Made by a program: the position numbers and the translations under genes
Source: an uncultured delta proteobacterium
GTDB taxonomy: Bacteria > Desulfobacterota > Binatia > UBA9968
Assembly: GCA_963847445.1 (NCBI GenBank)
Contig: CAWJZV010000044.1
Location: 1 to 64,000, forward strand
Reading direction: 5' to 3'
Length of the DNA stretch: 64,000 bases
Shown here: positions 1 through 64,000 of the stretch, in pieces
Layout of the letters: every line of letters starts with the position of its first letter
Position numbering within the stretch: the first letter of the stretch is position 1
The notes under the pieces: generated by a model
Database searches by the model: none
What the model saw: the letters and a program-made list of their open reading frames with translations, nothing else
What the model was told of the DNA's origin: nothing

Positions 1-190
1 CAATCGCCAGATCGAGGCGGCGCGAAGTTGCCGGCTCCAGACAATCGCGATTAGCTAACCTCGAGCCAGCGCCTACTTTAGGTTTAGGTCTTGAACCTTG
101 ATCATCTGATAATCGGAATCCGTATTGTGCGAGGGTCGCATCAACTCAATCAAGATTGCCGGCATGCCCATGGCTTGCTAACGTACCGGC

Positions 191-424
191 ATGGCAAGTA
201 TTCAGGTCAAAAACATACCAGAGAAGCTGCATAACCAGCTGCGCCGTTATGCGCGCCAGCAGGAGTGCACGCTTGGCGAGATCGTCTTGGAAGCCATTGA
301 GCGGGAAGTCGCTCGGCGGGAATGGCACAAGCGTTTTTCCACCCGCCCGGCGACCCGGCTTGGTACTTCAGCGGCGCAGCTGCTCGATGAGGAACGCCGG
401 CAGCGTGGCAGCGGGCTACCGTGA
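191..424 (+). CDS. FitA/VapB-like ribbon-helix-helix antitoxin
   Basis: 77 aa, MASIQVKNIPEKLHNQLRRYA RHH-type N-terminus; stop overlaps GTG start (GTGA) of downstream PIN gene. Confidence 0.8.
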   Translation: MASIQVKNIPEKLHNQLRRYARQQECTLGEIVLEAIEREVARREWHKRFSTRPATRLGTSAAQLLDEERRQRGSGLP

Positions 425-821
425 GCCGTTACGTCATCGACGCGTCGGCGGCTACGGAATATCTGCTTCGAACGCCATTGGGGTTAAAACTGGTCGACAT
501 CCTTGACGACGCGACGCTGCTGGCGCCAGAGCTGTTGGATATCGAAGTGATGTCGCTAGTATGACGCGCGGTGCTTCGCGGCGAGCTTTCCGGCCAACGG
601 GCGGCACTTGCTCTCGATGACCTGACGGATTGAGGCGTCGATCGAATTCCCCACCTGCGACTGCTCCGATTTGCATGGCAACATCGAAACAATGTCAGTG
701 CCTACGACGCTTTTTATGTAGCCGCGGCGCGTCTCGCCAACGCAATCCCGCTAACCACCGACGGCCCACTTCCCGCGCACCCTCGCTCGGAATTACCGTA
801 GAAAATATCAACTTGCCGTAG
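421..821 (+). pseudogene. VapC/PIN-domain toxin, disrupted
   Basis: Manual translation: VSRYVIDASAA...LLAPELLDIEV...NVSAYDAFYVAAA...LTTD; in-frame TGA at 562-564 and 631-633, frameshift near 770. Confidence 0.8.
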
Positions 822-863
822 CACATAGATGGAGCGGCAGCGCCGGGCTTGAACAGCGCGGAC

Positions 864-1956
864 TTACACTCTGAACTGTGCAATCAGGTCGTCCTCCGGG
901 TCCGCGCCGAGACCTGGGCCCTGCGGAACTTCAACTCCGCCGTTGATCACAGGCACGGTCTTGGCGAACGGCGTGGCGCCAAAATCGGCAAACATGCGCT
1001 CGAGCGGAGAATCTTTCTCTTTTGCCGCGAGGCAATGCAACACCGCTAGAAAAGCCGGTCCCAGATAAAAAGCGTTCGGCACGCAGGTGGCGCCCGCCTG
1101 CTCGACCTCGGCTGCTACTTTTGCCATGGCGGTGATGCCCAGCTTGACCATGGCGGGCTGAACGTAATCAGCCTTGCCAATGGTGACCATTCGGCGAAAC
1201 TCGCGCAGACTGGTTGCGTTCTCGCCGATCCCCATGGGTACGCCGGTGACCGTGCGCAGCTTGGCAAGTGCTTCGAAGTCCTCCGGAGGATAGATCGGCT
1301 CCTCGACCCAGAACGGCTTGTACGGCGCCATCGCCGCGACCGCCGCCTCGGCTTCGGCCGGTGTCCAAGCGCAGTTGGTATCCACCATAAGAGGAATGTC
1401 CGGGCCCGTCACCTCGCGCGCGGCAGCGACCGCCTCGGGGGTGCGCTCATGCAGCTTAATCAGGCGATAGCCGCGTTCGAGAGCGCGAGCGGTGTTGCGC
1501 TTAATGTGCTCTGAGTTGCCGGAATATTGAAGCAACGAGGCATAGCATTCGACGCGCGTTCGCTTGGCGCCGCCAAGGAGCGTCGACACCGGAACACCCG
1601 CAAGCTTCCCCCGAATGTCCCACAGCGCAATGTCGAGTCCCGCGAGCGCGTGGGCCAGCGGACCGGAGCGGCTCAATGAAAGCAGCATGCGTTCTATGCG
1701 TGGGACGAGTTGCCTCATCCGAGGCGCTCTGGCCAACGGCGAGACGCCTGATCCAGTTGTCGAACGCTGCGACGACCATGGGACGGGCTGTGCCGAATGA
1801 CTCACCCCAGCCCACCACGCCGCCACTGGTCGTCACGCGCACATAAAGGCTTTCAACATGCGTGCGCGGCACACCTTGAGACATTGGCGCCGGAGCCCAG
1901 ATGTCCAACGGAACGCGCAGCGCAATAGTCTCGATCGCTGAGATTGTCTCGTCCAT
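864..1956 (-). CDS. Mandelate racemase/muconate lactonizing enzyme (enolase superfamily), frameshift near 1715
   Basis: GVVGWGESF, AGLDIALWDIRGK, IKLH, LMVDTN, WVEEP, GEN motifs across ORFs 1501..2016 and 864..1826. Confidence 0.85.
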
Positions 1957-2264
1957 GTTCCCATCATACAAAGCAGGAATTCCTGAAAATGTCGAGCCAC
2001 ATCGCTCCCCCGCCAACTTGAAGTCGGTTCAAGCAAGCAGGGCAAGCTTAAACAACAAGATGAAATTCGCCAAAACGTAAGGATGCGGCACGCCATCCAC
2101 ATATTTTTTTGGCGCCACTGTAGACACACGAGGCGATGTCCGAGTCCTGTACTGACAAACGACTTCGCGCTACAACAAAGTGGTGATGACGCTTGCCGCG
2201 ATTCGAAGCGCCGGCCGAAGCCGCTCATTTTGGGCAAATATTCAAGCAATAGTTGGAGACCCAT

Positions 2265-2690
2265 ATGTATCAAAGCATCGACTTGGAATCCTTCATAGCA
2301 GCGGCGGGCGATGCGATCATCGCGGTGGGAAAAGACGGTAAGATCATTCTATGGAACCCGGCGGCCGAGCGAATTTTCGGTTTCACGGCCAAGGATGCCG
2401 TTGGCCAATCCCTCGACCTGATTGTTCCCGAGCGATTTCGCGAGCGCCACTGGAACGGTTTTCGCCAGGTGATGCTCTCTGGCCATTCTCGTTATGGCAC
2501 CGAAGTACTGCGCGTGCCGGCTCTGCACAAAGACGGGCGCGCTCTCTCTATCGCGTTTACAGTTGCCCTGGTCAATTCACCCGACGGTGAATCTCAGGCA
2601 ATTGTTGCAATTGTTCGCGATGACACTCAACGATGGCAAGAGGAACGCGAGCTGCGACGCCGGCTAGCCGAGCTGGAGCGCCCGACTTAG
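2265..2690 (+). CDS. Stand-alone PAS domain protein
   Basis: DAII..GKIILWNPAAERIFG..GQSLDLIVPE..HKDG..AIVRD; GGAGA RBS before ATG 2265. Confidence 0.85.
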   Translation: MYQSIDLESFIAAAGDAIIAVGKDGKIILWNPAAERIFGFTAKDAVGQSLDLIVPERFRERHWNGFRQVMLSGHSRYGTEVLRVPALHKDGRALSIAFTVALVNSPDGESQAIVAIVRDDTQRWQEERELRRRLAELERPT

Positions 2691-3001
2691 TGATTTTTCG
2701 CGAAGGAACCTTGCATCGGCAGCGAATTTTGTTTTTGGCGGTTACTCCACCTTGCTAATTTGCGGTTAATCTCTAGCAGCCAGGCCTTGCTGCGACGAAT
2801 GTGTTTTCTTATTTGACAGAGCGTGGCGAGCGGCAGTAGAAATCATCACGACAATCGGATTTACGGGGAGTGCGTGAAACGGCGCCACCCTCGTTGGATG
2901 GCGCCAGGCCGGTACAGTGCCTCTGAAGCAACGTCTTCAGTTAAAAGAAGAAGGAGTCACGATGCTCCAACCGCCAATAGGTTACACGGCGTAAGTCTAT
3001 C

Positions 3002-3967
3002 ATGACACTGATCACCGCGCTGGTCGCCTCGTTTTGCGCCACCGACGCTCACGGCCAGGATAAGATCAGGGTTGGCTATGGGTCGCTGAGCACAAGCTAC
3101 GCCGCGATATGGGTGGCGGGCGAGGCTCGCTTGTTTCAGAAGAACGGCATCGATGCGGAAGTTCTTTACCTGGAGAGCGCGCTCGTCCGCGCGGCATTGC
3201 TCACCGGCGATATTGCCATGGGCGGCATGTCGGGGACGACCATGGCCGCGCCGCGCTTGCAAGGCGCGGATCCGATACTGATCGCGAGCTTTTCAAATTC
3301 GCTTCAGTACCGCTTGGTCGTGCGGCCGGATATTAGAACGGTTGCCGATCTCAAGGGCAAGCGCGTCGGGGTCGCGGGCTTTGGCTTAGGTGCGCACCGC
3401 GGCGCGCAGATCATGTTGGCCAAGCTCGGACTCAATCCCGATACCGATGTGACCATGCTGCAAATCGGCGGCGACCCGACACGCCTGGCGGCTTTGCTGA
3501 GCGGCACCATCGATGCCTCGGTGTTCAATCCACCGCTTCACAAACGCGCGGCGGAAGCAGGCATGAGAGTGTTGGCGAATATTGAAGACATGGGATTTTC
3601 GGTTCAGGCCTCCGCGCTGGTCACCACGGACCGGTTCACGAAAAAGAACTACGACCTCACACGGCGCGCCGTTCGATCGATCATCGAATCGATCCACCTG
3701 ATAAAAACCAACCCAGAGATCACCAAACGGTCGATCAGAAAATACCTGCGCTTCAAAGACGAGCGCGACACGGAAGAAGCCTATCAAATCATGCGCGACA
3801 CTCTGGCGAGAAAACCCTATCCGACCGTCGAAGGCATCAAGACGGTCCTCGAAGAGCTGAGCCCGAAGTTGCCCGCGGCAAAAACCGCTCAGCCGCGCGA
3901 TTTCATGGACACGCGGTTCATCGATGAGCTCGATCGCTCGGGTTATATCGACCGGCTTTACAAATGA
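3002..3967 (+). CDS. ABC substrate-binding protein, NMT1/SsuA-like
   Basis: Signal-like N-terminus, DLKGKRVG, IGGDPTRLAAL, C-terminal DTRFIDELDRSGYIDRLYK. Confidence 0.85.
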   Translation: MTLITALVASFCATDAHGQDKIRVGYGSLSTSYAAIWVAGEARLFQKNGIDAEVLYLESALVRAALLTGDIAMGGMSGTTMAAPRLQGADPILIASFSNSLQYRLVVRPDIRTVADLKGKRVGVAGFGLGAHRGAQIMLAKLGLNPDTDVTMLQIGGDPTRLAALLSGTIDASVFNPPLHKRAAEAGMRVLANIEDMGFSVQASALVTTDRFTKKNYDLTRRAVRSIIESIHLIKTNPEITKRSIRKYLRFKDERDTEEAYQIMRDTLARKPYPTVEGIKTVLEELSPKLPAAKTAQPRDFMDTRFIDELDRSGYIDRLYK

Positions 3968-4030
3968 AATTTCGCAGCCCAATCGCCGCTTCGGCCCATG
4001 GGTCGCGCTCAAAGCATGCGCACAAGGCTC

Positions 4031-5002
4031 TCAAGCCAGGATCCTCGGGCCAAACAATTTGACCGCGTTGTCCCACAGAATCTTGCGCCTGTAGTCGTCG
4101 GCAATAGGTTGGGCGTCCAGATCGGGGAGCGCTCGTTTTGGCTCGATCGCATCAGGGTGCGGGTAATCCGTATTCCAGACAATATTCTCGCCCTTGAGAT
4201 CCTCCACCACATACTTGAGAGCCCGCTCATCGCTGTCGCAAGAGATTAGGCACTGTCGCATGAAGTATTCGCTCGGCAGCATTCGCAGTTTTTCCGATCT
4301 TCCCATGACGCTATTGCGCCCATGGGTATGATCATCCATGCGGCCAAGCCAGAAGGGCAGCCAGCCGGCGTTAGATTCGAGTATCGCGACGCGCAGCTTG
4401 GGAAAGCGCTCGAGAATGCCGGTGAAAATAAAATGGCCGAGGGTGGTCATGTTGTCGCAAGGAAATCCCAGCGCATGGTCCAGGCCGCGCAGCGCCAAAT
4501 CCATGTCGTCTTGCCGTTGGCCTTCAAGCTGGCGAAACGGATGAAAGCGCCGCTGCCGGTATTCGCCGTGGGCCGAGATCGGAAAATCCAACTCAGAGGC
4601 GAGCGCCCAGAGCGCGTCATATTCCGGTTCATGCAGATACTTGCCGACCGGAAGAAACGGGTTACGCACCGATACCGCGCCAAGTTCGGTGACCGCGCGC
4701 CGCGCTTCCTTGACCATTTCGCCGATATCTGAACCGGGCAGGACCGCGACAAACTTCAGCCGCTTCGAATCGGCACTACAATAGTCACGACACCAATTAT
4801 TGTATGCGCGGCACATGGCAGCGCCCAATTCGAGATCCGTCAACGCAACCCGGTAAGCGAAGTTACCATTGTTGCCGGTCGGCAGCAGGACTTGAATGTC
4901 CCAGCCATACTTATCCATGTCCTTGAGCCGGATCTCTGCGGACCACCATTGGCGATAAGCTTCGCCGTACTTTTCCTCCAATACCGCCCAGGCACTCGCC
5001 GG
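4031..5002 (-). pseudogene. 5'-truncated copy of amidohydrolase (duplication)
   Basis: Matches 5951..7108 from PASAWAVLEE onward; lacks N-terminal DADAH motif. Confidence 0.85.
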
Positions 5003-5887
5003 TCGCTGAGCACAAGCTACGCCGCGATATGGGTGGCGGGCGAGGCGCGCTTGTTTCAGAAGAACGGCATCGATGCGGAAGTTCTTTACCTGGAGAGCGC
5101 GCTCGTCCGCGCGGCATTGCTCACCGGCGATATTGCCATGGGCGGCATGTCGGGGACGACCATGGCCGCGCCGCGCTTGCAAGGCGCGGATCCGATACTG
5201 ATCGCGAGCTTTTCAAATTCGCTGCAGTACCGCTTGGTCGTGCGGCCGGATATTCGAACGGTTGGCGATCTCAAGGGCAAGCGCGTCGGGGTCGCGGGCT
5301 TTGGCTTAGGAGCGCACCGCGGGGCGCAGATCATGTTGGCCAAGCTCGGACTCAATCCCGATACCGATGTGACCATGCTGCAAATCGGCGGCGACCCGAC
5401 GCGCCTGGCGGCTCTGCTGAGCGGCACCATCGATGCCTCGGTGTTCAATCCACCGCTTCACAAACGCGCGGCGGAAGCAGGCATGAGAGTGTTGGCGAAT
5501 ATTGAAGACATGGGATTTTCGGTTCAGGCCTCCGCGCTGGTCACGACGGACCGGTTCACGAAAAAGAACTACGACCTCACACGGCGCGCCGTTCGATCGA
5601 TCATCGAATCGATCCACCTGATCAAGACCAACCCGGAGATCACCAAACGGTCGATCAGAAAATACCTGCGCTTCAAAGACGAGCGCGACACGGAAGAAGC
5701 CTATCAAATCATGCGCGACACTCTGGCGAGAAAACCCTATCCGACCGTCGAAGGCGTCAAGACGGTGCTCGACGAGCTGAGCCCGAAGTTGCCCGCGGCA
5801 AAAACCGCTCAGCCGCGCGATTTCATGGACACGCGGTTCATCGATGAGCTCGATCGCTCGGGTTATATCGACCGGCTTTACAAATAG
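5001..5887 (+). pseudogene. 5'-truncated copy of substrate-binding protein (duplication)
   Basis: Matches 3002..3967 from SLSTSYAAIW onward; lacks start and signal peptide. Confidence 0.85.
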
Positions 5888-5950
5888 AATTTCGCAGCCC
5901 AATCGCCGCTTCGGCCCATGGGTCGCGCTCAAAGAATGCGCACAAGGCTC

Positions 5951-7108
5951 TCAATCCAGGATCCTCGGGCCAAACAATTTGACCGCGTTGTCCCACAGAA
6001 TCTTGCGCCTGTAGTCGTCGGCAATAGGTTGGGCGTCCAGATCGGGGAGCGCTCGTTTTGGCTCGATCGCATCAGGGTGCGGGTAATCCGTGTTCCAGAC
6101 AATGTTCTCGCCCTTTAAATCCTCCACCACATACTTGAGAGCCCGCTCATCGCTGTCGCAAGAGATTAGGCACTGGCGCATGAAGTATTCGCTCGGCAGC
6201 ATCCGCAGTTTTTCCGATCTTCCCATGACGCTATTGCGCCCATGGGTATGATCATCCATGCGGCCAAGCCAGAAGGGCAGCCAGCCGGCGTTAGATTCGA
6301 GTATCGCGACGCGCAGCTTGGGAAAGCGCTCGAGAATGCCGGTGAAGATAAAATGGCCGAGGGTGGTCATGTTGTCGCAAGGAAATCCCAGCGCATGGTC
6401 CAGGCCGCGCAGCGCCAAATCCATGTCGTCTTGCCGTTGGCCTTCAAGCTGGCGAAACGGATGAAAGCGACGCTGCCGGTATTCGCCGTGGGCCGAGATC
6501 GGAAAATCCAACTCAGAGGCGAGCGCCCAGAGCGCGTCATATTCCGGTTCATGCAGATACTTGCCGACCGGAAGAAACGGGTTACGCACCGATACCGCGC
6601 CAAGTTCGGTGACCGCGCGCCGCGCTTCCTTGACCATTTCGCCGATATCTGAACCGGGCAGGACCGCAACAAACTTCAGCCGCTTCGAATCGGCGCTACA
6701 ATAGTCACGGCACCAATTATTGTATGCGCGGCACATGGCAGCGCCCAATTCGAGATCCGTCAACGCGACCCGGTAAGCGAAGTTACCGTTGTTGCCGGTC
6801 GGCAGCAGGACTTGAATGTCCCAGCCATACTTATCCATGTCCTTGAGCCGGATCTCTGCGGACCACCACTGGCGATAAGCTTCGCCATACTTTTCCTCCA
6901 ATACCGCCCAGGCACTCGCCGGCGGCCGGAGTTGCAGATCGCCTTTAGGAATAATCTTACCATCGGGCTCATACACCATGAACACACCGTCCATGAAAGC
7001 GACCTTTGGAACGCGATCACGGAACTTCGGTTCGACATATCGATCCCAAAGATATTCGGGTTCGTGCATATGGGCATCGGCATCGATGACCTTCATTCCC
7101 TTCCACAT
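5951..7108 (-). CDS. Amidohydrolase family 2 protein
   Basis: VIDADAH, AYNNW, LERFPKLRVAILES, WNTDYPHPD motifs; AGGAG RBS. Confidence 0.9.
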   Translation of the reverse strand: MWKGMKVIDADAHMHEPEYLWDRYVEPKFRDRVPKVAFMDGVFMVYEPDGKIIPKGDLQLRPPASAWAVLEEKYGEAYRQWWSAEIRLKDMDKYGWDIQVLLPTGNNGNFAYRVALTDLELGAAMCRAYNNWCRDYCSADSKRLKFVAVLPGSDIGEMVKEARRAVTELGAVSVRNPFLPVGKYLHEPEYDALWALASELDFPISAHGEYRQRRFHPFRQLEGQRQDDMDLALRGLDHALGFPCDNMTTLGHFIFTGILERFPKLRVAILESNAGWLPFWLGRMDDHTHGRNSVMGRSEKLRMLPSEYFMRQCLISCDSDERALKYVVEDLKGENIVWNTDYPHPDAIEPKRALPDLDAQPIADDYRRKILWDNAVKLFGPRILD

Positions 7109-7280
7109 GGTTGAGTCTCCTTTGCGATCAATCTAGCTCGGACAGTAGGTGATACGACGACTTGGTGTCAACAGTTCGAAGTGCGCGGTTCAGCACGGAC
7201 CAATGTCGCGACAGGCCCGATAGCTCTTGGAGCGTCACCGCAGCGAGAACAAACAGGTTGCCGTCGGACGACTAATTAAT

Positions 7281-8259
7281 TCAACGGTAAAGGCCGTCGA
7301 TGTAACCGGAGCGGTCTAACTCCTCCAAAGCCCTCACGTCAACAAAATCTTTTGGCTCTGCGGTCCTACGCCGCGGGAATCTTTGAACTCAACTCGCTGA
7401 TGATATTCTTGAGCCCTTCCAAGGTGGGATAAGGCTTTCTTTGTGTGAGGCTGTCAAGAATCTCATAGGCCTCGTCCAGTTCTTTTTGGTCTTTCATGCG
7501 CATGTATTTGCCGATCGCCCGCTTGGTCACTTCCGGGTTGGTCTTAATCAAATGGATCCCTTCGACAAATGACTTTACCAGCCGGCGCGTGACCTCCGGG
7601 TTTTTCGCGATAAAACGCTGCGATGTCACCAGCGCTGAATTTTGAAAAGGAATCCCCATCTCCGCCATATTCGCCAGGACCCTCATGCCGGCCTCGACCG
7701 CCCTTTTATGTATTGGTGGATTCAAGACCGTGGCATCGATCGAGCCATTGATCAGCGCGGCGAGCCGAGTCGCCTCGCCGCCAGTTTGTAAAAGGGTAAC
7801 ATCCTTATCAGGATTGAGCCCGAGCTTCGCTACCACCAGACGGGCCGCCCGTTCGGCGACAAGCCCGAAGCCGGCCACGCCCACGCGCTTTCCCTTGAGA
7901 TCCGCCGCCGACTTGATCTCCGGACGAACAACCAAACGGAACGGCAAGTAATTCTGAAACCCCAGGAGCACCACCAAGTCAGCGCCTTGAAGCTTGGGCG
8001 CAGCCATGGCGGCGCCCGACATCGCGCCGATCGGAATATCTCCGGAAATCAAAGCCGTGCGGACCAAATTGCTTTCGAGATAAAGCACATCCACGTCCAG
8101 ACCATTCTTTTCAAACAACCGTCCCTCCTTGGTGATCCAGATCAGCGCATAGCCCAAGGAGAAAGCACCGTAACCGATTTTCAAGTTTTCGGCTCGGCTC
8201 GAACCGGTGGACATCCCGAATGTCACAATCAATACCAATGATACATATCGCAGTTTCAT
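7281..8259 (-). CDS. ABC substrate-binding protein, NMT1/SsuA-like (frameshift near 7368)
   Basis: Paralog of 3002..3967; C-terminus RTAEPKDFVDVRALEELDRSGYIDGLYR* continues in shifted frame to 7281. Confidence 0.8.
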
Positions 8260-8535
8260 ATACTTTCGACTTACGCCGACCAACGCTAAGGATTTCGGAT
8301 TGATCGACGCGCCGCGCCCTTTATCAACTCTACACATTCGTTGGACGACTACCACGGCGCGCTTCGAACCGTCAATAACATATTCCAGGAATCGCTCAGC
8401 CTTTCACTCTTGTCAGCCCGCCACTTGTTTCTGTATGGTAACGACTGTCGTCATTGTCGGCTGTCGAATCTCGACTCAATCGCAGTCGAGCGATGAGGCG
8501 AATTCACAAGTCACGAGCGTCGAACGGAGGTTTCC

Positions 8536-10065
8536 ATGATTGGACAGACTGATAGGAAGATCAGCTTAGCAGTCATTCTCCTTTTCCTAGCCGTTGTCAG
8601 CCGGGTGCAACCTGCGGCTGCGCAGACGCGCGTCACCGTCGGCGTAACCGAGACCATGGAGACCTTTCATCCCTACGGCGACAGCGTGGCGCTGCTCAAT
8701 ACGATCTGGTGCCAGGTCAACGGTTGCCTGGTCGGCTATGATTTTGACAAAGGCGATTACGTCGGCCTGTTAGCCGAGCGCTGGGAAGTCAAAAATCCCA
8801 CCACATGGATATTTTACTTGCGAAAAAACCTGCGATTCCACGACGGCACGCCAATGACCGCGGCCGACGTGGTGCACTCTTATAAGCGGGTCAGCACCGA
8901 CCCGCAAAGTAAACAGATGCAAAATGTTTCGCCCATCGCCAGCGCGGAGGCGATCAATCCCACGACGGTGCAGATCACCACCAAAGAACCGACGGCGCCG
9001 TTGCTGGAGTATATTTCGGATAAGTTTTCCATCACCAGCAAGGCCGTCTATGACAAGTACGGCCCCGAAGTCGGCGACCGAAAGTTTCCCATCGGCGCCG
9101 GACCGTACAAGTTCAAAGAACTGATTCCGGGACAACACTTCGTGATTGCCAAGAATCTTGAGCATCCTGACGTAAAGAAAAATCCTCAGGCGCCCGATGA
9201 ACTGATTTACCGCGTCATGCGCGAGCCCGAGCAGCGCATGACCGCGCTGCTCAACGGCGAGATCCAAATCGCCCAGTTCGTCCCGCCGCATCTGCGCGAA
9301 CGGATCGAAGCCAATCCCAACAGCCGGTTAGTTTCGGTGGACTCCATGGAGATCATGTTTTTAGCGATGAGTCCCAAGGTCAAGCCCTGGGACAACAAAC
9401 TCATGCGCCAGGCGGTTGCTTACGCCATCGACCGTGACACCATCATCGCCACGCTATTAAGAGGGCAGGCCACGCGGTTGGATGGACCCATCGGCCAGGG
9501 CCAATATGGATTCGATCCGAAGTTAAAGCCCAAGTACGAGTTTAACCTCGAGAAGGCGCGCCAGCTGGTCAAACAGGCAGGCTATGCCAACGGCGTCGAC
9601 GTTGAGCTCTCGACGCCGGTAAGCCGCTACACGTTGGACAAGCAGATCGCGGAGGCCATCGTGCCGATGCTGAACGCCGCCGGCATCCGGGCGAAGCTAC
9701 AGACGCCGGAGTGGGCGACGCTTTGGGCTAACGTGCAGCAGGGGAAAGTGCCTTTTTATTACATGGGGCGCGGCGGTATCATCGATCCCAGCCCGGCGAT
9801 TTCCCAATATTTTGAAACCGGCGCCTCCCCTCGTATCGGCTATTCGAATCCGCAATTGGACAAGCTCTTGGCCCAAGAACGGCAGACCTTCGATGCCGCC
9901 AAACGCAAACGGATTCTCGCTCAGGCCATGAGCTTGATCACCGAAGACGCGCCGGCGCACTTCCTGTGGCGCCATCAACTTACCGACGGGGTCAGCAAAA
10001 GTATCGAGTACAAAGCCAGACCGGACTTACGAGTCTTCGGCTTGAATATCAAAGTGCTGCGCTAG
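8536..10065 (+). CDS. ABC substrate-binding protein family 5 (DppA/OppA-like)
   Basis: Signal peptide; LAERWE, LRKNLRFHDGTPMTAADVVHS, GAGPYKF, RQAVAYAIDR. Confidence 0.9.
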   Translation: MIGQTDRKISLAVILLFLAVVSRVQPAAAQTRVTVGVTETMETFHPYGDSVALLNTIWCQVNGCLVGYDFDKGDYVGLLAERWEVKNPTTWIFYLRKNLRFHDGTPMTAADVVHSYKRVSTDPQSKQMQNVSPIASAEAINPTTVQITTKEPTAPLLEYISDKFSITSKAVYDKYGPEVGDRKFPIGAGPYKFKELIPGQHFVIAKNLEHPDVKKNPQAPDELIYRVMREPEQRMTALLNGEIQIAQFVPPHLRERIEANPNSRLVSVDSMEIMFLAMSPKVKPWDNKLMRQAVAYAIDRDTIIATLLRGQATRLDGPIGQGQYGFDPKLKPKYEFNLEKARQLVKQAGYANGVDVELSTPVSRYTLDKQIAEAIVPMLNAAGIRAKLQTPEWATLWANVQQGKVPFYYMGRGGIIDPSPAISQYFETGASPRIGYSNPQLDKLLAQERQTFDAAKRKRILAQAMSLITEDAPAHFLWRHQLTDGVSKSIEYKARPDLRVFGLNIKVLR

Positions 10066-10120
10066 CAACTAACGGCGAGAAATGACAGGTGCCGGGGCAG
10101 ATAGGCAAGCTAAGGGAGAA

Positions 10121-10195
10121 GAAAAGGGGGTCGGGAGTCTTTTTGATTTTTAACTTGAAGAAATTGACTTACGAAAAGACTCCCGACCCCTTTTC
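10121..10195. repeat. Inverted repeat, REP-like (GAAAAGGGGGTCGGGAGTCTTTT...AAAAGACTCCCGACCCCTTTTC)
   Basis: About 22-bp near-perfect arms around an AT-rich 30-bp loop. Confidence 0.8.
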
Positions 10196-10224
10196 CGATT
10201 CCGTTTCCGATTGGCTGGACTACC

Positions 10225-11517
10225 ATGACTGGCTCTTCAAACGACCAAAAGCTCAAGGTTTTCATCTCGTATTCGCGCGCAGACCTGTCGTTCGCCGACG
10301 AACTGGTCGCCGGTCTTGCCTACGACGGGCGCTACGATGTAACGATCGACCGCCACTCGATCATCGAAGGGGAAGACTGGCGGTTGCGACTCGGCGCGCT
10401 CATCGCCGATGCGGACACAGTGGTCTTCATTCTTTCGCCCGCTTCGGCCAAGTCGGACATTTGCGCCTGGGAAGTTGAGGAAGCGCATCGCCTTTCCAAG
10501 CGCATCCTGCCGGTGCTAGCCGCGCCGGTCGGCGCGATTTCCGTGCCCAAGAGGCTGTCGGCACTCAATTACGTGCGTTTCGATTCGTTCGATGACGGCC
10601 GGCCCCGCTCCTTCATGGCCGGGCTCAACGCGCTGGTTCGGGCGCTCAACACCGATGTTGCCTGGCTGCGTGAGCACACACGCTATTTGGCGCTCGCACG
10701 GAGCTGGGACGAAGCCGGCCGCACGGCTAACCGTTTGCTATCGGGCAGCGATATTTCTACTGCCAAGGGCTGGACGGCAGAGCGGCCCAAAGACGCGCCA
10801 CACCCGACGGAGCTGCATCTCGATTTCATTCGCGCAAGCGAGGAAGCAGAGGCGGCGAGGGCGAGCGCCGAGCGCCAACGAATTGCTGAGATCGATGCGG
10901 CGCAACAGGCTCGTGCTGATGCCTTAACGCAAGTCGAGCTTGCGACAGCGGAAAAACTGGAGACTTCCCGCCGTCTCGTGGGTCGCACACGGGCACTGCG
11001 TGTCGTCGGCGGGTTGTTAGGCTTAGCAATCGTGGCCGTCGCGCTCGTCTACGCGTGGGACCAAAAAACCATGGCGGATCGGCAGGCTACCGTCGCCAAG
11101 GAACAGGCGGCGCTCATCCAGAAACTCGAGGCAGAAACCGCGCGCGCCGACAAGCTTCCCAAACTCGTCTCAAAGTACCCAGAGGGGATCCGTGCCATGG
11201 AAAAGATTTGCCTCGAGGCGATCCAGGTCACGTCGGCGCTCGCCACGACATCCGACAAGAGCACGCATGAGCAGTCGCGGGACCGATTCTGGGAACTCTA
11301 TTATGGCCCCATGTACATCGTCGAGCTTCACCAGGCGAAAAATTCGTCCGGAACTAGCGCCATCGAAACCTCGATGGTGATGTTCGGAAGGCAACTCAAG
11401 GCAGCCGAGGCCGCGAGTGAACCCCTGCCCCACAAGTCATTGTGCTTGGACTCCAAGGCGGTCAGGGATGAGTGCGTTGCCTACTTGAAGGTAGCTGCAA
11501 GGGAGCCCTGCACATAA
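10225..11517 (+). CDS. TIR-domain protein with transmembrane helix and C-terminal extracytoplasmic domain
   Basis: KVFISYSRAD, VVFILSPAS..SDICAWEVEEA; TM VVGGLLGLAIVAVALVYAW. Confidence 0.85.
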   Translation: MTGSSNDQKLKVFISYSRADLSFADELVAGLAYDGRYDVTIDRHSIIEGEDWRLRLGALIADADTVVFILSPASAKSDICAWEVEEAHRLSKRILPVLAAPVGAISVPKRLSALNYVRFDSFDDGRPRSFMAGLNALVRALNTDVAWLREHTRYLALARSWDEAGRTANRLLSGSDISTAKGWTAERPKDAPHPTELHLDFIRASEEAEAARASAERQRIAEIDAAQQARADALTQVELATAEKLETSRRLVGRTRALRVVGGLLGLAIVAVALVYAWDQKTMADRQATVAKEQAALIQKLEAETARADKLPKLVSKYPEGIRAMEKICLEAIQVTSALATTSDKSTHEQSRDRFWELYYGPMYIVELHQAKNSSGTSAIETSMVMFGRQLKAAEAASEPLPHKSLCLDSKAVRDECVAYLKVAAREPCT

Positions 11518-11689
11518 CCGCGTCCTCATCAGAAAAAGTACGGTCACCGATTAGCCGGAAGCACGGGCACACGCGCGCCTGGGCGCGGGCAAATTAGCGC
11601 TCTCGCACCGCTAACCTGCTGTTACCTGCCAGTCTGGATAATGTCGAAATCCTCTCACCCAAACATCGCCTGGCGCTGTCCGCGGGCAA

Positions 11690-12700
11690 CTATTTTCGCC
11701 CGTAGAGCTTTTCGATAAAGCCGCTTTTTCTCAATTCATCGACGAAGCGCAGTTCCACCATCTCCTCGGCCTTGACTTTCACGGCGCGCGGATCGGTCAA
11801 GGCTTGCACCTCCAGCGTTTGCTTCAGACCTTCAATGGTCGGATAGGTGTCAACGACGAGCAGCTCAGAGTTAGCGGTATGAGCGCCTTCCAAGACCTCG
11901 CGCGGCAAGCCGCGGGTATATTTGGCCATGATCTTGATCGAGTCTTCTTTGCGGGTTTTAAAAAAGTGAATCGATTCCGCCATGGTCCAGACCAGTCGGC
12001 GCACTTCATCGGGTTCTTCGCGGATCTTCTTGCGGGTGGTGACGCTGCAGTTGAACTGAAAGGGCACGTTTAGTTTCGCCATGTCGATGACGACCTTCAT
12101 GCCCATCTTTTCACCCTGGATTCGTTCCCCGTCGGTTACCACCGTAAAATCCGCCTGGCCCTGAGCGACCGCGGCAAGCCGGGCCGGCGCACCGCCGACA
12201 GTGATCGCTTTGATGTCTTTGTAATTGACGCCGACTTTGGATAGCGCCAAGCGCATGGCGAAATCCGCAGATGTGCCGGGAATGTGCACCGCCGCCGCTC
12301 GCCCTTTGAGCATCTCCGGTGCACGGATGCTGGCATTGCCGATAATAAAATAAGGCAATGTATTCATCTGGCTCTGGATGATTGCGATGTCCGCGCCGGC
12401 GAGCCTGGCGTTGATCACCGCGGTGCCCACCGCGCCGCTATAGCCGAGATCGCCGGCGATCAGGCTTTGAATCCCGCGCACGCTGCCATTGATGAAAATC
12501 GTGTCGAGATCGAGGCCATGTTTTTTGAACAGACCGGCCTCTTTGGCGATCCAATAAATTACCGAAGAGTTGGTCGAATCGGAGATATAAGCGATGTAGC
12601 TTTTCGCCTCAGCGTCGTGCTGACGCGGCGCCAGTGCCATCAACAGCGTGCACAAGACGGACAATCGAATTCGTCGATTGATCATGAAGCCCTCCTCCAA
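11690..12700 (-). CDS. ABC substrate-binding protein, NMT1/SsuA-like
   Basis: Signal peptide, GLFKKHGLD, VGGAPARLAA, RFVDELRKSGFIEKLY. Confidence 0.85.
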   Translation of the reverse strand: MEEGFMINRRIRLSVLCTLLMALAPRQHDAEAKSYIAYISDSTNSSVIYWIAKEAGLFKKHGLDLDTIFINGSVRGIQSLIAGDLGYSGAVGTAVINARLAGADIAIIQSQMNTLPYFIIGNASIRAPEMLKGRAAAVHIPGTSADFAMRLALSKVGVNYKDIKAITVGGAPARLAAVAQGQADFTVVTDGERIQGEKMGMKVVIDMAKLNVPFQFNCSVTTRKKIREEPDEVRRLVWTMAESIHFFKTRKEDSIKIMAKYTRGLPREVLEGAHTANSELLVVDTYPTIEGLKQTLEVQALTDPRAVKVKAEEMVELRFVDELRKSGFIEKLYGRK

Positions 12701-12998
12701 TCAATGGCGCTACCGGCCATATTGAGCATGTTGACGCTTTATCCGATCCCACGGCACCGAACAAGAGCCATGCTCGGCGGGCGATGCTTTTCAGACAAAG
12801 ATCGCGACCTGGATCCAGGCGCGACGAACGCTTGAGACAGTGCCCTTTCTTGCAGAATCCAATTCAACCTGACAGTTTAGCCATTACAAGTTATCTAAGG
12901 CAAATATTTCATTCCGTAACAAGGCAACCCAACCAAGCGATCTCCTCGCCGGTCAGCTTCGGCGCTCATGACAGGATTTCAGTCACTAGCTCTCGCCC

Positions 12999-14216
12999 AT
13001 GACAAGCCGATTCATTGACACGACGATTTTCCGGTTCAGCGCGCGGAGTTGCGCGATTAGTTGTTTGGTTTGCGCGCTCGATCAGACACTCGTGTTTGGC
13101 GAATCCCATGGGGCCACGAGCACAGGCGTACTTACGGATTTCGTTAGTTTTTGGGCCTCATCGCGGTTGCTGATCGATGGTGGTAATCCATTCTCGCCGG
13201 CGGAAGTTTTACAGCTGCAGCGAGCGGTCGGGTTCAGCGAAGCCCAACCTCTGCTGATTTGGCATCCACCGTGGACGCTTTCGTTTCTTTTGCCGTTCGG
13301 TGCCATGGACTTCCAGCTCGGCCAATTTTGCTGGTTGCTGCTGAATGTTTTCTGCATACTGTTATCGGCGCAAAAGCTCTGGGCGGTTTATGGTCAAGCC
13401 GCAGCAAACGCGTATTGGCCATGGATCGCCGCGTTCACGCTACTTCCAACCTGGATGGTCTTGATCATCGGCCAGATGTCACCGCTGGTGCTTCTGGGGA
13501 TTGTCGGTTTTCTCCATTTTGAAAGGAAAAACCAGCTCTACTTGGCCGGCGTATCGACTGTGGTAATTTCGCTAAAACCGCATTTATTCTATCTGTTTTG
13601 GCTCGGCTTGATGCTTTGGATCTGGCAGGAACGGCGCTGGCGAGTTGCCTGCGGCGCGCTGGTGGCGGGTTTAATCGTTGCCATCGTACCTGCGATTTTC
13701 GATCCGGGGATATATCAGCAGTTTCTCGATTTGTACAAATCCCCTGGACAGTCGACACCCTTTGAATTGCCGGCTCCGAGCCTCGGCAGTTTGCTTACGC
13801 GTTACGTACCCCACGGCAGCATGCCGATTCAGTTCCTACCGCCGCTGCTGGGAACATTCTGGTTCTTGTGGCACTGGCAAAACCATAAAGAGAGGTGGAA
13901 TTGGGCTGAGCAAGTTCCAATGATGCTGTTAGTATCGCTCACTTTGAGCGCGTACGCTTGGACCTACGATCTGGTCATTCTTCTGCCGGCAGTCATTCAT
14001 GGTCTCGCGATCGTAAGTCGGCGAAGTTCGCCGTGGCATAAATCCGGAATTGTATTAATATACGGCGGGATTAACGCTTGCTATTTGGCGGGGAAACTTA
14101 TGGTGACGACCGACTCTTATTATTTTTGGCTCGCTCCGGCATTCTTGTTAACTTACGTTGGACTTCGCGCTGTTTCTCGGACCGACACCGCGGCAGCGCC
14201 ACAAGGAGTTATTTAA
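12999..14216 (+). CDS. GT-C membrane glycosyltransferase (GT87/DUF2029-like)
   Basis: DFVSFW, HPPW, GQ, LKPHL, YAWTYDLVIL motifs; many TM helices. Confidence 0.75.
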   Translation: MTSRFIDTTIFRFSARSCAISCLVCALDQTLVFGESHGATSTGVLTDFVSFWASSRLLIDGGNPFSPAEVLQLQRAVGFSEAQPLLIWHPPWTLSFLLPFGAMDFQLGQFCWLLLNVFCILLSAQKLWAVYGQAAANAYWPWIAAFTLLPTWMVLIIGQMSPLVLLGIVGFLHFERKNQLYLAGVSTVVISLKPHLFYLFWLGLMLWIWQERRWRVACGALVAGLIVAIVPAIFDPGIYQQFLDLYKSPGQSTPFELPAPSLGSLLTRYVPHGSMPIQFLPPLLGTFWFLWHWQNHKERWNWAEQVPMMLLVSLTLSAYAWTYDLVILLPAVIHGLAIVSRRSSPWHKSGIVLIYGGINACYLAGKLMVTTDSYYFWLAPAFLLTYVGLRAVSRTDTAAAPQGVI

Positions 14217-14320
14217 CGCCGTCGGCCTTGATTTAGAACGTTTATCAACCATGTGGGCCGCTCGCGGCCTAGTCATTGCGGCCAGCGCATATATTTAAAG
14301 ATACAGGACAAATTCAAACT

Positions 14321-16003
<1,683 letters not shown>

Positions 16004-16107
16004 ATGACGATAATCGGCCATCGACGGTGCGGCGCATGAAGCTTGGCGCGCTCAATAGCGGCTGGACGGCGGTCTAGCGGCAGTTTCGCCGGATTGGGAC
16101 TCCCGCC

Positions 16108-17415
16108 ATGAGCGACGAAACGCCGGGTGCGCCGCCGGCCGATGGCGAAGGCAAAGCCGCGCGGCCGCACGGCATGCTTGGCTCCTTCGGCGCTCTGCGC
16201 ATCTTCGACGCGCTGCATTACCGCGAATACCGGTTGATCTGGTTCGGCCAGATCTTCGCGTCGATGGCCACCTGGATGGATCAAGTGGCGCGCGGCTGGT
16301 TGCTCTACGAACTGACCAACTCGACGCTCCAGTTGGGGCTGATCCGCGGCGTGCAAGCGATCCCGATTCTGCTGCTCTCGCCCCTGGCTGGGAGCGCGGC
16401 GGACCGTTACTCGCGCAAAAATCAGATCCTGGTCGCCCAGATCGTCGACGGCCTGCTCTACGTCATCGTGGCGATCTTAATCTTCGCCGGGCGCATCGAG
16501 CCCTGGCATGTTTACGTCACCGCGTTCGGCATGTCGATCGTGCAGTCGTTCCAGCAGCCGTCGCGCGCCGCCATGGTCGGCGACGCCGTGCCGACAGAAC
16601 ATATCACCAACGCCATCGGCTTGAATTCGATTATCTTCAACGTTGCGCGCAGCGCCGGCCCGGCGTTCGCGGGCTTTCTCATCGCCCTGGTCGGCACCGG
16701 CGGCGCCTACACGGCGCAAGCGGTTTGCTACTTTCTCGCCACCATCTGGACCTGGCAACTGCGCGCCGGCCAAGACCCGGCGCAGACCGCCGGCGGCAAA
16801 CATGGCCATGACGAATCCTTCGTGCAGAGCATCGTCGAAGGCTGGAAGTTCAGCTGGCGCAACGAAGCGGTGCGCGCCAGCTTGTTGATCGTCATCTGCT
16901 CATCGATCTTTATCATTCCGTTCATGACGCTGTTGCCGGTCTTTGCCCGCGATGTGCTCCATGTCGGCGCCACCGGCCAGGGACTGCTGCTCAGCGCCAT
17001 GGGCATCGGCGCGCTGTTCAGCTCAGTCCTGATCGCATCCTTCGGCGACCGCGTGCCGCGCATCAACATCATGCTATGGGGCGTGACTATGTATGGCATG
17101 ATTATCGCCGCCTTCGCGCTCTCGCCCTGGTTCAAACTATCGGTGCTGCTGATGGGGCTGGTCGGCGTCGTTCATGTTACCTCCCACGCCCTGGCGCAGA
17201 CGGTCATCCAGACCTACTCGCCCAAGGAATTTCGCGGCCGCACCATGGCGCTCTATCACATGACCCATGTGATTCTGCTCGTCGGCGGCATCCTGATCGG
17301 CGCTCTTGCCTCATGGATCGGCGCCCAGTGGGCCACCGCCGCGCTCAGCTTGGCCGGCGCCCTCAGCATGGCGGTCATTTATCTCACCCTGCCGCGCGCC
17401 CGACTGATCCGTTAG
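16108..17415 (+). CDS. MFS transporter
   Basis: 12-TM pattern, GSAADRYSRK motif, EFRGR motif. Confidence 0.9.
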   Translation: MSDETPGAPPADGEGKAARPHGMLGSFGALRIFDALHYREYRLIWFGQIFASMATWMDQVARGWLLYELTNSTLQLGLIRGVQAIPILLLSPLAGSAADRYSRKNQILVAQIVDGLLYVIVAILIFAGRIEPWHVYVTAFGMSIVQSFQQPSRAAMVGDAVPTEHITNAIGLNSIIFNVARSAGPAFAGFLIALVGTGGAYTAQAVCYFLATIWTWQLRAGQDPAQTAGGKHGHDESFVQSIVEGWKFSWRNEAVRASLLIVICSSIFIIPFMTLLPVFARDVLHVGATGQGLLLSAMGIGALFSSVLIASFGDRVPRINIMLWGVTMYGMIIAAFALSPWFKLSVLLMGLVGVVHVTSHALAQTVIQTYSPKEFRGRTMALYHMTHVILLVGGILIGALASWIGAQWATAALSLAGALSMAVIYLTLPRARLIR

Positions 17416-17587
17416 AACAGTGCTCGTAGTTGAAAGCTAAATTTTCGCCTTGACAGTTCCGCGCCATCGGCTAAAGAATCGCAGCATGAAAGCTGACGTT
17501 CGTACGCCCCAAGCGCCAGCCAAATGGCTCGATCGTTCTTTGCTGCAGAGCTACGTGCGAACAAATAGTTCTTGCGAGGGAGCGCTG

Positions 17588-18615
17588 ATGAATCCATTGC
17601 TACGCCAACTTGCGGTTTTGGCTTTTTGGCATTGCCCCTGGTGTACGCCGATACGGTCGACGCCGCCGATCCGAAGCTCGTCGAGGCGGCCAAGAAAGAA
17701 GGCAAACTGGTCGCCTATGTCAGCATGCTGACGGAAAATGCCACCGCTCTGCTCGCCGAGTTCAAGAAAAAATATCCGTTCATCGACACTTCGCTTTTCC
17801 GCGCCAACACGCAAAGGCTCTTGCCGAAAATCCAATTGGAAGCGCGCACCCAGCAGCATGAAGCCGACGTGATCAGCGCGACGTTTACGATCTGGAACGA
17901 GCTCACCCGCGGCAAGCTGGTCATGAAATACGACTCGCCGGAGCGCGCCAAATATCCCGAGACGCTCAAAGATGCCGACGGCTACTGGAACATTCTGCAC
18001 CTGGGCGTCCAGGGCATGGCCTACAATACCAAATTAGTTTCGCCGGACATCGCGCCGAAAAAATACGAAGACCTGCTGCACCCGCGCTGGCGGCCCAAGC
18101 AGATCGCCATGGACTACCGCGACAGCTCATGGATGGCGGTGATGTTGGAAATCATGGGCGAAGCCGAAGGTCTGGCGTTCATGAAAAAGCTCGCCGCCAA
18201 AGATCTCTACATGCGCGAGAACAAAAATCTGCTGACCCAACTGCTCGCCGCCGGCGAGTTCCCGGTGCTGGCCAACACTTATTTGGAAACCTTCGCGAAG
18301 ATCCAAAAAGCCGGCGCGCCCATCGAATGGGTGCCGGGGAGAAATCCGATTCCGGCGTCGACCCACTTGCTCGGCATCTACGCCCACGCGCGCCATCCCA
18401 ACGCCGCCAAGCTATTCGTCGATTTTTTACTATCGCCGGAAGGCCAGAGTCTGACCGCCAATGTCATCGGCAGTTACCCGGCCAATCCCAACGTCGAGTC
18501 GGACTTGCGCAAAAAAACCGCCGGCTACCGCCTCCATCCGGTCAACCCGAAGATGATGGCGCGCTTCGACGAGGTCAACAAACAGTATATGGAAATCTTC
18601 TGGAAAAATCCGTAG
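17588..18615 (+). CDS. ABC extracellular solute-binding protein (Fe3+/AfuA-like); frameshift in signal peptide
   Basis: AAKKEGKLV, YNTKLV, DLLHPRW, HPNAAKLFVDFLLSPEGQ. Confidence 0.85.
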
Positions 18616-18760
18616 GTGCGCCATGAGCGCAAGGTTCGGCAGATCGATGTGAACTTACCCGGTAGCATCTGCCGGTTCATCAGTCGACAGTCCCTGCGTG
18701 AACATCGAACGAGTAAGCTTGATCGTCGAAGGCATTCACCGACTGTCTGTGCCCGCGCGG

Positions 18761-19327
18761 CTAGGCCTTTTGCTCGGCGCCGACGAGCCACAGATAGAGC
18801 GTGTGCGGCCGCTCGATACCCTCATGGCCGTTTTTCTCGGCGTCGAGATTTACCACCGCGGTCGGTTTCCAATCGTCGATATCGAAATCATGGGCGACCA
18901 CTCGCGAGCCGGGCCGGAGCTTTTGCAGCTTGGGACTGATCGCGTTGTTGAACCACTTGAACATGTAGAGCGTCACCACCGTCGCTTTGGAGATATCGGT
19001 CTTGGTGCCGTCCTCGGCGCGGAACTCGACCAGATGGCTGACCCCTTCCTGTTCGGCATTTTTCTTCGCTTCGGCGATGCGCACCGGATCGAGATCGATG
19101 CCGACGCCGCGGGCGCCATATTTTTTCGCCGCCATGATCAAGATCCGTCCGTCGCCGCAACCCATGTCGTAAACGATGTCGTCCTTGGTCACCGACGCCA
19201 GCTCAAGCATCTTCGCCACCACCGGCATCGTGCTCGGCACGTAGGGGATCGGTTCCTGAGACCGAGCCGGAGTCTGAATCGCCGCGAAGACCACTATCGC
19301 CAAAATCACCGTGCGCAATAATTTCAT
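18761..19327 (-). CDS. Class I SAM-dependent methyltransferase with N-terminal signal peptide
   Basis: PYVPS, VYDMGCGDGRI, GIDLD, ATVVTLY, GSRVVAHDF. Confidence 0.85.
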   Translation of the reverse strand: MKLLRTVILAIVVFAAIQTPARSQEPIPYVPSTMPVVAKMLELASVTKDDIVYDMGCGDGRILIMAAKKYGARGVGIDLDPVRIAEAKKNAEQEGVSHLVEFRAEDGTKTDISKATVVTLYMFKWFNNAISPKLQKLRPGSRVVAHDFDIDDWKPTAVVNLDAEKNGHEGIERPHTLYLWLVGAEQKA

Positions 19328-19395
19328 CCTGTCACCTCGAAAGTTTTGTTGCTGAAACCTAGAACCTCTCGCTGCCAAGTCGAATACGTGAATTC

Positions 19396-20572
19396 TCACA
19401 TTTTCCCGAGCTTGGCAAATCGTTCCGCCGCGGCATCAAGGGTCTCATCCTTCTTGCACACCGCGAAGCGGGCGAAAGTATTTGCCCAAGTGCTTGTCCG
19501 ACTCCTGGTAGAATGGGCTCGCCGGGATACAGGCGACGCCGATCTCTTCAATCAGCCAGCGGGCGAACTGCATATCGTCTTGCACATGACCCGGCGCCAC
19601 GCCGCGCCAGTCGATCATGATGAAGTAGCTGCCCTGAGGCTTGAAGACTGTGAAACCGGCGCTGCCCAAGACCTTGAGCATACGATCGCGCCGGGCTTGA
19701 TAACTCGACTGCAAGTTTTCAAAATAGCCGAACGGCAAATTGAGCGCCGTCGCCGCAGCAGCTTGTAGCGGCGCGGCCACGGCGTAGGTAATGAACTGAT
19801 GCGCCTGATTGACCGCCTGTACTAAAGCCGCCGGTCCCATGGCCCAGCCGATTTTCCAACCGGTGACGCTGAACGTCTTGCCCAGGCTACTGATCGTCAG
19901 CGTGCGCTCAGCCATGCCGGGAAGCGTCGCCAGGCGCACATGGCTGGCGTCGTCGTAAACGATATGTTCGTAAACTTCATCGGTGATGGCGACCACGTTG
20001 TGCTTCTGGCACAGCTCGGCGATCGACCGCAGCTCGTCGCGCGAGAAGACTTTGCCGGTGGGATTATGCGGCGTGTTGATGACGATCGCCTTGGTCCGCG
20101 AGTTAAAGGCCTTGGCCAGTTCGTCGGCATCGAAGCTCCAGTCGTCGCCGCGCAGCGCGACATAATGCGGCGTCACGCCGGCCATGACCAGGTTGGGCAC
20201 ATAGGTGTCGTAGACCGGCTCGAAGACGATCACCTCATCGCCGGGGTCGGTCAAACCGAGAATCGCCGCAAACATCGCTTCGGTCGCGCCCGAGGTCACC
20301 AGCACGTCGGTGTCGGGATTCAGCTGCTGGTTGTAGAAGCGCTGGGCATGTTGCGCGATCGCCTGGCGCACCGACGCCATGCCGATGCCCGGCGCGTACT
20401 GATTGAGCGCGCTATTGACCGCCGTGACCGCCGCCGCCAACACTTCCGGCGGCCCGTCGAAATCCGGCGCGCCCTGGCCGAGATTCACCGCGCCATGCTT
20501 GGCCGCCAGAGCGTTAATGTCGGCAAATATCGTCGTGCCGAATCCGGCGACCCGTTGGGACATGGCCGCCAT
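19396..20572 (-). CDS. PLP-dependent class I/II aminotransferase (YbdL/kynurenine aminotransferase-like); frameshift near 3' end
   Basis: VNLGQGAPD, NTPHNPTG, DEVYEH, SLGKTFSVTGWKIGW. Confidence 0.9.
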
Positions 20573-20758
20573 TGTTATCGTTTCACCGCAAAACTCTCCC
20601 ATTCGAATAATCATGATCGCCGCTATCTTTCAACCATAGGGGCGCAGCATGCTGCGCGGATTCCGGGCTCCCGCCTCACGCCTCAAGCCTTCCGCGTGTA
20701 TGCCCTAGACATTTCCGCGCCATTTCAATATTTAGAAGCAGTAACAAGGAGACAAACC

Positions 20759-22256
20759 ATGGCGCAAAGCAATTTCAATCCGGTCGAAGCGACCATCGAC
20801 GACATCCACGCCGGCTACAAATCCGGCCAACTCACCTGCCGCCAGGTGGTGCAGGCCTATTTGGATCGTATCGACGCCTTCGACAAAAAAGGGCCGAACA
20901 TCAACGCCATGATCACGGTCAACGCCGAGGCTTTGAACGAAGCCGACAAACTCGACGCGGCGTACAAATCCTCCGGCCCGGTCGGGCCGCTGCACGGCAT
21001 TCCGGTGATCGTTAAAGATCAGGCCGATGTCAAAGGCATGCCGACGACTCTGGGCTCGCTCTTGTTCAAAGACTACTATCCCGACCGCGATTCCTTCGTC
21101 GCGGAAAAATTGAGGAACGCCGGCGCGGTGATTCTCGGCAAAGCGACCCTGGGCGAACTCGGCGGCGGCGACACCCATGGCTCGCTGTTCGGTTCGACGC
21201 GCAATCCTTACGACACCGAACGCACCGTCGGCGGTTCGTCCGGCGGCTCGGCCGCGGCGGTCGCAGCGAACTACTCGACGGTCGCCGTCGGCCAGGAAGG
21301 GCTTGGCGTCGATCCGCCGGCCGTCGACCTGGAACTGCATCGCCGGCATGCGCCCATCCGCGGGCATCGTCAGCCGCAGCGGCGTCTACGGCTGCTGGCC
21401 GGAAGTGTTCGGCTCCCTGGGTCCGATGGCGCGCACGGTCAAAGACCTGGCGATCCTGCTGGACACCATGGCCGGTTACGACCCGGAAGATCCGATCACC
21501 GCCCGCGGCGTCGGCAATACTCCCGACACGTTCACCAAGTTTTTGAATAAGGATGGACTCAAAGGCGCGCGCTTCGGCGTGCTTGCGCGAGTCCATCGGC
21601 TTGAATTCCGAACCGGACTCGGAAGATTTCAAAAAAATCCACGAAGTGTTCGACAAAGCGCTGCGCGAACTCAAGGCCGCCGGCGCCGAGATCGTCGATC
21701 CGATCGTGATTCCGAAGATCAAAGAATTACTCGCCAAACGCTCCGGCGCTCCCGGCGAAACCGAAGCGTCGTTTAAAAACTATTATGGCCGCAGCGCCAA
21801 CCCGCCGTTCAAGACGCCGCAGGACGCGATCGCAGTCGCCCGGACTTCGCCAAGGTCGTCAAGCGTTCGCAGGAGCGCTTCAAGCGCAACCCCGACGCGA
21901 CCAAGCATTACGAGAGTCTGCGCGCCCAGGACGAGCTGATGACCAACTTCTTGAAAGTCATGGCCGATCATAAGCTCGACGCCATCGTCTACAAGTCGGT
22001 GGAGCATCAACCGACCTTGATCAAAGACGGCATCGCGCCGCCGTTCACCGATCAGAAAGGCGCGCCGCATCTGAATACATTTTTGGTCTATGTGCCGACG
22101 ATCACGGTGCCGGCGGGCTTCACGCGGGATAATTTGCCGGCGGGGCTTTGCTTCATCGGCCGTCCCTACGACGACGGCAACTTGATCAAGTACGCCTACG
22201 CCTACGAACAGGCGACGCACCATCGCCGGCCGCCGGCGAGCACGACGGGGCTGTGA
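20759..22256 (+). CDS. Amidase signature family enzyme (several frameshifts)
   Basis: PLHGIPVIVKD, GGSSGGSAAAV, SIRRPS, AYAYEQATHHRRPP across three frameshifts. Confidence 0.85.
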
Positions 22257-22285
22257 TGTGACCGATCGACGATTTTGAGGCTATT

Positions 22286-23271
22286 TCATTCGTAAAGCTT
22301 CTTGAAAAAACCACTCTGATCGAGGGTTCTGACGATTCTTGCGTCGATGAAGGCAGATGGGTCAGCACCCTTTGCCTTTGGATTATCGTTTTCCAAGAAT
22401 TCCAACAAGGTCTTGACACCCGGTGTGGAGACATAAGGCACGCGGTCAAAATACTTGGAAGTGTAACGCTGATAGGTTTTCTCGATATGTTTATCGTGTG
22501 TAGCGTCCATGCGCAGCCGTTTTTTTAGCACATCCACAGCGACATTCTTATTCTTTGCGATATAAGCGACCGCTTCAGCGTAGCCTTTTATGAACCTCAC
22601 CGCTTGGTCTTCCTGGGTTCTTAAATACTCGCGCCTCGCGGCAATCGTGCTTTGTAACGTGTAGAGACGCATAGCGGCAAGGTCGGCAAGTATTCCGTAG
22701 CCGTATTCTTCAGCGATAAAATCTGTTGGCGAGGTCACCACCGCCGCATCGATCCAACCCTTCTGTAAACTAATAAGCATTGTCGGGGAGGGACCCACCT
22801 GGAGCACGGTCATCTCTTCCGGCCTGATCGACCATCGTTTTAACACCATCAAAAGGGTCGAATGCGTGTTAGATCCAAACGCGCTCACCCCTACCCTTTT
22901 ACCCTTCAAATCCTTTGGATTCTTGAGCCCAGGGTGAGAAATAATTCTTTGCGTTCCCAGATTTACATTCGATGCCACCATAACGACGTCGAGCCCGCGA
23001 AGCGCGGCATTAATCGCACCCACTCCTCCGATAGCCATAAACTGAACCTCATTCGAAGCGAGAGCGTTGATTCCCCGGGCAGCACCACCGCCGATGTAAA
23101 CCACCTCGGGCTCTATGCCATATTTTTTGAAAAGCCCTAAGTCTTCCGCCACCCAGATCGCCCAGTTCGTTGGGGAAAGCGCACTCAATCCGACTCGGAC
23201 CTTTTCGGAACCGTGTGCCGGGAAATGGCACAGGAGAAAACAAATATCAAACTTAAGGTCGCTTTGCTCAT
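22286..23271 (-). CDS. ABC substrate-binding protein, NMT1/SsuA-like (frameshift in signal region)
   Basis: GLFKKYGIE, DLKGKRVG, LDQSGFFKKLYE. Confidence 0.8.
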
Positions 23272-23430
23272 TGAGATCGACCTCATCCCGATTGCCAATT
23301 TCTCAGCTCCGTACAATGGACTAAAATTGTCATCAGGTTTTTCGTTCGTCTCGCTTATCGGTAATTTTGCAGAGAATCAAAGATACGTCTAAAAGGCGGG
23401 CTGACCAAGAACCAAACGGATAAACCAGGG

Positions 23431-25390
23431 TTATTTCCATCTTCGAAAAAAGTTCATTTGGTTTCTCTGGAAGGTTTTTTTTCTCGCAGCAACTGCTCTG
23501 CCTCCTCGTCGGATAGCTGTTTCAATCGTCTCAAGCATCTGCTCCAGTATCATGATCCTGCGCCTGCCGCGGCGGCATTTTGTGATCGCTAGAGCAAGTG
23601 CTGCGATCGTCGGTGATTCAAAAAGGCATGAAGCGGCATCGTCAACTTGAAAGCTCTGCGTAATTCGCGACACAATCCGCCCAGCACTTAAGGAATTGCC
23701 GCCCAAGTCGAACAAATTATCATGAACGCCAATCGGATGGATTGTAAGCACTTCCTGCCAAATTCTGACCAATTCGCTGCTCGTCGGCATTGCTCGCCGG
23801 CACGTAAGCTTGCTTCAACTGTGGCCGGGCATTGTCGGGCTTTGGCAACGCTCTACGGTCCAGCTTGCCATTCGCAAAGGGCAGCGAATCGATAAACATA
23901 AATACGCCGGGGATCATGTAATCGGACAGCTTCAATTCAAGAAATTTGCGCAATTCCTCAACATCCAGACCGACTTTGTCCTTTGCCACGATATAGGCCA
24001 CTAGAGATTTGTCTTCTGGCTCGCGTTCCCAGACGGCAACGGCAGCTTCGCTGATTTGCGGATGGCTCAGAAGAGTCCGCTCGACCTCGCTGATTTCCAC
24101 GCGAAATCCACGAATCTTGACCATCAAGTCTTTGCGGCCAACATGAACTAGAAAGCCGTCGGAAAGCATTCGAGCCCAGGTCACCGGTTCGATATATACG
24201 CTCGTCCGGAGATTCAGGCGGGGTCAAGAACTTGGCCGCGTTACGCTCGGGGTTCTTCCAATAGCCGCAGGTGAGATACCGGCTCTGCAGCACGATTTCG
24301 CCGATTTCCCCGGGAGCAACCTCATTACCGTTATCGTCCAGCAGGCGTACCTTCTTCCAAGGAGCTGGGTACCCTACCGGCACCCCGTCCGTCGGAAAGA
24401 CAAAATCGTGGTCCACAATGGCGCCACAAATCCTTCTGGTTTCCGTCGAACCCATGTTGATTTGCAACTGTCGTAGTTTTTGGGAAGCATTTCTTATACA
24501 GGTCGAATTCGATGCTGGTAACCGGCGCCCCGGTGAGGCGAATCTTTCTTAGAGTCGCGGGCGCGCGGTGTTTTCAAAAATTGGCGCTAGGGATCGAAAC
24601 GCTACGGGCGGCAAATGACAGATGGTAATTTCTTGTTCCTTCAACCAGGCGGCAAATCGATCCATACCTTCGGCTTTCAAATCAAACTGACAAACAGCAG
24701 CGCCATTAAGTAGCGAGTAAAATATATCGCCTCGGCCCGACCCAAAGGCTACGGAATGTACCAGGCTCGATCTATCTTCGGGATTCGTGTCATCGAGCAG
24801 GGCCAAGTGCATGTTGACCAAATGGTTGTCGACGACGCCTTTGGGCTCCCCCGTGGAGCCGGAGGTATAAAGAATGCTGACGAATTCATCAGGCCGTTTT
24901 TTCGATCCGAGATTGTCGTCGCCCAGGTTGCCAGCCATTTCATCGATGTTGACAATGGACGTTTGCTCGTTCTGGAACTGCCGCGCTAGACCGAGAGTCG
25001 AATGATTCGTAACGATGACGCCAGCCTCTGAGTGATGCAAAATCTGCCCGATCTTGTTTCGCCGGAAACGAAGTATCGAGCACCGACAAAGAACTTGCCC
25101 GGACTTAAGCACACCCAGCATGGCTGCCACGATGTCGATCACATCGTCCAGCAACAATGCGATCGGTTCACTTTTGGGATCGCGGCGATTCAGCAATGAA
25201 ACGTGCGATACGATTCGCATATCGATTAAGGGAATCGATAATCGATCGAGCGATTCTGCGTCTGGATCGCTAATTTCGTCCCAAAGAGACCAACCATCGA
25301 TTCGAAACGATCGGGAATTGTCTGTTCGATTTCGCTTTTTTTGCGCTCGAGCAATGGGCCAGTGGCGTGACAATACTTTCGCGTACATGG
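23431..25390 (-). CDS. NRPS-like adenylation + carrier (A-T) protein, multiple frameshifts; ends approximate
   Basis: YTSGSTGEPKGV, GSTET, YRTGDL, GRKD.MVKIRGFRVE, NGKLDR, carrier motif DNLFDLGGNSL. Confidence 0.75.
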
Positions 25391-25883
25391 TCCGTCCCTC
25401 TGCCTCTGATGATAACTTTGTCCTCAGATGTGCTCCCGCCCGCGTTATGGACAATCTTCAAACGACCACGCGTACATGCATGGGGCCCATGGGTTGCACA
25501 CCGCACTGATCCGCCGCTGACCGATGCACCAGACGAATCGAGGAACCCGAATAGGCTTTCGTTGCCATGATGTGAGGAATTTTAAGCGATCGGACAATTC
25601 TTCTCAATCGAAGAATAATATTGACCGAACCGAGACAATGACACTTGGCGCGCTATCAATACTTCGATGGGGTCAGGATCCGCGAAAACAGCCAACTTTC
25701 CGCTGTTACGGTTCTTGGCACTCGTCTCCGCGCTTAGCGAGCACGCCGGGATTGCGACGACACAGGTGGTGACAACACGCGAGCACTGGGCGCGAGCATT
25801 GGATTTCGAAAATTGATCCATAACGGTGGCCAGGCCGTTCACCCGCGCCAGCCCCAACCGTGATCGCCCGATGACCGAAAAAT

Positions 25884-26339
25884 CTATCGACCGCGCATCG
25901 TCCAATTATTGCCCTCTCTCTGGGCGCAAAAATTACCGGTCGCATCGATGGCGCGCGGGGTTTCCTCGATATCGGCGATGACGACAAAACAATGACGTGC
26001 CTGGCTAAAGCGGTAGCGAGTATCCGGTTGCACCGTGACCTCGTTCGAACCGGGACGGAAATAGTAAACCCGCTTGGTGGCTACCGTGATGTTACCCGGG
26101 CGCTCTTGGACCTGCAGGGTGGTGGCGCATTCACCGTCGGTATCGGCCTGAACGACCACGCGCCAACTACGAATCTGCTGCCCTTGACCGATGGGATCCG
26201 GCGAAATATCCAGGTCAACGATTCGCATCTTGGTTTGTTTCCCACATAGCGACCAGCCCTGCCCCGATCCGCCGGTGACGCAACCGGCCAGGGCCGTCAG
26301 CCCAAGCACTCCCAACGACCACATTTTTAGATTGTTCAT
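25884..26339 (-). CDS. Hypothetical lipoprotein
   Basis: Lipobox LAGC after hydrophobic stretch; four further Cys, beta-rich. Confidence 0.65.
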   Translation of the reverse strand: MNNLKMWSLGVLGLTALAGCVTGGSGQGWSLCGKQTKMRIVDLDISPDPIGQGQQIRSWRVVVQADTDGECATTLQVQERPGNITVATKRVYYFRPGSNEVTVQPDTRYRFSQARHCFVVIADIEETPRAIDATGNFCAQREGNNWTMRGR

Positions 26340-26476
26340 TCTTGCGGTCCTCTCTCGTGTTGATGATCGGCTAAGCTTCACGGCGACCCGTGACACAAAT
26401 TACAATTGACCAGTATTCAATTGAAAAATCAACGTGCTGCGGGAGCAGGAAACCTATCGCGATTTAGCGCTATCTC

Positions 26477-26507
26477 AGGCCGGGGCGAAAAATTTTCGCC
26501 CCGGCCT
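26477..26507. terminator. Palindromic hairpin (terminator or REP)
   Basis: AGGCCGGGGCGAAAA-A-TTTTCGCCCCGGCCT just downstream of the minus-strand gene ending at 26528. Confidence 0.65.
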
Positions 26508-26527
26508 CACGATAGGGTTATTCGCTG

Positions 26528-27544
26528 CTAGAATCCGATTCTCCTCGGCTTCGACTCGGCGGGATGTGGACCGTAGAGGTCGGTCTCCATCAGTTGCGCG
26601 ACTTTCTCGCCGGCTTCGGTGAGGCGCAGAGTCGACCGTGACTCGAGCATCCAAGCATAGTACCCCTCCGCAACATCCTCCGTCGGACCATGATGGGCGA
26701 CGCCTTTGGGCACCCAGGTCAAAGTTCCCGGATCCTTTACAGCTCCCCAGGCGCCCGGGCCGGCGAAGTAAAGAATCATTTCATCGTAATCCGCATTGTA
26801 ATGGATCGGCGGCCTGCGCCGGCGGCGCGCGCTCAGCGTGTATAACAACTCATCGTTGTGCGGCGAGGCGGCAAACTGGGTCGGGGGGCCCGCTTCGTTG
26901 GGTGGAATGTTCTTGAGATTGATTTTCCACACCGGATTGGTGCCGCCGCTGACGGACACCATCGCCAGCGGATTATCCGGCTTGACGTATCGCGTGATGC
27001 CGTCGAACGACTTAACCAACAGGATCGTTTCGACGGCTGGCGCCGGGGAACTCTCGATGCTGGCGGTTTCGCTCTGGGGAGAAAACGTCGGCGCCGCGTC
27101 AAATCTCACGGCTCCGGGAGTTTCGACGATCAACGACAAGGTCGGTCCTCTTTCCGTGACAACTCGGTAGGGAACCGCCCTCGGGATAAAAACAAAATCG
27201 CCCGGGCGACCGGTGATGTTGCCGTAAGCCGTGGCGAACTGGACGTCACCGTCCTGGATGAAATGAACTTCATCGGCTTCGACATTGGAGATCACAAAGG
27301 GCATCGCTCGTTCCCTGGCGGAGACACATAGCTGGGCTCCCGTGCGGCTTACGAAAATCGCTACCGGCAAGGCGTGCGCATCGCTTCGATCCGGCAACGA
27401 CAGCGCGCCGAGGTTCAAGCGATGCGGCGCATGGAGCCCGCTGACCTGAACAAAGTCAGGCACATGATGCGGGCGCACGACGTTCACCCCATCGCCGGAG
27501 AATCCTTCCCGCCCCCAATGTTCGATAAATTGTTGCTCGGCCAT
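26528..27544 (-). CDS. Homogentisate 1,2-dioxygenase-like bicupin
   Basis: GREGFSG, NVEADEVHFIQDG, PIHYNADYDE...AHHG (H/E/H metal motif); own RBS GGAGG before ATG 27544, in frame with upstream gene. Confidence 0.75.
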   Translation of the reverse strand: MAEQQFIEHWGREGFSGDGVNVVRPHHVPDFVQVSGLHAPHRLNLGALSLPDRSDAHALPVAIFVSRTGAQLCVSARERAMPFVISNVEADEVHFIQDGDVQFATAYGNITGRPGDFVFIPRAVPYRVVTERGPTLSLIVETPGAVRFDAAPTFSPQSETASIESSPAPAVETILLVKSFDGITRYVKPDNPLAMVSVSGGTNPVWKINLKNIPPNEAGPPTQFAASPHNDELLYTLSARRRRRPPIHYNADYDEMILYFAGPGAWGAVKDPGTLTWVPKGVAHHGPTEDVAEGYYAWMLESRSTLRLTEAGEKVAQLMETDLYGPHPAESKPRRIGF

Positions 27545-29053
27545 AACTACCTCCGTTCTCGGACACCGCTTGGCGACATCGATATGACTCGTAAACTGCG
27601 CACTTAACTCTCGCATGGTCAGTGAAAAATCGCCCTTGCGAATATATACATGAGCAAGCTTCTTCTTGCCGAGCTCCTCGATCAGACGCAACAAAGGTTT
27701 GCCCGCATTCAAATACGATCGACGCGGCGGCGCATTTTTTAACCCATCGACGAACTCGGGACCGGCGTAGTAGCGCAACAGCAATTCTTCATCGGACAGG
27801 TGGGCGCCGCCATATTGCTTGCGCACTTCAGCCAGACTCGGCTCGGGATGTGCCATCTCGGCGATTTCCCGGGCGCGCCGGCGGTCGAGAATCTTCGCTT
27901 TCACGACCGGGTCCATGTAGTCGGCACCCTCCTTGCCCCACTGGCCGAGCGCATATTGAATCACCGGATCGGTCGCTTCTTTGTAGCGCTCGCCGAGGAC
28001 CACATTGATCGCCGCCTGGCTGCCGACGAACTGCGCGAAGGGCGTGACCATGATCGGGTAACCCAATTCGGCGCGCACTTGAGCGATCTCGTCGAGCACC
28101 GCGGCAAGTTTTTCCTCTTTGCCCATGAGCTTCAACTGGTGGCGCAGGTTGGAAATCATGCCGCCCGGCACCTGGTGGCCGTACCAGGCTTGATCGTACT
28201 CCCGCGGCGCGCCGGTGGGAAGGTTTTCCGCCGCGGCGATGCGCGAGAAATGCTCGCGCACCGGCGGCAACACTGCGGTGTTGACCATCGGCTGGTAACC
28301 CAAGGCGCGCAGATTGCTGACGACGTTAAAAATCGACGGCTGGGAAGAGCCGTTGGCCAGCGGTGGAATCGCCGTATGGACGATGCGCACGCCTTCCTTG
28401 ACCGCTTCGAGCAAGTTAAACGGCGCCAAGCCGTTGTTGCAATGGGCGTGAAACTCGAGCGGGGTCTCGCCGATATTTTGCTTGATCAGCCGCACCAGCG
28501 TGCGCGTGCGCTCGGGCGTCAACATGCCGCCGACATCCTTGAAACAGAGCCGGTAGGGCTTCAACGCCGCGGCGTCGCGCGCCTTGCGCGCGTAATATTC
28601 GTCGGTATGGCGCGGCGAGATCGCGTAGATCAAATTCATCACCGTATCCATGCCGAGCTTTTTCAGCTCGATCGCTTCCTTGCCGAGCAGCTCGAAATTA
28701 TTCCAAGCGTTGGAAGTGCGCGTCAGATCGATGCCGTATTTGGCGACGGTCGAAATCACCAGGCGGCGAATGCATTCGGGGATGAATTCAAAGCCGCTGT
28801 GCAAGCCGCCGTGATAGCGCAGCCGGGTTTTCTTGATCTCTTTAGTGCCCAGGCGCAGCCAGTCCCAGGGATTTTCCTTATGCTCGCGGACAAATTTCTT
28901 GAAGCGCAGGCTCAAGAAAAACTCCATGGAATCGAAGCCCGCTTCGTCCATATGGCGCAGCGCCGGCAGCATCATCCCCGTCGTCATGCCATAAGCCCAC
29001 AGGCTGATGTCGCCGTCGCGTAAGGTTGTATCGACGATGCGCACTTCTTCCAT
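27545..29053 (-). CDS. Pyruvate/oxaloacetate carboxyltransferase subunit (PycB/OadA-like, no biotinyl domain)
   Basis: DTTLRDG, FKDVGG, HAHC, HQVPGGMISNL, YPIMVTP; reads through into downstream cupin. Confidence 0.85.
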
Positions 29054-29360
29054 TTGACCACCTTGCGAGAAGCGAATTTATTCTAGCGCCGGTTGGACGA
29101 CGGCAGCGGCGAACCCTTAGCGCTGCGGCTATCGCGAAACTTGCCGCCGGCAGCCGGCACCAACTGCCCATCGTCGCTCAGCGCCTGGAGCGTCAACTTG
29201 AGCACGCAGAAACAAGCCCGGCTGAAGTTAATCCAGACCGGGCTTTGCCGATCACGCCAAGCAATAATTTTGTTGGGCGCCCTTTGCACTGAAATACCTA
29301 ACAGTTTGCGCAGCTTGCGCAAATTTTCCGGCAACGGGAATACTCGAACATGGGATTGAC

Positions 29361-29660
29361 TCTCGCAAAGGCGCAAAGCTCGCCAAGTTCTGAGGGAAGA
29401 GATGAATTATCTTGAATAATTTATTCACCGTTATTTTCCGACCTTTGCGGCCTTTGCGTCTCTTATGAAAATGCCGACTAGAGGCAAAAATCCCCCGGTC
29501 CTTCGGCCCGCCCCCTTTGGCAAAGGGGGCCACTGGGGGATTTTCCGTCGTTGCTTTGAACGTGGCGCAGCGCATTTTCATTTGCTGTGTTGTACCAATT
29601 GATACATGAATTACTTTGCGAGAGATATTCCGAGTTTCGGTTGCGGCTGTGCCGCGCTAG
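29361..29660. repeat. Nested REP-like inverted repeats
   Basis: TCTCGCAAAGGCGCAAAG...CTTTGCGAGA outer; ATGAAAATGC...GCATTTTCAT middle; AAAATCCCCC..CCCCCTTTGGCAAAGGGGG..GGGGGATTTT inner. Confidence 0.65.
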
Positions 29661-29699
29661 GTCAATACCGGTTAACGCCAGTCCATGCAATCGTCGCGA

Positions 29700-30632
29700 T
29701 CAGCTGTAAAGTTTGCGAATATAGCCGCTGTCGTCGATCTCCTTGACATAATGGAGATCCCACAGCGCCAGCGGATTGAACTCTTTGATCTCGGGATTGC
29801 GCTTGACGCCCAAGGCAAAGACGTTTTGAATCGCTGCGATGGACGGGTAGGGCGCGCTTTCCAGCGACTCGGCCTGGTTTTCGTAAAAGCAATTCCATTC
29901 CTCGTCGCCATGCATCTTGAGCAGCTCCGAGCAGTGTTTTTGCACGATCTTCAAAGTGTCGGCTTTGTTGGTCTTGTAGAAGTGGATGCCGTCGACCAAC
30001 GCCATGATCAGCGCGCGGGCTTCTTCTTCATGCTTTTGCACGTAGGTCGTGGTGGTCGTCAGGGTCACGCCTTCGATCATCGCCATCGACGGCAGCTCGA
30101 TGATCTTGGCGCCGAATTTTAGCGCCCGCAGTCGATCGACGGCGCGGATGAAGCTGGCGTCGTACTTGCCTTCCATGACGTCCCGCGCCCGCTCGGTGCC
30201 CTTCTTGCCGTTCTCGACTAGTTCGACATCGCGCCCCTCTTCCAAACCATGCTGGCGTAGATACAACCATACGTTGAGCCCAGTGTGGCCGTCGAAGTCG
30301 TCCATCACGACTTTCTTACCTTTGAGATCTTGCAGGCCGTTGACGCCGTTGCCGCAGACCAGGAAGTTTTCGCGCCAGGAGTTGTTGCTCTGGGCGATAT
30401 GCACATAAGGCTCACCGTGGAGCGCCTTGCGCGCGTACAAGTTGTGATGATTGCCCGAAACCACGTCGAGATCGCCGGCTTTCAGGCCGTCGGCGGCGCG
30501 CTGGCGCTGCCCTTCCAGCGACCCCATCTCCATATCCAAGCCATGCTTGCTCAAAAAACCGCACTCCTCCATCACTTTCCACAACGGCACATGACTCGGC
30601 GCGCGATAATAAATTCTGATCTTCTTTGCCAT
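29700..30632 (-). CDS. NMT1/SsuA-like solute-binding-fold protein without signal peptide
   Basis: DLKGKKV, GLEEGRDVELV, EIDDSGYIRKLY; begins MAKKIRIYYR. Confidence 0.8.
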   Translation of the reverse strand: MAKKIRIYYRAPSHVPLWKVMEECGFLSKHGLDMEMGSLEGQRQRAADGLKAGDLDVVSGNHHNLYARKALHGEPYVHIAQSNNSWRENFLVCGNGVNGLQDLKGKKVVMDDFDGHTGLNVWLYLRQHGLEEGRDVELVENGKKGTERARDVMEGKYDASFIRAVDRLRALKFGAKIIELPSMAMIEGVTLTTTTTYVQKHEEEARALIMALVDGIHFYKTNKADTLKIVQKHCSELLKMHGDEEWNCFYENQAESLESAPYPSIAAIQNVFALGVKRNPEIKEFNPLALWDLHYVKEIDDSGYIRKLYS

Positions 30633-30694
30633 GATGTATCTACCTTTCTTCTTTCACTGAACCTGGTTAAGCCAAACGAGTTTTTCTTAACTCC

Positions 30695-30728
30695 TGGAAC
30701 CTTTGGAACAGCTGGAACGATTGGAACG
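30695..30728. repeat. Short 9-bp tandem repeat (TGGAACnnn x4)
   Basis: tggaacctt tggaacagc tggaacgat tggaacg. Confidence 0.6.
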
Positions 30729-30734
30729 GCGCGC

Positions 30735-31832
30735 CTAGCGCGCCTTTAAGAGCTTCCAAACTTTATCGCGATTCTCATGCCGGCCGCCGACGATCCACTT
30801 CCAATCGGTATCGTCGAAATATTTCACACCCTTCTTGGGCATATTGCCGGGGTTGAGAAAAGATTCGTCGACATCGGTGCGCAGCGTCGCCGATCCATAA
30901 CCCTTGGCGTAGGTTTCCAAACCTTCTTTGGAGAGTATCCAGTTGGCAAACAGCTGTGCCGCCTTCGGGTGCGGCGCCTTGTTGGCCAGAGAGAGCATCC
31001 AGGGCGAGCCATTGACCGTCGGCCCGGCACCGGCGATCTCGAATATTTCGAGAACCTTGAAACCCTCTTTGACCAGCGGCCGGACATCGTCTTCCCGGCA
31101 GTCGAGACAGATCGGCTGGGTGCCGCGCGCCAACCAGTCGGTCATCTGCCGGCGCTCACGGGTGCGCACGCTCTTCTGATCGATATAGAGATTTTTCACG
31201 AACTCTTCGCCAATCTGCACATAGAAACGCGCCGCCTTGTTGGCGCCCGCGCCGGTGGTGGTGGGATCCTCGGTGGAAATCTTGCCGCGCCATTTGGGAT
31301 TGAGCAGATCTTTCATCTGGCGCAGCTCATCGGCTTTGACATGTTCGGTGTTGATGAACAGCAGCGTCGCGACGCTGCTGAACGCGCGGACGATAAACTG
31401 CTCCTGCGGATCGACGAACCAAACTTTACCGGTCTTCCATTTCGAGCCGTCGGCCACTTCCGGCATGACCAGCAGCGGCTTGAGCGGGTCGATCATCTTA
31501 TCGTTGTAAAGCTCGTTCGCCGAGGTGTCCGGGCCGGCGAGAAAAATATCGATGCTGAAAATCCCCGAAGCCCGCTCGGTCTCGACGCGGGAGACGATCT
31601 GACTCGACCGGCCGGCGACAAACTCCACGGCAATGCCGAAGCGCGCGGTGAATTTAGGTATGACGTCATTGCGCATCACCGGATCGGGCGAGCCGGCGAC
31701 CACGACTTTGCCTTCCTTCTTCGCCGCCTCGATCACGGCGGCCCATTCCTTTTCGCCGGCCTTGGGCTGTGCCCAAGCGTTTGTAAGTCCAGTAATCGCA
31801 AACATGAACATGAGTAACAACGCTCGCCACAT
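30735..31832 (-). CDS. ABC extracellular solute-binding protein (Fe3+-type)
   Basis: Signal peptide, AAKKEGKVV, DLLNPKWRGKI, APHPKAAQLFANW. Confidence 0.85.
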   Translation of the reverse strand: MWRALLLMFMFAITGLTNAWAQPKAGEKEWAAVIEAAKKEGKVVVAGSPDPVMRNDVIPKFTARFGIAVEFVAGRSSQIVSRVETERASGIFSIDIFLAGPDTSANELYNDKMIDPLKPLLVMPEVADGSKWKTGKVWFVDPQEQFIVRAFSSVATLLFINTEHVKADELRQMKDLLNPKWRGKISTEDPTTTGAGANKAARFYVQIGEEFVKNLYIDQKSVRTRERRQMTDWLARGTQPICLDCREDDVRPLVKEGFKVLEIFEIAGAGPTVNGSPWMLSLANKAPHPKAAQLFANWILSKEGLETYAKGYGSATLRTDVDESFLNPGNMPKKGVKYFDDTDWKWIVGGRHENRDKVWKLLKAR

Positions 31833-31859
31833 CGCATCTCTCCCGATTTGACAATCGCA

Positions 31860-33587
31860 TCAGTCGCTCCCCGCCAACTGCAAACCCAACTTTCGCCCCA
31901 CCAGCATCATGACGCCGATGATCACGGTAATCAGCAAACCCAGCGCCGCCGCCCGTTCCAGCTCGCCGGTGAAGCTATATTCGAGCAACAAGATCGCCAG
32001 CGGGCGCGACTGGTGGCTGTAAAGTAGCACAGGGGTACTGATGCTGGTCAAGGCGCTGCCGAAATTCATCAGCCCCACCGCCGCCGCGATCGGCGCCAAC
32101 AGCGGCAGGAGCACGCGCCGGTACGTGTAGCGCCAGGACGCGCCGCTCACCCGCGCCGCCTCTTCCAAATCGCCGCCCAATTGCAGCAGCCCGGCTTTGA
32201 AGGCCTGGGTGGTCACCGGACTGTCAGCGAGAATCAGCGCCACGGCGATACCCCAAACGCTGCCGTAAAGAAAAAACCGCAGCGGCGTCGCCAGGAACAG
32301 CCAGAGCACGCCGAGGCTTAAAAGAATCCCCGGCAGCACATGAGGTATCCAACAAAGACTTTCCAACAGTGGCCCGGTAATGGTGCGCCGCGAGACTAGT
32401 AAATAAGCCAGGGCGGAATAGAGCAAGACGCCGCCGATGGCCGTCGTGCCGGCGATGATCAAACTATTTTTCAGCGCGATCAAAAAGATCGGATCACTGA
32501 GCATGTTGTGCCAGTGGGTCAACGTGAACGGCGACGCGATGTTGAAAAAGCCGTAACGGCGCATGAACGAGCCGATGACCAGAAACGCCAGCGGCAAAAG
32601 CATCGTCACGGCGACGTAGAACAGGCAGCCGGCGAAAGCAATGTAACGCCACTGGCCCAACTTCACGCGCAATGTGGAATAACCCTGGCCGGTGACCACG
32701 GCAAAATTCTTGCCGCCGCTCAAGTACTTCCAATAAAAAAACAGCAGCACCGCGAGGACGAATAAAAACACCGAGCCCAACGCCGTCGCCTCGCCGTAAG
32801 CGCGCGGCTCGCGCTGAAGCAGGTCGTAAATCTTGGTCGAGTAGACGTAGATTCCCGCCGGCGTGCCGAGCAGCAGCTCGGTGTTGAAGGATTGCAAGCC
32901 GCGAATGAAGCTCAGCACCGAGACCGCCAATATCATCGGCGCCAAGACCGGCAGGGTAATGCGCCAGAGCATGGTCGCGGTATTGGCGCCGGCCACCCGC
33001 GCCGCCTCTTCGAGAGTCGCGCCCAACCGGCGAAACACCGGCACCAGCAACATCACCTTGAACCAAATGCCGCCGGTGGAAGTGTGCACCCAGACGATGC
33101 CCCAAAAACCGTAGGGATTGAACGGCGCGCCGTCGACCCCCGGCAAACTTTTGGCCACGCTATTGAGAAAGCCGAAGTTGGGATCGAGCAGCAATATCCA
33201 CGCGAGCACCAAGGGAAAATCCGGCACGAAGTAAGCGATCCAGCAGACCGCCTCGATAAACTTGCCGCCGGGCATGTCGGTGCGCGCGATCAGCCAGGCG
33301 AATGACACCGACAAGATCATCGCCGGAATCAGCCGCACGACTGAAAGCAGAAAACTCATCCACAAGGCGTTCAACGTAGCGCTGTCGGTAAAGGCATGAC
33401 GCCAATTGTCGATGCCGTAAACCGCCGGTTTTCCGGGCGCGCTCAGGTTGAAACTACCGGTGAGCAAGAACAGCAACGGCAATCCCATGGCGACGACGAG
33501 GAAGATCAAGAACGACAACTCCGCCAGACGAATCGGCCGGAGGTGCATTCGCCGCCATCGCGGCATGGTTGTTGCGTTTATTGCCAT
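31860..33587 (-). CDS. ABC permease (FbpB-like, two EAA repeats)
   Basis: LEEAARVAGA and LEEAARVSGA; many TM helices. Confidence 0.9.
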   Translation of the reverse strand: MAINATTMPRWRRMHLRPIRLAELSFLIFLVVAMGLPLLFLLTGSFNLSAPGKPAVYGIDNWRHAFTDSATLNALWMSFLLSVVRLIPAMILSVSFAWLIARTDMPGGKFIEAVCWIAYFVPDFPLVLAWILLLDPNFGFLNSVAKSLPGVDGAPFNPYGFWGIVWVHTSTGGIWFKVMLLVPVFRRLGATLEEAARVAGANTATMLWRITLPVLAPMILAVSVLSFIRGLQSFNTELLLGTPAGIYVYSTKIYDLLQREPRAYGEATALGSVFLFVLAVLLFFYWKYLSGGKNFAVVTGQGYSTLRVKLGQWRYIAFAGCLFYVAVTMLLPLAFLVIGSFMRRYGFFNIASPFTLTHWHNMLSDPIFLIALKNSLIIAGTTAIGGVLLYSALAYLLVSRRTITGPLLESLCWIPHVLPGILLSLGVLWLFLATPLRFFLYGSVWGIAVALILADSPVTTQAFKAGLLQLGGDLEEAARVSGASWRYTYRRVLLPLLAPIAAAVGLMNFGSALTSISTPVLLYSHQSRPLAILLLEYSFTGELERAAALGLLITVIIGVMMLVGRKLGLQLAGSD

Positions 33588-33593
33588 CGCCAA

Positions 33594-34687
33594 TCACGCT
33601 GCGCGAATGTGCAGGTGCGATGGATCGAGCGCCAAGCGGATCGTACGCGCCGATCGGGTAGCGGTGTTTTTTTGCCGCGGTCAACACGAAGGTAATCCCA
33701 CTGGCGCGGACATGATATTCGAAACTCTCGCCCAGGTAAGCGACCTGATCGACCGTGGCGATCATTTGATAGGGTTGTAGCTCGCCGTCGGCTAAGATCT
33801 CGATATCCTCTGGCCGGGTTTGCAAGTGGACGGGAACCCCGTCATCGAACGCTGCCACGAGCGCCGCCGCCGCCGGACTGGACGCGGCCATTTCCAGCCA
33901 ACTCAAGCCAACAACCAGCGGCGTTTTTAATAACCTTGCCTGGGAAACTAACCATGCGCCCCAAAAACCCGGCGGCGAATTCAGTCTGCGGCTTTTCGTA
34001 GACTTCCTCCGGTGTGCCTACCTGCTCGAATCGGCCGCGTTGCACCACCGCGATGCGGTCCGACAAAGTCATCGCTTCGGCTTGGTCATGGGTGACGTAA
34101 AGCACCGTCAGGCCCAGTCGCTTCTGTAGTGTGCGAATCTCGACGCGCATCTGCTCGCGCAGTTTAGCATCGAGATTGGACAGCGGTTCGTCGAGCAAAA
34201 GAATCTCCGGCTCGTAGACCAGCGCGCGGGCGAGCGCCACACGTTGCTGCTGACCGCCGGACAGCTCGGTCGCGCCGCGCTCGCCAAAGCCGCCGAGGCC
34301 GACGATTTCCAGCCCATGCTCGACCCGCCGGCGGACGGTCTCATTCGACTCGCGGCGCACGCGCAACGGAAATGCGACGTTTTCGAAAACCGTCAAATGC
34401 GGCCAGATGGCGTAGGACTGGAACACCATGCCGAGCCGGCGCTTTTCCGGCGGCACGCAGAAACCACGGGCGGGCGCCGCGACGCTTTTCCCAGCTATGA
34501 AAATCTCACCGCCATCGGGCTCTTCCAAACCGGCGACCAGACGCAGCGTGGTGGTCTTGCCGCAACCGGACGGCCCCAACAGGGTGAAGATCTCGCCGCG
34601 TTCGATAGCAAAGCTCACGCCGTCGACGGCATTGACCGCGCCGAAGCGTTTGACCACATCGCGAAACTCAAGAACGGCAGCGCTCAT
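33594..34687 (-). CDS. ABC ATP-binding protein (FbpC/PotA-like); frameshifts in TOBE region
   Basis: GPSGCGKTT, LSGGQQQRVAL, LLDEPLSNLD. Confidence 0.9.
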
Positions 34688-34806
34688 GGATGAAAAGTGA
34701 AAGCGATTACATCCCAGCTCCGAAACGATTTGATCGGCTTGCCTTCGATAAACTCAGGCCCTGAGCATGCCGAAGGGAACGCTTTGAACGTATTGAACGC
34801 GCCAAT

Positions 34807-35541
34807 TTATGACTCTTCGTCGAGCAACTTGCAGTAGTAGCGCCAGTTGGAGTTGGCATGCACGGATTGGTTGCCGGCGCTGCGCGATTTGCCGACCAAA
34901 ATGTCGATGTCTTCCTGGGGAATCGGCCGCGGCGTGCCGAGCAGGTGAGCTTGATAGTTGATCGTCGCGGCGTCGTTTAACTTGATCGCCGTCAACGTCG
35001 CGTCCGCCACGCCAGGACCGGCGCTGGTGATGCCGTGACCGCGCATGAGGCAGGCCGGCTTGTCACCCATCGCCGCAGCGAACTCTTCGCCGAGTTTCTC
35101 GTTGGAAACCGTAATGCTGCGCGGGTAGGTCGCCAGACCTTCGACGATCAAACGCAAACCCGATGGATCGTAGGCGCCGTACAAGGGCTGGATCGGTTTG
35201 TCGCAAATCGTAAACAGCACGACGGTCAAGGGATGGACGTGCACCACGCTCTCGACATCCCGGCGGCTCTTGTACAGCCAGGTGTGGATGAACACTTCCT
35301 GAGGCACATCGAGGCCGTCGTCGCCGGCGACTTTCTTGCCGTTGAAGTCGACGGTAATGATGTCGCGCGCGGTGACGAAGCGCAGCCCCGACTCTTCCGG
35401 GCCGCGGGCTTTAATCAACACTTTGTCTGCGCCGGGAACCCGCGCGCTGACATGGCCGCTCGGCTCCTTGGTTAAGTTAAGTTTGCCGAGCATGCGGCAG
35501 GATTGCGCCACGAGTTCGCGGAGTTTCGATAGATCGGCCAT
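34807..35541 (-). CDS. Class II aldolase/adducin family protein
   Basis: GHVSAR, EVFIH, VHVH, LMRGHG metal-binding motifs. Confidence 0.9.
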   Translation of the reverse strand: MADLSKLRELVAQSCRMLGKLNLTKEPSGHVSARVPGADKVLIKARGPEESGLRFVTARDIITVDFNGKKVAGDDGLDVPQEVFIHTWLYKSRRDVESVVHVHPLTVVLFTICDKPIQPLYGAYDPSGLRLIVEGLATYPRSITVSNEKLGEEFAAAMGDKPACLMRGHGITSAGPGVADATLTAIKLNDAATINYQAHLLGTPRPIPQEDIDILVGKSRSAGNQSVHANSNWRYYCKLLDEES

Positions 35542-35815
35542 AAAATGTTCCTCTTGCGAAATTTGCCAAGGCATTCTTGGGAAAGCGACCGAATCATATT
35601 CTCGCGCGCCGACTTAGGCAAGCGAATAGACGACCTTGGACGGCTGCATGCGCTGAGCGCATAGCGGTCGCTTCAGCACGTGGATGACCGACAGTGACAG
35701 TCTACGGATGGACAGGGAAATCGAAGGGAGGAATGACGGTTAAACCGAGTAGGTGGAATTGGCAGAAGCGCTCGTCGACTTTACGAGAGGCGCTCAGCGA
35801 ACCGAACTCAACCAG

Positions 35816-35854
35816 AAAAAGGGGCGGTACAACCCTAGTTGTAACCGCCCCCTT
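35816..35854 (-). terminator. Rho-independent terminator after PAKGE gene pair
   Basis: GGGGCGGTACAAC/GTTGTAACCGCCCC hairpin followed by U-tract on minus strand. Confidence 0.75.
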
Positions 35855-35880
35855 GATTCTTGCAGCTTGCTTGGGCAGGA

Positions 35881-36250
35881 CTATTCGCCCTTGGCAGGAG
35901 TGAAGGTCATTTTCGACAGGAAATTCTTCTCACCCTTGGTGACATATTCGACCGTCGCCGACGAACCCAAGCCGACATCGGCCATTTTCGCTTTGGTATC
36001 GACAAGTTCAGTTGCCTTGGTTTTAGCATTGTAGTCTAGAGTCACCAGCTTGCCGTCTTTGGTTACCACGATCATGTAATTTTTTTCGGTATCCAATAAG
36101 CCGATATCGCCGGAAACTTTTTCCGCTTTGGCCTTAGCCGGTTCGGCTTTCTTTTCTCTCGGCTTTCTTCTCCTGCGCCACCACCGGCAACGCTACCGAT
36201 AGCGCGAACATCACGGCCATTGCCCCGATAACTTGCTTGCTTGTTTTCAT
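35881..36250 (-). CDS. Small secreted protein, PAKGE family type B (frameshift near 36155)
   Basis: MKTSKQVIGAMAVMFALSVALPVVAQE signal; GDIGLLDTEKNY...FTPAKGE; AAGGAG RBS. Confidence 0.75.
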
Positions 36251-36297
36251 CTCTATTTCTCCTTACTGGTGCGTATTTTGCTCGGCTGCTCGTGAGG

Positions 36298-36735
36298 CTA
36301 CTCCCCTTTTGCCGGGAGATACTCGACACTTGAAGCGACATTCTTGTCGCCATCCTTGGTGTAAACCACCGTCGCCGCCGATCCTAGGCCGATGTCGGCA
36401 ATCTTAGCAGGCTTCAGTTCACGCTGGGTCGGCTGAAACTTTGCGTCATAATCCACCGTCACCAACTTGCCTTCTTTGGTCACGATAATCAGGTAATTCT
36501 TCTCGGTATCCAGTAACCCGACATCCCCTGCGATCTTGGTGGCCTTCGCCGCTGGCGCTTTCGCTTCTGCTTTCGCCTCAGCTTTGGCTTCGGTCTTTGC
36601 CGGTGCCGCGGGTGCCGGCGCAGCCGGTTTCGGCGCCGGCTTGGGGGCCATCTCTTCTTGCGTCGAACACGCTATAAAACCCAGCGACATCGCTAACAAT
36701 GCCGCCCCACTCACTGATGCCAGATTCTTCATCAT
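36298..36735 (-). CDS. Small lipoprotein, PAKGE family type A
   Basis: Lipobox FIAC, Pro/Ala/Lys/Glu linker, GDVGLLDTEKNY...YLPAKGE. Confidence 0.8.
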   Translation of the reverse strand: MMKNLASVSGAALLAMSLGFIACSTQEEMAPKPAPKPAAPAPAAPAKTEAKAEAKAEAKAPAAKATKIAGDVGLLDTEKNYLIIVTKEGKLVTVDYDAKFQPTQRELKPAKIADIGLGSAATVVYTKDGDKNVASSVEYLPAKGE

Positions 36736-36861
36736 TCCTCCGTGCTGAACTAAAATTACTAATTAAGTGTTCCAATTACTTATCGTGACCGTCGCTATCT
36801 TCTCAATACGCATTAGGTAGGGTTTTTCGAACAGACCCAGAGTTGACGCAACCATGGACAC

Positions 36862-36873
36862 GACTTAAGTCCT
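36862..36873. promoter_or_regulatory. Palindromic candidate operator GACTTAAGTC(CT)
   Basis: Perfect 10-bp palindrome in divergent intergenic region; identical 12-mer at 39809. Confidence 0.5.
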
Positions 36874-36985
36874 AGAAAAACGATTCCAGGCAACGGCGCC
36901 GATTGCACGCAAAATTGGTTGATGTATGCTCCCTCAAGTCTACGAATCCAGTCTTAGATCTTGTGGATAAGAGGCGAGGTTGACG

Positions 36986-37648
36986 ATGACACCGATAAAA
37001 GTCGTAATTGCCGACGATCACCCGCTGTTCCGTGACGGCTTGCGGAAAATTCTTTCGTTAGAAAAAGATATCCTGGTGGTTGGCGAAGCTGCGGACGGCG
37101 ACGAGCTCGCTAAAACGATTGAACGCACTAAGCCCGATATCCTGCTTCTCGATTTAAAAATGCCCAAGGGCGACCCGGTGCAAAACCTTCTCGGCGTCAG
37201 CGTCAAGAGCCCCTCGACTCAAGTGATGGTTCTGACGGCGTTCACTGAAGAAGAAAACGTCTTGAATGCCGCGAAAAGCGGAGCGAGGGGTTTTATTTCG
37301 AAGGGGACGCCATCGGCTACCGTTATCCAGGCGATAAGAGCCGTCCATAACGGCGCATTTTGGGTCGACAATGACGTGCCCGCCAGGGACGCTTTCGAAG
37401 AGATCGTCGGCTCCCGGCCGGTGGAGAGAACGACACTGCCACAACCGGACGAAAGCATCCAGTCTCTGACCAAACGCGAGATGGAGATTCTCAAATTAGT
37501 CGCCGAAGGCCTGACCAACGAAGAGATCGGCAAGAAAATTTTCATCAGCGAAAAGACCGTCAAAACCCACTTGACCAACATCTTCGACAAACTGAAAGTC
37601 AACAACCGCTTCAAGGCGGCGCTCTTGCTGATGGGCCAGAGCCACTAA
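36986..37648 (+). CDS. NarL/LuxR-family response regulator
   Basis: ADDHPLFRDG, LLLDLKMP, LTKREMEIL, ISEKTVKTHLTNIFDKL. Confidence 0.95.
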   Translation: MTPIKVVIADDHPLFRDGLRKILSLEKDILVVGEAADGDELAKTIERTKPDILLLDLKMPKGDPVQNLLGVSVKSPSTQVMVLTAFTEEENVLNAAKSGARGFISKGTPSATVIQAIRAVHNGAFWVDNDVPARDAFEEIVGSRPVERTTLPQPDESIQSLTKREMEILKLVAEGLTNEEIGKKIFISEKTVKTHLTNIFDKLKVNNRFKAALLLMGQSH

Positions 37649-37704
37649 AGTCGACGCATCGGGCGATTTCTCAAGAAACAAACGCTAATACCGCTTGCAG
37701 GCTT

Positions 37705-38907
37705 ATGACCATGGCCACCACCGGTAACACGCCGCTCGAAGAGAGCTGGTTCCTGGAACGGGAGCGCGCTGTGGCGTGGCTGCGGCTAGCTTTCGCCGTG
37801 TTGGCGATCGCCGTCATCCAGCTCAATCCGGAACGGGTCGCGCGCTTTCCCCTGATGTCAGGTCTCGTGCTCGTTTCCTTTCTCATTTACAGCGCCATCG
37901 CGCTGGTTCTTGTCGTGCGAAGAAATTCCGTTTTTTCGAGTTTTGGCTCGGTTGCGACGGCTTTGGATGTCGTCTGGATTGCGCTCATCGTATTTTCCAC
38001 CGGCGGCACCCGAACGCCCTTTTTCTTTTATTACTCGTTTCCAGTCATCACCGCGAGCTTGCGTTGGGGCCTTAAAGGCAGTCTGCCGGTGGCGTTCATC
38101 GGCGTTGCCATTTACGTAAGCATCCGATTGTCCTTAGCCGCCGAATCCATCGACCAACCGATAGGCATCGATACGATCGTGGTTCGCAGTCTTTACTTGA
38201 TCTTTCTGGCTGGGGTGTTTGGCTACATCAGTGAATTCGAGAAGAGGCAGAATCAAAAACTCTTGGCGTTATCGAAGACCGCGGCTAACGTAGCCGTGAT
38301 GCAGGAACGCCGGCGCATCATGTTCGACATCCATGACGGCATCTTACAATCGCTGGCCACCTTGATTCTGCGCCTGGAAAGCACCCGGGGACGGCTACCG
38401 GAGTCGCAGAGCGAAGCGATTCAGGAACTGCAAGCGGCGGAAGAGTTATCTCGCTCGACGATGAAAGACCTCCGCGCATTCCTGGCGGGCAAGACGGATC
38501 GTCCCATCATGTCAGGAACTTTGATCGAACGGCTGCAAGAGGAGCTGCGATTCATCCAAGAAGGGCTCGGTCTGGAAGTGATCTTGGATTGCGAACCGGA
38601 AAATCTCAATCTACCGGCTGAAATCGAGCGAGAGCTCTATTACGTGTTGCGCGAAGGCTTAACCAATATCACCCGTCACTCTCATGCTTCGCGTGTCCAA
38701 TTTCGACTCAACCAATTGGCGAGCGCTATCGAGGTCTCTCTCGAAGATAATGGCGTCGGATTGGACCTGCGGACCGCCGAAAATGGCCGTGGACTGGGAT
38801 TGCGCAGCATGAAGGAGAGAATTGAAAAACTAGGGGGAGAACTTGCTCTCAAGTCCTCCCCCTCAAGCGGGACAAAAATTTCTTTCTCAGTGCCCCTGAC
38901 GACCTGA
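37705..38907 (+). CDS. Membrane sensor histidine kinase (HisKA_3)
   Basis: Multiple N-terminal TM helices; ERRRIMFDIHDGILQ, EGLTNITRH, DNGVG, GLGLRSMKER. Confidence 0.92.
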   Translation: MTMATTGNTPLEESWFLERERAVAWLRLAFAVLAIAVIQLNPERVARFPLMSGLVLVSFLIYSAIALVLVVRRNSVFSSFGSVATALDVVWIALIVFSTGGTRTPFFFYYSFPVITASLRWGLKGSLPVAFIGVAIYVSIRLSLAAESIDQPIGIDTIVVRSLYLIFLAGVFGYISEFEKRQNQKLLALSKTAANVAVMQERRRIMFDIHDGILQSLATLILRLESTRGRLPESQSEAIQELQAAEELSRSTMKDLRAFLAGKTDRPIMSGTLIERLQEELRFIQEGLGLEVILDCEPENLNLPAEIERELYYVLREGLTNITRHSHASRVQFRLNQLASAIEVSLEDNGVGLDLRTAENGRGLGLRSMKERIEKLGGELALKSSPSSGTKISFSVPLTT

Positions 38908-38970
38908 GAAAGAAATTGTCTCAGAATACGCGGCGGTTTGGTGTGACGGGGCTAACCGCGGCCCAGTAAA

Positions 38971-39324
38971 CTACTCGCCCTTAGCCGGCACAAAAATCAT
39001 CTTGGTCAGGAAGTTCTTATCGCCTTTGGTTACATATTCCACCTGAGCGGAGGAACCCAGTCCGACATCGGCCATCTTGGCCTTTGTGTCGACCAGTTGG
39101 GTCGTTTTGGTTTTCGCGTTAATGTCCACTGTGACCAGCTTGCCATCCTTGGTGACCACGATCATGTAATTCTTTTCGGTGTCGAGCAAACCGATATCGC
39201 CGGCTACTTTCTCGGCCTTGGCCTTGGCTGGCTCGGCCTTCTTCTCCTGCGCCGCTGCCGGCAAGGTCAAAGCTAATACCGCAGCCGCCGCTATCCCACC
39301 AAGTAATAAGTTGTTAGGTTTCAT
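38971..39324 (-). CDS. Small secreted protein, PAKGE family type B
   Basis: Signal peptide ending LPAAA-QE; GDIGLLDTEKNY...FVPAKGE. Confidence 0.8.
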   Translation of the reverse strand: MKPNNLLLGGIAAAAVLALTLPAAAQEKKAEPAKAKAEKVAGDIGLLDTEKNYMIVVTKDGKLVTVDINAKTKTTQLVDTKAKMADVGLGSSAQVEYVTKGDKNFLTKMIFVPAKGE

Positions 39325-39374
39325 CCTTTGTCTCCTTCTAATGCATATCCTAGCGTGAAGATTCGTCCAGCGCT

Positions 39375-39788
39375 CTATTCGCCCTTTGCCGGCAGATACT
39401 CGACGTTGGTGGCGATGTTCTTATCTCCCTGTTTGGTGTACGTCACCGTCGCCGAGGAACCAAGACCGATATCCGCCACCTTAGACGGTTTTGGCGTCCT
39501 CATCGTCGGCTGAAACTTAGGATCATAATCCACCGTCACCAGCTTGCCGTCTTTGGTGACGACAATCAGATAGTTTTTTTCGGTATCCAACAAACCGATA
39601 TCGCCGGCAATCTTAGTCGCTTTGGCCGCCGGTGCTTTCGCCTCCGCTTTTGCTTCGGCCTTCGCTGCCGGCGCCGCCGGCTTAGGCGCCGGCTTGGCGA
39701 CCATCTCTTCCTGCGACGAGCAAGCGTTGATCCCGAAAGCGAGTGCGACTACCGCGGCGGTATTCGTGATCGATAAATAATTCTTCAT
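39375..39788 (-). CDS. Small lipoprotein, PAKGE family type A
   Basis: Lipobox INAC, PAAK-rich linker, ...YLPAKGE; GGAGG RBS. Confidence 0.8.
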   Translation of the reverse strand: MKNYLSITNTAAVVALAFGINACSSQEEMVAKPAPKPAAPAAKAEAKAEAKAPAAKATKIAGDIGLLDTEKNYLIVVTKDGKLVTVDYDPKFQPTMRTPKPSKVADIGLGSSATVTYTKQGDKNIATNVEYLPAKGE

Positions 39789-39808
39789 TGATGCCTCCCA
39801 GTTATTAA

Positions 39809-39833
39809 GACTTAAGTCCTGTATCTAAGTCAT
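39809..39833. promoter_or_regulatory. Palindromic candidate operator GACTTAAGTCCT plus partial second site
   Basis: Just upstream of the RBS of 39788; followed by GTATCTAAGTC. Confidence 0.5.
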
Positions 39834-39954
39834 TCGTCGTATACTTTACGAAGCGTCGCCTTGTCAAGCAGATAAACAAGGATTTTTCCAAACCAGTGAT
39901 AGATTCTCACCGCGCGCCGCATAGCGGCGCTGACATCGCATGCCGAGCGACTAT

Positions 39955-40546
39955 TTATGACGATGCGCGCGGACGGATCTCAACGAAACGAGCGCGACGG
40001 TTGTTGAGATGACAAGCTTCCGTTGACTCGCGGCACGAGGGCAGCTCTTCACCGTAGCTGGTAGTCTTGATGCGCGCCGGATTGACACCCAAGGCTTACC
40101 AGGTAGTCCATCGCCGCCCGCGCCCGCTTGGCGCCCAGGGCGAGGTTATATTCCGTCGTGCCGCGCTCGTCGCAGTGACCCTCGATCTCGACCATGCTGC
40201 TCGGGTTGGCCTTTAGCCACGCTGCGTTGGCCCCTAAAACCGTTCGAGCATCCGCAGTCAGATTGAAACTGTCGAAATTGAAATAGATCGTTTTCATCGG
40301 TCCATCCGCGGCCGCTTTGCCCTGGCGCAGTGCATCCAAGCTCGAACCCGACGACGACGGGTTCGACGAGACCACAGGCTTCTCGGCAGGCGCGCGTCCG
40401 GTGGATGGTGCAGCAACCGCGCCGGATGGCCGAGATATCGCCTCCGGCTTCTTGGCGGTCTCAGTTGCGCAACCGGCGACCGCCACAACGCTTGCAACGA
40501 CCAACCCAAGCCAATACTTTGTCACAAACAAATCGATTGGTTTCAT
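39955..40546 (-). CDS. pal: Peptidoglycan-associated lipoprotein Pal/OmpA-like (frameshift near 40085)
   Basis: Lipobox VAGC; IYFNFDS, IEGHCDERGTTEYNLALG.KRA; SYGEE...NRRA in shifted frame. Confidence 0.85.
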
Positions 40547-40772
40547 CCTGCTCTACCTCCTCAAATGGATTGCCTATACGGAGCGCGAAACAGCTCGACA
40601 AAGTTTCCCCTCTTGAATAAATCTTACAGCTGCAACAACTCAGACGCCTGTTGTGCTGAATCTGACATGCTCGACCGGGAATACCTCTGCCAACAGAGCA
40701 CCGATCACAGAGTAACTTGGGCGGGTGACGCATAAACCGTGGACAATTATCCGGCCACAGTCCGCCGAAACT

Positions 40773-40805
40773 AAAAGGGGGAAGCCATTGCTGACTCCCC
40801 CTTTT
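40773..40805. terminator. Hairpin terminator after porin
   Basis: AAAAGGGGG...CCCCCTTTT. Confidence 0.65.
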
Positions 40806-40831
40806 GGTTGCTTCGTCTGTAAGCTCCGCGC

Positions 40832-42341
40832 TTAGAACTGGTAGCGCCAGTTCAAGAACCACTCGATCCAGTCGCCGCCTTTGCCGTTGCGGCAGCCGGC
40901 AGGAGCATTCGTACACACGTCAAGATTATGCGCCGATTGGTTCCTGGCATTTTGCAGGTTCGAGGCGTCGGTCCACAGGATGTTGACACCCATGCTCATC
41001 CGCGGCGCGATGAAGTACCACAGATCCCACTCGTTGAGCCTGATCGCGGTGCGGTGAAAGTCGCCGCTGTTGAGCGTCGCCGGGCAGGGTATGCCCGTGT
41101 TGCCATTACAACCCACCGACATGTCGGTGCGCTCAAAGTGGTAGCCGACCAGGATCGATCCGGCTGTCGTCGACGACCCGGTCAACCAGCCCTTGGGACT
41201 CCACAGAAACAGATCGTGACCGATCAGGAATACCCGGGCTTTCTTTTGGCCTCTGCCATTCGCTACGTTGCCGGCGATGCCGGTGCCGCGATCCTCGGAT
41301 CTTTGAAAATTCATCATCGTCCGCAAGGTGTACGGACCGACGTTCCACACCATGCCGGGACCCGTTTGGATATGTCAGGCCGTCGCCAATCGAGTTGGCG
41401 CCGGTGTCGAATAACGTCTGTCCGGCCGCCACGGGCGTTAGTCTGAATGCGGTACCGGTTGCAACCATTCGACACTGCGCGGTTATCCGCGTTACAGAAC
41501 CACGCGCCACACTCGAACGGTCAAGCCGCTGATCCATTTGTTCTTCACCTGCGAGAACGGCTGGATGTTGCCGTAGGCATGGAAGTCTTTACGGTCGGTG
41601 TTGATCTGCGCGCCGTCGCCGCCTTCGCCGTAGGCGTTCATGCCGACTTGAAACCGGGCGATGCGGCCGGGGATGCCGATGCCGTTCAGCGCTTTGTCCT
41701 CCCAGGTAAGGGTAATGCCGGAACCCGCGCTACCGGTGTTGAACCCTAAATTCTGTGACATCATGTCGTACTCTGCCTGCGCGCCCGTGCCACCCGAGCC
41801 CTGGCGGGACAAACTGGTGCGGACCCGAGTTGGTCGTGTCCATGCCGAACCCAATCTGCGGCAGCCAGGGGTTGATATTTTCGGCATGAAAGTAAATCAT
41901 ACCGCGCTGTAACATCTGTGTTGCCGCCAAAACCGTCAAGGTCGAGACGCCAGTCGATTTCCCATAGGCAGTTGTTGACGCACAGATAAAACTCCGGCCG
42001 GAAGCGCCGCCCTTCCAACTCGCCCTGCTGCGGCCGACCTGGTCGCGGCCCTGAAGAAAATTGTAGCGCATATGCGCTTCGAACGAATGACGAAACGACC
42101 AGGACTTGTCGGCCGCTTCGATCATCATGCCATTGCCGGGACGATACGAAAACGAGGGCATCGCCGCCGCCGCCGCCGTCGCCTCTTTCTTCAACTCGAT
42201 CTGCGATTCTTTTAGCTGCTGGAGTTCCTGCTCAAGCGCGCTGATCTTGTCACTGACGCTCTGCGCTTGAACCGTTCCCGCCGCTAGAAGGAAAGCAGCT
42301 AGCAGACTCGCTAACCACATACTCTTCTTCTGCATACCCAT
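40832..42341 (-). CDS. Outer-membrane beta-barrel porin (OprO/P-like architecture), several frameshifts
   Basis: Signal peptide, coiled coil LEQELQQLK, amphipathic beta-strands, terminal WRYQF. Confidence 0.7.
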
Positions 42342-42672
42342 TGCCTCCTTTTGCCTCCCTGAAATTTGCTACTTACTTAGTCCTACTTCCGGCATTTTTT
42401 AGCCCAACCTGCCAATTCTGTCAAGCTAAAAGTCGTATTCAAGAAAAAAATCCTGAGTAATTAGTCGACCATTTGTACGCGTTTTGGCCGTAATAATCTA
42501 AATTACCCAGCTACGTCACGCCAAAAGTAGTAAGACTCTATGGCCTAAGACTTAGCCTCGATCCGACGCCAAGCTATGGAATCGCCAAAGGTTTCTGGAA
42601 ATCTGTGGCTCTCACAGCCAAACCGACGATTGTTGTGAAGTAGCGCGGCCTTCGCTAGACTCTGCGCCTAAC

Positions 42673-43434
<762 letters not shown>

Positions 43435-43528
43435 GGTCTACAAAAGATTATCTCCCGCCAAGCATGTCCTGAGCGACGTCGAAGGGGCGCAAAGACGCCA
43501 AGTTCGATTTAGATGTCACTTCGACCGA

Positions 43529-43661
43529 CAGACTGTGTGAAAGCCCCGTTCATCGTTCGACTGGAACCACCACGAACGGTTGTAAGACATTACAGATCGA
43601 GTATTTAGCCGTTCGCCCTGAGCTTCGTCGAAGGGCTTCTAAAGAGTTTTCACTCAGTCTG
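43529..43661. mobile_element. MITE-like element with 14-bp TIRs and 4-bp target duplication (CCGA)
   Basis: CAGACTGTGTGAAA...TTTCACTCAGTCTG flanked by CCGA at 43525-43528 and 43662-43665. Confidence 0.7.
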
Positions 43662-43777
43662 CCGAAGGGAGAAATCTTTCGTGAACCCCTCCCTTCGTCG
43701 GAATGACAGGCCGATGCCCGTCACCTTGGAGCCTTGGCGCCCTTGCGGGAGATATTCCGAGTTCCCATTCCGGAGCT

Positions 43778-44972
43778 CTAAAACAGTGCGCGTTTGCGCG
43801 GCGGATCGAAGAACGGCAGCTTGACCACGGTGGCGCTGGCGCTTTTTTGCCGGTGATCCACCGTCACGTCAATATCGAGCTCCGTGCCGACCGGCACGCA
43901 TTTCTGTTCGACGGTCGCCAAGGCGATATATTTTTTTAGCGCCGGAGACCAGGCTCCGGTGGTCGCGTAACCGACTTGGCGGTCGTCTTTGCGCAGCGGC
44001 ACGCTGCCGCGCCAGGCCACCAACGGGTATTGCGGCGCCAGACCGGCTTGTTGATAGAGATATTCATAGTCGAGCAGGCTGATCTCCAAGCCGACAACCT
44101 GCCGCTCCGGCCCCCGCGGGTCGCATTGCCGCAGCGCTTTGGCGCCGACGAAATGATCCTTGCGCAAGTCCACCGTCCAGCCCAGACCGATCTCGAAGGG
44201 CGAATAACGCTGCGACTCGATCACCGCCTTTTCGGCGCCGATATAGTCGACTTCGAGGAGGATAAATCCCGCCTCCAGCCGCGCGACATCGAGCGCCAGT
44301 ATGCCGGTGGGTTTGATGCCGTAATCACCGCCCTGCTCGATCAAGACATCCCAGATCTTGAGCGCATGCTCGGCGCCGAACCATAGTTCGTAGCCCAGAT
44401 CACCGGTGTAACCGGTGCGCGATACGATCACCGGGACATCGAGAATCTTGCCCGGGGTGAGGCGAAAGAATTTGAGCTGGGTTAAGTCGACGTCGACGAT
44501 GGTCTGAAGAATCTTCAAGGCATGGGGCCCTTGCAATGCGAGGGCGGCAATCTGCTCCGAGACTTCCTGAATTGAAACTTCCATGCCGCGGGCGTTGAGC
44601 GATGAGCCAGCGCAGGCTCGGATCGGCAAGGTGAAAACGGAAATAGTCCGCGCCCAGGCGAAACACCGTGCCGTCCTGAATCACCGCGCCGTCGTCTTCG
44701 CACAGACAGCCGTACAGCGCCTGGCCGACGGCGCATTTCGCCGCGTCGCGGGTGATCACGCGGTTGACCAGCTTGAGCGCGTCCCTGCCGCGCACGTCGT
44801 ATTTGTACAGCGGCGAGACATCGATCAGCGCCGCGCTATTGCGGATCGCGTGATACTCATAGTCATGCATCACGTCGTAGGAGCTGGCGACAAAGTAGCC
44901 CGACCAGGTGCGCCAATTGTGACTAGCGCAGAGCGCCGCGGTGCGCGGGTGAAAGGGAGTTCCGATGGGCAT
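43778..44972 (-). CDS. GcvT-family aminomethyltransferase-like folate-binding protein (frameshift near 44600)
   Basis: LIDVSPLYK, LALQGP, SRTGYTGDLGYELW, ARLEAG, LPFFDP. Confidence 0.88.
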
Positions 44973-45124
44973 GGCAGCTAGACAGAGTCTTGAGATAGAG
45001 ACCGCCCAACCTCCCAACTCAAAATATTCGCCTTCATTCCGTCTCTATCTCGCATCTCTGTCTGCGTTGCTGATTGACTTGCTGGTCGAAATTACCAAAT
45101 ATGCCCTATTAAGCAAATCACAAC

Positions 45125-46705
45125 ATGGCTTCATATGACGCAATCATCATCGGCGGCGGCCACAACGGCCTGACCAGCGCCGCCTATCTCGCCAAAGCCG
45201 GCAAAAAAGTTCTGGTCCTGGAACGGCGCCATGTGCTTGGCGGCGCCGCTGTGACCGAGGAGATCTATCCCGGGTTCAAATATTCCGTATGCTCCTACGT
45301 CGTCAGCCTGCTGCGACCGGAAGTGATCCGCGATCTCGAGCTGCCGAAGTACGATCTTGAAATCATTCCGCTCGACAGCACGTTCACACCGATGGCCAAC
45401 GGCGACCATCTGTTCCGCTCCGGCGATCACGCCCAGACGCGCCGGGAGATCGCGCGCCATTCGGTGACCGATGCCGAGGCCTATGAGCAGTACGGCCAGC
45501 TGATGGCGCAGATGGCGATGGCGGTCAAACCGATCCTCGGCATGGTCCCGCCGGAGCCGACGACGTGGAATCCCAAGGATCTATTCGGTTTGGCGAAGGT
45601 CGGCAGCCACTTTCGCGATCTTGGCGAGAAACTGCTCTACGAGCTGACAAAACTCATGACCATGAGCTCGGCGGATTTTCTCGACGAATGGTTCGACACC
45701 GACGTGCTCAAGGCGACCATGTCGGCCAGCGGCATCATCGGCACCTTCATGGGGCCGCGCTCGCCGGGAACTGCGTACGTGCTCTTGCATCACTACATGG
45801 GCGAGCTCGACGGCGCGTTTCGCTCCTGGGGGTTCGCCCGCGGCGGCACCGGCGCCATCAGTAACGCCATCGCCGACGCCGCGCGCCATTTCAGCGCCGA
45901 GATTAGAACCCAAGTCACCGTCGACCAAGTGACCATCAAAAATGGCCGGGCCACCGGCGTGGTCCTATCCACCGGCGAAGAGATCCAAGCGAAAGTCGTG
46001 GTCTCCAGCGTCGATCCCAAACGGACTTTTTTGAAGATGGTCGACAGCCAGCATTTGGACGCGCCGTTCTTGAAGCAAGTGAGCGATTTCAAAATCCGCG
46101 GCTCATCGGCGAAGGTCAATCTTTCTCTCGATGCGTTGCCCGACTTCACCAGCATGCCCGGCAACGGCCCCCATCTCGGCGGCGCGATCTCGATCAGCCC
46201 GAGCTTGGACTACATCGAGCGCGCCTATGACGACGCCAAATACGGCGATTTCTCGCGCCGCCCTTACATGGACATCATCCTGCCGTCGATGCTCGACCCG
46301 TCCATGGCGCCGCCGGGGAAACATGTCATGTCGATCTTCGTGCAGTACGCGCCCTATCATCTGGCCAGCGGCACCTGGCCGGAGAAACGCGAAGCCTTAG
46401 GCGACGCGGTCATCGATACGTTGAGCGAGTACGCGCCGAATATAAAAAATATCATCTTGCATCGCCAAGTGGTCACGCCCTGGGATTTGGAACAAGAATT
46501 CGGCCTCACCGAAGGCAATATTTTTCAGGGCGAGCTGACGCTGGACCAACTTTTCTTTCTAAGACCCGTGCCCGGCTGGGCGAAATATCGCACGCCGGTG
46601 CAGAACCTTTACATGTGCGGCGCCTGCACCCATCCCGGCGGCGGCGTCATGGCGGCGTCGGGCAGATTGGCGGCGCTGGAGATTTTGAAAAACTCGCGGC
46701 TGTAG
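45125..46705 (+). CDS. Phytoene-desaturase-like FAD oxidoreductase (PYROXD2-like)
   Basis: GGGHNGL, LERRHVLGGAA, EGNIFQGEL, YRTP, THPGGGV. Confidence 0.9.
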   Translation: MASYDAIIIGGGHNGLTSAAYLAKAGKKVLVLERRHVLGGAAVTEEIYPGFKYSVCSYVVSLLRPEVIRDLELPKYDLEIIPLDSTFTPMANGDHLFRSGDHAQTRREIARHSVTDAEAYEQYGQLMAQMAMAVKPILGMVPPEPTTWNPKDLFGLAKVGSHFRDLGEKLLYELTKLMTMSSADFLDEWFDTDVLKATMSASGIIGTFMGPRSPGTAYVLLHHYMGELDGAFRSWGFARGGTGAISNAIADAARHFSAEIRTQVTVDQVTIKNGRATGVVLSTGEEIQAKVVVSSVDPKRTFLKMVDSQHLDAPFLKQVSDFKIRGSSAKVNLSLDALPDFTSMPGNGPHLGGAISISPSLDYIERAYDDAKYGDFSRRPYMDIILPSMLDPSMAPPGKHVMSIFVQYAPYHLASGTWPEKREALGDAVIDTLSEYAPNIKNIILHRQVVTPWDLEQEFGLTEGNIFQGELTLDQLFFLRPVPGWAKYRTPVQNLYMCGACTHPGGGVMAASGRLAALEILKNSRL

Positions 46706-46741
46706 CCAGAGCCAAATTTCTTCGAGCCTACCGGCGCAGCG

Positions 46742-47155
46742 ATGGCCGAATCTCCGATCACGGTTTTTTACGACGGTCATTGCGGCCTCTGTCATGGCTT
46801 GGTGCGCTTTCTGATCGCCAGAGATCCCAGCGGCAGCAGATTCGACTATGCGCCGCTGCAGGGCGAGTATTGCGCCGCGGCGATACCTCACGCGCAACGG
46901 CAGCGCTTGCCGGATAGCGTCGTGGTGCGAACCGATGATCGACAACTGCTGGTGAAGTCGGCAGCCGTACTCTACGTTCTCATGCGCATCGGCGGCGCCT
47001 GGCGCGCTATCGGAATTGCCTTGAAGATTTTACCGCCCTCTCTACTCGACTGCGGCTATGACTTCATCGCGCGGATGCGCCGCCGGCTATTTAGCACGCC
47101 GGCTGCCACTTGCCCCTTGGTTCCGCCCGACCTGCGGCACCGTTTCCATCCTTAA
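46742..47155 (+). CDS. DCC1-like thiol-disulfide oxidoreductase
   Basis: FYDGHCGLC (DxxCxxC), YDFIARMR. Confidence 0.85.
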   Translation: MAESPITVFYDGHCGLCHGLVRFLIARDPSGSRFDYAPLQGEYCAAAIPHAQRQRLPDSVVVRTDDRQLLVKSAAVLYVLMRIGGAWRAIGIALKILPPSLLDCGYDFIARMRRRLFSTPAATCPLVPPDLRHRFHP

Positions 47156-47222
47156 GACCGCTTCCCTCGACAGCGTTTTGAATCTTTGACATGGTGATGG
47201 AACATTTAGGAATTAACCAATC

Positions 47223-48812
47223 ATGAGCAACTACGACGCGATCGTCATCGGCGCCGGCCATAATGGGCTGGTCACCGCCGCCTATCTTGCCAAAGCAGGA
47301 AGAAAAGTTCTCGTTCTCGAACGGCGTGAGGTTATCGGCGGCATCGCCGCCACGGAAGAAATCTTTCCCGGCTTCAAATTCTCGACGGTCGCCCATCTCG
47401 CCAGTGGCTTTGCCAGCGAAGTCAGCGCCGATCTCGAGCTCAAAAAGCATGGCTTGGAGCTGCTGCCCCTCGATCCCTTGCTGTTCGCGCCAAGCCTGAG
47501 CGGCGAGCCATTGACGATTTCGCGGGATCCAAGCAAAGCGGCCGAAGAGATTGGCCGCCATTCAAAAAACGATGGCAGCAAGTACGCGGCGTTTTGTGCC
47601 AGACTCAAGACTATCGCAGCGTTCCTGCGCACCCTTTACGGCCTGACTCTGCCTGACAAAGCGAGCCCTCGTGAATTCAATCCGTTGGAGCTGTTGAAGA
47701 TCGGTTTGAAATTTCACGGTCTCGGCGACAAGGAAGGCTACGAGTTCCTGCGCATTTTACCGATGAGCATGGCCGATCTTTTACACGAATGGTTCGACAA
47801 TGATTTATTAAAGGCGAGTCTGGCGGCCAGCTCGATGCTCGGCTCCTTCGTCGGACCGCGCCAGCAGGGCACGGCGTTTAACTTGCTGCACCACCAGATC
47901 GGCGCATCCAACGGCGCCCTGCGCAGCGCCGGCTTCGTGCGCGGCGGCATCGGCCAACTCGCCGCCGCACTTGCCCGCGCCGCCCAGCAACATGGCGCGG
48001 AGATTCGCACCAATGCCGAAGTCGGGAAAGTGCTAACCAAACAGAGCGCTGCAAGCGCGGTGGTAATGGCCAACGGCGATGAAATCGCCGCCACCGCCGT
48101 GATCTCCAGCGCCGACGTGAAGCGGACTTTTCTTGAGCTCGTGGAGCCCACCTACTTGGACCCGCACTTCTTGCTGCAAGTGCAGAATATTCGCGGCCGC
48201 GGCACAGTGGCGAAAATCAATTTGGCGCTGGACGGCCTGCCAAAATTCCAACGGCAGGAATCCCAAGCCCAACTCGGCGGCATCATCCACATCGGCCCGA
48301 CTATCGATTATCTCGAGCGCGCCGCCGATGACGCCAAGTATGGCCGCTATTCCAAAAACCCATTCTTGGAAATCACCATTCCATCGATCGGCGATCCGAC
48401 CCTTGCGCCCGCGGGCAAGCATGTCATGTCGGTGTGGATGCAGTCGGCGCCGTATAACTTGCGCGAATCAAATTGGCACGACCAGCGCGAGGCGTTGGGC
48501 GATGCTGTCGTCAACCTGATCGACGAATACGCGCCGGGATTTAAGAACTCGATCCTGCATCGGCAAGTTTTAACACCGCTGGATTTGGAGCAAACCTACG
48601 GCCTCACCGGCGGCCACCCCTATCACGCCGAGATGGCGTTGGATCAAATCTTCTTCATGCGCCCAGTGCCCGGCTGGGCGCGCTATCGCACGCCCATTGA
48701 TAACCTCTATCTCTGCGGCGCCGGCACCCACCCCGGCGGCGGCATCACCGGCCTGCCGGGATACTATGCCGCCAAAGAAGTGCTAAAAGATTTGAAACGA
48801 GGGAAGCGCTAG
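47223..48812 (+). CDS. Second phytoene-desaturase-like FAD oxidoreductase
   Basis: GAGHNGL, GGHPYHAEMALDQ, THPGGGITGLPG. Confidence 0.9.
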   Translation: MSNYDAIVIGAGHNGLVTAAYLAKAGRKVLVLERREVIGGIAATEEIFPGFKFSTVAHLASGFASEVSADLELKKHGLELLPLDPLLFAPSLSGEPLTISRDPSKAAEEIGRHSKNDGSKYAAFCARLKTIAAFLRTLYGLTLPDKASPREFNPLELLKIGLKFHGLGDKEGYEFLRILPMSMADLLHEWFDNDLLKASLAASSMLGSFVGPRQQGTAFNLLHHQIGASNGALRSAGFVRGGIGQLAAALARAAQQHGAEIRTNAEVGKVLTKQSAASAVVMANGDEIAATAVISSADVKRTFLELVEPTYLDPHFLLQVQNIRGRGTVAKINLALDGLPKFQRQESQAQLGGIIHIGPTIDYLERAADDAKYGRYSKNPFLEITIPSIGDPTLAPAGKHVMSVWMQSAPYNLRESNWHDQREALGDAVVNLIDEYAPGFKNSILHRQVLTPLDLEQTYGLTGGHPYHAEMALDQIFFMRPVPGWARYRTPIDNLYLCGAGTHPGGGITGLPGYYAAKEVLKDLKRGKR

Positions 48813-48896
48813 TCGATTCCTCGCTGAAGTGCCACCGGCAAGCAGCCAAGCACAACCTACTTGTGCTCCAATCTACCATCTTGTAGACTTTGGTTT

Positions 48897-49130
48897 ATGC
48901 GTACAAAGGTAACAAAACGCGGCCAGGTTTCCGTTCCTTCCGAGGTCAGAAAAAAACTTAATATCCGCGCCAACACGACTCTGGAGTGGGCCATTGAAGG
49001 AAATACCGCGAGAATCATTCCGATACCAGCCGACCCGATCAATGCTTTCAGAGGCTCCGGTCCCAAAGGACAGGTTCAGCGCCTTTTAAAAGAAAGACGG
49101 CTGGATCGGCGCCGAGAAAATGGCCGTTAG
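48897..49130 (+). CDS. AbrB/MazE-type antitoxin
   Basis: KVTKRGQVSVPSEVRKKL motif. Confidence 0.85.
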   Translation: MRTKVTKRGQVSVPSEVRKKLNIRANTTLEWAIEGNTARIIPIPADPINAFRGSGPKGQVQRLLKERRLDRRRENGR

Positions 49131-49245
49131 AAATCTCTTCGTCCTAGACACATCGGCACTGCTCGCACTGCGCGGAACCCTCATCCACAAAGACCCTGAA
49201 TTTCAAAAATTCAGAGAATTAGCTCAAGAATTTCTAGCCAGGTAG
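49120..49245 (+). pseudogene. Internally deleted VapC/PIN toxin (41 aa)
   Basis: MAVRNLFVLDTSALLALRG joined directly to TLIHKDPEF...; PIN core missing. Confidence 0.75.
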
Positions 49246-49355
49246 AATTTTTCCAGTGTCACCATCCGACATTCCCTGCCGACGGGCGTGAAATCCCTGT
49301 GCTTCCGTGATAGACGGAGCAATAGTCTATCGGTTCATCCGTAAGGTCGTGATCA

Positions 49356-50339
49356 ATGAAACTTTATCTCGGTCTATTGGAAAGTGCGCGGCCGAATCAA
49401 ACTAGAATCTTCGGCGAACTGGACGGCCAACTGGTCGACTTGCAGGTCGCCTGCGCCGCCTATTTGACTCAGGCCGAAGGCAACCGGGCCAACGCTGACG
49501 AACTGGCAAGCTATTATTTCCCTAACACCATCGCCGGCTTTCTCGAATGGGGCGAACCGTCGCGGCAGCTGCTGGGTCAGGTCATCTCCTTCACCAGCAA
49601 AACCGGTCTACACGAGCTGCGCGGCCCCGGCGGCGAAAAAATCGCTTACGAAACGAGCGACGTGCGCCTGTTACCGCCTTTGCCGAATCCCGAAAAAAGT
49701 TTCGTCATCGGTTTCTCCGACCGGGCGCGCACTGAAGCGCTGCCGGCGGCGGAAATCCCGACGGGCTATTACAAATTGCCGCAAACTTTCGTCATCTCCG
49801 GTGCGCCGGTGGTCTGGCCAAAATTCTCCGAAGAACTCGACGCCGATGGCTGCATCGCCATCGTCATCGGCAAGGCCGGCAAGCGCATCCCGCCGGAAAA
49901 GGCCTGGGAACATGTCGCCGGTGCGATGTTGATCGTCGACATCACCGCCCGCGACATCAACAAGCGCGAAGGGCTGACGACCAACAACTTGCTCGGCAAA
50001 AATTTCCCGTCGAGCACCGGCGTCTGCCCTGCCGTTCTCATCGGCAATGACAAGAAAACTTTTGCTGGGTTGGAAGTCGAGCTTTCGTTGGACGGCAGCG
50101 TCAAGCAGAAATTCGCCCTGCGCGACTGCGTGTTCAGCGTCGAGCAGATCGTCGCCCGCTGGTCGATCCTGGGGATCAAGCCAGGGGATTGGTTCGCCAT
50201 CGGCGCCAGCATGGCGCTGCAAGGCGACCGCTTGCAAAATCCCGTGCCGCTGAAAATCGGTTCGACGATCCGCTGCGCGTCGCCGGCCATCGGCGAACTG
50301 TCGCACCCAGTTATTGCCGCGGGAGGTATGCGCCGATGA
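49356..50339 (+). CDS. Fumarylacetoacetate hydrolase family protein, degenerate active site
   Basis: VRLLPPLP, DITARD, GKNFP; DxExE replaced by DADGC. Confidence 0.8.
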   Translation: MKLYLGLLESARPNQTRIFGELDGQLVDLQVACAAYLTQAEGNRANADELASYYFPNTIAGFLEWGEPSRQLLGQVISFTSKTGLHELRGPGGEKIAYETSDVRLLPPLPNPEKSFVIGFSDRARTEALPAAEIPTGYYKLPQTFVISGAPVVWPKFSEELDADGCIAIVIGKAGKRIPPEKAWEHVAGAMLIVDITARDINKREGLTTNNLLGKNFPSSTGVCPAVLIGNDKKTFAGLEVELSLDGSVKQKFALRDCVFSVEQIVARWSILGIKPGDWFAIGASMALQGDRLQNPVPLKIGSTIRCASPAIGELSHPVIAAGGMRR

Positions 50340-51292
50340 AGCTGGTTACTTTTATCGACGACGACCAGGAAAGAATCGGCGCCATTATCGATGGCTCGGG
50401 CTCAGGCCAGATCGTCGACTTACACAAAGCTTATGCGTCTTATCTGCGCGCGGTGGAGAACGCCGCGGCGGCGGATCAGTCGGCCGCTGCCACCCTCGGC
50501 AGCGACATGGTCGAATTTTTGAAGCGCGGCGACAAAGCATTGGCAGCAGCCCGCATGGCAATCAAACATGCTGCGACCGACGGCGGTAATGGCAACGTCG
50601 TCGAACGCCAGCGCGTTCGCCTGATGGCGCCGGTGCCCCGTCCCGGCGCGCTGGTCTCCGCCGGTAAAAACTTTTCCGATCACGTCGCCGAGATGTCGTC
50701 TAAAAAAGGGCCGGCGGCGCCTGTCGCTTTTCTTAAACTTCCCGGCTCAGTGATCGGTCCCGATGACGACATACCGCATCCGCCGGAAGTGAAAAATTTG
50801 GATTACGAAGTCGAGCTCGCCGTCATCATCGGCAAGCCCTGCGTCGACGTCAGCGCAGAAGAGGCGTTGGATTACGTCGCCGGCTACGCGTCGTTTAACG
50901 ACATCAGCGCCCGCGACATCATTCGCGGCGAGAACAAGAGCGGCATCCACCTTATGGGCAAAAGCTTCCCCGGCTTCGCCCCCATGGGGCCCTATCTGGT
51001 CACCGCCGACGAAGTCCCCGAGCCGCAAAACTTAAAACTCTGGCTGCGCGTCAACGGCGAGACGCGCCAGGACTCAAACCTGGGCTACATGATTTTCAAA
51101 ATCCGCGACATGATCGCCTACTGGTCGCAGATGGGTTTAAATCCCGGCGACGTGCTCACCACCGGCACGCCGCGCGGCGTCGCCGCCGGCCGAAAACCCG
51201 ACCAAGCACCCTGGTGGCTAAAACCCGGCGACCTGGTCGAAGCCGAAGTCGAGGGACTCGGCTGCTTGCGCAACCGCATTGTCGCGGAATGA
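50336..51292 (+). CDS. Fumarylacetoacetate hydrolase family protein
   Basis: GKNFSDH, LDYEVEL, NDISARD, GKSFPGF, GDVLTTGTP; ATGA overlap with upstream gene. Confidence 0.92.
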   Translation: MKLVTFIDDDQERIGAIIDGSGSGQIVDLHKAYASYLRAVENAAAADQSAAATLGSDMVEFLKRGDKALAAARMAIKHAATDGGNGNVVERQRVRLMAPVPRPGALVSAGKNFSDHVAEMSSKKGPAAPVAFLKLPGSVIGPDDDIPHPPEVKNLDYEVELAVIIGKPCVDVSAEEALDYVAGYASFNDISARDIIRGENKSGIHLMGKSFPGFAPMGPYLVTADEVPEPQNLKLWLRVNGETRQDSNLGYMIFKIRDMIAYWSQMGLNPGDVLTTGTPRGVAAGRKPDQAPWWLKPGDLVEAEVEGLGCLRNRIVAE

Positions 51293-51377
51293 GGTCAAAC
51301 ACCTCGGTGAGCCACCGCGCTCCGAAGTCATACGTCCTATCGGTCCGATCCGACTGGTCTAGCCTCAAGGAGATCTC

Positions 51378-52247
51378 ATGCCACAAACAACTCAGTCCTT
51401 AAACCCACCGGCCTGGTGCACGGCCACACCGAAGTCCGCTTTCTCGACGACACTATTCCCGTGCTGACGAAAGTCCTGGGGCTCGATCTGCTCGAACGGC
51501 GCGATCGTGAAGCGGTCTTGAAACATCCCAACACCGGCTGGAAATTAATCGTCCACGAAGGCGGCGCCGAGGTCAAAGACAAACCCGAGCGCAATCACTA
51601 CGGCGTGCGCGTGGCCAACAACCTAGAAGTCGACCACGCCTACCAGTATCTCCTCGCCAACAAAGCCACCTTGGGCCTCACTAAAGTCGTCAAACGGAAA
51701 GAGCGCGCCGGCTCCTACTCGATGTTTTTCGTCGAGCCCGGCGGCAACTATTGGGAGATCGAGTCCTATGAAAATCGCCACAAGGCCGGTCTGCCCTATG
51801 AGGTCGCCTACCCTTGGAAGACCGTGCTCACTGAAGAACGCTTGCCGGGCTGCGGCTACGTGCCGCAGGCGATGACCCATGGCACCATGGAGTGCACCGA
51901 TCTCCAAGCATCGAAGAAGTTTTATCAGCAGGGGCTGGGTCTCGATGTCATCACCCATGTGCCGACCATCGAGCCGCATGACGTCAAACATCCAACCACG
52001 CCCTGGTATGTCGTGAGCTTGGAAGTGCCGCCGAAGAACAAGCACTATCTGACGCCGTTGCAGCGTTACACCGTAGCCGTCGAGTCGTCCGCCGCTCTCA
52101 CCGAAGCCAATCGGGAATTCACCGAGCGCCGAGGAGGAGTTCGCCCTGACCGCCATCGAAGCGGTCCAAGACAGCCGCGCCGGCCAGTCCTTTCAGATCT
52201 GTGACCTCGATCGCAACTGGTGGGAAGTCGCCTACATCGCAAACTAG
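51378..52247 (+). CDS. Two-domain VOC/glyoxalase family protein (frameshifts near both ends)
   Basis: HGH, NHYGV, EPGGNYWEI, THGT, DLDRNWWEV. Confidence 0.75.
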
Positions 52248-52417
52248 CACATGAAACTGTCTAATTCCCGGGGCGACCCGACCGATCGGTCTGCGCTCAT
52301 CAAGAACCGCGACGCCCTGCAGGTCGTTGCAAGGGGCGACAGGACAGCCAATCTTTCATGCTCTGCGACGTGAACAAAAACGGGTGGGAGATTGCCTGCG
52401 AGAGAAAATAAACCCAA

Positions 52418-52486
52418 TGGAGTGATGGGGTATAGGAGAGTTGGGACGCTATCCGAATCCATTAGCTCCAATACTCCATCACTCCG
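52418..52486. repeat. Inverted short repeats (TGGAGTGATGG / CCAATACTCCATCACTCC)
   Basis: Same 8-bp-unit family as 55291-55367. Confidence 0.6.
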
Positions 52487-52510
52487 TTATTCACTGGAGG
52501 TCTAAACATC

Positions 52511-53148
52511 ATGAATGTCCATCACTTCGACAACAAAAAAACCGCCCTGCTATTCTTCGACATGCTCAACGTCTACTTCCACGGCATCCCCGAAGAAAAG
52601 CAAAAAGCCTTAAAACCGGTGGTCGACAACGCCGTGCGCTTGATGAACGCCGCGCGGCAGAACGGCATCCTGATCTACTACGCCATGGCCAATCACCGCC
52701 CCGACGGCCATAGCCGCTATATGGCGATCACCGACACCGACATGCGCCTGCGCCCCTGGCCCAACGACGACTGCAATCCGACCGTGCACGGCGCCACCGA
52801 AGGATCGTGGGAACAGAAAGTCATCGATGCAATCGCGCCACAGCCGCAGGATTACATCATTCCGAAATACCGCTGGAGCACGTTCCATCAGACTTACTTC
52901 GACTTGGCGCTGCGCACCCGCGGCATCGACACGATCATTATTTCCGGCGGCGCCGTCGACGTCGGCGTCGCCTCGACGGTCTACTCGGCCCGCGACCACG
53001 ACTACAACATCGTCGTCGTGCGCGACGCGTGCAGCAACTCCCACGACGATTCCATGACCGCGCTGATGAACACGGTCTTTCCCACGCCTGGCCCGGGTGC
53101 GCAGCAACCGACCAAGTGCTGGAAATGATCCGCAACGGCGCCAAGTAG
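52511..53148 (+). CDS. Isochorismatase/cysteine hydrolase family protein (3' frameshift)
   Basis: ALLFFDMLN, PKYRWSTF, GIDTII, ARDHDY. Confidence 0.85.
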
Positions 53149-53257
53149 TCGAGGTTTAGAGCCCAGAAGATTTATCGTCGTCGAACGTCTAAACTAGGCA
53201 ATGGCTACTAACCAATTCTGCGTTAGAGAAAATCGGTCGACGCACGCGATCTTTTCA

Positions 53258-53347
53258 TTCCCCCCTTTGAAAAAGGGGGGCCAGGGGGGATTTTCCACAT
53301 CACCACACACGCAAATCCCCCTCAATCCCCCTTTTCCAAAGGGGGAA
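53258..53347. repeat. REP-like inverted doublet (CCCCCTTTnnAAAGGGGG..GGGGGATTT)
   Basis: Two inverted copies; same family as the inner repeat at about 29488-29544. Confidence 0.75.
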
Positions 53348-53380
53348 GCAATCACTACAGCCACTTACTAAACAACACAA

Positions 53381-53745
53381 TTGGCCGCATCACAATTGCT
53401 GTTAGCGCTTCTTGTGATTCTAACCGCGCCATCGTTCGTCAACGCCCAGAACCTGCCGCTCCCGAGAAGCAAAAGATTGAAGCGCTGATCAAGCAAGTCG
53501 GCGATCTAAAAGAAGCCAAGTTCGTCCGCAACGGCTCCACCTACGAGCCCGCCACCGCGGTGCGCTTCCTGCGCGGCAAATGGGACGCCAACAAGGCCGA
53601 TGTCAAAACCGTCCGCGATTTTATCGACAAAGTCGCCACCAAGTCCGGCACCTCCGGCAAGCCCTATCTCATGCGCTTTAGCGACGGCAAAGAAATCCCC
53701 AGCCGCGAATTTCTTCTGGCAGAGTTAAAAAAACTCGAATCCTAA
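53381..53745 (+). CDS. DUF5329-like exported protein (frameshift near 53460; start approximate)
   Basis: KIEALI..FVRNGS.Y..A..LRGKW..FIDKVATKS..SGKPY. Confidence 0.65.
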
Positions 53746-53816
53746 ATGGCGCCGCATCAAATGAAAGCTCCCAGCACGTCTAAATTTGCAATGAGCGCAT
53801 GCTGACTGAAACCTGC

Positions 53817-54759
53817 TCATCCTTCCTGATTCTCCAAAAACCTCTCCGCATCGATCGCCGCCATGCAGCCGGTGCCGGCGGCCGTGATCGCTTGGCGGTA
53901 GACGTGATCCTGGACGTCGCCGCAGGCGAAGACGCCGGAGACGTTGGTCTTGGTGCCGTCGTGAGTGAGTATGTAGCCCGTCGGGTCGAGATCGAGCTGG
54001 CCGACGAACAGTTTGGAATTGGGCTCGTGGCCGATGGCGATGAACAGGCCGTCGCATTTGAAGTCGGAATTCTTGCCGGTTTTCAAATTCTTGAACTTAA
54101 CTCCGGTCACGCCGCCGGCTTTGGGGTCGCCGTAGACTTCTTCCACCGCGGTGTCCCAGACAAAAGAGATTTTCGGATTCTTCTCGGCGCGCTCCTGCAT
54201 GATCTTCGACGCGCGCAGTTTGTCGCGCCGGTGCACGACCGTCACTTTGCTGGCGAACTTGGTGAGAAAGGTCGCCTCTTCCATCGCCGTGTCGCCGCCG
54301 CCGACGACGACAAGTTCTTTGTCTTTGAAGAAAAAACCGTCGCAAGTGGCGCACGCCGACACGCCATGGCCCATGAGTTTCATTTCCGATTCCAAGCCCA
54401 GCAGCTTCGCCGTCGCGCCGGTGGCGACAATCAACGTGTCGCAAGTGTAGAACTTCTTTGCTGGCGGTGACTTTGAATGGCCGCTGTTTGAGATCGACCG
54501 CCGTCACTTCGCCGAAAAACGTCTCAGTGCCGAAACGCAGCGCCTGCTTCTTGAACTCCTCCATCAGCTCGGGACCCATGATGCCTTTGGGAAAGCCGGG
54601 GAAATTTTCGACATCGGTGGTGATCGTCAGTTGCCCGCCCGGCTGCGAGCCCTCGATGACCAGCGGTTGAAGGTTGGCGCGGGCGGCGTAGATCGCCGCG
54701 GTGAGACCGGCGGCGCCGGATCCAAGAATGATTACACGGTAGTGACTTTGCTTATCCAT
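53817..54759 (-). CDS. trxB: Thioredoxin reductase (frameshift near 54445)
   Basis: [47 protein letters not shown]. Confidence 0.95.
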
Positions 54760-54806
54760 CCGGTTTCTGTAACATAAATTTCTCAGGGGAGAAAGAAACC
54801 AAACCT

Positions 54807-55290
54807 ATGGCACAACTCAGTCACCTGGACGAACAAGGGCGCGCGCGCATGGTCGACGTGAGCGAAAAGGAAGTCACCAGCCGCATCGCCACCGCCTGCG
54901 GCACCATTCACATGCGTGCCGGAGACCCTGGCGCTGATCCTCGACGACAAGATCGAAAAGGGCGATGTCTTTTCGGTGGCGCGGGTCGCCGGCATCATGG
55001 CGGCGAAAAAGACTTCCGAACTGATTCCCATGTGCCATCCGCTCAACATCACCTCGGTCGCAATCGATCTCACCCCGGGGAACAATCCCGCCCGCGTCGA
55101 CATCGAAGCCTCGGTGCGCGTCAGCGGCAAGACCGGCGTCGAGATGGAAGCCATGACCGCGGTGTCGGTGGCGGGCCTCACCATCTACGACATGTGCAAA
55201 GCCGTCGACCGCGAAATGACCATCGGCGAGATCCGCCTGGTCAAAAAGAGCGGCGGCAAAAGCGGCACGTTCATCAGAGAAGGAATAATC
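54807..55290 (+). CDS. moaC: Cyclic pyranopterin monophosphate synthase MoaC (frameshift near 54918; end approximate)
   Basis: [48 protein letters not shown]. Confidence 0.93.
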
Positions 55291-55367
55291 TTGGAGTGTT
55301 GGAGTACTGGAGTTTTGGATATTCGGATGACCCATCATTCCAGCACTGCATTACTCCATCACTCCAA
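55291..55367. repeat. Inverted 8-bp tandem repeats (TGGAGTRY)n...(TACTCCA)n
   Basis: ttggagtgttggagtactggagttttgga ... cattactccatcactccaa. Confidence 0.65.
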
Positions 55368-55411
55368 ATCGTCCAAACATCGCGCCATACACCGAGAAAT
55401 TTAAAAGCCCA

Positions 55412-56588
55412 ATGCTGCAAGTATTTCTCAAGCCTAACCGCGATATGCCAATCCGCCGGGGCCATCCGTGGATATTTTCCGGCGCCATCGAGCGCTGCCA
55501 AGGCGACGATCAAATCGTCGACGTTGCCGATATCTTCGACAACAAGAAAAACTGGCTCGGCCGCGGCCTCTACAATCCCAAGTCAACGCTGCGCGTGCGC
55601 CTGCTCACCTGGAAAAAAGAGACCATCGATCAAGGCTTCTTTGCCAACCGCCTGGTCCAAGCGTTGGCCTTTCGCGCCGAGCAATTGGGCGCGGCCAATA
55701 ACGCCTACCGGCTGATCAACGGCGAGGGCGATCTTCTCCCCGGTCTGATCGTCGACCGCTACGCCGACTATTTCGTCTGCCAGTTCTACACCGCGGGCAT
55801 GGAGTCGTTCAAAGAAGAGATCGTTGCCGCATTGTCGGAGCTTTGCCCAGCGACCGGCATATTCGAGCGCAGCGAAGGCCGGGTGCGCGAAGAGGAAGGG
55901 CTCGAGGCTGTCGTTGGCGTACTTGCCGGTGAGCCGCCGCCGGAGACCCTCGCCACTCGAGGAGAATGGCCATAAATTCCTGGTCGACCTGCGGCGCGGG
56001 CAAAAAACCGGCTTCTTTCTCGATCAGCGCGACAGCCGGCAGTTTCTTTCGACCCTGACGCGCGGCCGCTCGGTGCTTAATTGCTTCGCCTATACCGGCG
56101 GCTTTTCGGTCTACGCCTATGCCGGCGGCGCCAAGGAAGTCGTCACTTTCGATTCGTCCATGCCGGCCTTGGAGCTGGCCGAGAAAAATTTGCAACTGAA
56201 TGGCTTCGCCGACGCGCCCGGCGAGGTCATCAAAGGCGATGCCTTTGCATACTTAAAAGAGACCGACGGCAAGTTCGACGTGATCGTCCTCGACCCGCCA
56301 TCGCTGGCGCACCGGCGCGGCGACCTGGACGCCGCCACCGGCGGCTATAAATTTCTAAACTTGCATGCGCTCAAGCATCTCAATCCCGGCGGTATCCTGC
56401 TGACCTTTTCCTGCTCGCAGCATCTACCGCGGGAGCTGTTTCAAAAAGTCGTTTTTGGCGCCGCCGTCGATGCCGGTAGAAAAGCTTCGATCATCAAACA
56501 ACTCGGCCATCCCATCGACCACCCGGTCAGTCTGCATCACCCCGAAGGCGAGTACCTCAAAGGGTTGGCGCTGCGAATGATGGATTGA
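55412..56588 (+). CDS. rlmI: RlmI-like SAM-dependent rRNA methyltransferase (frameshift near 55955)
   Basis: [49 protein letters not shown]. Confidence 0.85.
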
Positions 56589-56835
56589 TTCGACTTTTCG
56601 GGTAGTTGTCATACCCTGAGCGAAAGTGAAGGGCTCATCTCGAGAACTTTCGCAATATTGCGGAATGTCGAGATTTCTCGGCGAAGTCTATCCTGAACAG
56701 GTCGAAGGACCTCGACAGTGGTCGTGATTGGTTGAACCCGTCAACACACCCTTTGAGCCCTCGCGCTTAGTGTGGTAGACGAATCACGCAACTGCGGTCT
56801 CTCTGGCCGCGTTGACGCTGTGCCGCGAGGTGTTC

Positions 56836-57530
56836 ATGACCTTATCGTACACCATCAAAGAATGGCCCGAGGAAGACCGGCCGCGAGAAAAACTGCTCGC
56901 CAAAGGTGCGCCGGCTTTGAGCGAGACCGAGCTTTTGGCGATTATCTTGCGCAATGGCGACGCCGCCAGCGGCAACAGCGCCATCGACCATGCGCGGCTT
57001 CTGCTCAACCAATTCGGCGGACTTAAAGGGCATCGACGAAGCGGCGGTCGCCGAACTATGCAGCATCAAAGGCATCGGCCCGGCTAAAGTCGCCCAGCTC
57101 AAGGCTTGTCTGGAGATCGGCAAGCGCATCGGCAGCCAGAAATGGGAAACCGGCCAGCCGCTCCACTCCGCCGAACGATGTCTTTCAGCATTTCCGCGAA
57201 AGCCTCGGCCGGGAGAAGCGCGAATTTTTCTACGTCGTCCTGCTCGACAACAAAAACCGCAAGATGCGCGAGGTCAAAGTCTCCGAGGGATCGCTCACCG
57301 CGTCGCTGGTCCATCCGCGCGAGGTCTACAATCCGGTTATTCGAGAGTCCGCCGCCGGCGTCATCTTCGTGCACAATCATCCGAGCGGCGATCCGGCGCC
57401 GAGCCCCGAGGACATCGATATCACCAAACGGTTGAAAGACGTGGGCGATGTCATGGGCGTGCGCGTGCTCGACCATGTCGTGATCGGCCATGACCGCTAC
57501 TTTAGCTTCAACGAAAAAGGCCTGCTCTGA
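56836..57530 (+). CDS. radC: RadC/JAB domain protein (frameshifts)
   Basis: [46 protein letters not shown]. Confidence 0.9.
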
Positions 57531-57595
57531 TTCGACGGTTCCGACAGCAAGTAATTTTCCCCAGTGCTCGTAATCGTACCTGCGCCAGCCACTTT

Positions 57596-57621
57596 GTCAT
57601 TTCGACCGCAGGGAGAAATCT
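57596..57621. repeat. REP-like unit GTCATTTCGACCGCAGGGAGAAATCT
   Basis: Uninterrupted counterpart of the element split by the MITE at 43515-43677. Confidence 0.6.
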
Positions 57622-57747
57622 CTTCCGGTTTTCAGGCATCGATGCGAAATTGAGCCGGTGATACCGGTGGTTTTGATTGACATCATTACCGACGGCGTTT
57701 ATCTTGACTGGACAATCTCACAGCCTTTCTATATTCTTTAATATAAC

Positions 57748-59145
57748 ATGAGCGCACTCGAACTAGGCAGACCCAAGAGGAGCTTCGTCCCCGGGCCAGG
57801 CGTCATCTACACCGTGCTTCTCGCCATCGTCGTCGCCGGCGGTTACTTTCTCGTCCCGCGCTTCGAATGGCACAAACCGCAGATCAAGATTACCCCCGAC
57901 AGTGAAACCCTCGGCCTGGGAACGTTGCAGATCGAGGTCACCGAGCAAGGCACCGGGTTAAAATCATTTTCCGCGGTGCTCAATTCCGGCGGCACCGATT
58001 ATCCACTGGCATCCGAGCAGTACAGCGAACTGACGCTGCAAAAAAAACTCACCGTCATGCTATCGTCGAAACTCGCCGGCTTGAAGGAAGGTCCGGCGGT
58101 GCTGCGGGTCAGTGCCCGCGATAATTCGCTGTGGAACCTGTTTCGCGGCAACGAGACGGCGATTCAGAAAAACTTGACCATCGATATTACCCCGCCGACG
58201 CTGGAGATCATCGCCGACGACCGCTACGTCAACTTTGGCGGTGTCGGCATGATCGTTTACAAGCCTTCGCCGGACACGGTCGACGACCGGAATAAAGATC
58301 GGCAATTATTTTTTTCCCGGCTACAAGGGACAGATCACGAGCCAACCGGAACATTACGTCGCCTTTTTCGCCCATGCCTACAACGTCGGCGAGGATGAAC
58401 GAGCCGCGCTGGTCGCCACCGATAAAGCCGGCAACACGCGAGAGATGCGGCTTGCCTACACGCTCAAGAACGTCAAATACAAAAAGAGCACCCTGCAGAT
58501 CTCCGAAGATTTTCTCCGTAACAAAGTCACGCCGCTGTTAAACGACGTCGGCGCGCGCCAAGGCAGCCCCAAAGAGATCTTCGTCAAAGTAAACAAGGCG
58601 CTGCGCAAGGAAAACGAAGATAAAATCAAAGCGATCACCGAGAAATCGACGCCGTCAAAATCTGTGGGAAGGCGCCTTCAGCCAGCTCAGCAACTCCAAG
58701 GTCGAGGCCAACTTCGCCGACGCGCGCACCTACATTTACAACGACAGAAGAAATCGATCAGGCCTACCACCTAGGCTACGACCTGTCGGTGACCAAACAC
58801 TACCCGGCCGAAGCGGCGAATCATGGAGTCGTCGCCTTCGTCGGCGATCTGGGAATCTACGGCAACACGGTGATCATCGATCACGGCCTCGGCCTGTTCA
58901 CGCTTTATTCGCATCTGAGTTCCATCGACGTCAAAGTCGGCGACAAGGTCAAGCAAAGCCAGCCCATCGGCAAGACCGGCGAAACCGGCCTGGCCGGCGG
59001 CGATCACCTGCATTTCGGCGTCTATCTGCACGGCGTCGCGATCCTGCCGGTGGAATGGTGGGATCAGAAATGGATCAAGGACAACGTCCAGCCCAAGTTC
59101 GACGGCCAGACCGGCGAGAGCCACAGCACAAGCGCAAGAAAGTAA
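57748..59145 (+). CDS. M23 family metallopeptidase with N-terminal membrane anchor (several frameshifts)
   Basis: YHLGYD, GIYGNTVIIDHG, LYSHLS, GDHLHF. Confidence 0.85.
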
Positions 59146-59227
59146 ATCCCCCGCCAAAACGGCGCGTAAACGGCGCCGCTAAGTTAAGCGCCAGCGCATT
59201 GGCCCGCGCGACAATACTATTCTCCTG

Positions 59228-60449
59228 CTAGACGGAAAAGCCGGGTTTCAACGCGCGCCGTTGAATCAGCAGAACAAAGCAAATCAAGGACGCGAGCAGC
59301 GGGAATACCGCGATGGCGGTGACCGCGGTGGGCAGGCCGTATTGATCGGCGACGACGCCCGCCAAGAGCGGCGCTAAGAAAGACAGACCCATATTGGCGC
59401 CATAGATGAGCGCCACGATGCTGCCCGACAGCTGTTGCGGCGCCTCTGACATCGCCGCCGACACGATCACCGGCCGCAACGCCCAGAGCAACGCGCCCAA
59501 AGCCCCCAAGCCGGCAACTAGGACAGCCCCCGAACCCAAGTGCGGGATCGCCACCACCATAGCCACACTCAAGAGCGAAAACAGCACGATCAAATAACGA
59601 TGGCCGATGCGGTCGGAAACCCAACCGACGAGAGCCGGCGCCACCCCGGCGCAGAGAAACAAGATCGACATGTAAGCGCCGGTGACGGCGGCCGGCAATT
59701 GTAAATGCAACGCCAGATAGAGCGGCAGAAAAGACGCCAACGCCGTCTGCCCCATGGCGCGCAAGGTCGACACGGCGACGAGCCCGCAAACGGTTTTGTT
59801 CTTGAGCACGTCATTCCAGATCGCCTTGCGGTAGTCGCGGCCGCGCGGCACAGCGAGCATGCCTTCGGAGCCCGCCAGCGCGTAGATCGCGCCGACCAGC
59901 AACCCGGGAATCGCCCAGAACAGCAGCGCGGTGCGCCAATCGAAAAAATTGAGCATCAAGCCGATCGCCAACGGCCCGATGACCTCGCCGAGATTGGCGC
60001 TGCTATCATGCACGCCAAGAGCGAAAGCTTTCTGGGTGCGATACTTCTCGGACAAAATCGCCAACGACTGGGGATGAAACCAACCGCCGCCAAATCCGCC
60101 GAGCCCCATGAAAACCATCAACAGCGGGAAACTATACGACGCGCTCAAGCCTAACGATGCCACGCCGATCAAGGCGATACAGCCACCGAGCAACAGATTG
60201 CGCCGGCTCGCCAGGTCGGCGAAGAAAACCGGAAGGGAAACTCGCCACGCCAGCCATAAGCGTGCGGATCGATGCGAGGGCGCCGGCCTGCGACAGGCTC
60301 AGTCCCAACGACGCGGTGATCAGCGGTAAGATCACGCTGACCACGGCATTGAACAGATGCTCGGTCATATGCGCGGTGCAGTTGGCGGCAAGCCGGCCCC
60401 AGTTGGCGAGCGGCAAGCTTACAGCTTCAATATTTTCGGCTTTTGACAA
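59228..60449 (-). CDS. MFS transporter (frameshift near 60225)
   Basis: TM-rich; GWVSDRIG motif; N-terminus CTAHMTEH..ILPLI in adjacent frame. Confidence 0.85.
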
Positions 60450-60550
60450 ATGTTCGTCCTCGGAGGTTTCTCCGATTTCATATGCCGATTTTGCCTTCGT
60501 CGCAAGCTCAGTTCCCCAATTGAAACGAGGACAGCGCCGACGAAGCCGGA

Positions 60551-60777
60551 TCAATCGATCTCTATGTGCTTTTTTCGCGACGAGTGGCCGCGGACGATTC
60601 TTAGGGAGGATTTGGCAATGGCGAAGATATTCCGCCAAAGCTTCGATCACCGCGCGATTGGCTGCGCCGTCCTTGTGCCGGAGCACGGACCGCAACGCGA
60701 AATTCCGATTCCGAGATTTTCTCGACGCCGATATGGCGAGCGTTCGGCTTGACCGTGACCGAAAATTTCCGCGCCAT
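60551..60777 (-). CDS. DUF167/YggU family protein (frameshifts)
   Basis: VTVKPNA, APA.DG.ANRAVIEALA, IVRGHSSRKK. Confidence 0.75.
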
Positions 60778-60831
60778 GGCTAAGTCTAGCGCCAATTAGA
60801 AGTCGATCAATGCAGAGGTGAAGAAACCCGA

Positions 60832-61308
60832 TCAGCCGGCCTGTTTGTGCACCATCTCGAGCACTTGCTGGTAGGACTTGAGTAAATCGGTCGACGTCAC
60901 GATGCCGCAGACGGTGCCGTCGTCTTCCACCACCGGCAGGCAGTTGATTTTCTTCGAAATAATTTTTGAAACCGCATCGAGGATCGAGGTATGGCGCTTC
61001 ACCGTGACCGGGTTGCGCGTCATGATTTGATCGAGGGACTTTGACCGTGAATGCCCATCGCGCGCCATGGCCCGCAAAATGTCTCGATCGGAGATGACAC
61101 CACAAAGCTTACCCTGCATGTCGACCACGATACAGTGGCGAAAGTGGCGGTCCTTCATCAGCCGCACCGCATCGTCAAAACCGTGATGCGTGCTCAAAGT
61201 GACTACCTTGGCGATCATTACGTCGGCCACTTCAGTGGGACCAATAACCAACGAAAGCTCACGAGGAGGCGAGTCTTGGGACGATTTGCGGCTCTGGCTT
61301 TGAAGCAT
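60832..61308 (-). CDS. CBS-domain pair protein
   Basis: GVISDRD, IMTRNPVTV, LPVVE, GIVTSTD. Confidence 0.88.
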   Translation of the reverse strand: MLQSQSRKSSQDSPPRELSLVIGPTEVADVMIAKVVTLSTHHGFDDAVRLMKDRHFRHCIVVDMQGKLCGVISDRDILRAMARDGHSRSKSLDQIMTRNPVTVKRHTSILDAVSKIISKKINCLPVVEDDGTVCGIVTSTDLLKSYQQVLEMVHKQAG

Positions 61309-61651
61309 GGATTGCCCTCTCAATTGGCGTAGATTGCAGACTCTAACGGACGAACGGAAAGAATTTTAGCAATTCTCACACCATGCCCGCGCCGAGCCGG
61401 ACCGGCGCCATTCGGCGCAGCCAACGGTCGGCCAAATCAACATAGACTTCCAAGCAGTCCTGCAAGTGGCAAGCAAATGCCATGGAAGTGCCGACGAAGT
61501 CTGTGCAACGCCGCTCGAAGATGTCAACCAACGTGGGGAAAACCATCGGATTGACCGGTCTCGGGCAGGCCCAAGAATTTTCAAATCAGCTATCCCTCGC
61601 CTACAGCCCTATGTTAAAAAGTTATTCGACCGATCACTTGGAGGTTCTGGA

Positions 61652-62718
61652 ATGACGCTTATTCTCAGCAACGACGACGTTGACAAGGCGCTCAATGTGA
61701 AGGATTGCCTAACCATCATGGAGGAGTCTTACCGCGAACAGGCCGCAAGCCGCGCCGTCAACCGGCCCACTTGCCATTCCTATCTGCCCCACTGCGCTGC
61801 CCAACTCGACCTACAGTTTTAAGTCCGTCGACGGCGGCGTCGGCAAGTACGGGGTCTTGGCCTTGCGCGATAACCTCGGACGTCGTCCAGGAACAAGAAG
61901 TCCATGGCACGGTGCGCTTGGAAAAAATCCCGCTGGCGGGCAAGGGACTGTTCGTCGGTCTGGTGCAACTCTACAGCTCGGAGACCGGCGAACTGTTAGC
62001 CATCATGCCCGACGGCTTGATCCAGCAAACCCGCGTCGGCGTCACCAGCGCGCTCGGCATGAAAGTCATGGCGCAGAAAGAATTCCGCAGACCTTGGGCC
62101 TCATCGGCTCCGGCGGCCAGGCCAAAGCGCATTACCGCTACATGACCGCGGTGATGCCGATCAAAAAAGTCAAAGTCTTCAGCCCCAACGCCGGAACATC
62201 GCAAAGCCTTCGTCGCCGAGATGGAAAAGGAAACCGGTGTCGCCGGCGAACCGGTCGCCAGCCCGGAAGAAGCGGTACGCGGCTGCGACGTCATTTGCAG
62301 CGCTACCAATTCGTCGCGCCCGGTAGTCAAGGTCGATTGGCTCGAAGCCGGCATGCACTACAACTCGATCCGCGAGTTTGAAACCGATCTGGAAGTCCTA
62401 AACAAATGCGATCCCATCGCCATTCATACCCAGTTCGGCGGTATCCAGCACTATCAACCGCCGGGAATTGTCGAAGACATGCCCGGCGTGCGCCGCGAGA
62501 AACCGCGCGATTGGACTAAGTATCCCGAGATCTGCGATCTCATCGCCGGCAAAGTGCCGAGCCGGATCAACGACCAGCAGATTTCTTTCTTCTTAAATAA
62601 CGTCGGCACCGGCGTCCAGTTCGCCGCCATGGGTTTTTGCGCTTACAAAGCGGCCAAAGAGAACGGCATGGGCCATGAGATTCCCAGCGAGTGGTTTATG
62701 CAGGATATCAAGCCGTGA
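61652..62718 (+). CDS. Ornithine cyclodeaminase/mu-crystallin family protein (several frameshifts)
   Basis: LILSNDDV, TGELLAIM, LIGSGGQA, CSATNSSRPV, GTGVQFAA. Confidence 0.85.
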
Positions 62719-62760
62719 AATCGGATAAATTCGCATCGCGATCGTCTATCCGGTTCGCCA

Positions 62761-63791
62761 TCAATTTCTTGAGTCTGTCCGATCCACATCCTGCGGCTGA
62801 GACATCGACTTCGGCTGGCCAAGGCCTCTGAACTTCCTCGCCGGTGGTCGGGTCCATATCCAATCGTTTTTTCTTGGTCTCGGCGAGAAATCCGGGTCCT
62901 TCATCGTCTTGTTAAACGCCTCGCGCAGCATCTTCACCACTTCCGGCCGGATCTTCGGCGGCGCCATATAGGGGCGGTGAAATTCACCCGATGCCAGTAG
63001 CGCGGTGGCCAGGCGGCGGCCCAACTCCGGGGTTTTATATTTGTCCATCAGTTCGTAAATGGTCGGCACGTTGGCGAGCTTCTCGATCCTCGCTCTGCCG
63101 CCTTGAACCAGTTCGCGCGAAAAACCGTTCTTCCGCCAAGTAAGAAATGGCTCGCGAGAAAAATACGCTTCGGTGCTGAGCGAGCGGCAGACAATCTCGC
63201 CGCGCTCGACGCCGAGATCGATCTCATTACCGCCCTGATAACCGGATATGACATTGAACTTCGCGCTGACGGTCTCTTCCAAAAGTTTCGGCACGAAGTA
63301 GCCCATGTTGCTAAGCCCCGTGGTGCCGCATTTAGGCGGTTCTTTAGCGCTGCGCACGTCTTCGATAGTCTTGAACGGCGTGTCGGCGCGCATGTAGAGC
63401 ACCTGCGGCGACTTGGTCGCGTTGCCGATCCAATTGAACTTCGTCCAGTCGAATTTCACTTCGGCGCGACTGATCAGTTGCTCGAAATAAAGTCCCGCGT
63501 TGATCGCGCCCATCGTCAGACCATCCGGCTTGGCGATGTTGTAGACATAGTTGGCCGCGATCATATGGCCCGCGCCCGGCATGTTCTGCACCAAAACGTT
63601 GGGATTGCCCGGCAGAGTACTTGCCCATGAACAACGCGATCGCGCGCGCGTACAGGTCATAAAGATCGCCGGCGCCGGTGCCGACGATGATCGGTCAAGT
63701 TCTTTCCCTGGAAGTAGGGGGATTGGCCATGGGACGGATTAGCCAAGAATAAGTTGACGGCCACCAACAGCAGGACAAGTCTAAGCCTCAT
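62761..63791 (-). CDS. Bug/TTT-family substrate-binding protein (frameshifts)
   Basis: QNMPGAG, AKPDGLT, GYQGGNEIDLGVERGE; GGAGG RBS and signal peptide at 63791. Confidence 0.8.
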
Positions 63792-63850
63792 CGTTTCATC
63801 CTCCGCAGAGTTTCTTTAAACGAACTTTGAAACCTGGAACGAGTCATTGT

Positions 63851-64000
63851 CTACTCCGATAAGATTTTTTTCATGCGCTCGATGACATCGGGTGGCTGAT
63901 CCATGATCTCTTGCAGCTGCGCTTGCAGCTCCTCGCCGGTTGAAGGATCCATATCCATACGCCCCTTCTTGGCTTCAGCAATCAGCTCGGGATCCTTCAT
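63851..64000 (-). CDS. C-terminal part of another Bug/TTT-family binding protein (partial)
   Basis: MKDPELIAEAKKGRMDMDPSTGEELQAQLQEIMDQPPDVIERMKKILSE*. Confidence 0.7.
   Translation of the reverse strand: MKDPELIAEAKKGRMDMDPSTGEELQAQLQEIMDQPPDVIERMKKILSE

Follow-up and report, generated by a model that had tools for sequence, protein, structure and literature searches.

In the CusRS-CusCFBA locus, a two-component system lies beside the genes for the periplasmic barrel protein CusF and an outer-membrane channel. The BOF family comprises periplasmic OB-fold stress proteins that are encoded next to, or placed under, two-component systems, as in QseBC-YgiW and YdeI (OmdA); YgiW and YdeI are linked to envelope stress, and YdeI also to porins. 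CpxP is a known parallel for an accessory that conveys envelope state to a kinase or feeds back on it, RcsF is a known lipoprotein accessory in envelope signalling, and MacRS of Streptomyces reportedly controls membrane-protein genes. For sensor kinases with a lipoprotein accessory there are published examples: QseG with QseE (PMC6075780, PMC12691602) and NlpE in the Cpx system (PMC6538781). DUF5666 (PF18914) is an uncharacterised bacterial beta-barrel repeat domain, and in the available portions of the literature the term appears only in tables, without a function.

We analysed a window of 64,000 nt, positions 1-64,000 of the forward strand of contig CAWJZV010000044.1 (GCA_963847445.1), in which two lipoprotein (A) and secreted protein (B) gene pairs flank a NarL-type regulator and a HisKA_3 kinase. 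The whole layout described in a first-pass annotation of this DNA was recovered on the sequence. Our preferred reading, to which we give a probability of roughly 0.55, is a self-contained envelope module, specific to its lineage, that regulates itself and whose output consists of periplasmic barrel proteins. The regulator (NarL/FixJ-type, receiver domain and GerE HTH; 36980..37648, plus strand) precedes the kinase (HisKA_3 and HATPase_c; 37705..38907, plus strand). Divergent from them is a pair on the minus strand, comprising A-div (36298..36735; 145 aa, lipobox LGFIAC, Pro/Ala/Lys-rich linker and core) and B-div (35881..36250, start near 36250; signal peptide MKTSKQVIGAMAVMFALSVALPVVAQEKK... 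and a 76-aa core, in two frames). Convergent on them, also on the minus strand, are A-up (39375..39788; 137 aa, lipobox FGINAC) and B-up (38971..39324; 117 aa, signal peptide ...LPAAA/QEKK). A terminator-like hairpin of 14 pairs, G-C in 8 of them, followed by a T-run (38832..38863, minus strand), lies 3' of B-up and within the 3' end of the convergent kinase gene.

The four exported paralogs have in common a core of 76 aa, 41 of whose columns are invariant; it opens with a highly conserved GDxGLLDTEKNY and closes with PAKGE/AKGGD. Across this core A-up and A-div are 80% identical and B-up and B-div 88%, against 62-63% between A and B, and a tree of cores places A and B in two separate clades; hence the A+B unit was duplicated whole, as had been suggested from the first reading of the sequence. 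In the A proteins the barrel is carried by a Pro/Ala/Lys-rich tether of 35-45 residues, and these lipoproteins would be located in the outer membrane. Scans of the four window proteins found no Pfam or NCBIfam family for the core, which bears out the earlier impression of an unrecognised family, and none of the four reached PF18914 even at E<=1. More than 4485 homologues were found; among the 120 listed, none carries a Pfam domain and all are named 'hypothetical protein' except one 'YgaU'. A search with the core profile returned 86 clusters at E<=1e-3. PF18914 was present at E<=0.01 in 9 of the 26 clusters scanned, above its cut-off in 8 of those 9, and in 9/9 the core HMM overlapped the best DUF5666 stretch called by Pfam. 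Multi-repeat DUF5666 proteins were matched by the profile at E values from 2.4e-16 to 6e-4, and the nearest named clusters in the Atlas are DUF5666 (score 0.93). An AlphaFold2 model of B-up (pLDDT 85.3) has the strand order b1-b2-b3-turn-b4-b5. Profile matches, Atlas neighbours and model together support the first-pass guess of a DUF5666-like protein, and by these predictions the core is a five-stranded small beta-barrel and a remote relative of DUF5666. Both groups are exported small barrels recognised by the core profile; unlike the DUF5666 repeats, the window proteins are single-domain, form a lipoprotein/soluble pair and are tied to a two-component system.

Solved structures offer no functional analogy, since Foldseek found no match to the barrel model among them at E<=0.001 and the best VIA match has a Z of only 3.0. 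The resemblance to CusRS-CusCFBA, in that the two-component system adjoins genes for a small periplasmic barrel and an outer-membrane channel, would allow A and B to be periplasmic cation or metal chaperones in the manner of CusF/SilF. To this may be added that CusF_Ec is a minor family among the Atlas neighbours (12% of one cluster) and occurs among weak Pfam matches in DUF5666 repeat proteins, that SilF and CusF are among the weak fold matches (Z 2.5; E 0.98), and that the core has several invariant Asp/Glu residues, including D2, D7, E9, D26 and D45. We nonetheless think it very unlikely: those fold matches are at noise level, Cys, His and Trp are absent from all four cores and A and B have no conserved Met in common, so that a CusF-type Met/His/Trp site is absent, and no efflux pump or transporter is conserved beside the module. 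Moreover, CusRS has an OmpR-type regulator and an RND pump, whereas the present locus has a NarL-type regulator and no RND pump. The BOF systems are also similar in having small exported barrels whose genes diverge from a two-component system or stand under its control, but in the present locus a lipoprotein and a soluble form are paired and the pair occurs twice, and Pfam scans gave no sequence or profile link between the BOF family and A or B.

The response regulator matches PF00072 (2.8e-22) and PF00196 (1.8e-22) in Pfam, and the NarL and MadR models of NCBIfam, both below cut-off. The kinase matches PF07730 (4.4e-11) and PF02518 (1.8e-13), and hydropathy indicates five to six hydrophobic segments between residues 21 and 176, joined by loops no longer than about 10 residues; the hydropathy scan revealed no extracytoplasmic (periplasmic) domain. 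It also matches the NCBIfam models of MacS (2e-27, nearly full length, 96 bits against a cut-off of 300) and LiaS (5.4e-25, 88 bits against 450), and in this the system is like LiaFSR and MacRS of Streptomyces, intramembrane-sensing NarL/HisKA_3 systems; it differs from both in scoring far below the family cut-offs, in having no LiaF-like gene and in having exported barrels as putative targets. Lacking a periplasmic sensor domain, the kinase must receive its input from the membrane or from a partner, which raises the alternative that A and B are signalling accessories rather than just outputs, A and/or B reporting envelope state to the kinase or feeding back on it. The long flexible tether of A could span the periplasm, A-B remains beside the kinase even where the loci have diverged most, and the documented lipoprotein accessories provide precedents. 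QseG-QseE, NlpE-CpxA and RcsF resemble the present arrangement in that a tethered outer-membrane lipoprotein acts on an inner-membrane sensor or is co-encoded with it, but there the kinases or partners have periplasmic domains and the folds are unrelated. Such short loops leave little periplasmic kinase surface to act upon, two loci keep A-B without a two-component system, and two copies of each pair would be unusual for a sensor accessory. We therefore regard an accessory role as credible, albeit unlikely.

Under the preferred reading, the NarL-type regulator and a kinase with a wholly intramembrane sensor part would control two paralogous two-gene operons, probably through the 16-bp palindrome TAnGACTTAAGTCnTA, placed at both A promoters and at the regulator's own divergent promoter. 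The palindrome occurs upstream of both A genes: once in the divergent A-div/regulator intergenic region (36859..36874, 23.1 bits, core GACTTAAGTC at 36862-36871) and once 30 nt upstream of the A-up ATG (39806..39821, 23.9 bits, core 39809-39818). Two exact copies are found in the window against 0.02 expected, and in 716,613 nt of related loci all 19 of 19 exact copies lie 198-372 nt upstream of the start of an A-type core. A weight matrix built from 50 sites, all in other genomes, ranks 39806..39821 first and 36859..36874 second in the 7.19-Mb genome; a weaker match in the regulator leader region (36941..36956, 11.7 bits) serves as a lead only. It is consistent with these positions that the palindrome is a candidate operator bound by the adjacent regulator. 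Since it is common to both A upstream regions, it fits the suggestion of an inducible, co-regulated module, and the module may well be inducible. On contig C7, a second locus, two strong palindromes stand ahead of a sigma-54 activator gene, hence the site is not private to the A/B module.

An alignment of 30 upstream regions reveals a conserved promoter-like block upstream of A-up (39838..39867, minus strand), made up of CTTGACAA, with TTGACA at 39867-39862, followed by an 18-nt spacer and TATACG at 39843-39838; a consensus promoter scan did not call it. The strong palindrome lies downstream of this block and a degenerate second copy (approximately 39831-39846) overlaps its -10-like part, AGTATACGAC, an arrangement that would suit repression better than activation, or else the action of another regulator. 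Matches in RNA libraries are contigs only, and are silent on level, start and regulation.

The family is present in 27 of 36 genomes of one family-level lineage of uncultured soil bacteria, in 0 of 24 genomes of two sister families and in 3 of 401 across the phylum. Among 58 related loci there are 74 adjacent A/B pairs, and in 59 of the 61 with complete N-termini a lipobox-bearing protein is followed by one that has no lipobox, so the A/B distinction and the A-then-B order are conserved. So too is the linkage to the two-component system: a kinase or regulator gene is alongside in 47 of the 58 loci, and of the remaining 11, 9 are truncated by a contig end. Loci L074 and L090 keep A-B and the palindrome without an adjacent two-component system. 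Gene order is still kept where kinase identity to the window drops to 47%, and the most divergent loci have the order A <HK <RR B. All loci come from one lineage and have flanks in common, with hisF at one end and dksA-lolA-ftsK-rnj at the opposite end, so part of this conservation is inheritance, not selection. The near confinement of the family to a single clade and the conserved housekeeping flanks would also suit the view that A/B, two-component, Pal-like and porin genes are unrelated neighbours by descent, frozen in a narrow-lineage syntenic block. We consider this quite unlikely, because the palindrome recurs in the promoter regions of both A genes and in the divergent one of the regulator, duplicated A-B pairs flank the two-component system to left and right, and the core order stays where flanks vary: the window, L037 and L038 depart from the other loci in their downstream flank, and the Pal-like gene, the porin and the c19 gene are variably present. 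The conserved module is probably an envelope response.

Each operon would yield the A lipoprotein together with B as an unanchored protein of the periplasm, both with a divergent DUF5666-type barrel; the barrels would most likely be periplasmic binding or buffering proteins, possibly A-B assemblies, and would form the output arm of a response to the state of the envelope or membrane. The proposal that A and B pair up is weakly supported by complex prediction, with a score of 0.60 against 0.00 for the best of three controls; A and B being 62%-identical paralogs, this score cannot separate A-B from A-A or B-B pairing. The mark applied is passed by 58 of 80 solved complexes and by 2 of 110 mismatched pairs; scores at or below 0.60 among those passing belong to 7 of the 80 solved complexes and to both mismatches. 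Contacts agree by at least 97% between runs and partner pLDDT is at least 83. A and B may therefore associate. The roles put forward in the first-pass annotation, namely ligand capture, delivery from the porin and envelope reinforcement, draw no support from these results.

Upstream of A-up, on the minus strand, are a Pal-like OmpA-domain lipoprotein gene (39958..40546, lipobox VAGCA) and an OprO/OprP-like outer-membrane porin gene (40835..42341), separated by a terminator-like hairpin (40778..40801, minus strand). The first-pass annotation had made both part of the module. A Pal-like gene is present in 11 of 27 loci, a porin in 9 of 21 with enough flank and both in 3 of 21; these are frequent but dispensable neighbours, not fixed parts. 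The term 'orphan Pal' was imprecise in that the gene is one of 18 OmpA/Pal-like matches in the genome, and a TolB-linked Pal exists. We rejected the window gene as the Tol-linked Pal, as the TolB-adjacent copy is on another contig; the window gene is a paralog.

The porin has a signal peptide, a coiled coil in its N-terminal part and a barrel of the 16-strand type, and its C-terminus reads ...WRYQF. An intact ortholog from L037 has OprP (2o4v) as its best match (E 9.1e-21, TM 0.70 by target length), and OprP/OprO structures (2o4v, 4rjx, 4rjw) are its best fold matches; the likeness is limited by a sequence identity to them of 13-14% and a model pLDDT of only 69, and a search for PF07396 gave no match even at E<=10. 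The Atlas neighbours of the ortholog are PF07396 clusters. OprP and OprO being phosphate/diphosphate porins, the locus might serve anion or phosphate acquisition, the porin admitting a solute that the A/B barrels hold in the periplasm; the genome holds a second porin paralog with two copies of the palindrome close by, and a weak palindrome match lies upstream of the window's own porin (42539, 12.3 bits), both of which point the same way. We judge this very unlikely, given that only 9 of 21 loci have the porin, that it has its own terminator-like hairpin downstream and that Pst/Pho genes are not conserved nearby.

Several genes are split between reading frames in this assembly. In B-div the signal peptide (frame of 36250) and the core (frame of 36168) are mutually out of frame, the break coinciding with a short, imperfect repeat that contains A-runs (near 36150-36170); alignment of the intact L035 ortholog starts in frame -1 (36250-36152) and continues in frame -2 (36177-35884). 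In the Pal-like gene the frame shifts near 40079-40095; the porin coding sequence is distributed over at least three frames. These frameshifts are probably assembly indels, favoured over decay because an intact ortholog is covered end to end in every split gene. Further split genes in the window are those for an ABC ATPase (33454-34687) and a GcvT-like protein (43778-45017).

The four small exported paralogs lie on the minus strand in two pairs, and between these a NarL-type regulator (Response_reg and GerE; 36980–37648) and a HisKA_3/HATPase_c kinase (37705–38907) are encoded on the plus strand. Each pair combines a lipoprotein (A) with a plain secreted protein (B). A-up (39375–39788; 137 aa, lipobox FGINAC) and B-up (38971–39324; 117 aa, with a plain signal peptide, …LPAAA/QEKK, followed by the core) form the pair that adjoins the Pal-like gene (39958–40546, minus strand), and A-div (36298–36735; 145 aa, lipobox LGFIAC) and B-div (35881–~36250) form the other. 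Both A proteins have a signal peptide with a terminal lipobox, then a Pro/Ala/Lys-rich stretch and then the 76-residue core. The four cores align without gaps, 41 of the 76 columns being invariant; identity is 80% between A-up and A-div, 88% between B-div and B-up, and 62–63% between A and B. Further upstream on the minus strand, alongside the OmpA-domain lipoprotein, is a large exported protein ending in …WRYQF, the porin (40835–42341). Every gene that the first-pass annotation had described from the sequence was recovered in ORF lists and three-frame translations, as was its arrangement of one divergent and one convergent pair, A-div/B-div being divergent from the regulator and A-up/B-up convergent on the kinase.

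Three of these genes are split. The signal peptide and core of B-div are in different frames, with the break at a short imperfect repeat containing A-runs near 36150–36170; the Pal-like gene switches frame near 40079–40095, and the porin is spread across at least three frames in the present assembly. We read these breaks as assembly indels because intact orthologs span all three genes end to end in tblastn comparisons, because a gene for a GcvT-like aminomethyltransferase (43778–45017) is likewise in two frames by tblastn and an ABC-transporter ATPase (33454–34687) in two ORF pieces, and because, to judge from record titles, long-read metagenome bins are common among the closest relatives; alternatively, the three genes may be real pseudogenes. 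The assembly seems generally rich in single-base indels. G+C content is 0.51–0.53 at 22001–26000, compared with 0.56–0.61 across most other parts of the window, and tRNA and Rfam scans of the window returned no matches.

The first-pass annotation did not recognise the core family, and Pfam and NCBIfam likewise contain no family matching it at E≤1. RsgI_N, KRE1 and sCache_2 appeared in scans of the four paralogs as sub-threshold noise and were dismissed. None of the four matches DUF5666 (PF18914; gathering score 27 bits) even at E≤1. A word-indexed search returned more than 4485 homologs of the core at E≤1e-3, and the 120 listed are free of Pfam domains and are named ‘hypothetical protein’ save one labelled ‘YgaU’. 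An exhaustive search of 1.84 billion cluster representatives with a core profile recovered 86 clusters at E≤1e-3, so the family is numerous yet compact. The distant tail of this search consists of multi-repeat proteins; DUF5666 is found at E≤0.01 in nine of 26 clusters scanned, eight of them exceeding the Pfam cut-off, and in all nine the stretch matched by our core HMM overlaps the best DUF5666 stretch in Pfam. Independently of the profile search, the nearest named neighbours in the Atlas protein-cluster resource are DUF5666 clusters (score 0.93). At profile level, then, the core is homologous to bona fide DUF5666 repeats, and the earlier guess of an ‘OB-fold/DUF5666-like’ domain was correct at the level of the superfamily. 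DUF5666 is itself uncharacterised, and some of the papers that name it list it in tables only. Variant architectures are seen in distant relatives: P0121 (222 aa) has two tandem cores; P0142 and P0147 have a helical N-terminal region of ~160 residues rich in Glu, Arg and Lys ahead of the core, and P0158, P0166 and P0190 carry a C-terminal CPEG(R/Q)PCP extension.

An AlphaFold2 model of mature B-up from a 29-row alignment (pLDDT 85.3) has the order b1-b2-b3, a long loop with a helical turn, and b4-b5, with a disordered PAKGE tail. The core is thus predicted to be a small all-beta barrel within an exported protein, as in DUF5666. Searched with this model, Foldseek found nothing in the PDB at E≤0.001, and a wide VIA-align structure search produced only generic Tudor-, SH3- and OB-like barrels, the highest Z being 3.0 and none reaching 5. 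Conservation peaks in b1–b3 and their loops (GDxGLLDTEKNYxIxVTKxGKLVT), the region in which the ligand face of an OB-like barrel is expected. For CusF/SilF proteins (PF11604) the structure searches gave 2vb2 at E 0.98 and 8bwv at Z 2.5 (rmsd 2.4 over 41 residues). The Met/His/Trp site with which CusF-type proteins bind Cu(I) or Ag(I) is absent, for the cores lack Cys, His and Trp and their Met is not conserved; a role for A and B as CusF-like cation chaperones is very improbable.

The pairing of lipoprotein with soluble protein is strict across related genomes. We found 74 adjacent pairs at 58 loci from species-representative genomes. In 61 of them the N-termini are complete, and in 59 of these a gene with a lipobox precedes one without; one exception has a frameshifted N-terminus and the other a lipobox missed by the search pattern. 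The lipobox reads LGFIAC and FGINAC in the window and L[SA][SA]C in 59 of the 61 first genes, and by a signal peptide that ends in a lipobox with its Cys the A proteins classify as bacterial lipoproteins with predicted lipidation. Writing HK for kinase and RR for regulator, gene order over the 58 loci is (porin) (Pal-like) A B <HK <RR A' B', where A' and B' denote the regulator-side pair. HK or RR adjoins the pair at 47 of the 58, and nine of the other 11 start within 466 nt of a contig end, leaving two loci, L074 and L090, truly without a two-component system. Two copies are present on each side in 27 of the 38 loci with both HK and RR. The most divergent loci (L076, L081, L084, L086 and L087) have one lipoprotein before the kinase and one secreted copy beyond the regulator. 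The two loci without sensor genes (L074:2456–3247 and L090:9758–10627) retain an A–B pair with a palindrome upstream of A; in L090 the layout A <HK <RR B of its relatives seems to have collapsed to A B. At another locus, L047, the A cores of two copies (10001–10661 and 13098–13758) are identical to each other, as are the B cores, which could reflect recent duplication, gene conversion or an assembly artefact.

In a tree of 159 cores from a quick maximum-likelihood search over 77 columns, not reliable in its fine structure, A-type cores are separated from B-type cores with SH-aLRT values of 95 on each side. Copies from both pairs are intermixed inside each clade, which argues that A and B were duplicated as a unit, in agreement with the first-pass proposal; for the divergent loci with single copies, both cores are placed within the B clade. 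The tree supports an A/B split predating the duplication of the unit, for the main group at least. Exactly these four copies are present in the window's genome (7.19 Mb in 48 contigs). The family occurs in 28 of 61 relatives, a count that includes the window's genome and the unpublished genomes G005 and G035, and is present in 27 of 36 genomes of the same GTDB family, none of five and none of 19 in two sister families, and three of 401 in an even phylum-wide sample. Record titles and the Atlas mostly label the lineage ‘Candidatus Binatia/Binatota’ or ‘uncultured delta proteobacterium’.

That the A and B subunits pair up, as had been suggested, is weakly supported by structure prediction: the A–B complex scored 0.60 against 0.00 for the best of three controls, a score that for paralogs does not separate hetero- from homo-association. 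Agreement of contacts between runs was at least 97% and partner pLDDT at least 83. The mark set for this score was passed by 58 of 80 solved complexes and two of 110 mismatched pairs, and at 0.60 or below by only seven of those 80, plus both passing mismatches.

By domain content the regulator is assigned to the NarL/FixJ type, with a receiver (PF00072, 79.4 bits) and a GerE/LuxR HTH (PF00196, 79.1 bits), and the kinase to the HisKA_3 type, with a dimerisation/phosphoacceptor domain (PF07730, 43.6 bits) and HATPase_c (PF02518, 51.3 bits), all above Pfam cut-offs. Five or six hydrophobic segments of the kinase lie within residues 21–176, joined by loops of about 10 residues or fewer, and point to an intramembrane-type sensor. 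Among curated models it comes closest to MacS (96.3 bits, cut-off 300) and LiaS (88.3 bits, cut-off 450), scores so far under the NCBIfam cut-offs that it would not rank as an equivalog of either.

The window contains two exact copies of a 10-bp palindrome, GACTTAAGTC, where 0.02 are expected, and two copies appeared in none of 100 shuffles. The site at 36862 is in the A-div/regulator intergenic region, 136 nt ahead of the A-div ATG, and that at 39809 is 30 nt ahead of the A-up ATG. Related loci, 716,613 nt in total, contain 19 exact copies; each lies 198–372 nt upstream of the start of an A-type core, a distance that places it in an A-gene upstream region, and variants with up to two mismatches are found in 50 of 66 A upstream regions outside the window (consensus TAAGACTTAAGTCTTA). 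With a weight matrix built from the 50 sites, leaving the window out, the two window sites rank first and second in the whole genome (23.9 and 23.1 bits). The exact 10-mer is not enriched genome-wide, having six copies against ~4.5 expected from composition; three of the other four (on contigs C4, C33 and C45) fall inside ORFs or on their borders.

When 30 and 33 upstream regions were aligned, two distinct promoter-like architectures emerged, defined by cross-genome conservation only. The first A gene is preceded by CTTGACAA, ~17–18 nt, a degenerate palindrome copy (AGTATAcGACt) and then the strong palindrome; upstream of the regulator-side A gene are the palindrome, ~45–55 nt, AAAAtcctACctAaaGcGTATTGAGA, 17 nt and GATAAgt. 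A consensus promoter scan identified no sigma-70-like site in either A upstream region. Terminator-like hairpins are present downstream of B-up and of the porin. The obvious binder for such a palindrome would be a dimeric HTH protein, and the simplest candidate is the NarL-type regulator encoded alongside; the location of the A-up site would be as compatible with repression as with activation.

We consider the module to be an autoregulated response to the state of the envelope or membrane, with a probability of roughly 0.55. Its output would be two operons, each supplying one tethered and one free periplasmic barrel protein. Alternatively, A and B might themselves serve the sensor, as accessory or feedback components, which is possible if rather unlikely. 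A further proposal, and a doubtful one, is that they are tethered and free forms of a single periplasmic signalling barrel that informs a kinase without a periplasmic domain. Outer-membrane or periplasmic state would then be reported to the kinase, the soluble paralog competing or relaying, with feedback on A and B from the two-component system through the palindromic operator. Such envelope surveillance would recall RcsF, NlpE and QseG, but with a barrel of the DUF5666 type, and if true it would provide the first function for the DUF5666 superfamily. DUF5666-like barrels are exported, widespread and as yet assigned to no function.

What the first-pass annotation observed is thus real and well above chance, and its interpretation is supported in part only. 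A two-component system with small exported barrel proteins of the DUF5666 superfamily is of a known general kind; it is the subfamily, the strictness with which its lipoprotein and soluble forms are paired, a duplication that flanks the sensor genes and the conserved palindrome that look undescribed, judging from Pfam and NCBIfam scans, database names and a literature search of limited coverage. The function suggested here for the module is our inference. The module answers no long-standing question so far; it is another instance in which a NarL/HisKA_3 sensor embedded in the membrane is coupled to exported proteins, here in a soil lineage that is abundant and uncultured. With two proteins, a single regulator, a single kinase and a DNA site that is defined, it offers a compact, testable handle on DUF5666-like barrels. 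Strict pairing of lipid-anchored and free versions of one domain is an unusual design, and could show how the periplasm makes use of tethering.

The Pal-like protein has a Pfam OmpA domain. Against TIGR02802, the model for Pal of the Tol-Pal system (cut-off 125.35 bits), its first piece scores 86.2 bits and its separate frames 86.8 and 32.4 bits, lower bounds reduced by the frameshift. The gene is not adjacent to tolB or tolQRA and had been called an orphan Pal, a description that is imprecise: the genome has 18 Pal/OmpA-like matches, and beside its sole TolB-like match (C15:251218–252204) is a Pal above the cut-off (C15:252713–253015). Given this Tol-linked copy, the window gene is a Pal paralog rather than an orphaned Tol-Pal component.

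The porin belongs to no Pfam or NCBIfam family, three intact orthologs lacking PF07396 even at E≤10, and its 1037 homologs are ‘hypothetical’. An intact ortholog (L037:7310–8815) modelled from 30 sequences (pLDDT 69.4) best matches OprP (2o4v; E 9.1e-21, TMq 0.58, TMt 0.70) and OprO, in agreement with its Atlas neighbours, and a 16-stranded barrel like these is predicted. Capture of anions by A and B in connection with this porin is nevertheless most improbable. Having its own terminator-like hairpin, the porin is probably a separate transcription unit, and it is present within 5 kb in nine of the 21 loci with enough flank. A Pal-like gene is found within 1.2 kb in 11 of 27 such loci; one or other is present in 15 of 21, and both in three of 21.

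Housekeeping genes make up the outer flanks: on one side hisF, a GcvT-like gene and an FAD oxidoreductase, on the other a dksA-like gene, lolA, ftsK and an RNase J-like gene. Of these, only dksA-like and lolA representatives were compared with Pfam, the other names being read from sequence. A supposed conserved neighbour, ‘two LolA genes’, was rejected since the single-linkage cluster c1 mixes the LolA gene with a longer unrelated ORF. The loci share one syntenic position in one lineage, the window having a different downstream flank, so part of their conservation is inheritance; that the genes are associated by mere synteny is, all the same, improbable.

No sequencing run contained half or more of the sampled words of the stretch, and the contigs placed on it were uninformative at the frameshift sites of B-div and the Pal-like gene. 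Contigs 90–99% like it, mainly over B-up and A-up (38859–39985), occur in three RNA-library runs from three studies, and single runs have pieces over B-div, A-div, the regulator end, the kinase end and the Pal-like gene. Being assembled from relatives, these contigs document occurrence only, not level, strand, ends or regulation, and gaps in them are meaningless.

A lipoprotein family of ~480 residues, ‘c19’, for which Pfam and NCBIfam gave no match, recurs in seven loci (L047, L052, L061, L074, L075, L084 and L088; e.g. L074:657–2102), immediately ahead of either the first A gene or the Pal-like gene. At 42539–42554 of the window, ~200 nt upstream of the porin start, the palindrome model matches weakly (12.3 bits). 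The third and fourth best matches in the genome, C7:307808 (21.7 bits) and C7:307990 (21.9 bits), belong to a second locus on contig C7 (306400–311300; L091:3405–8265), where they lie between a 455-aa ‘c19’-family lipoprotein and a sigma-54 AAA+ activator gene, apparently in two pieces of 145 and 312 aa. Adjacent to these is a paralog of the OprO/P-like porin with a frameshifted gene, and the locus may be part of the same regulon.
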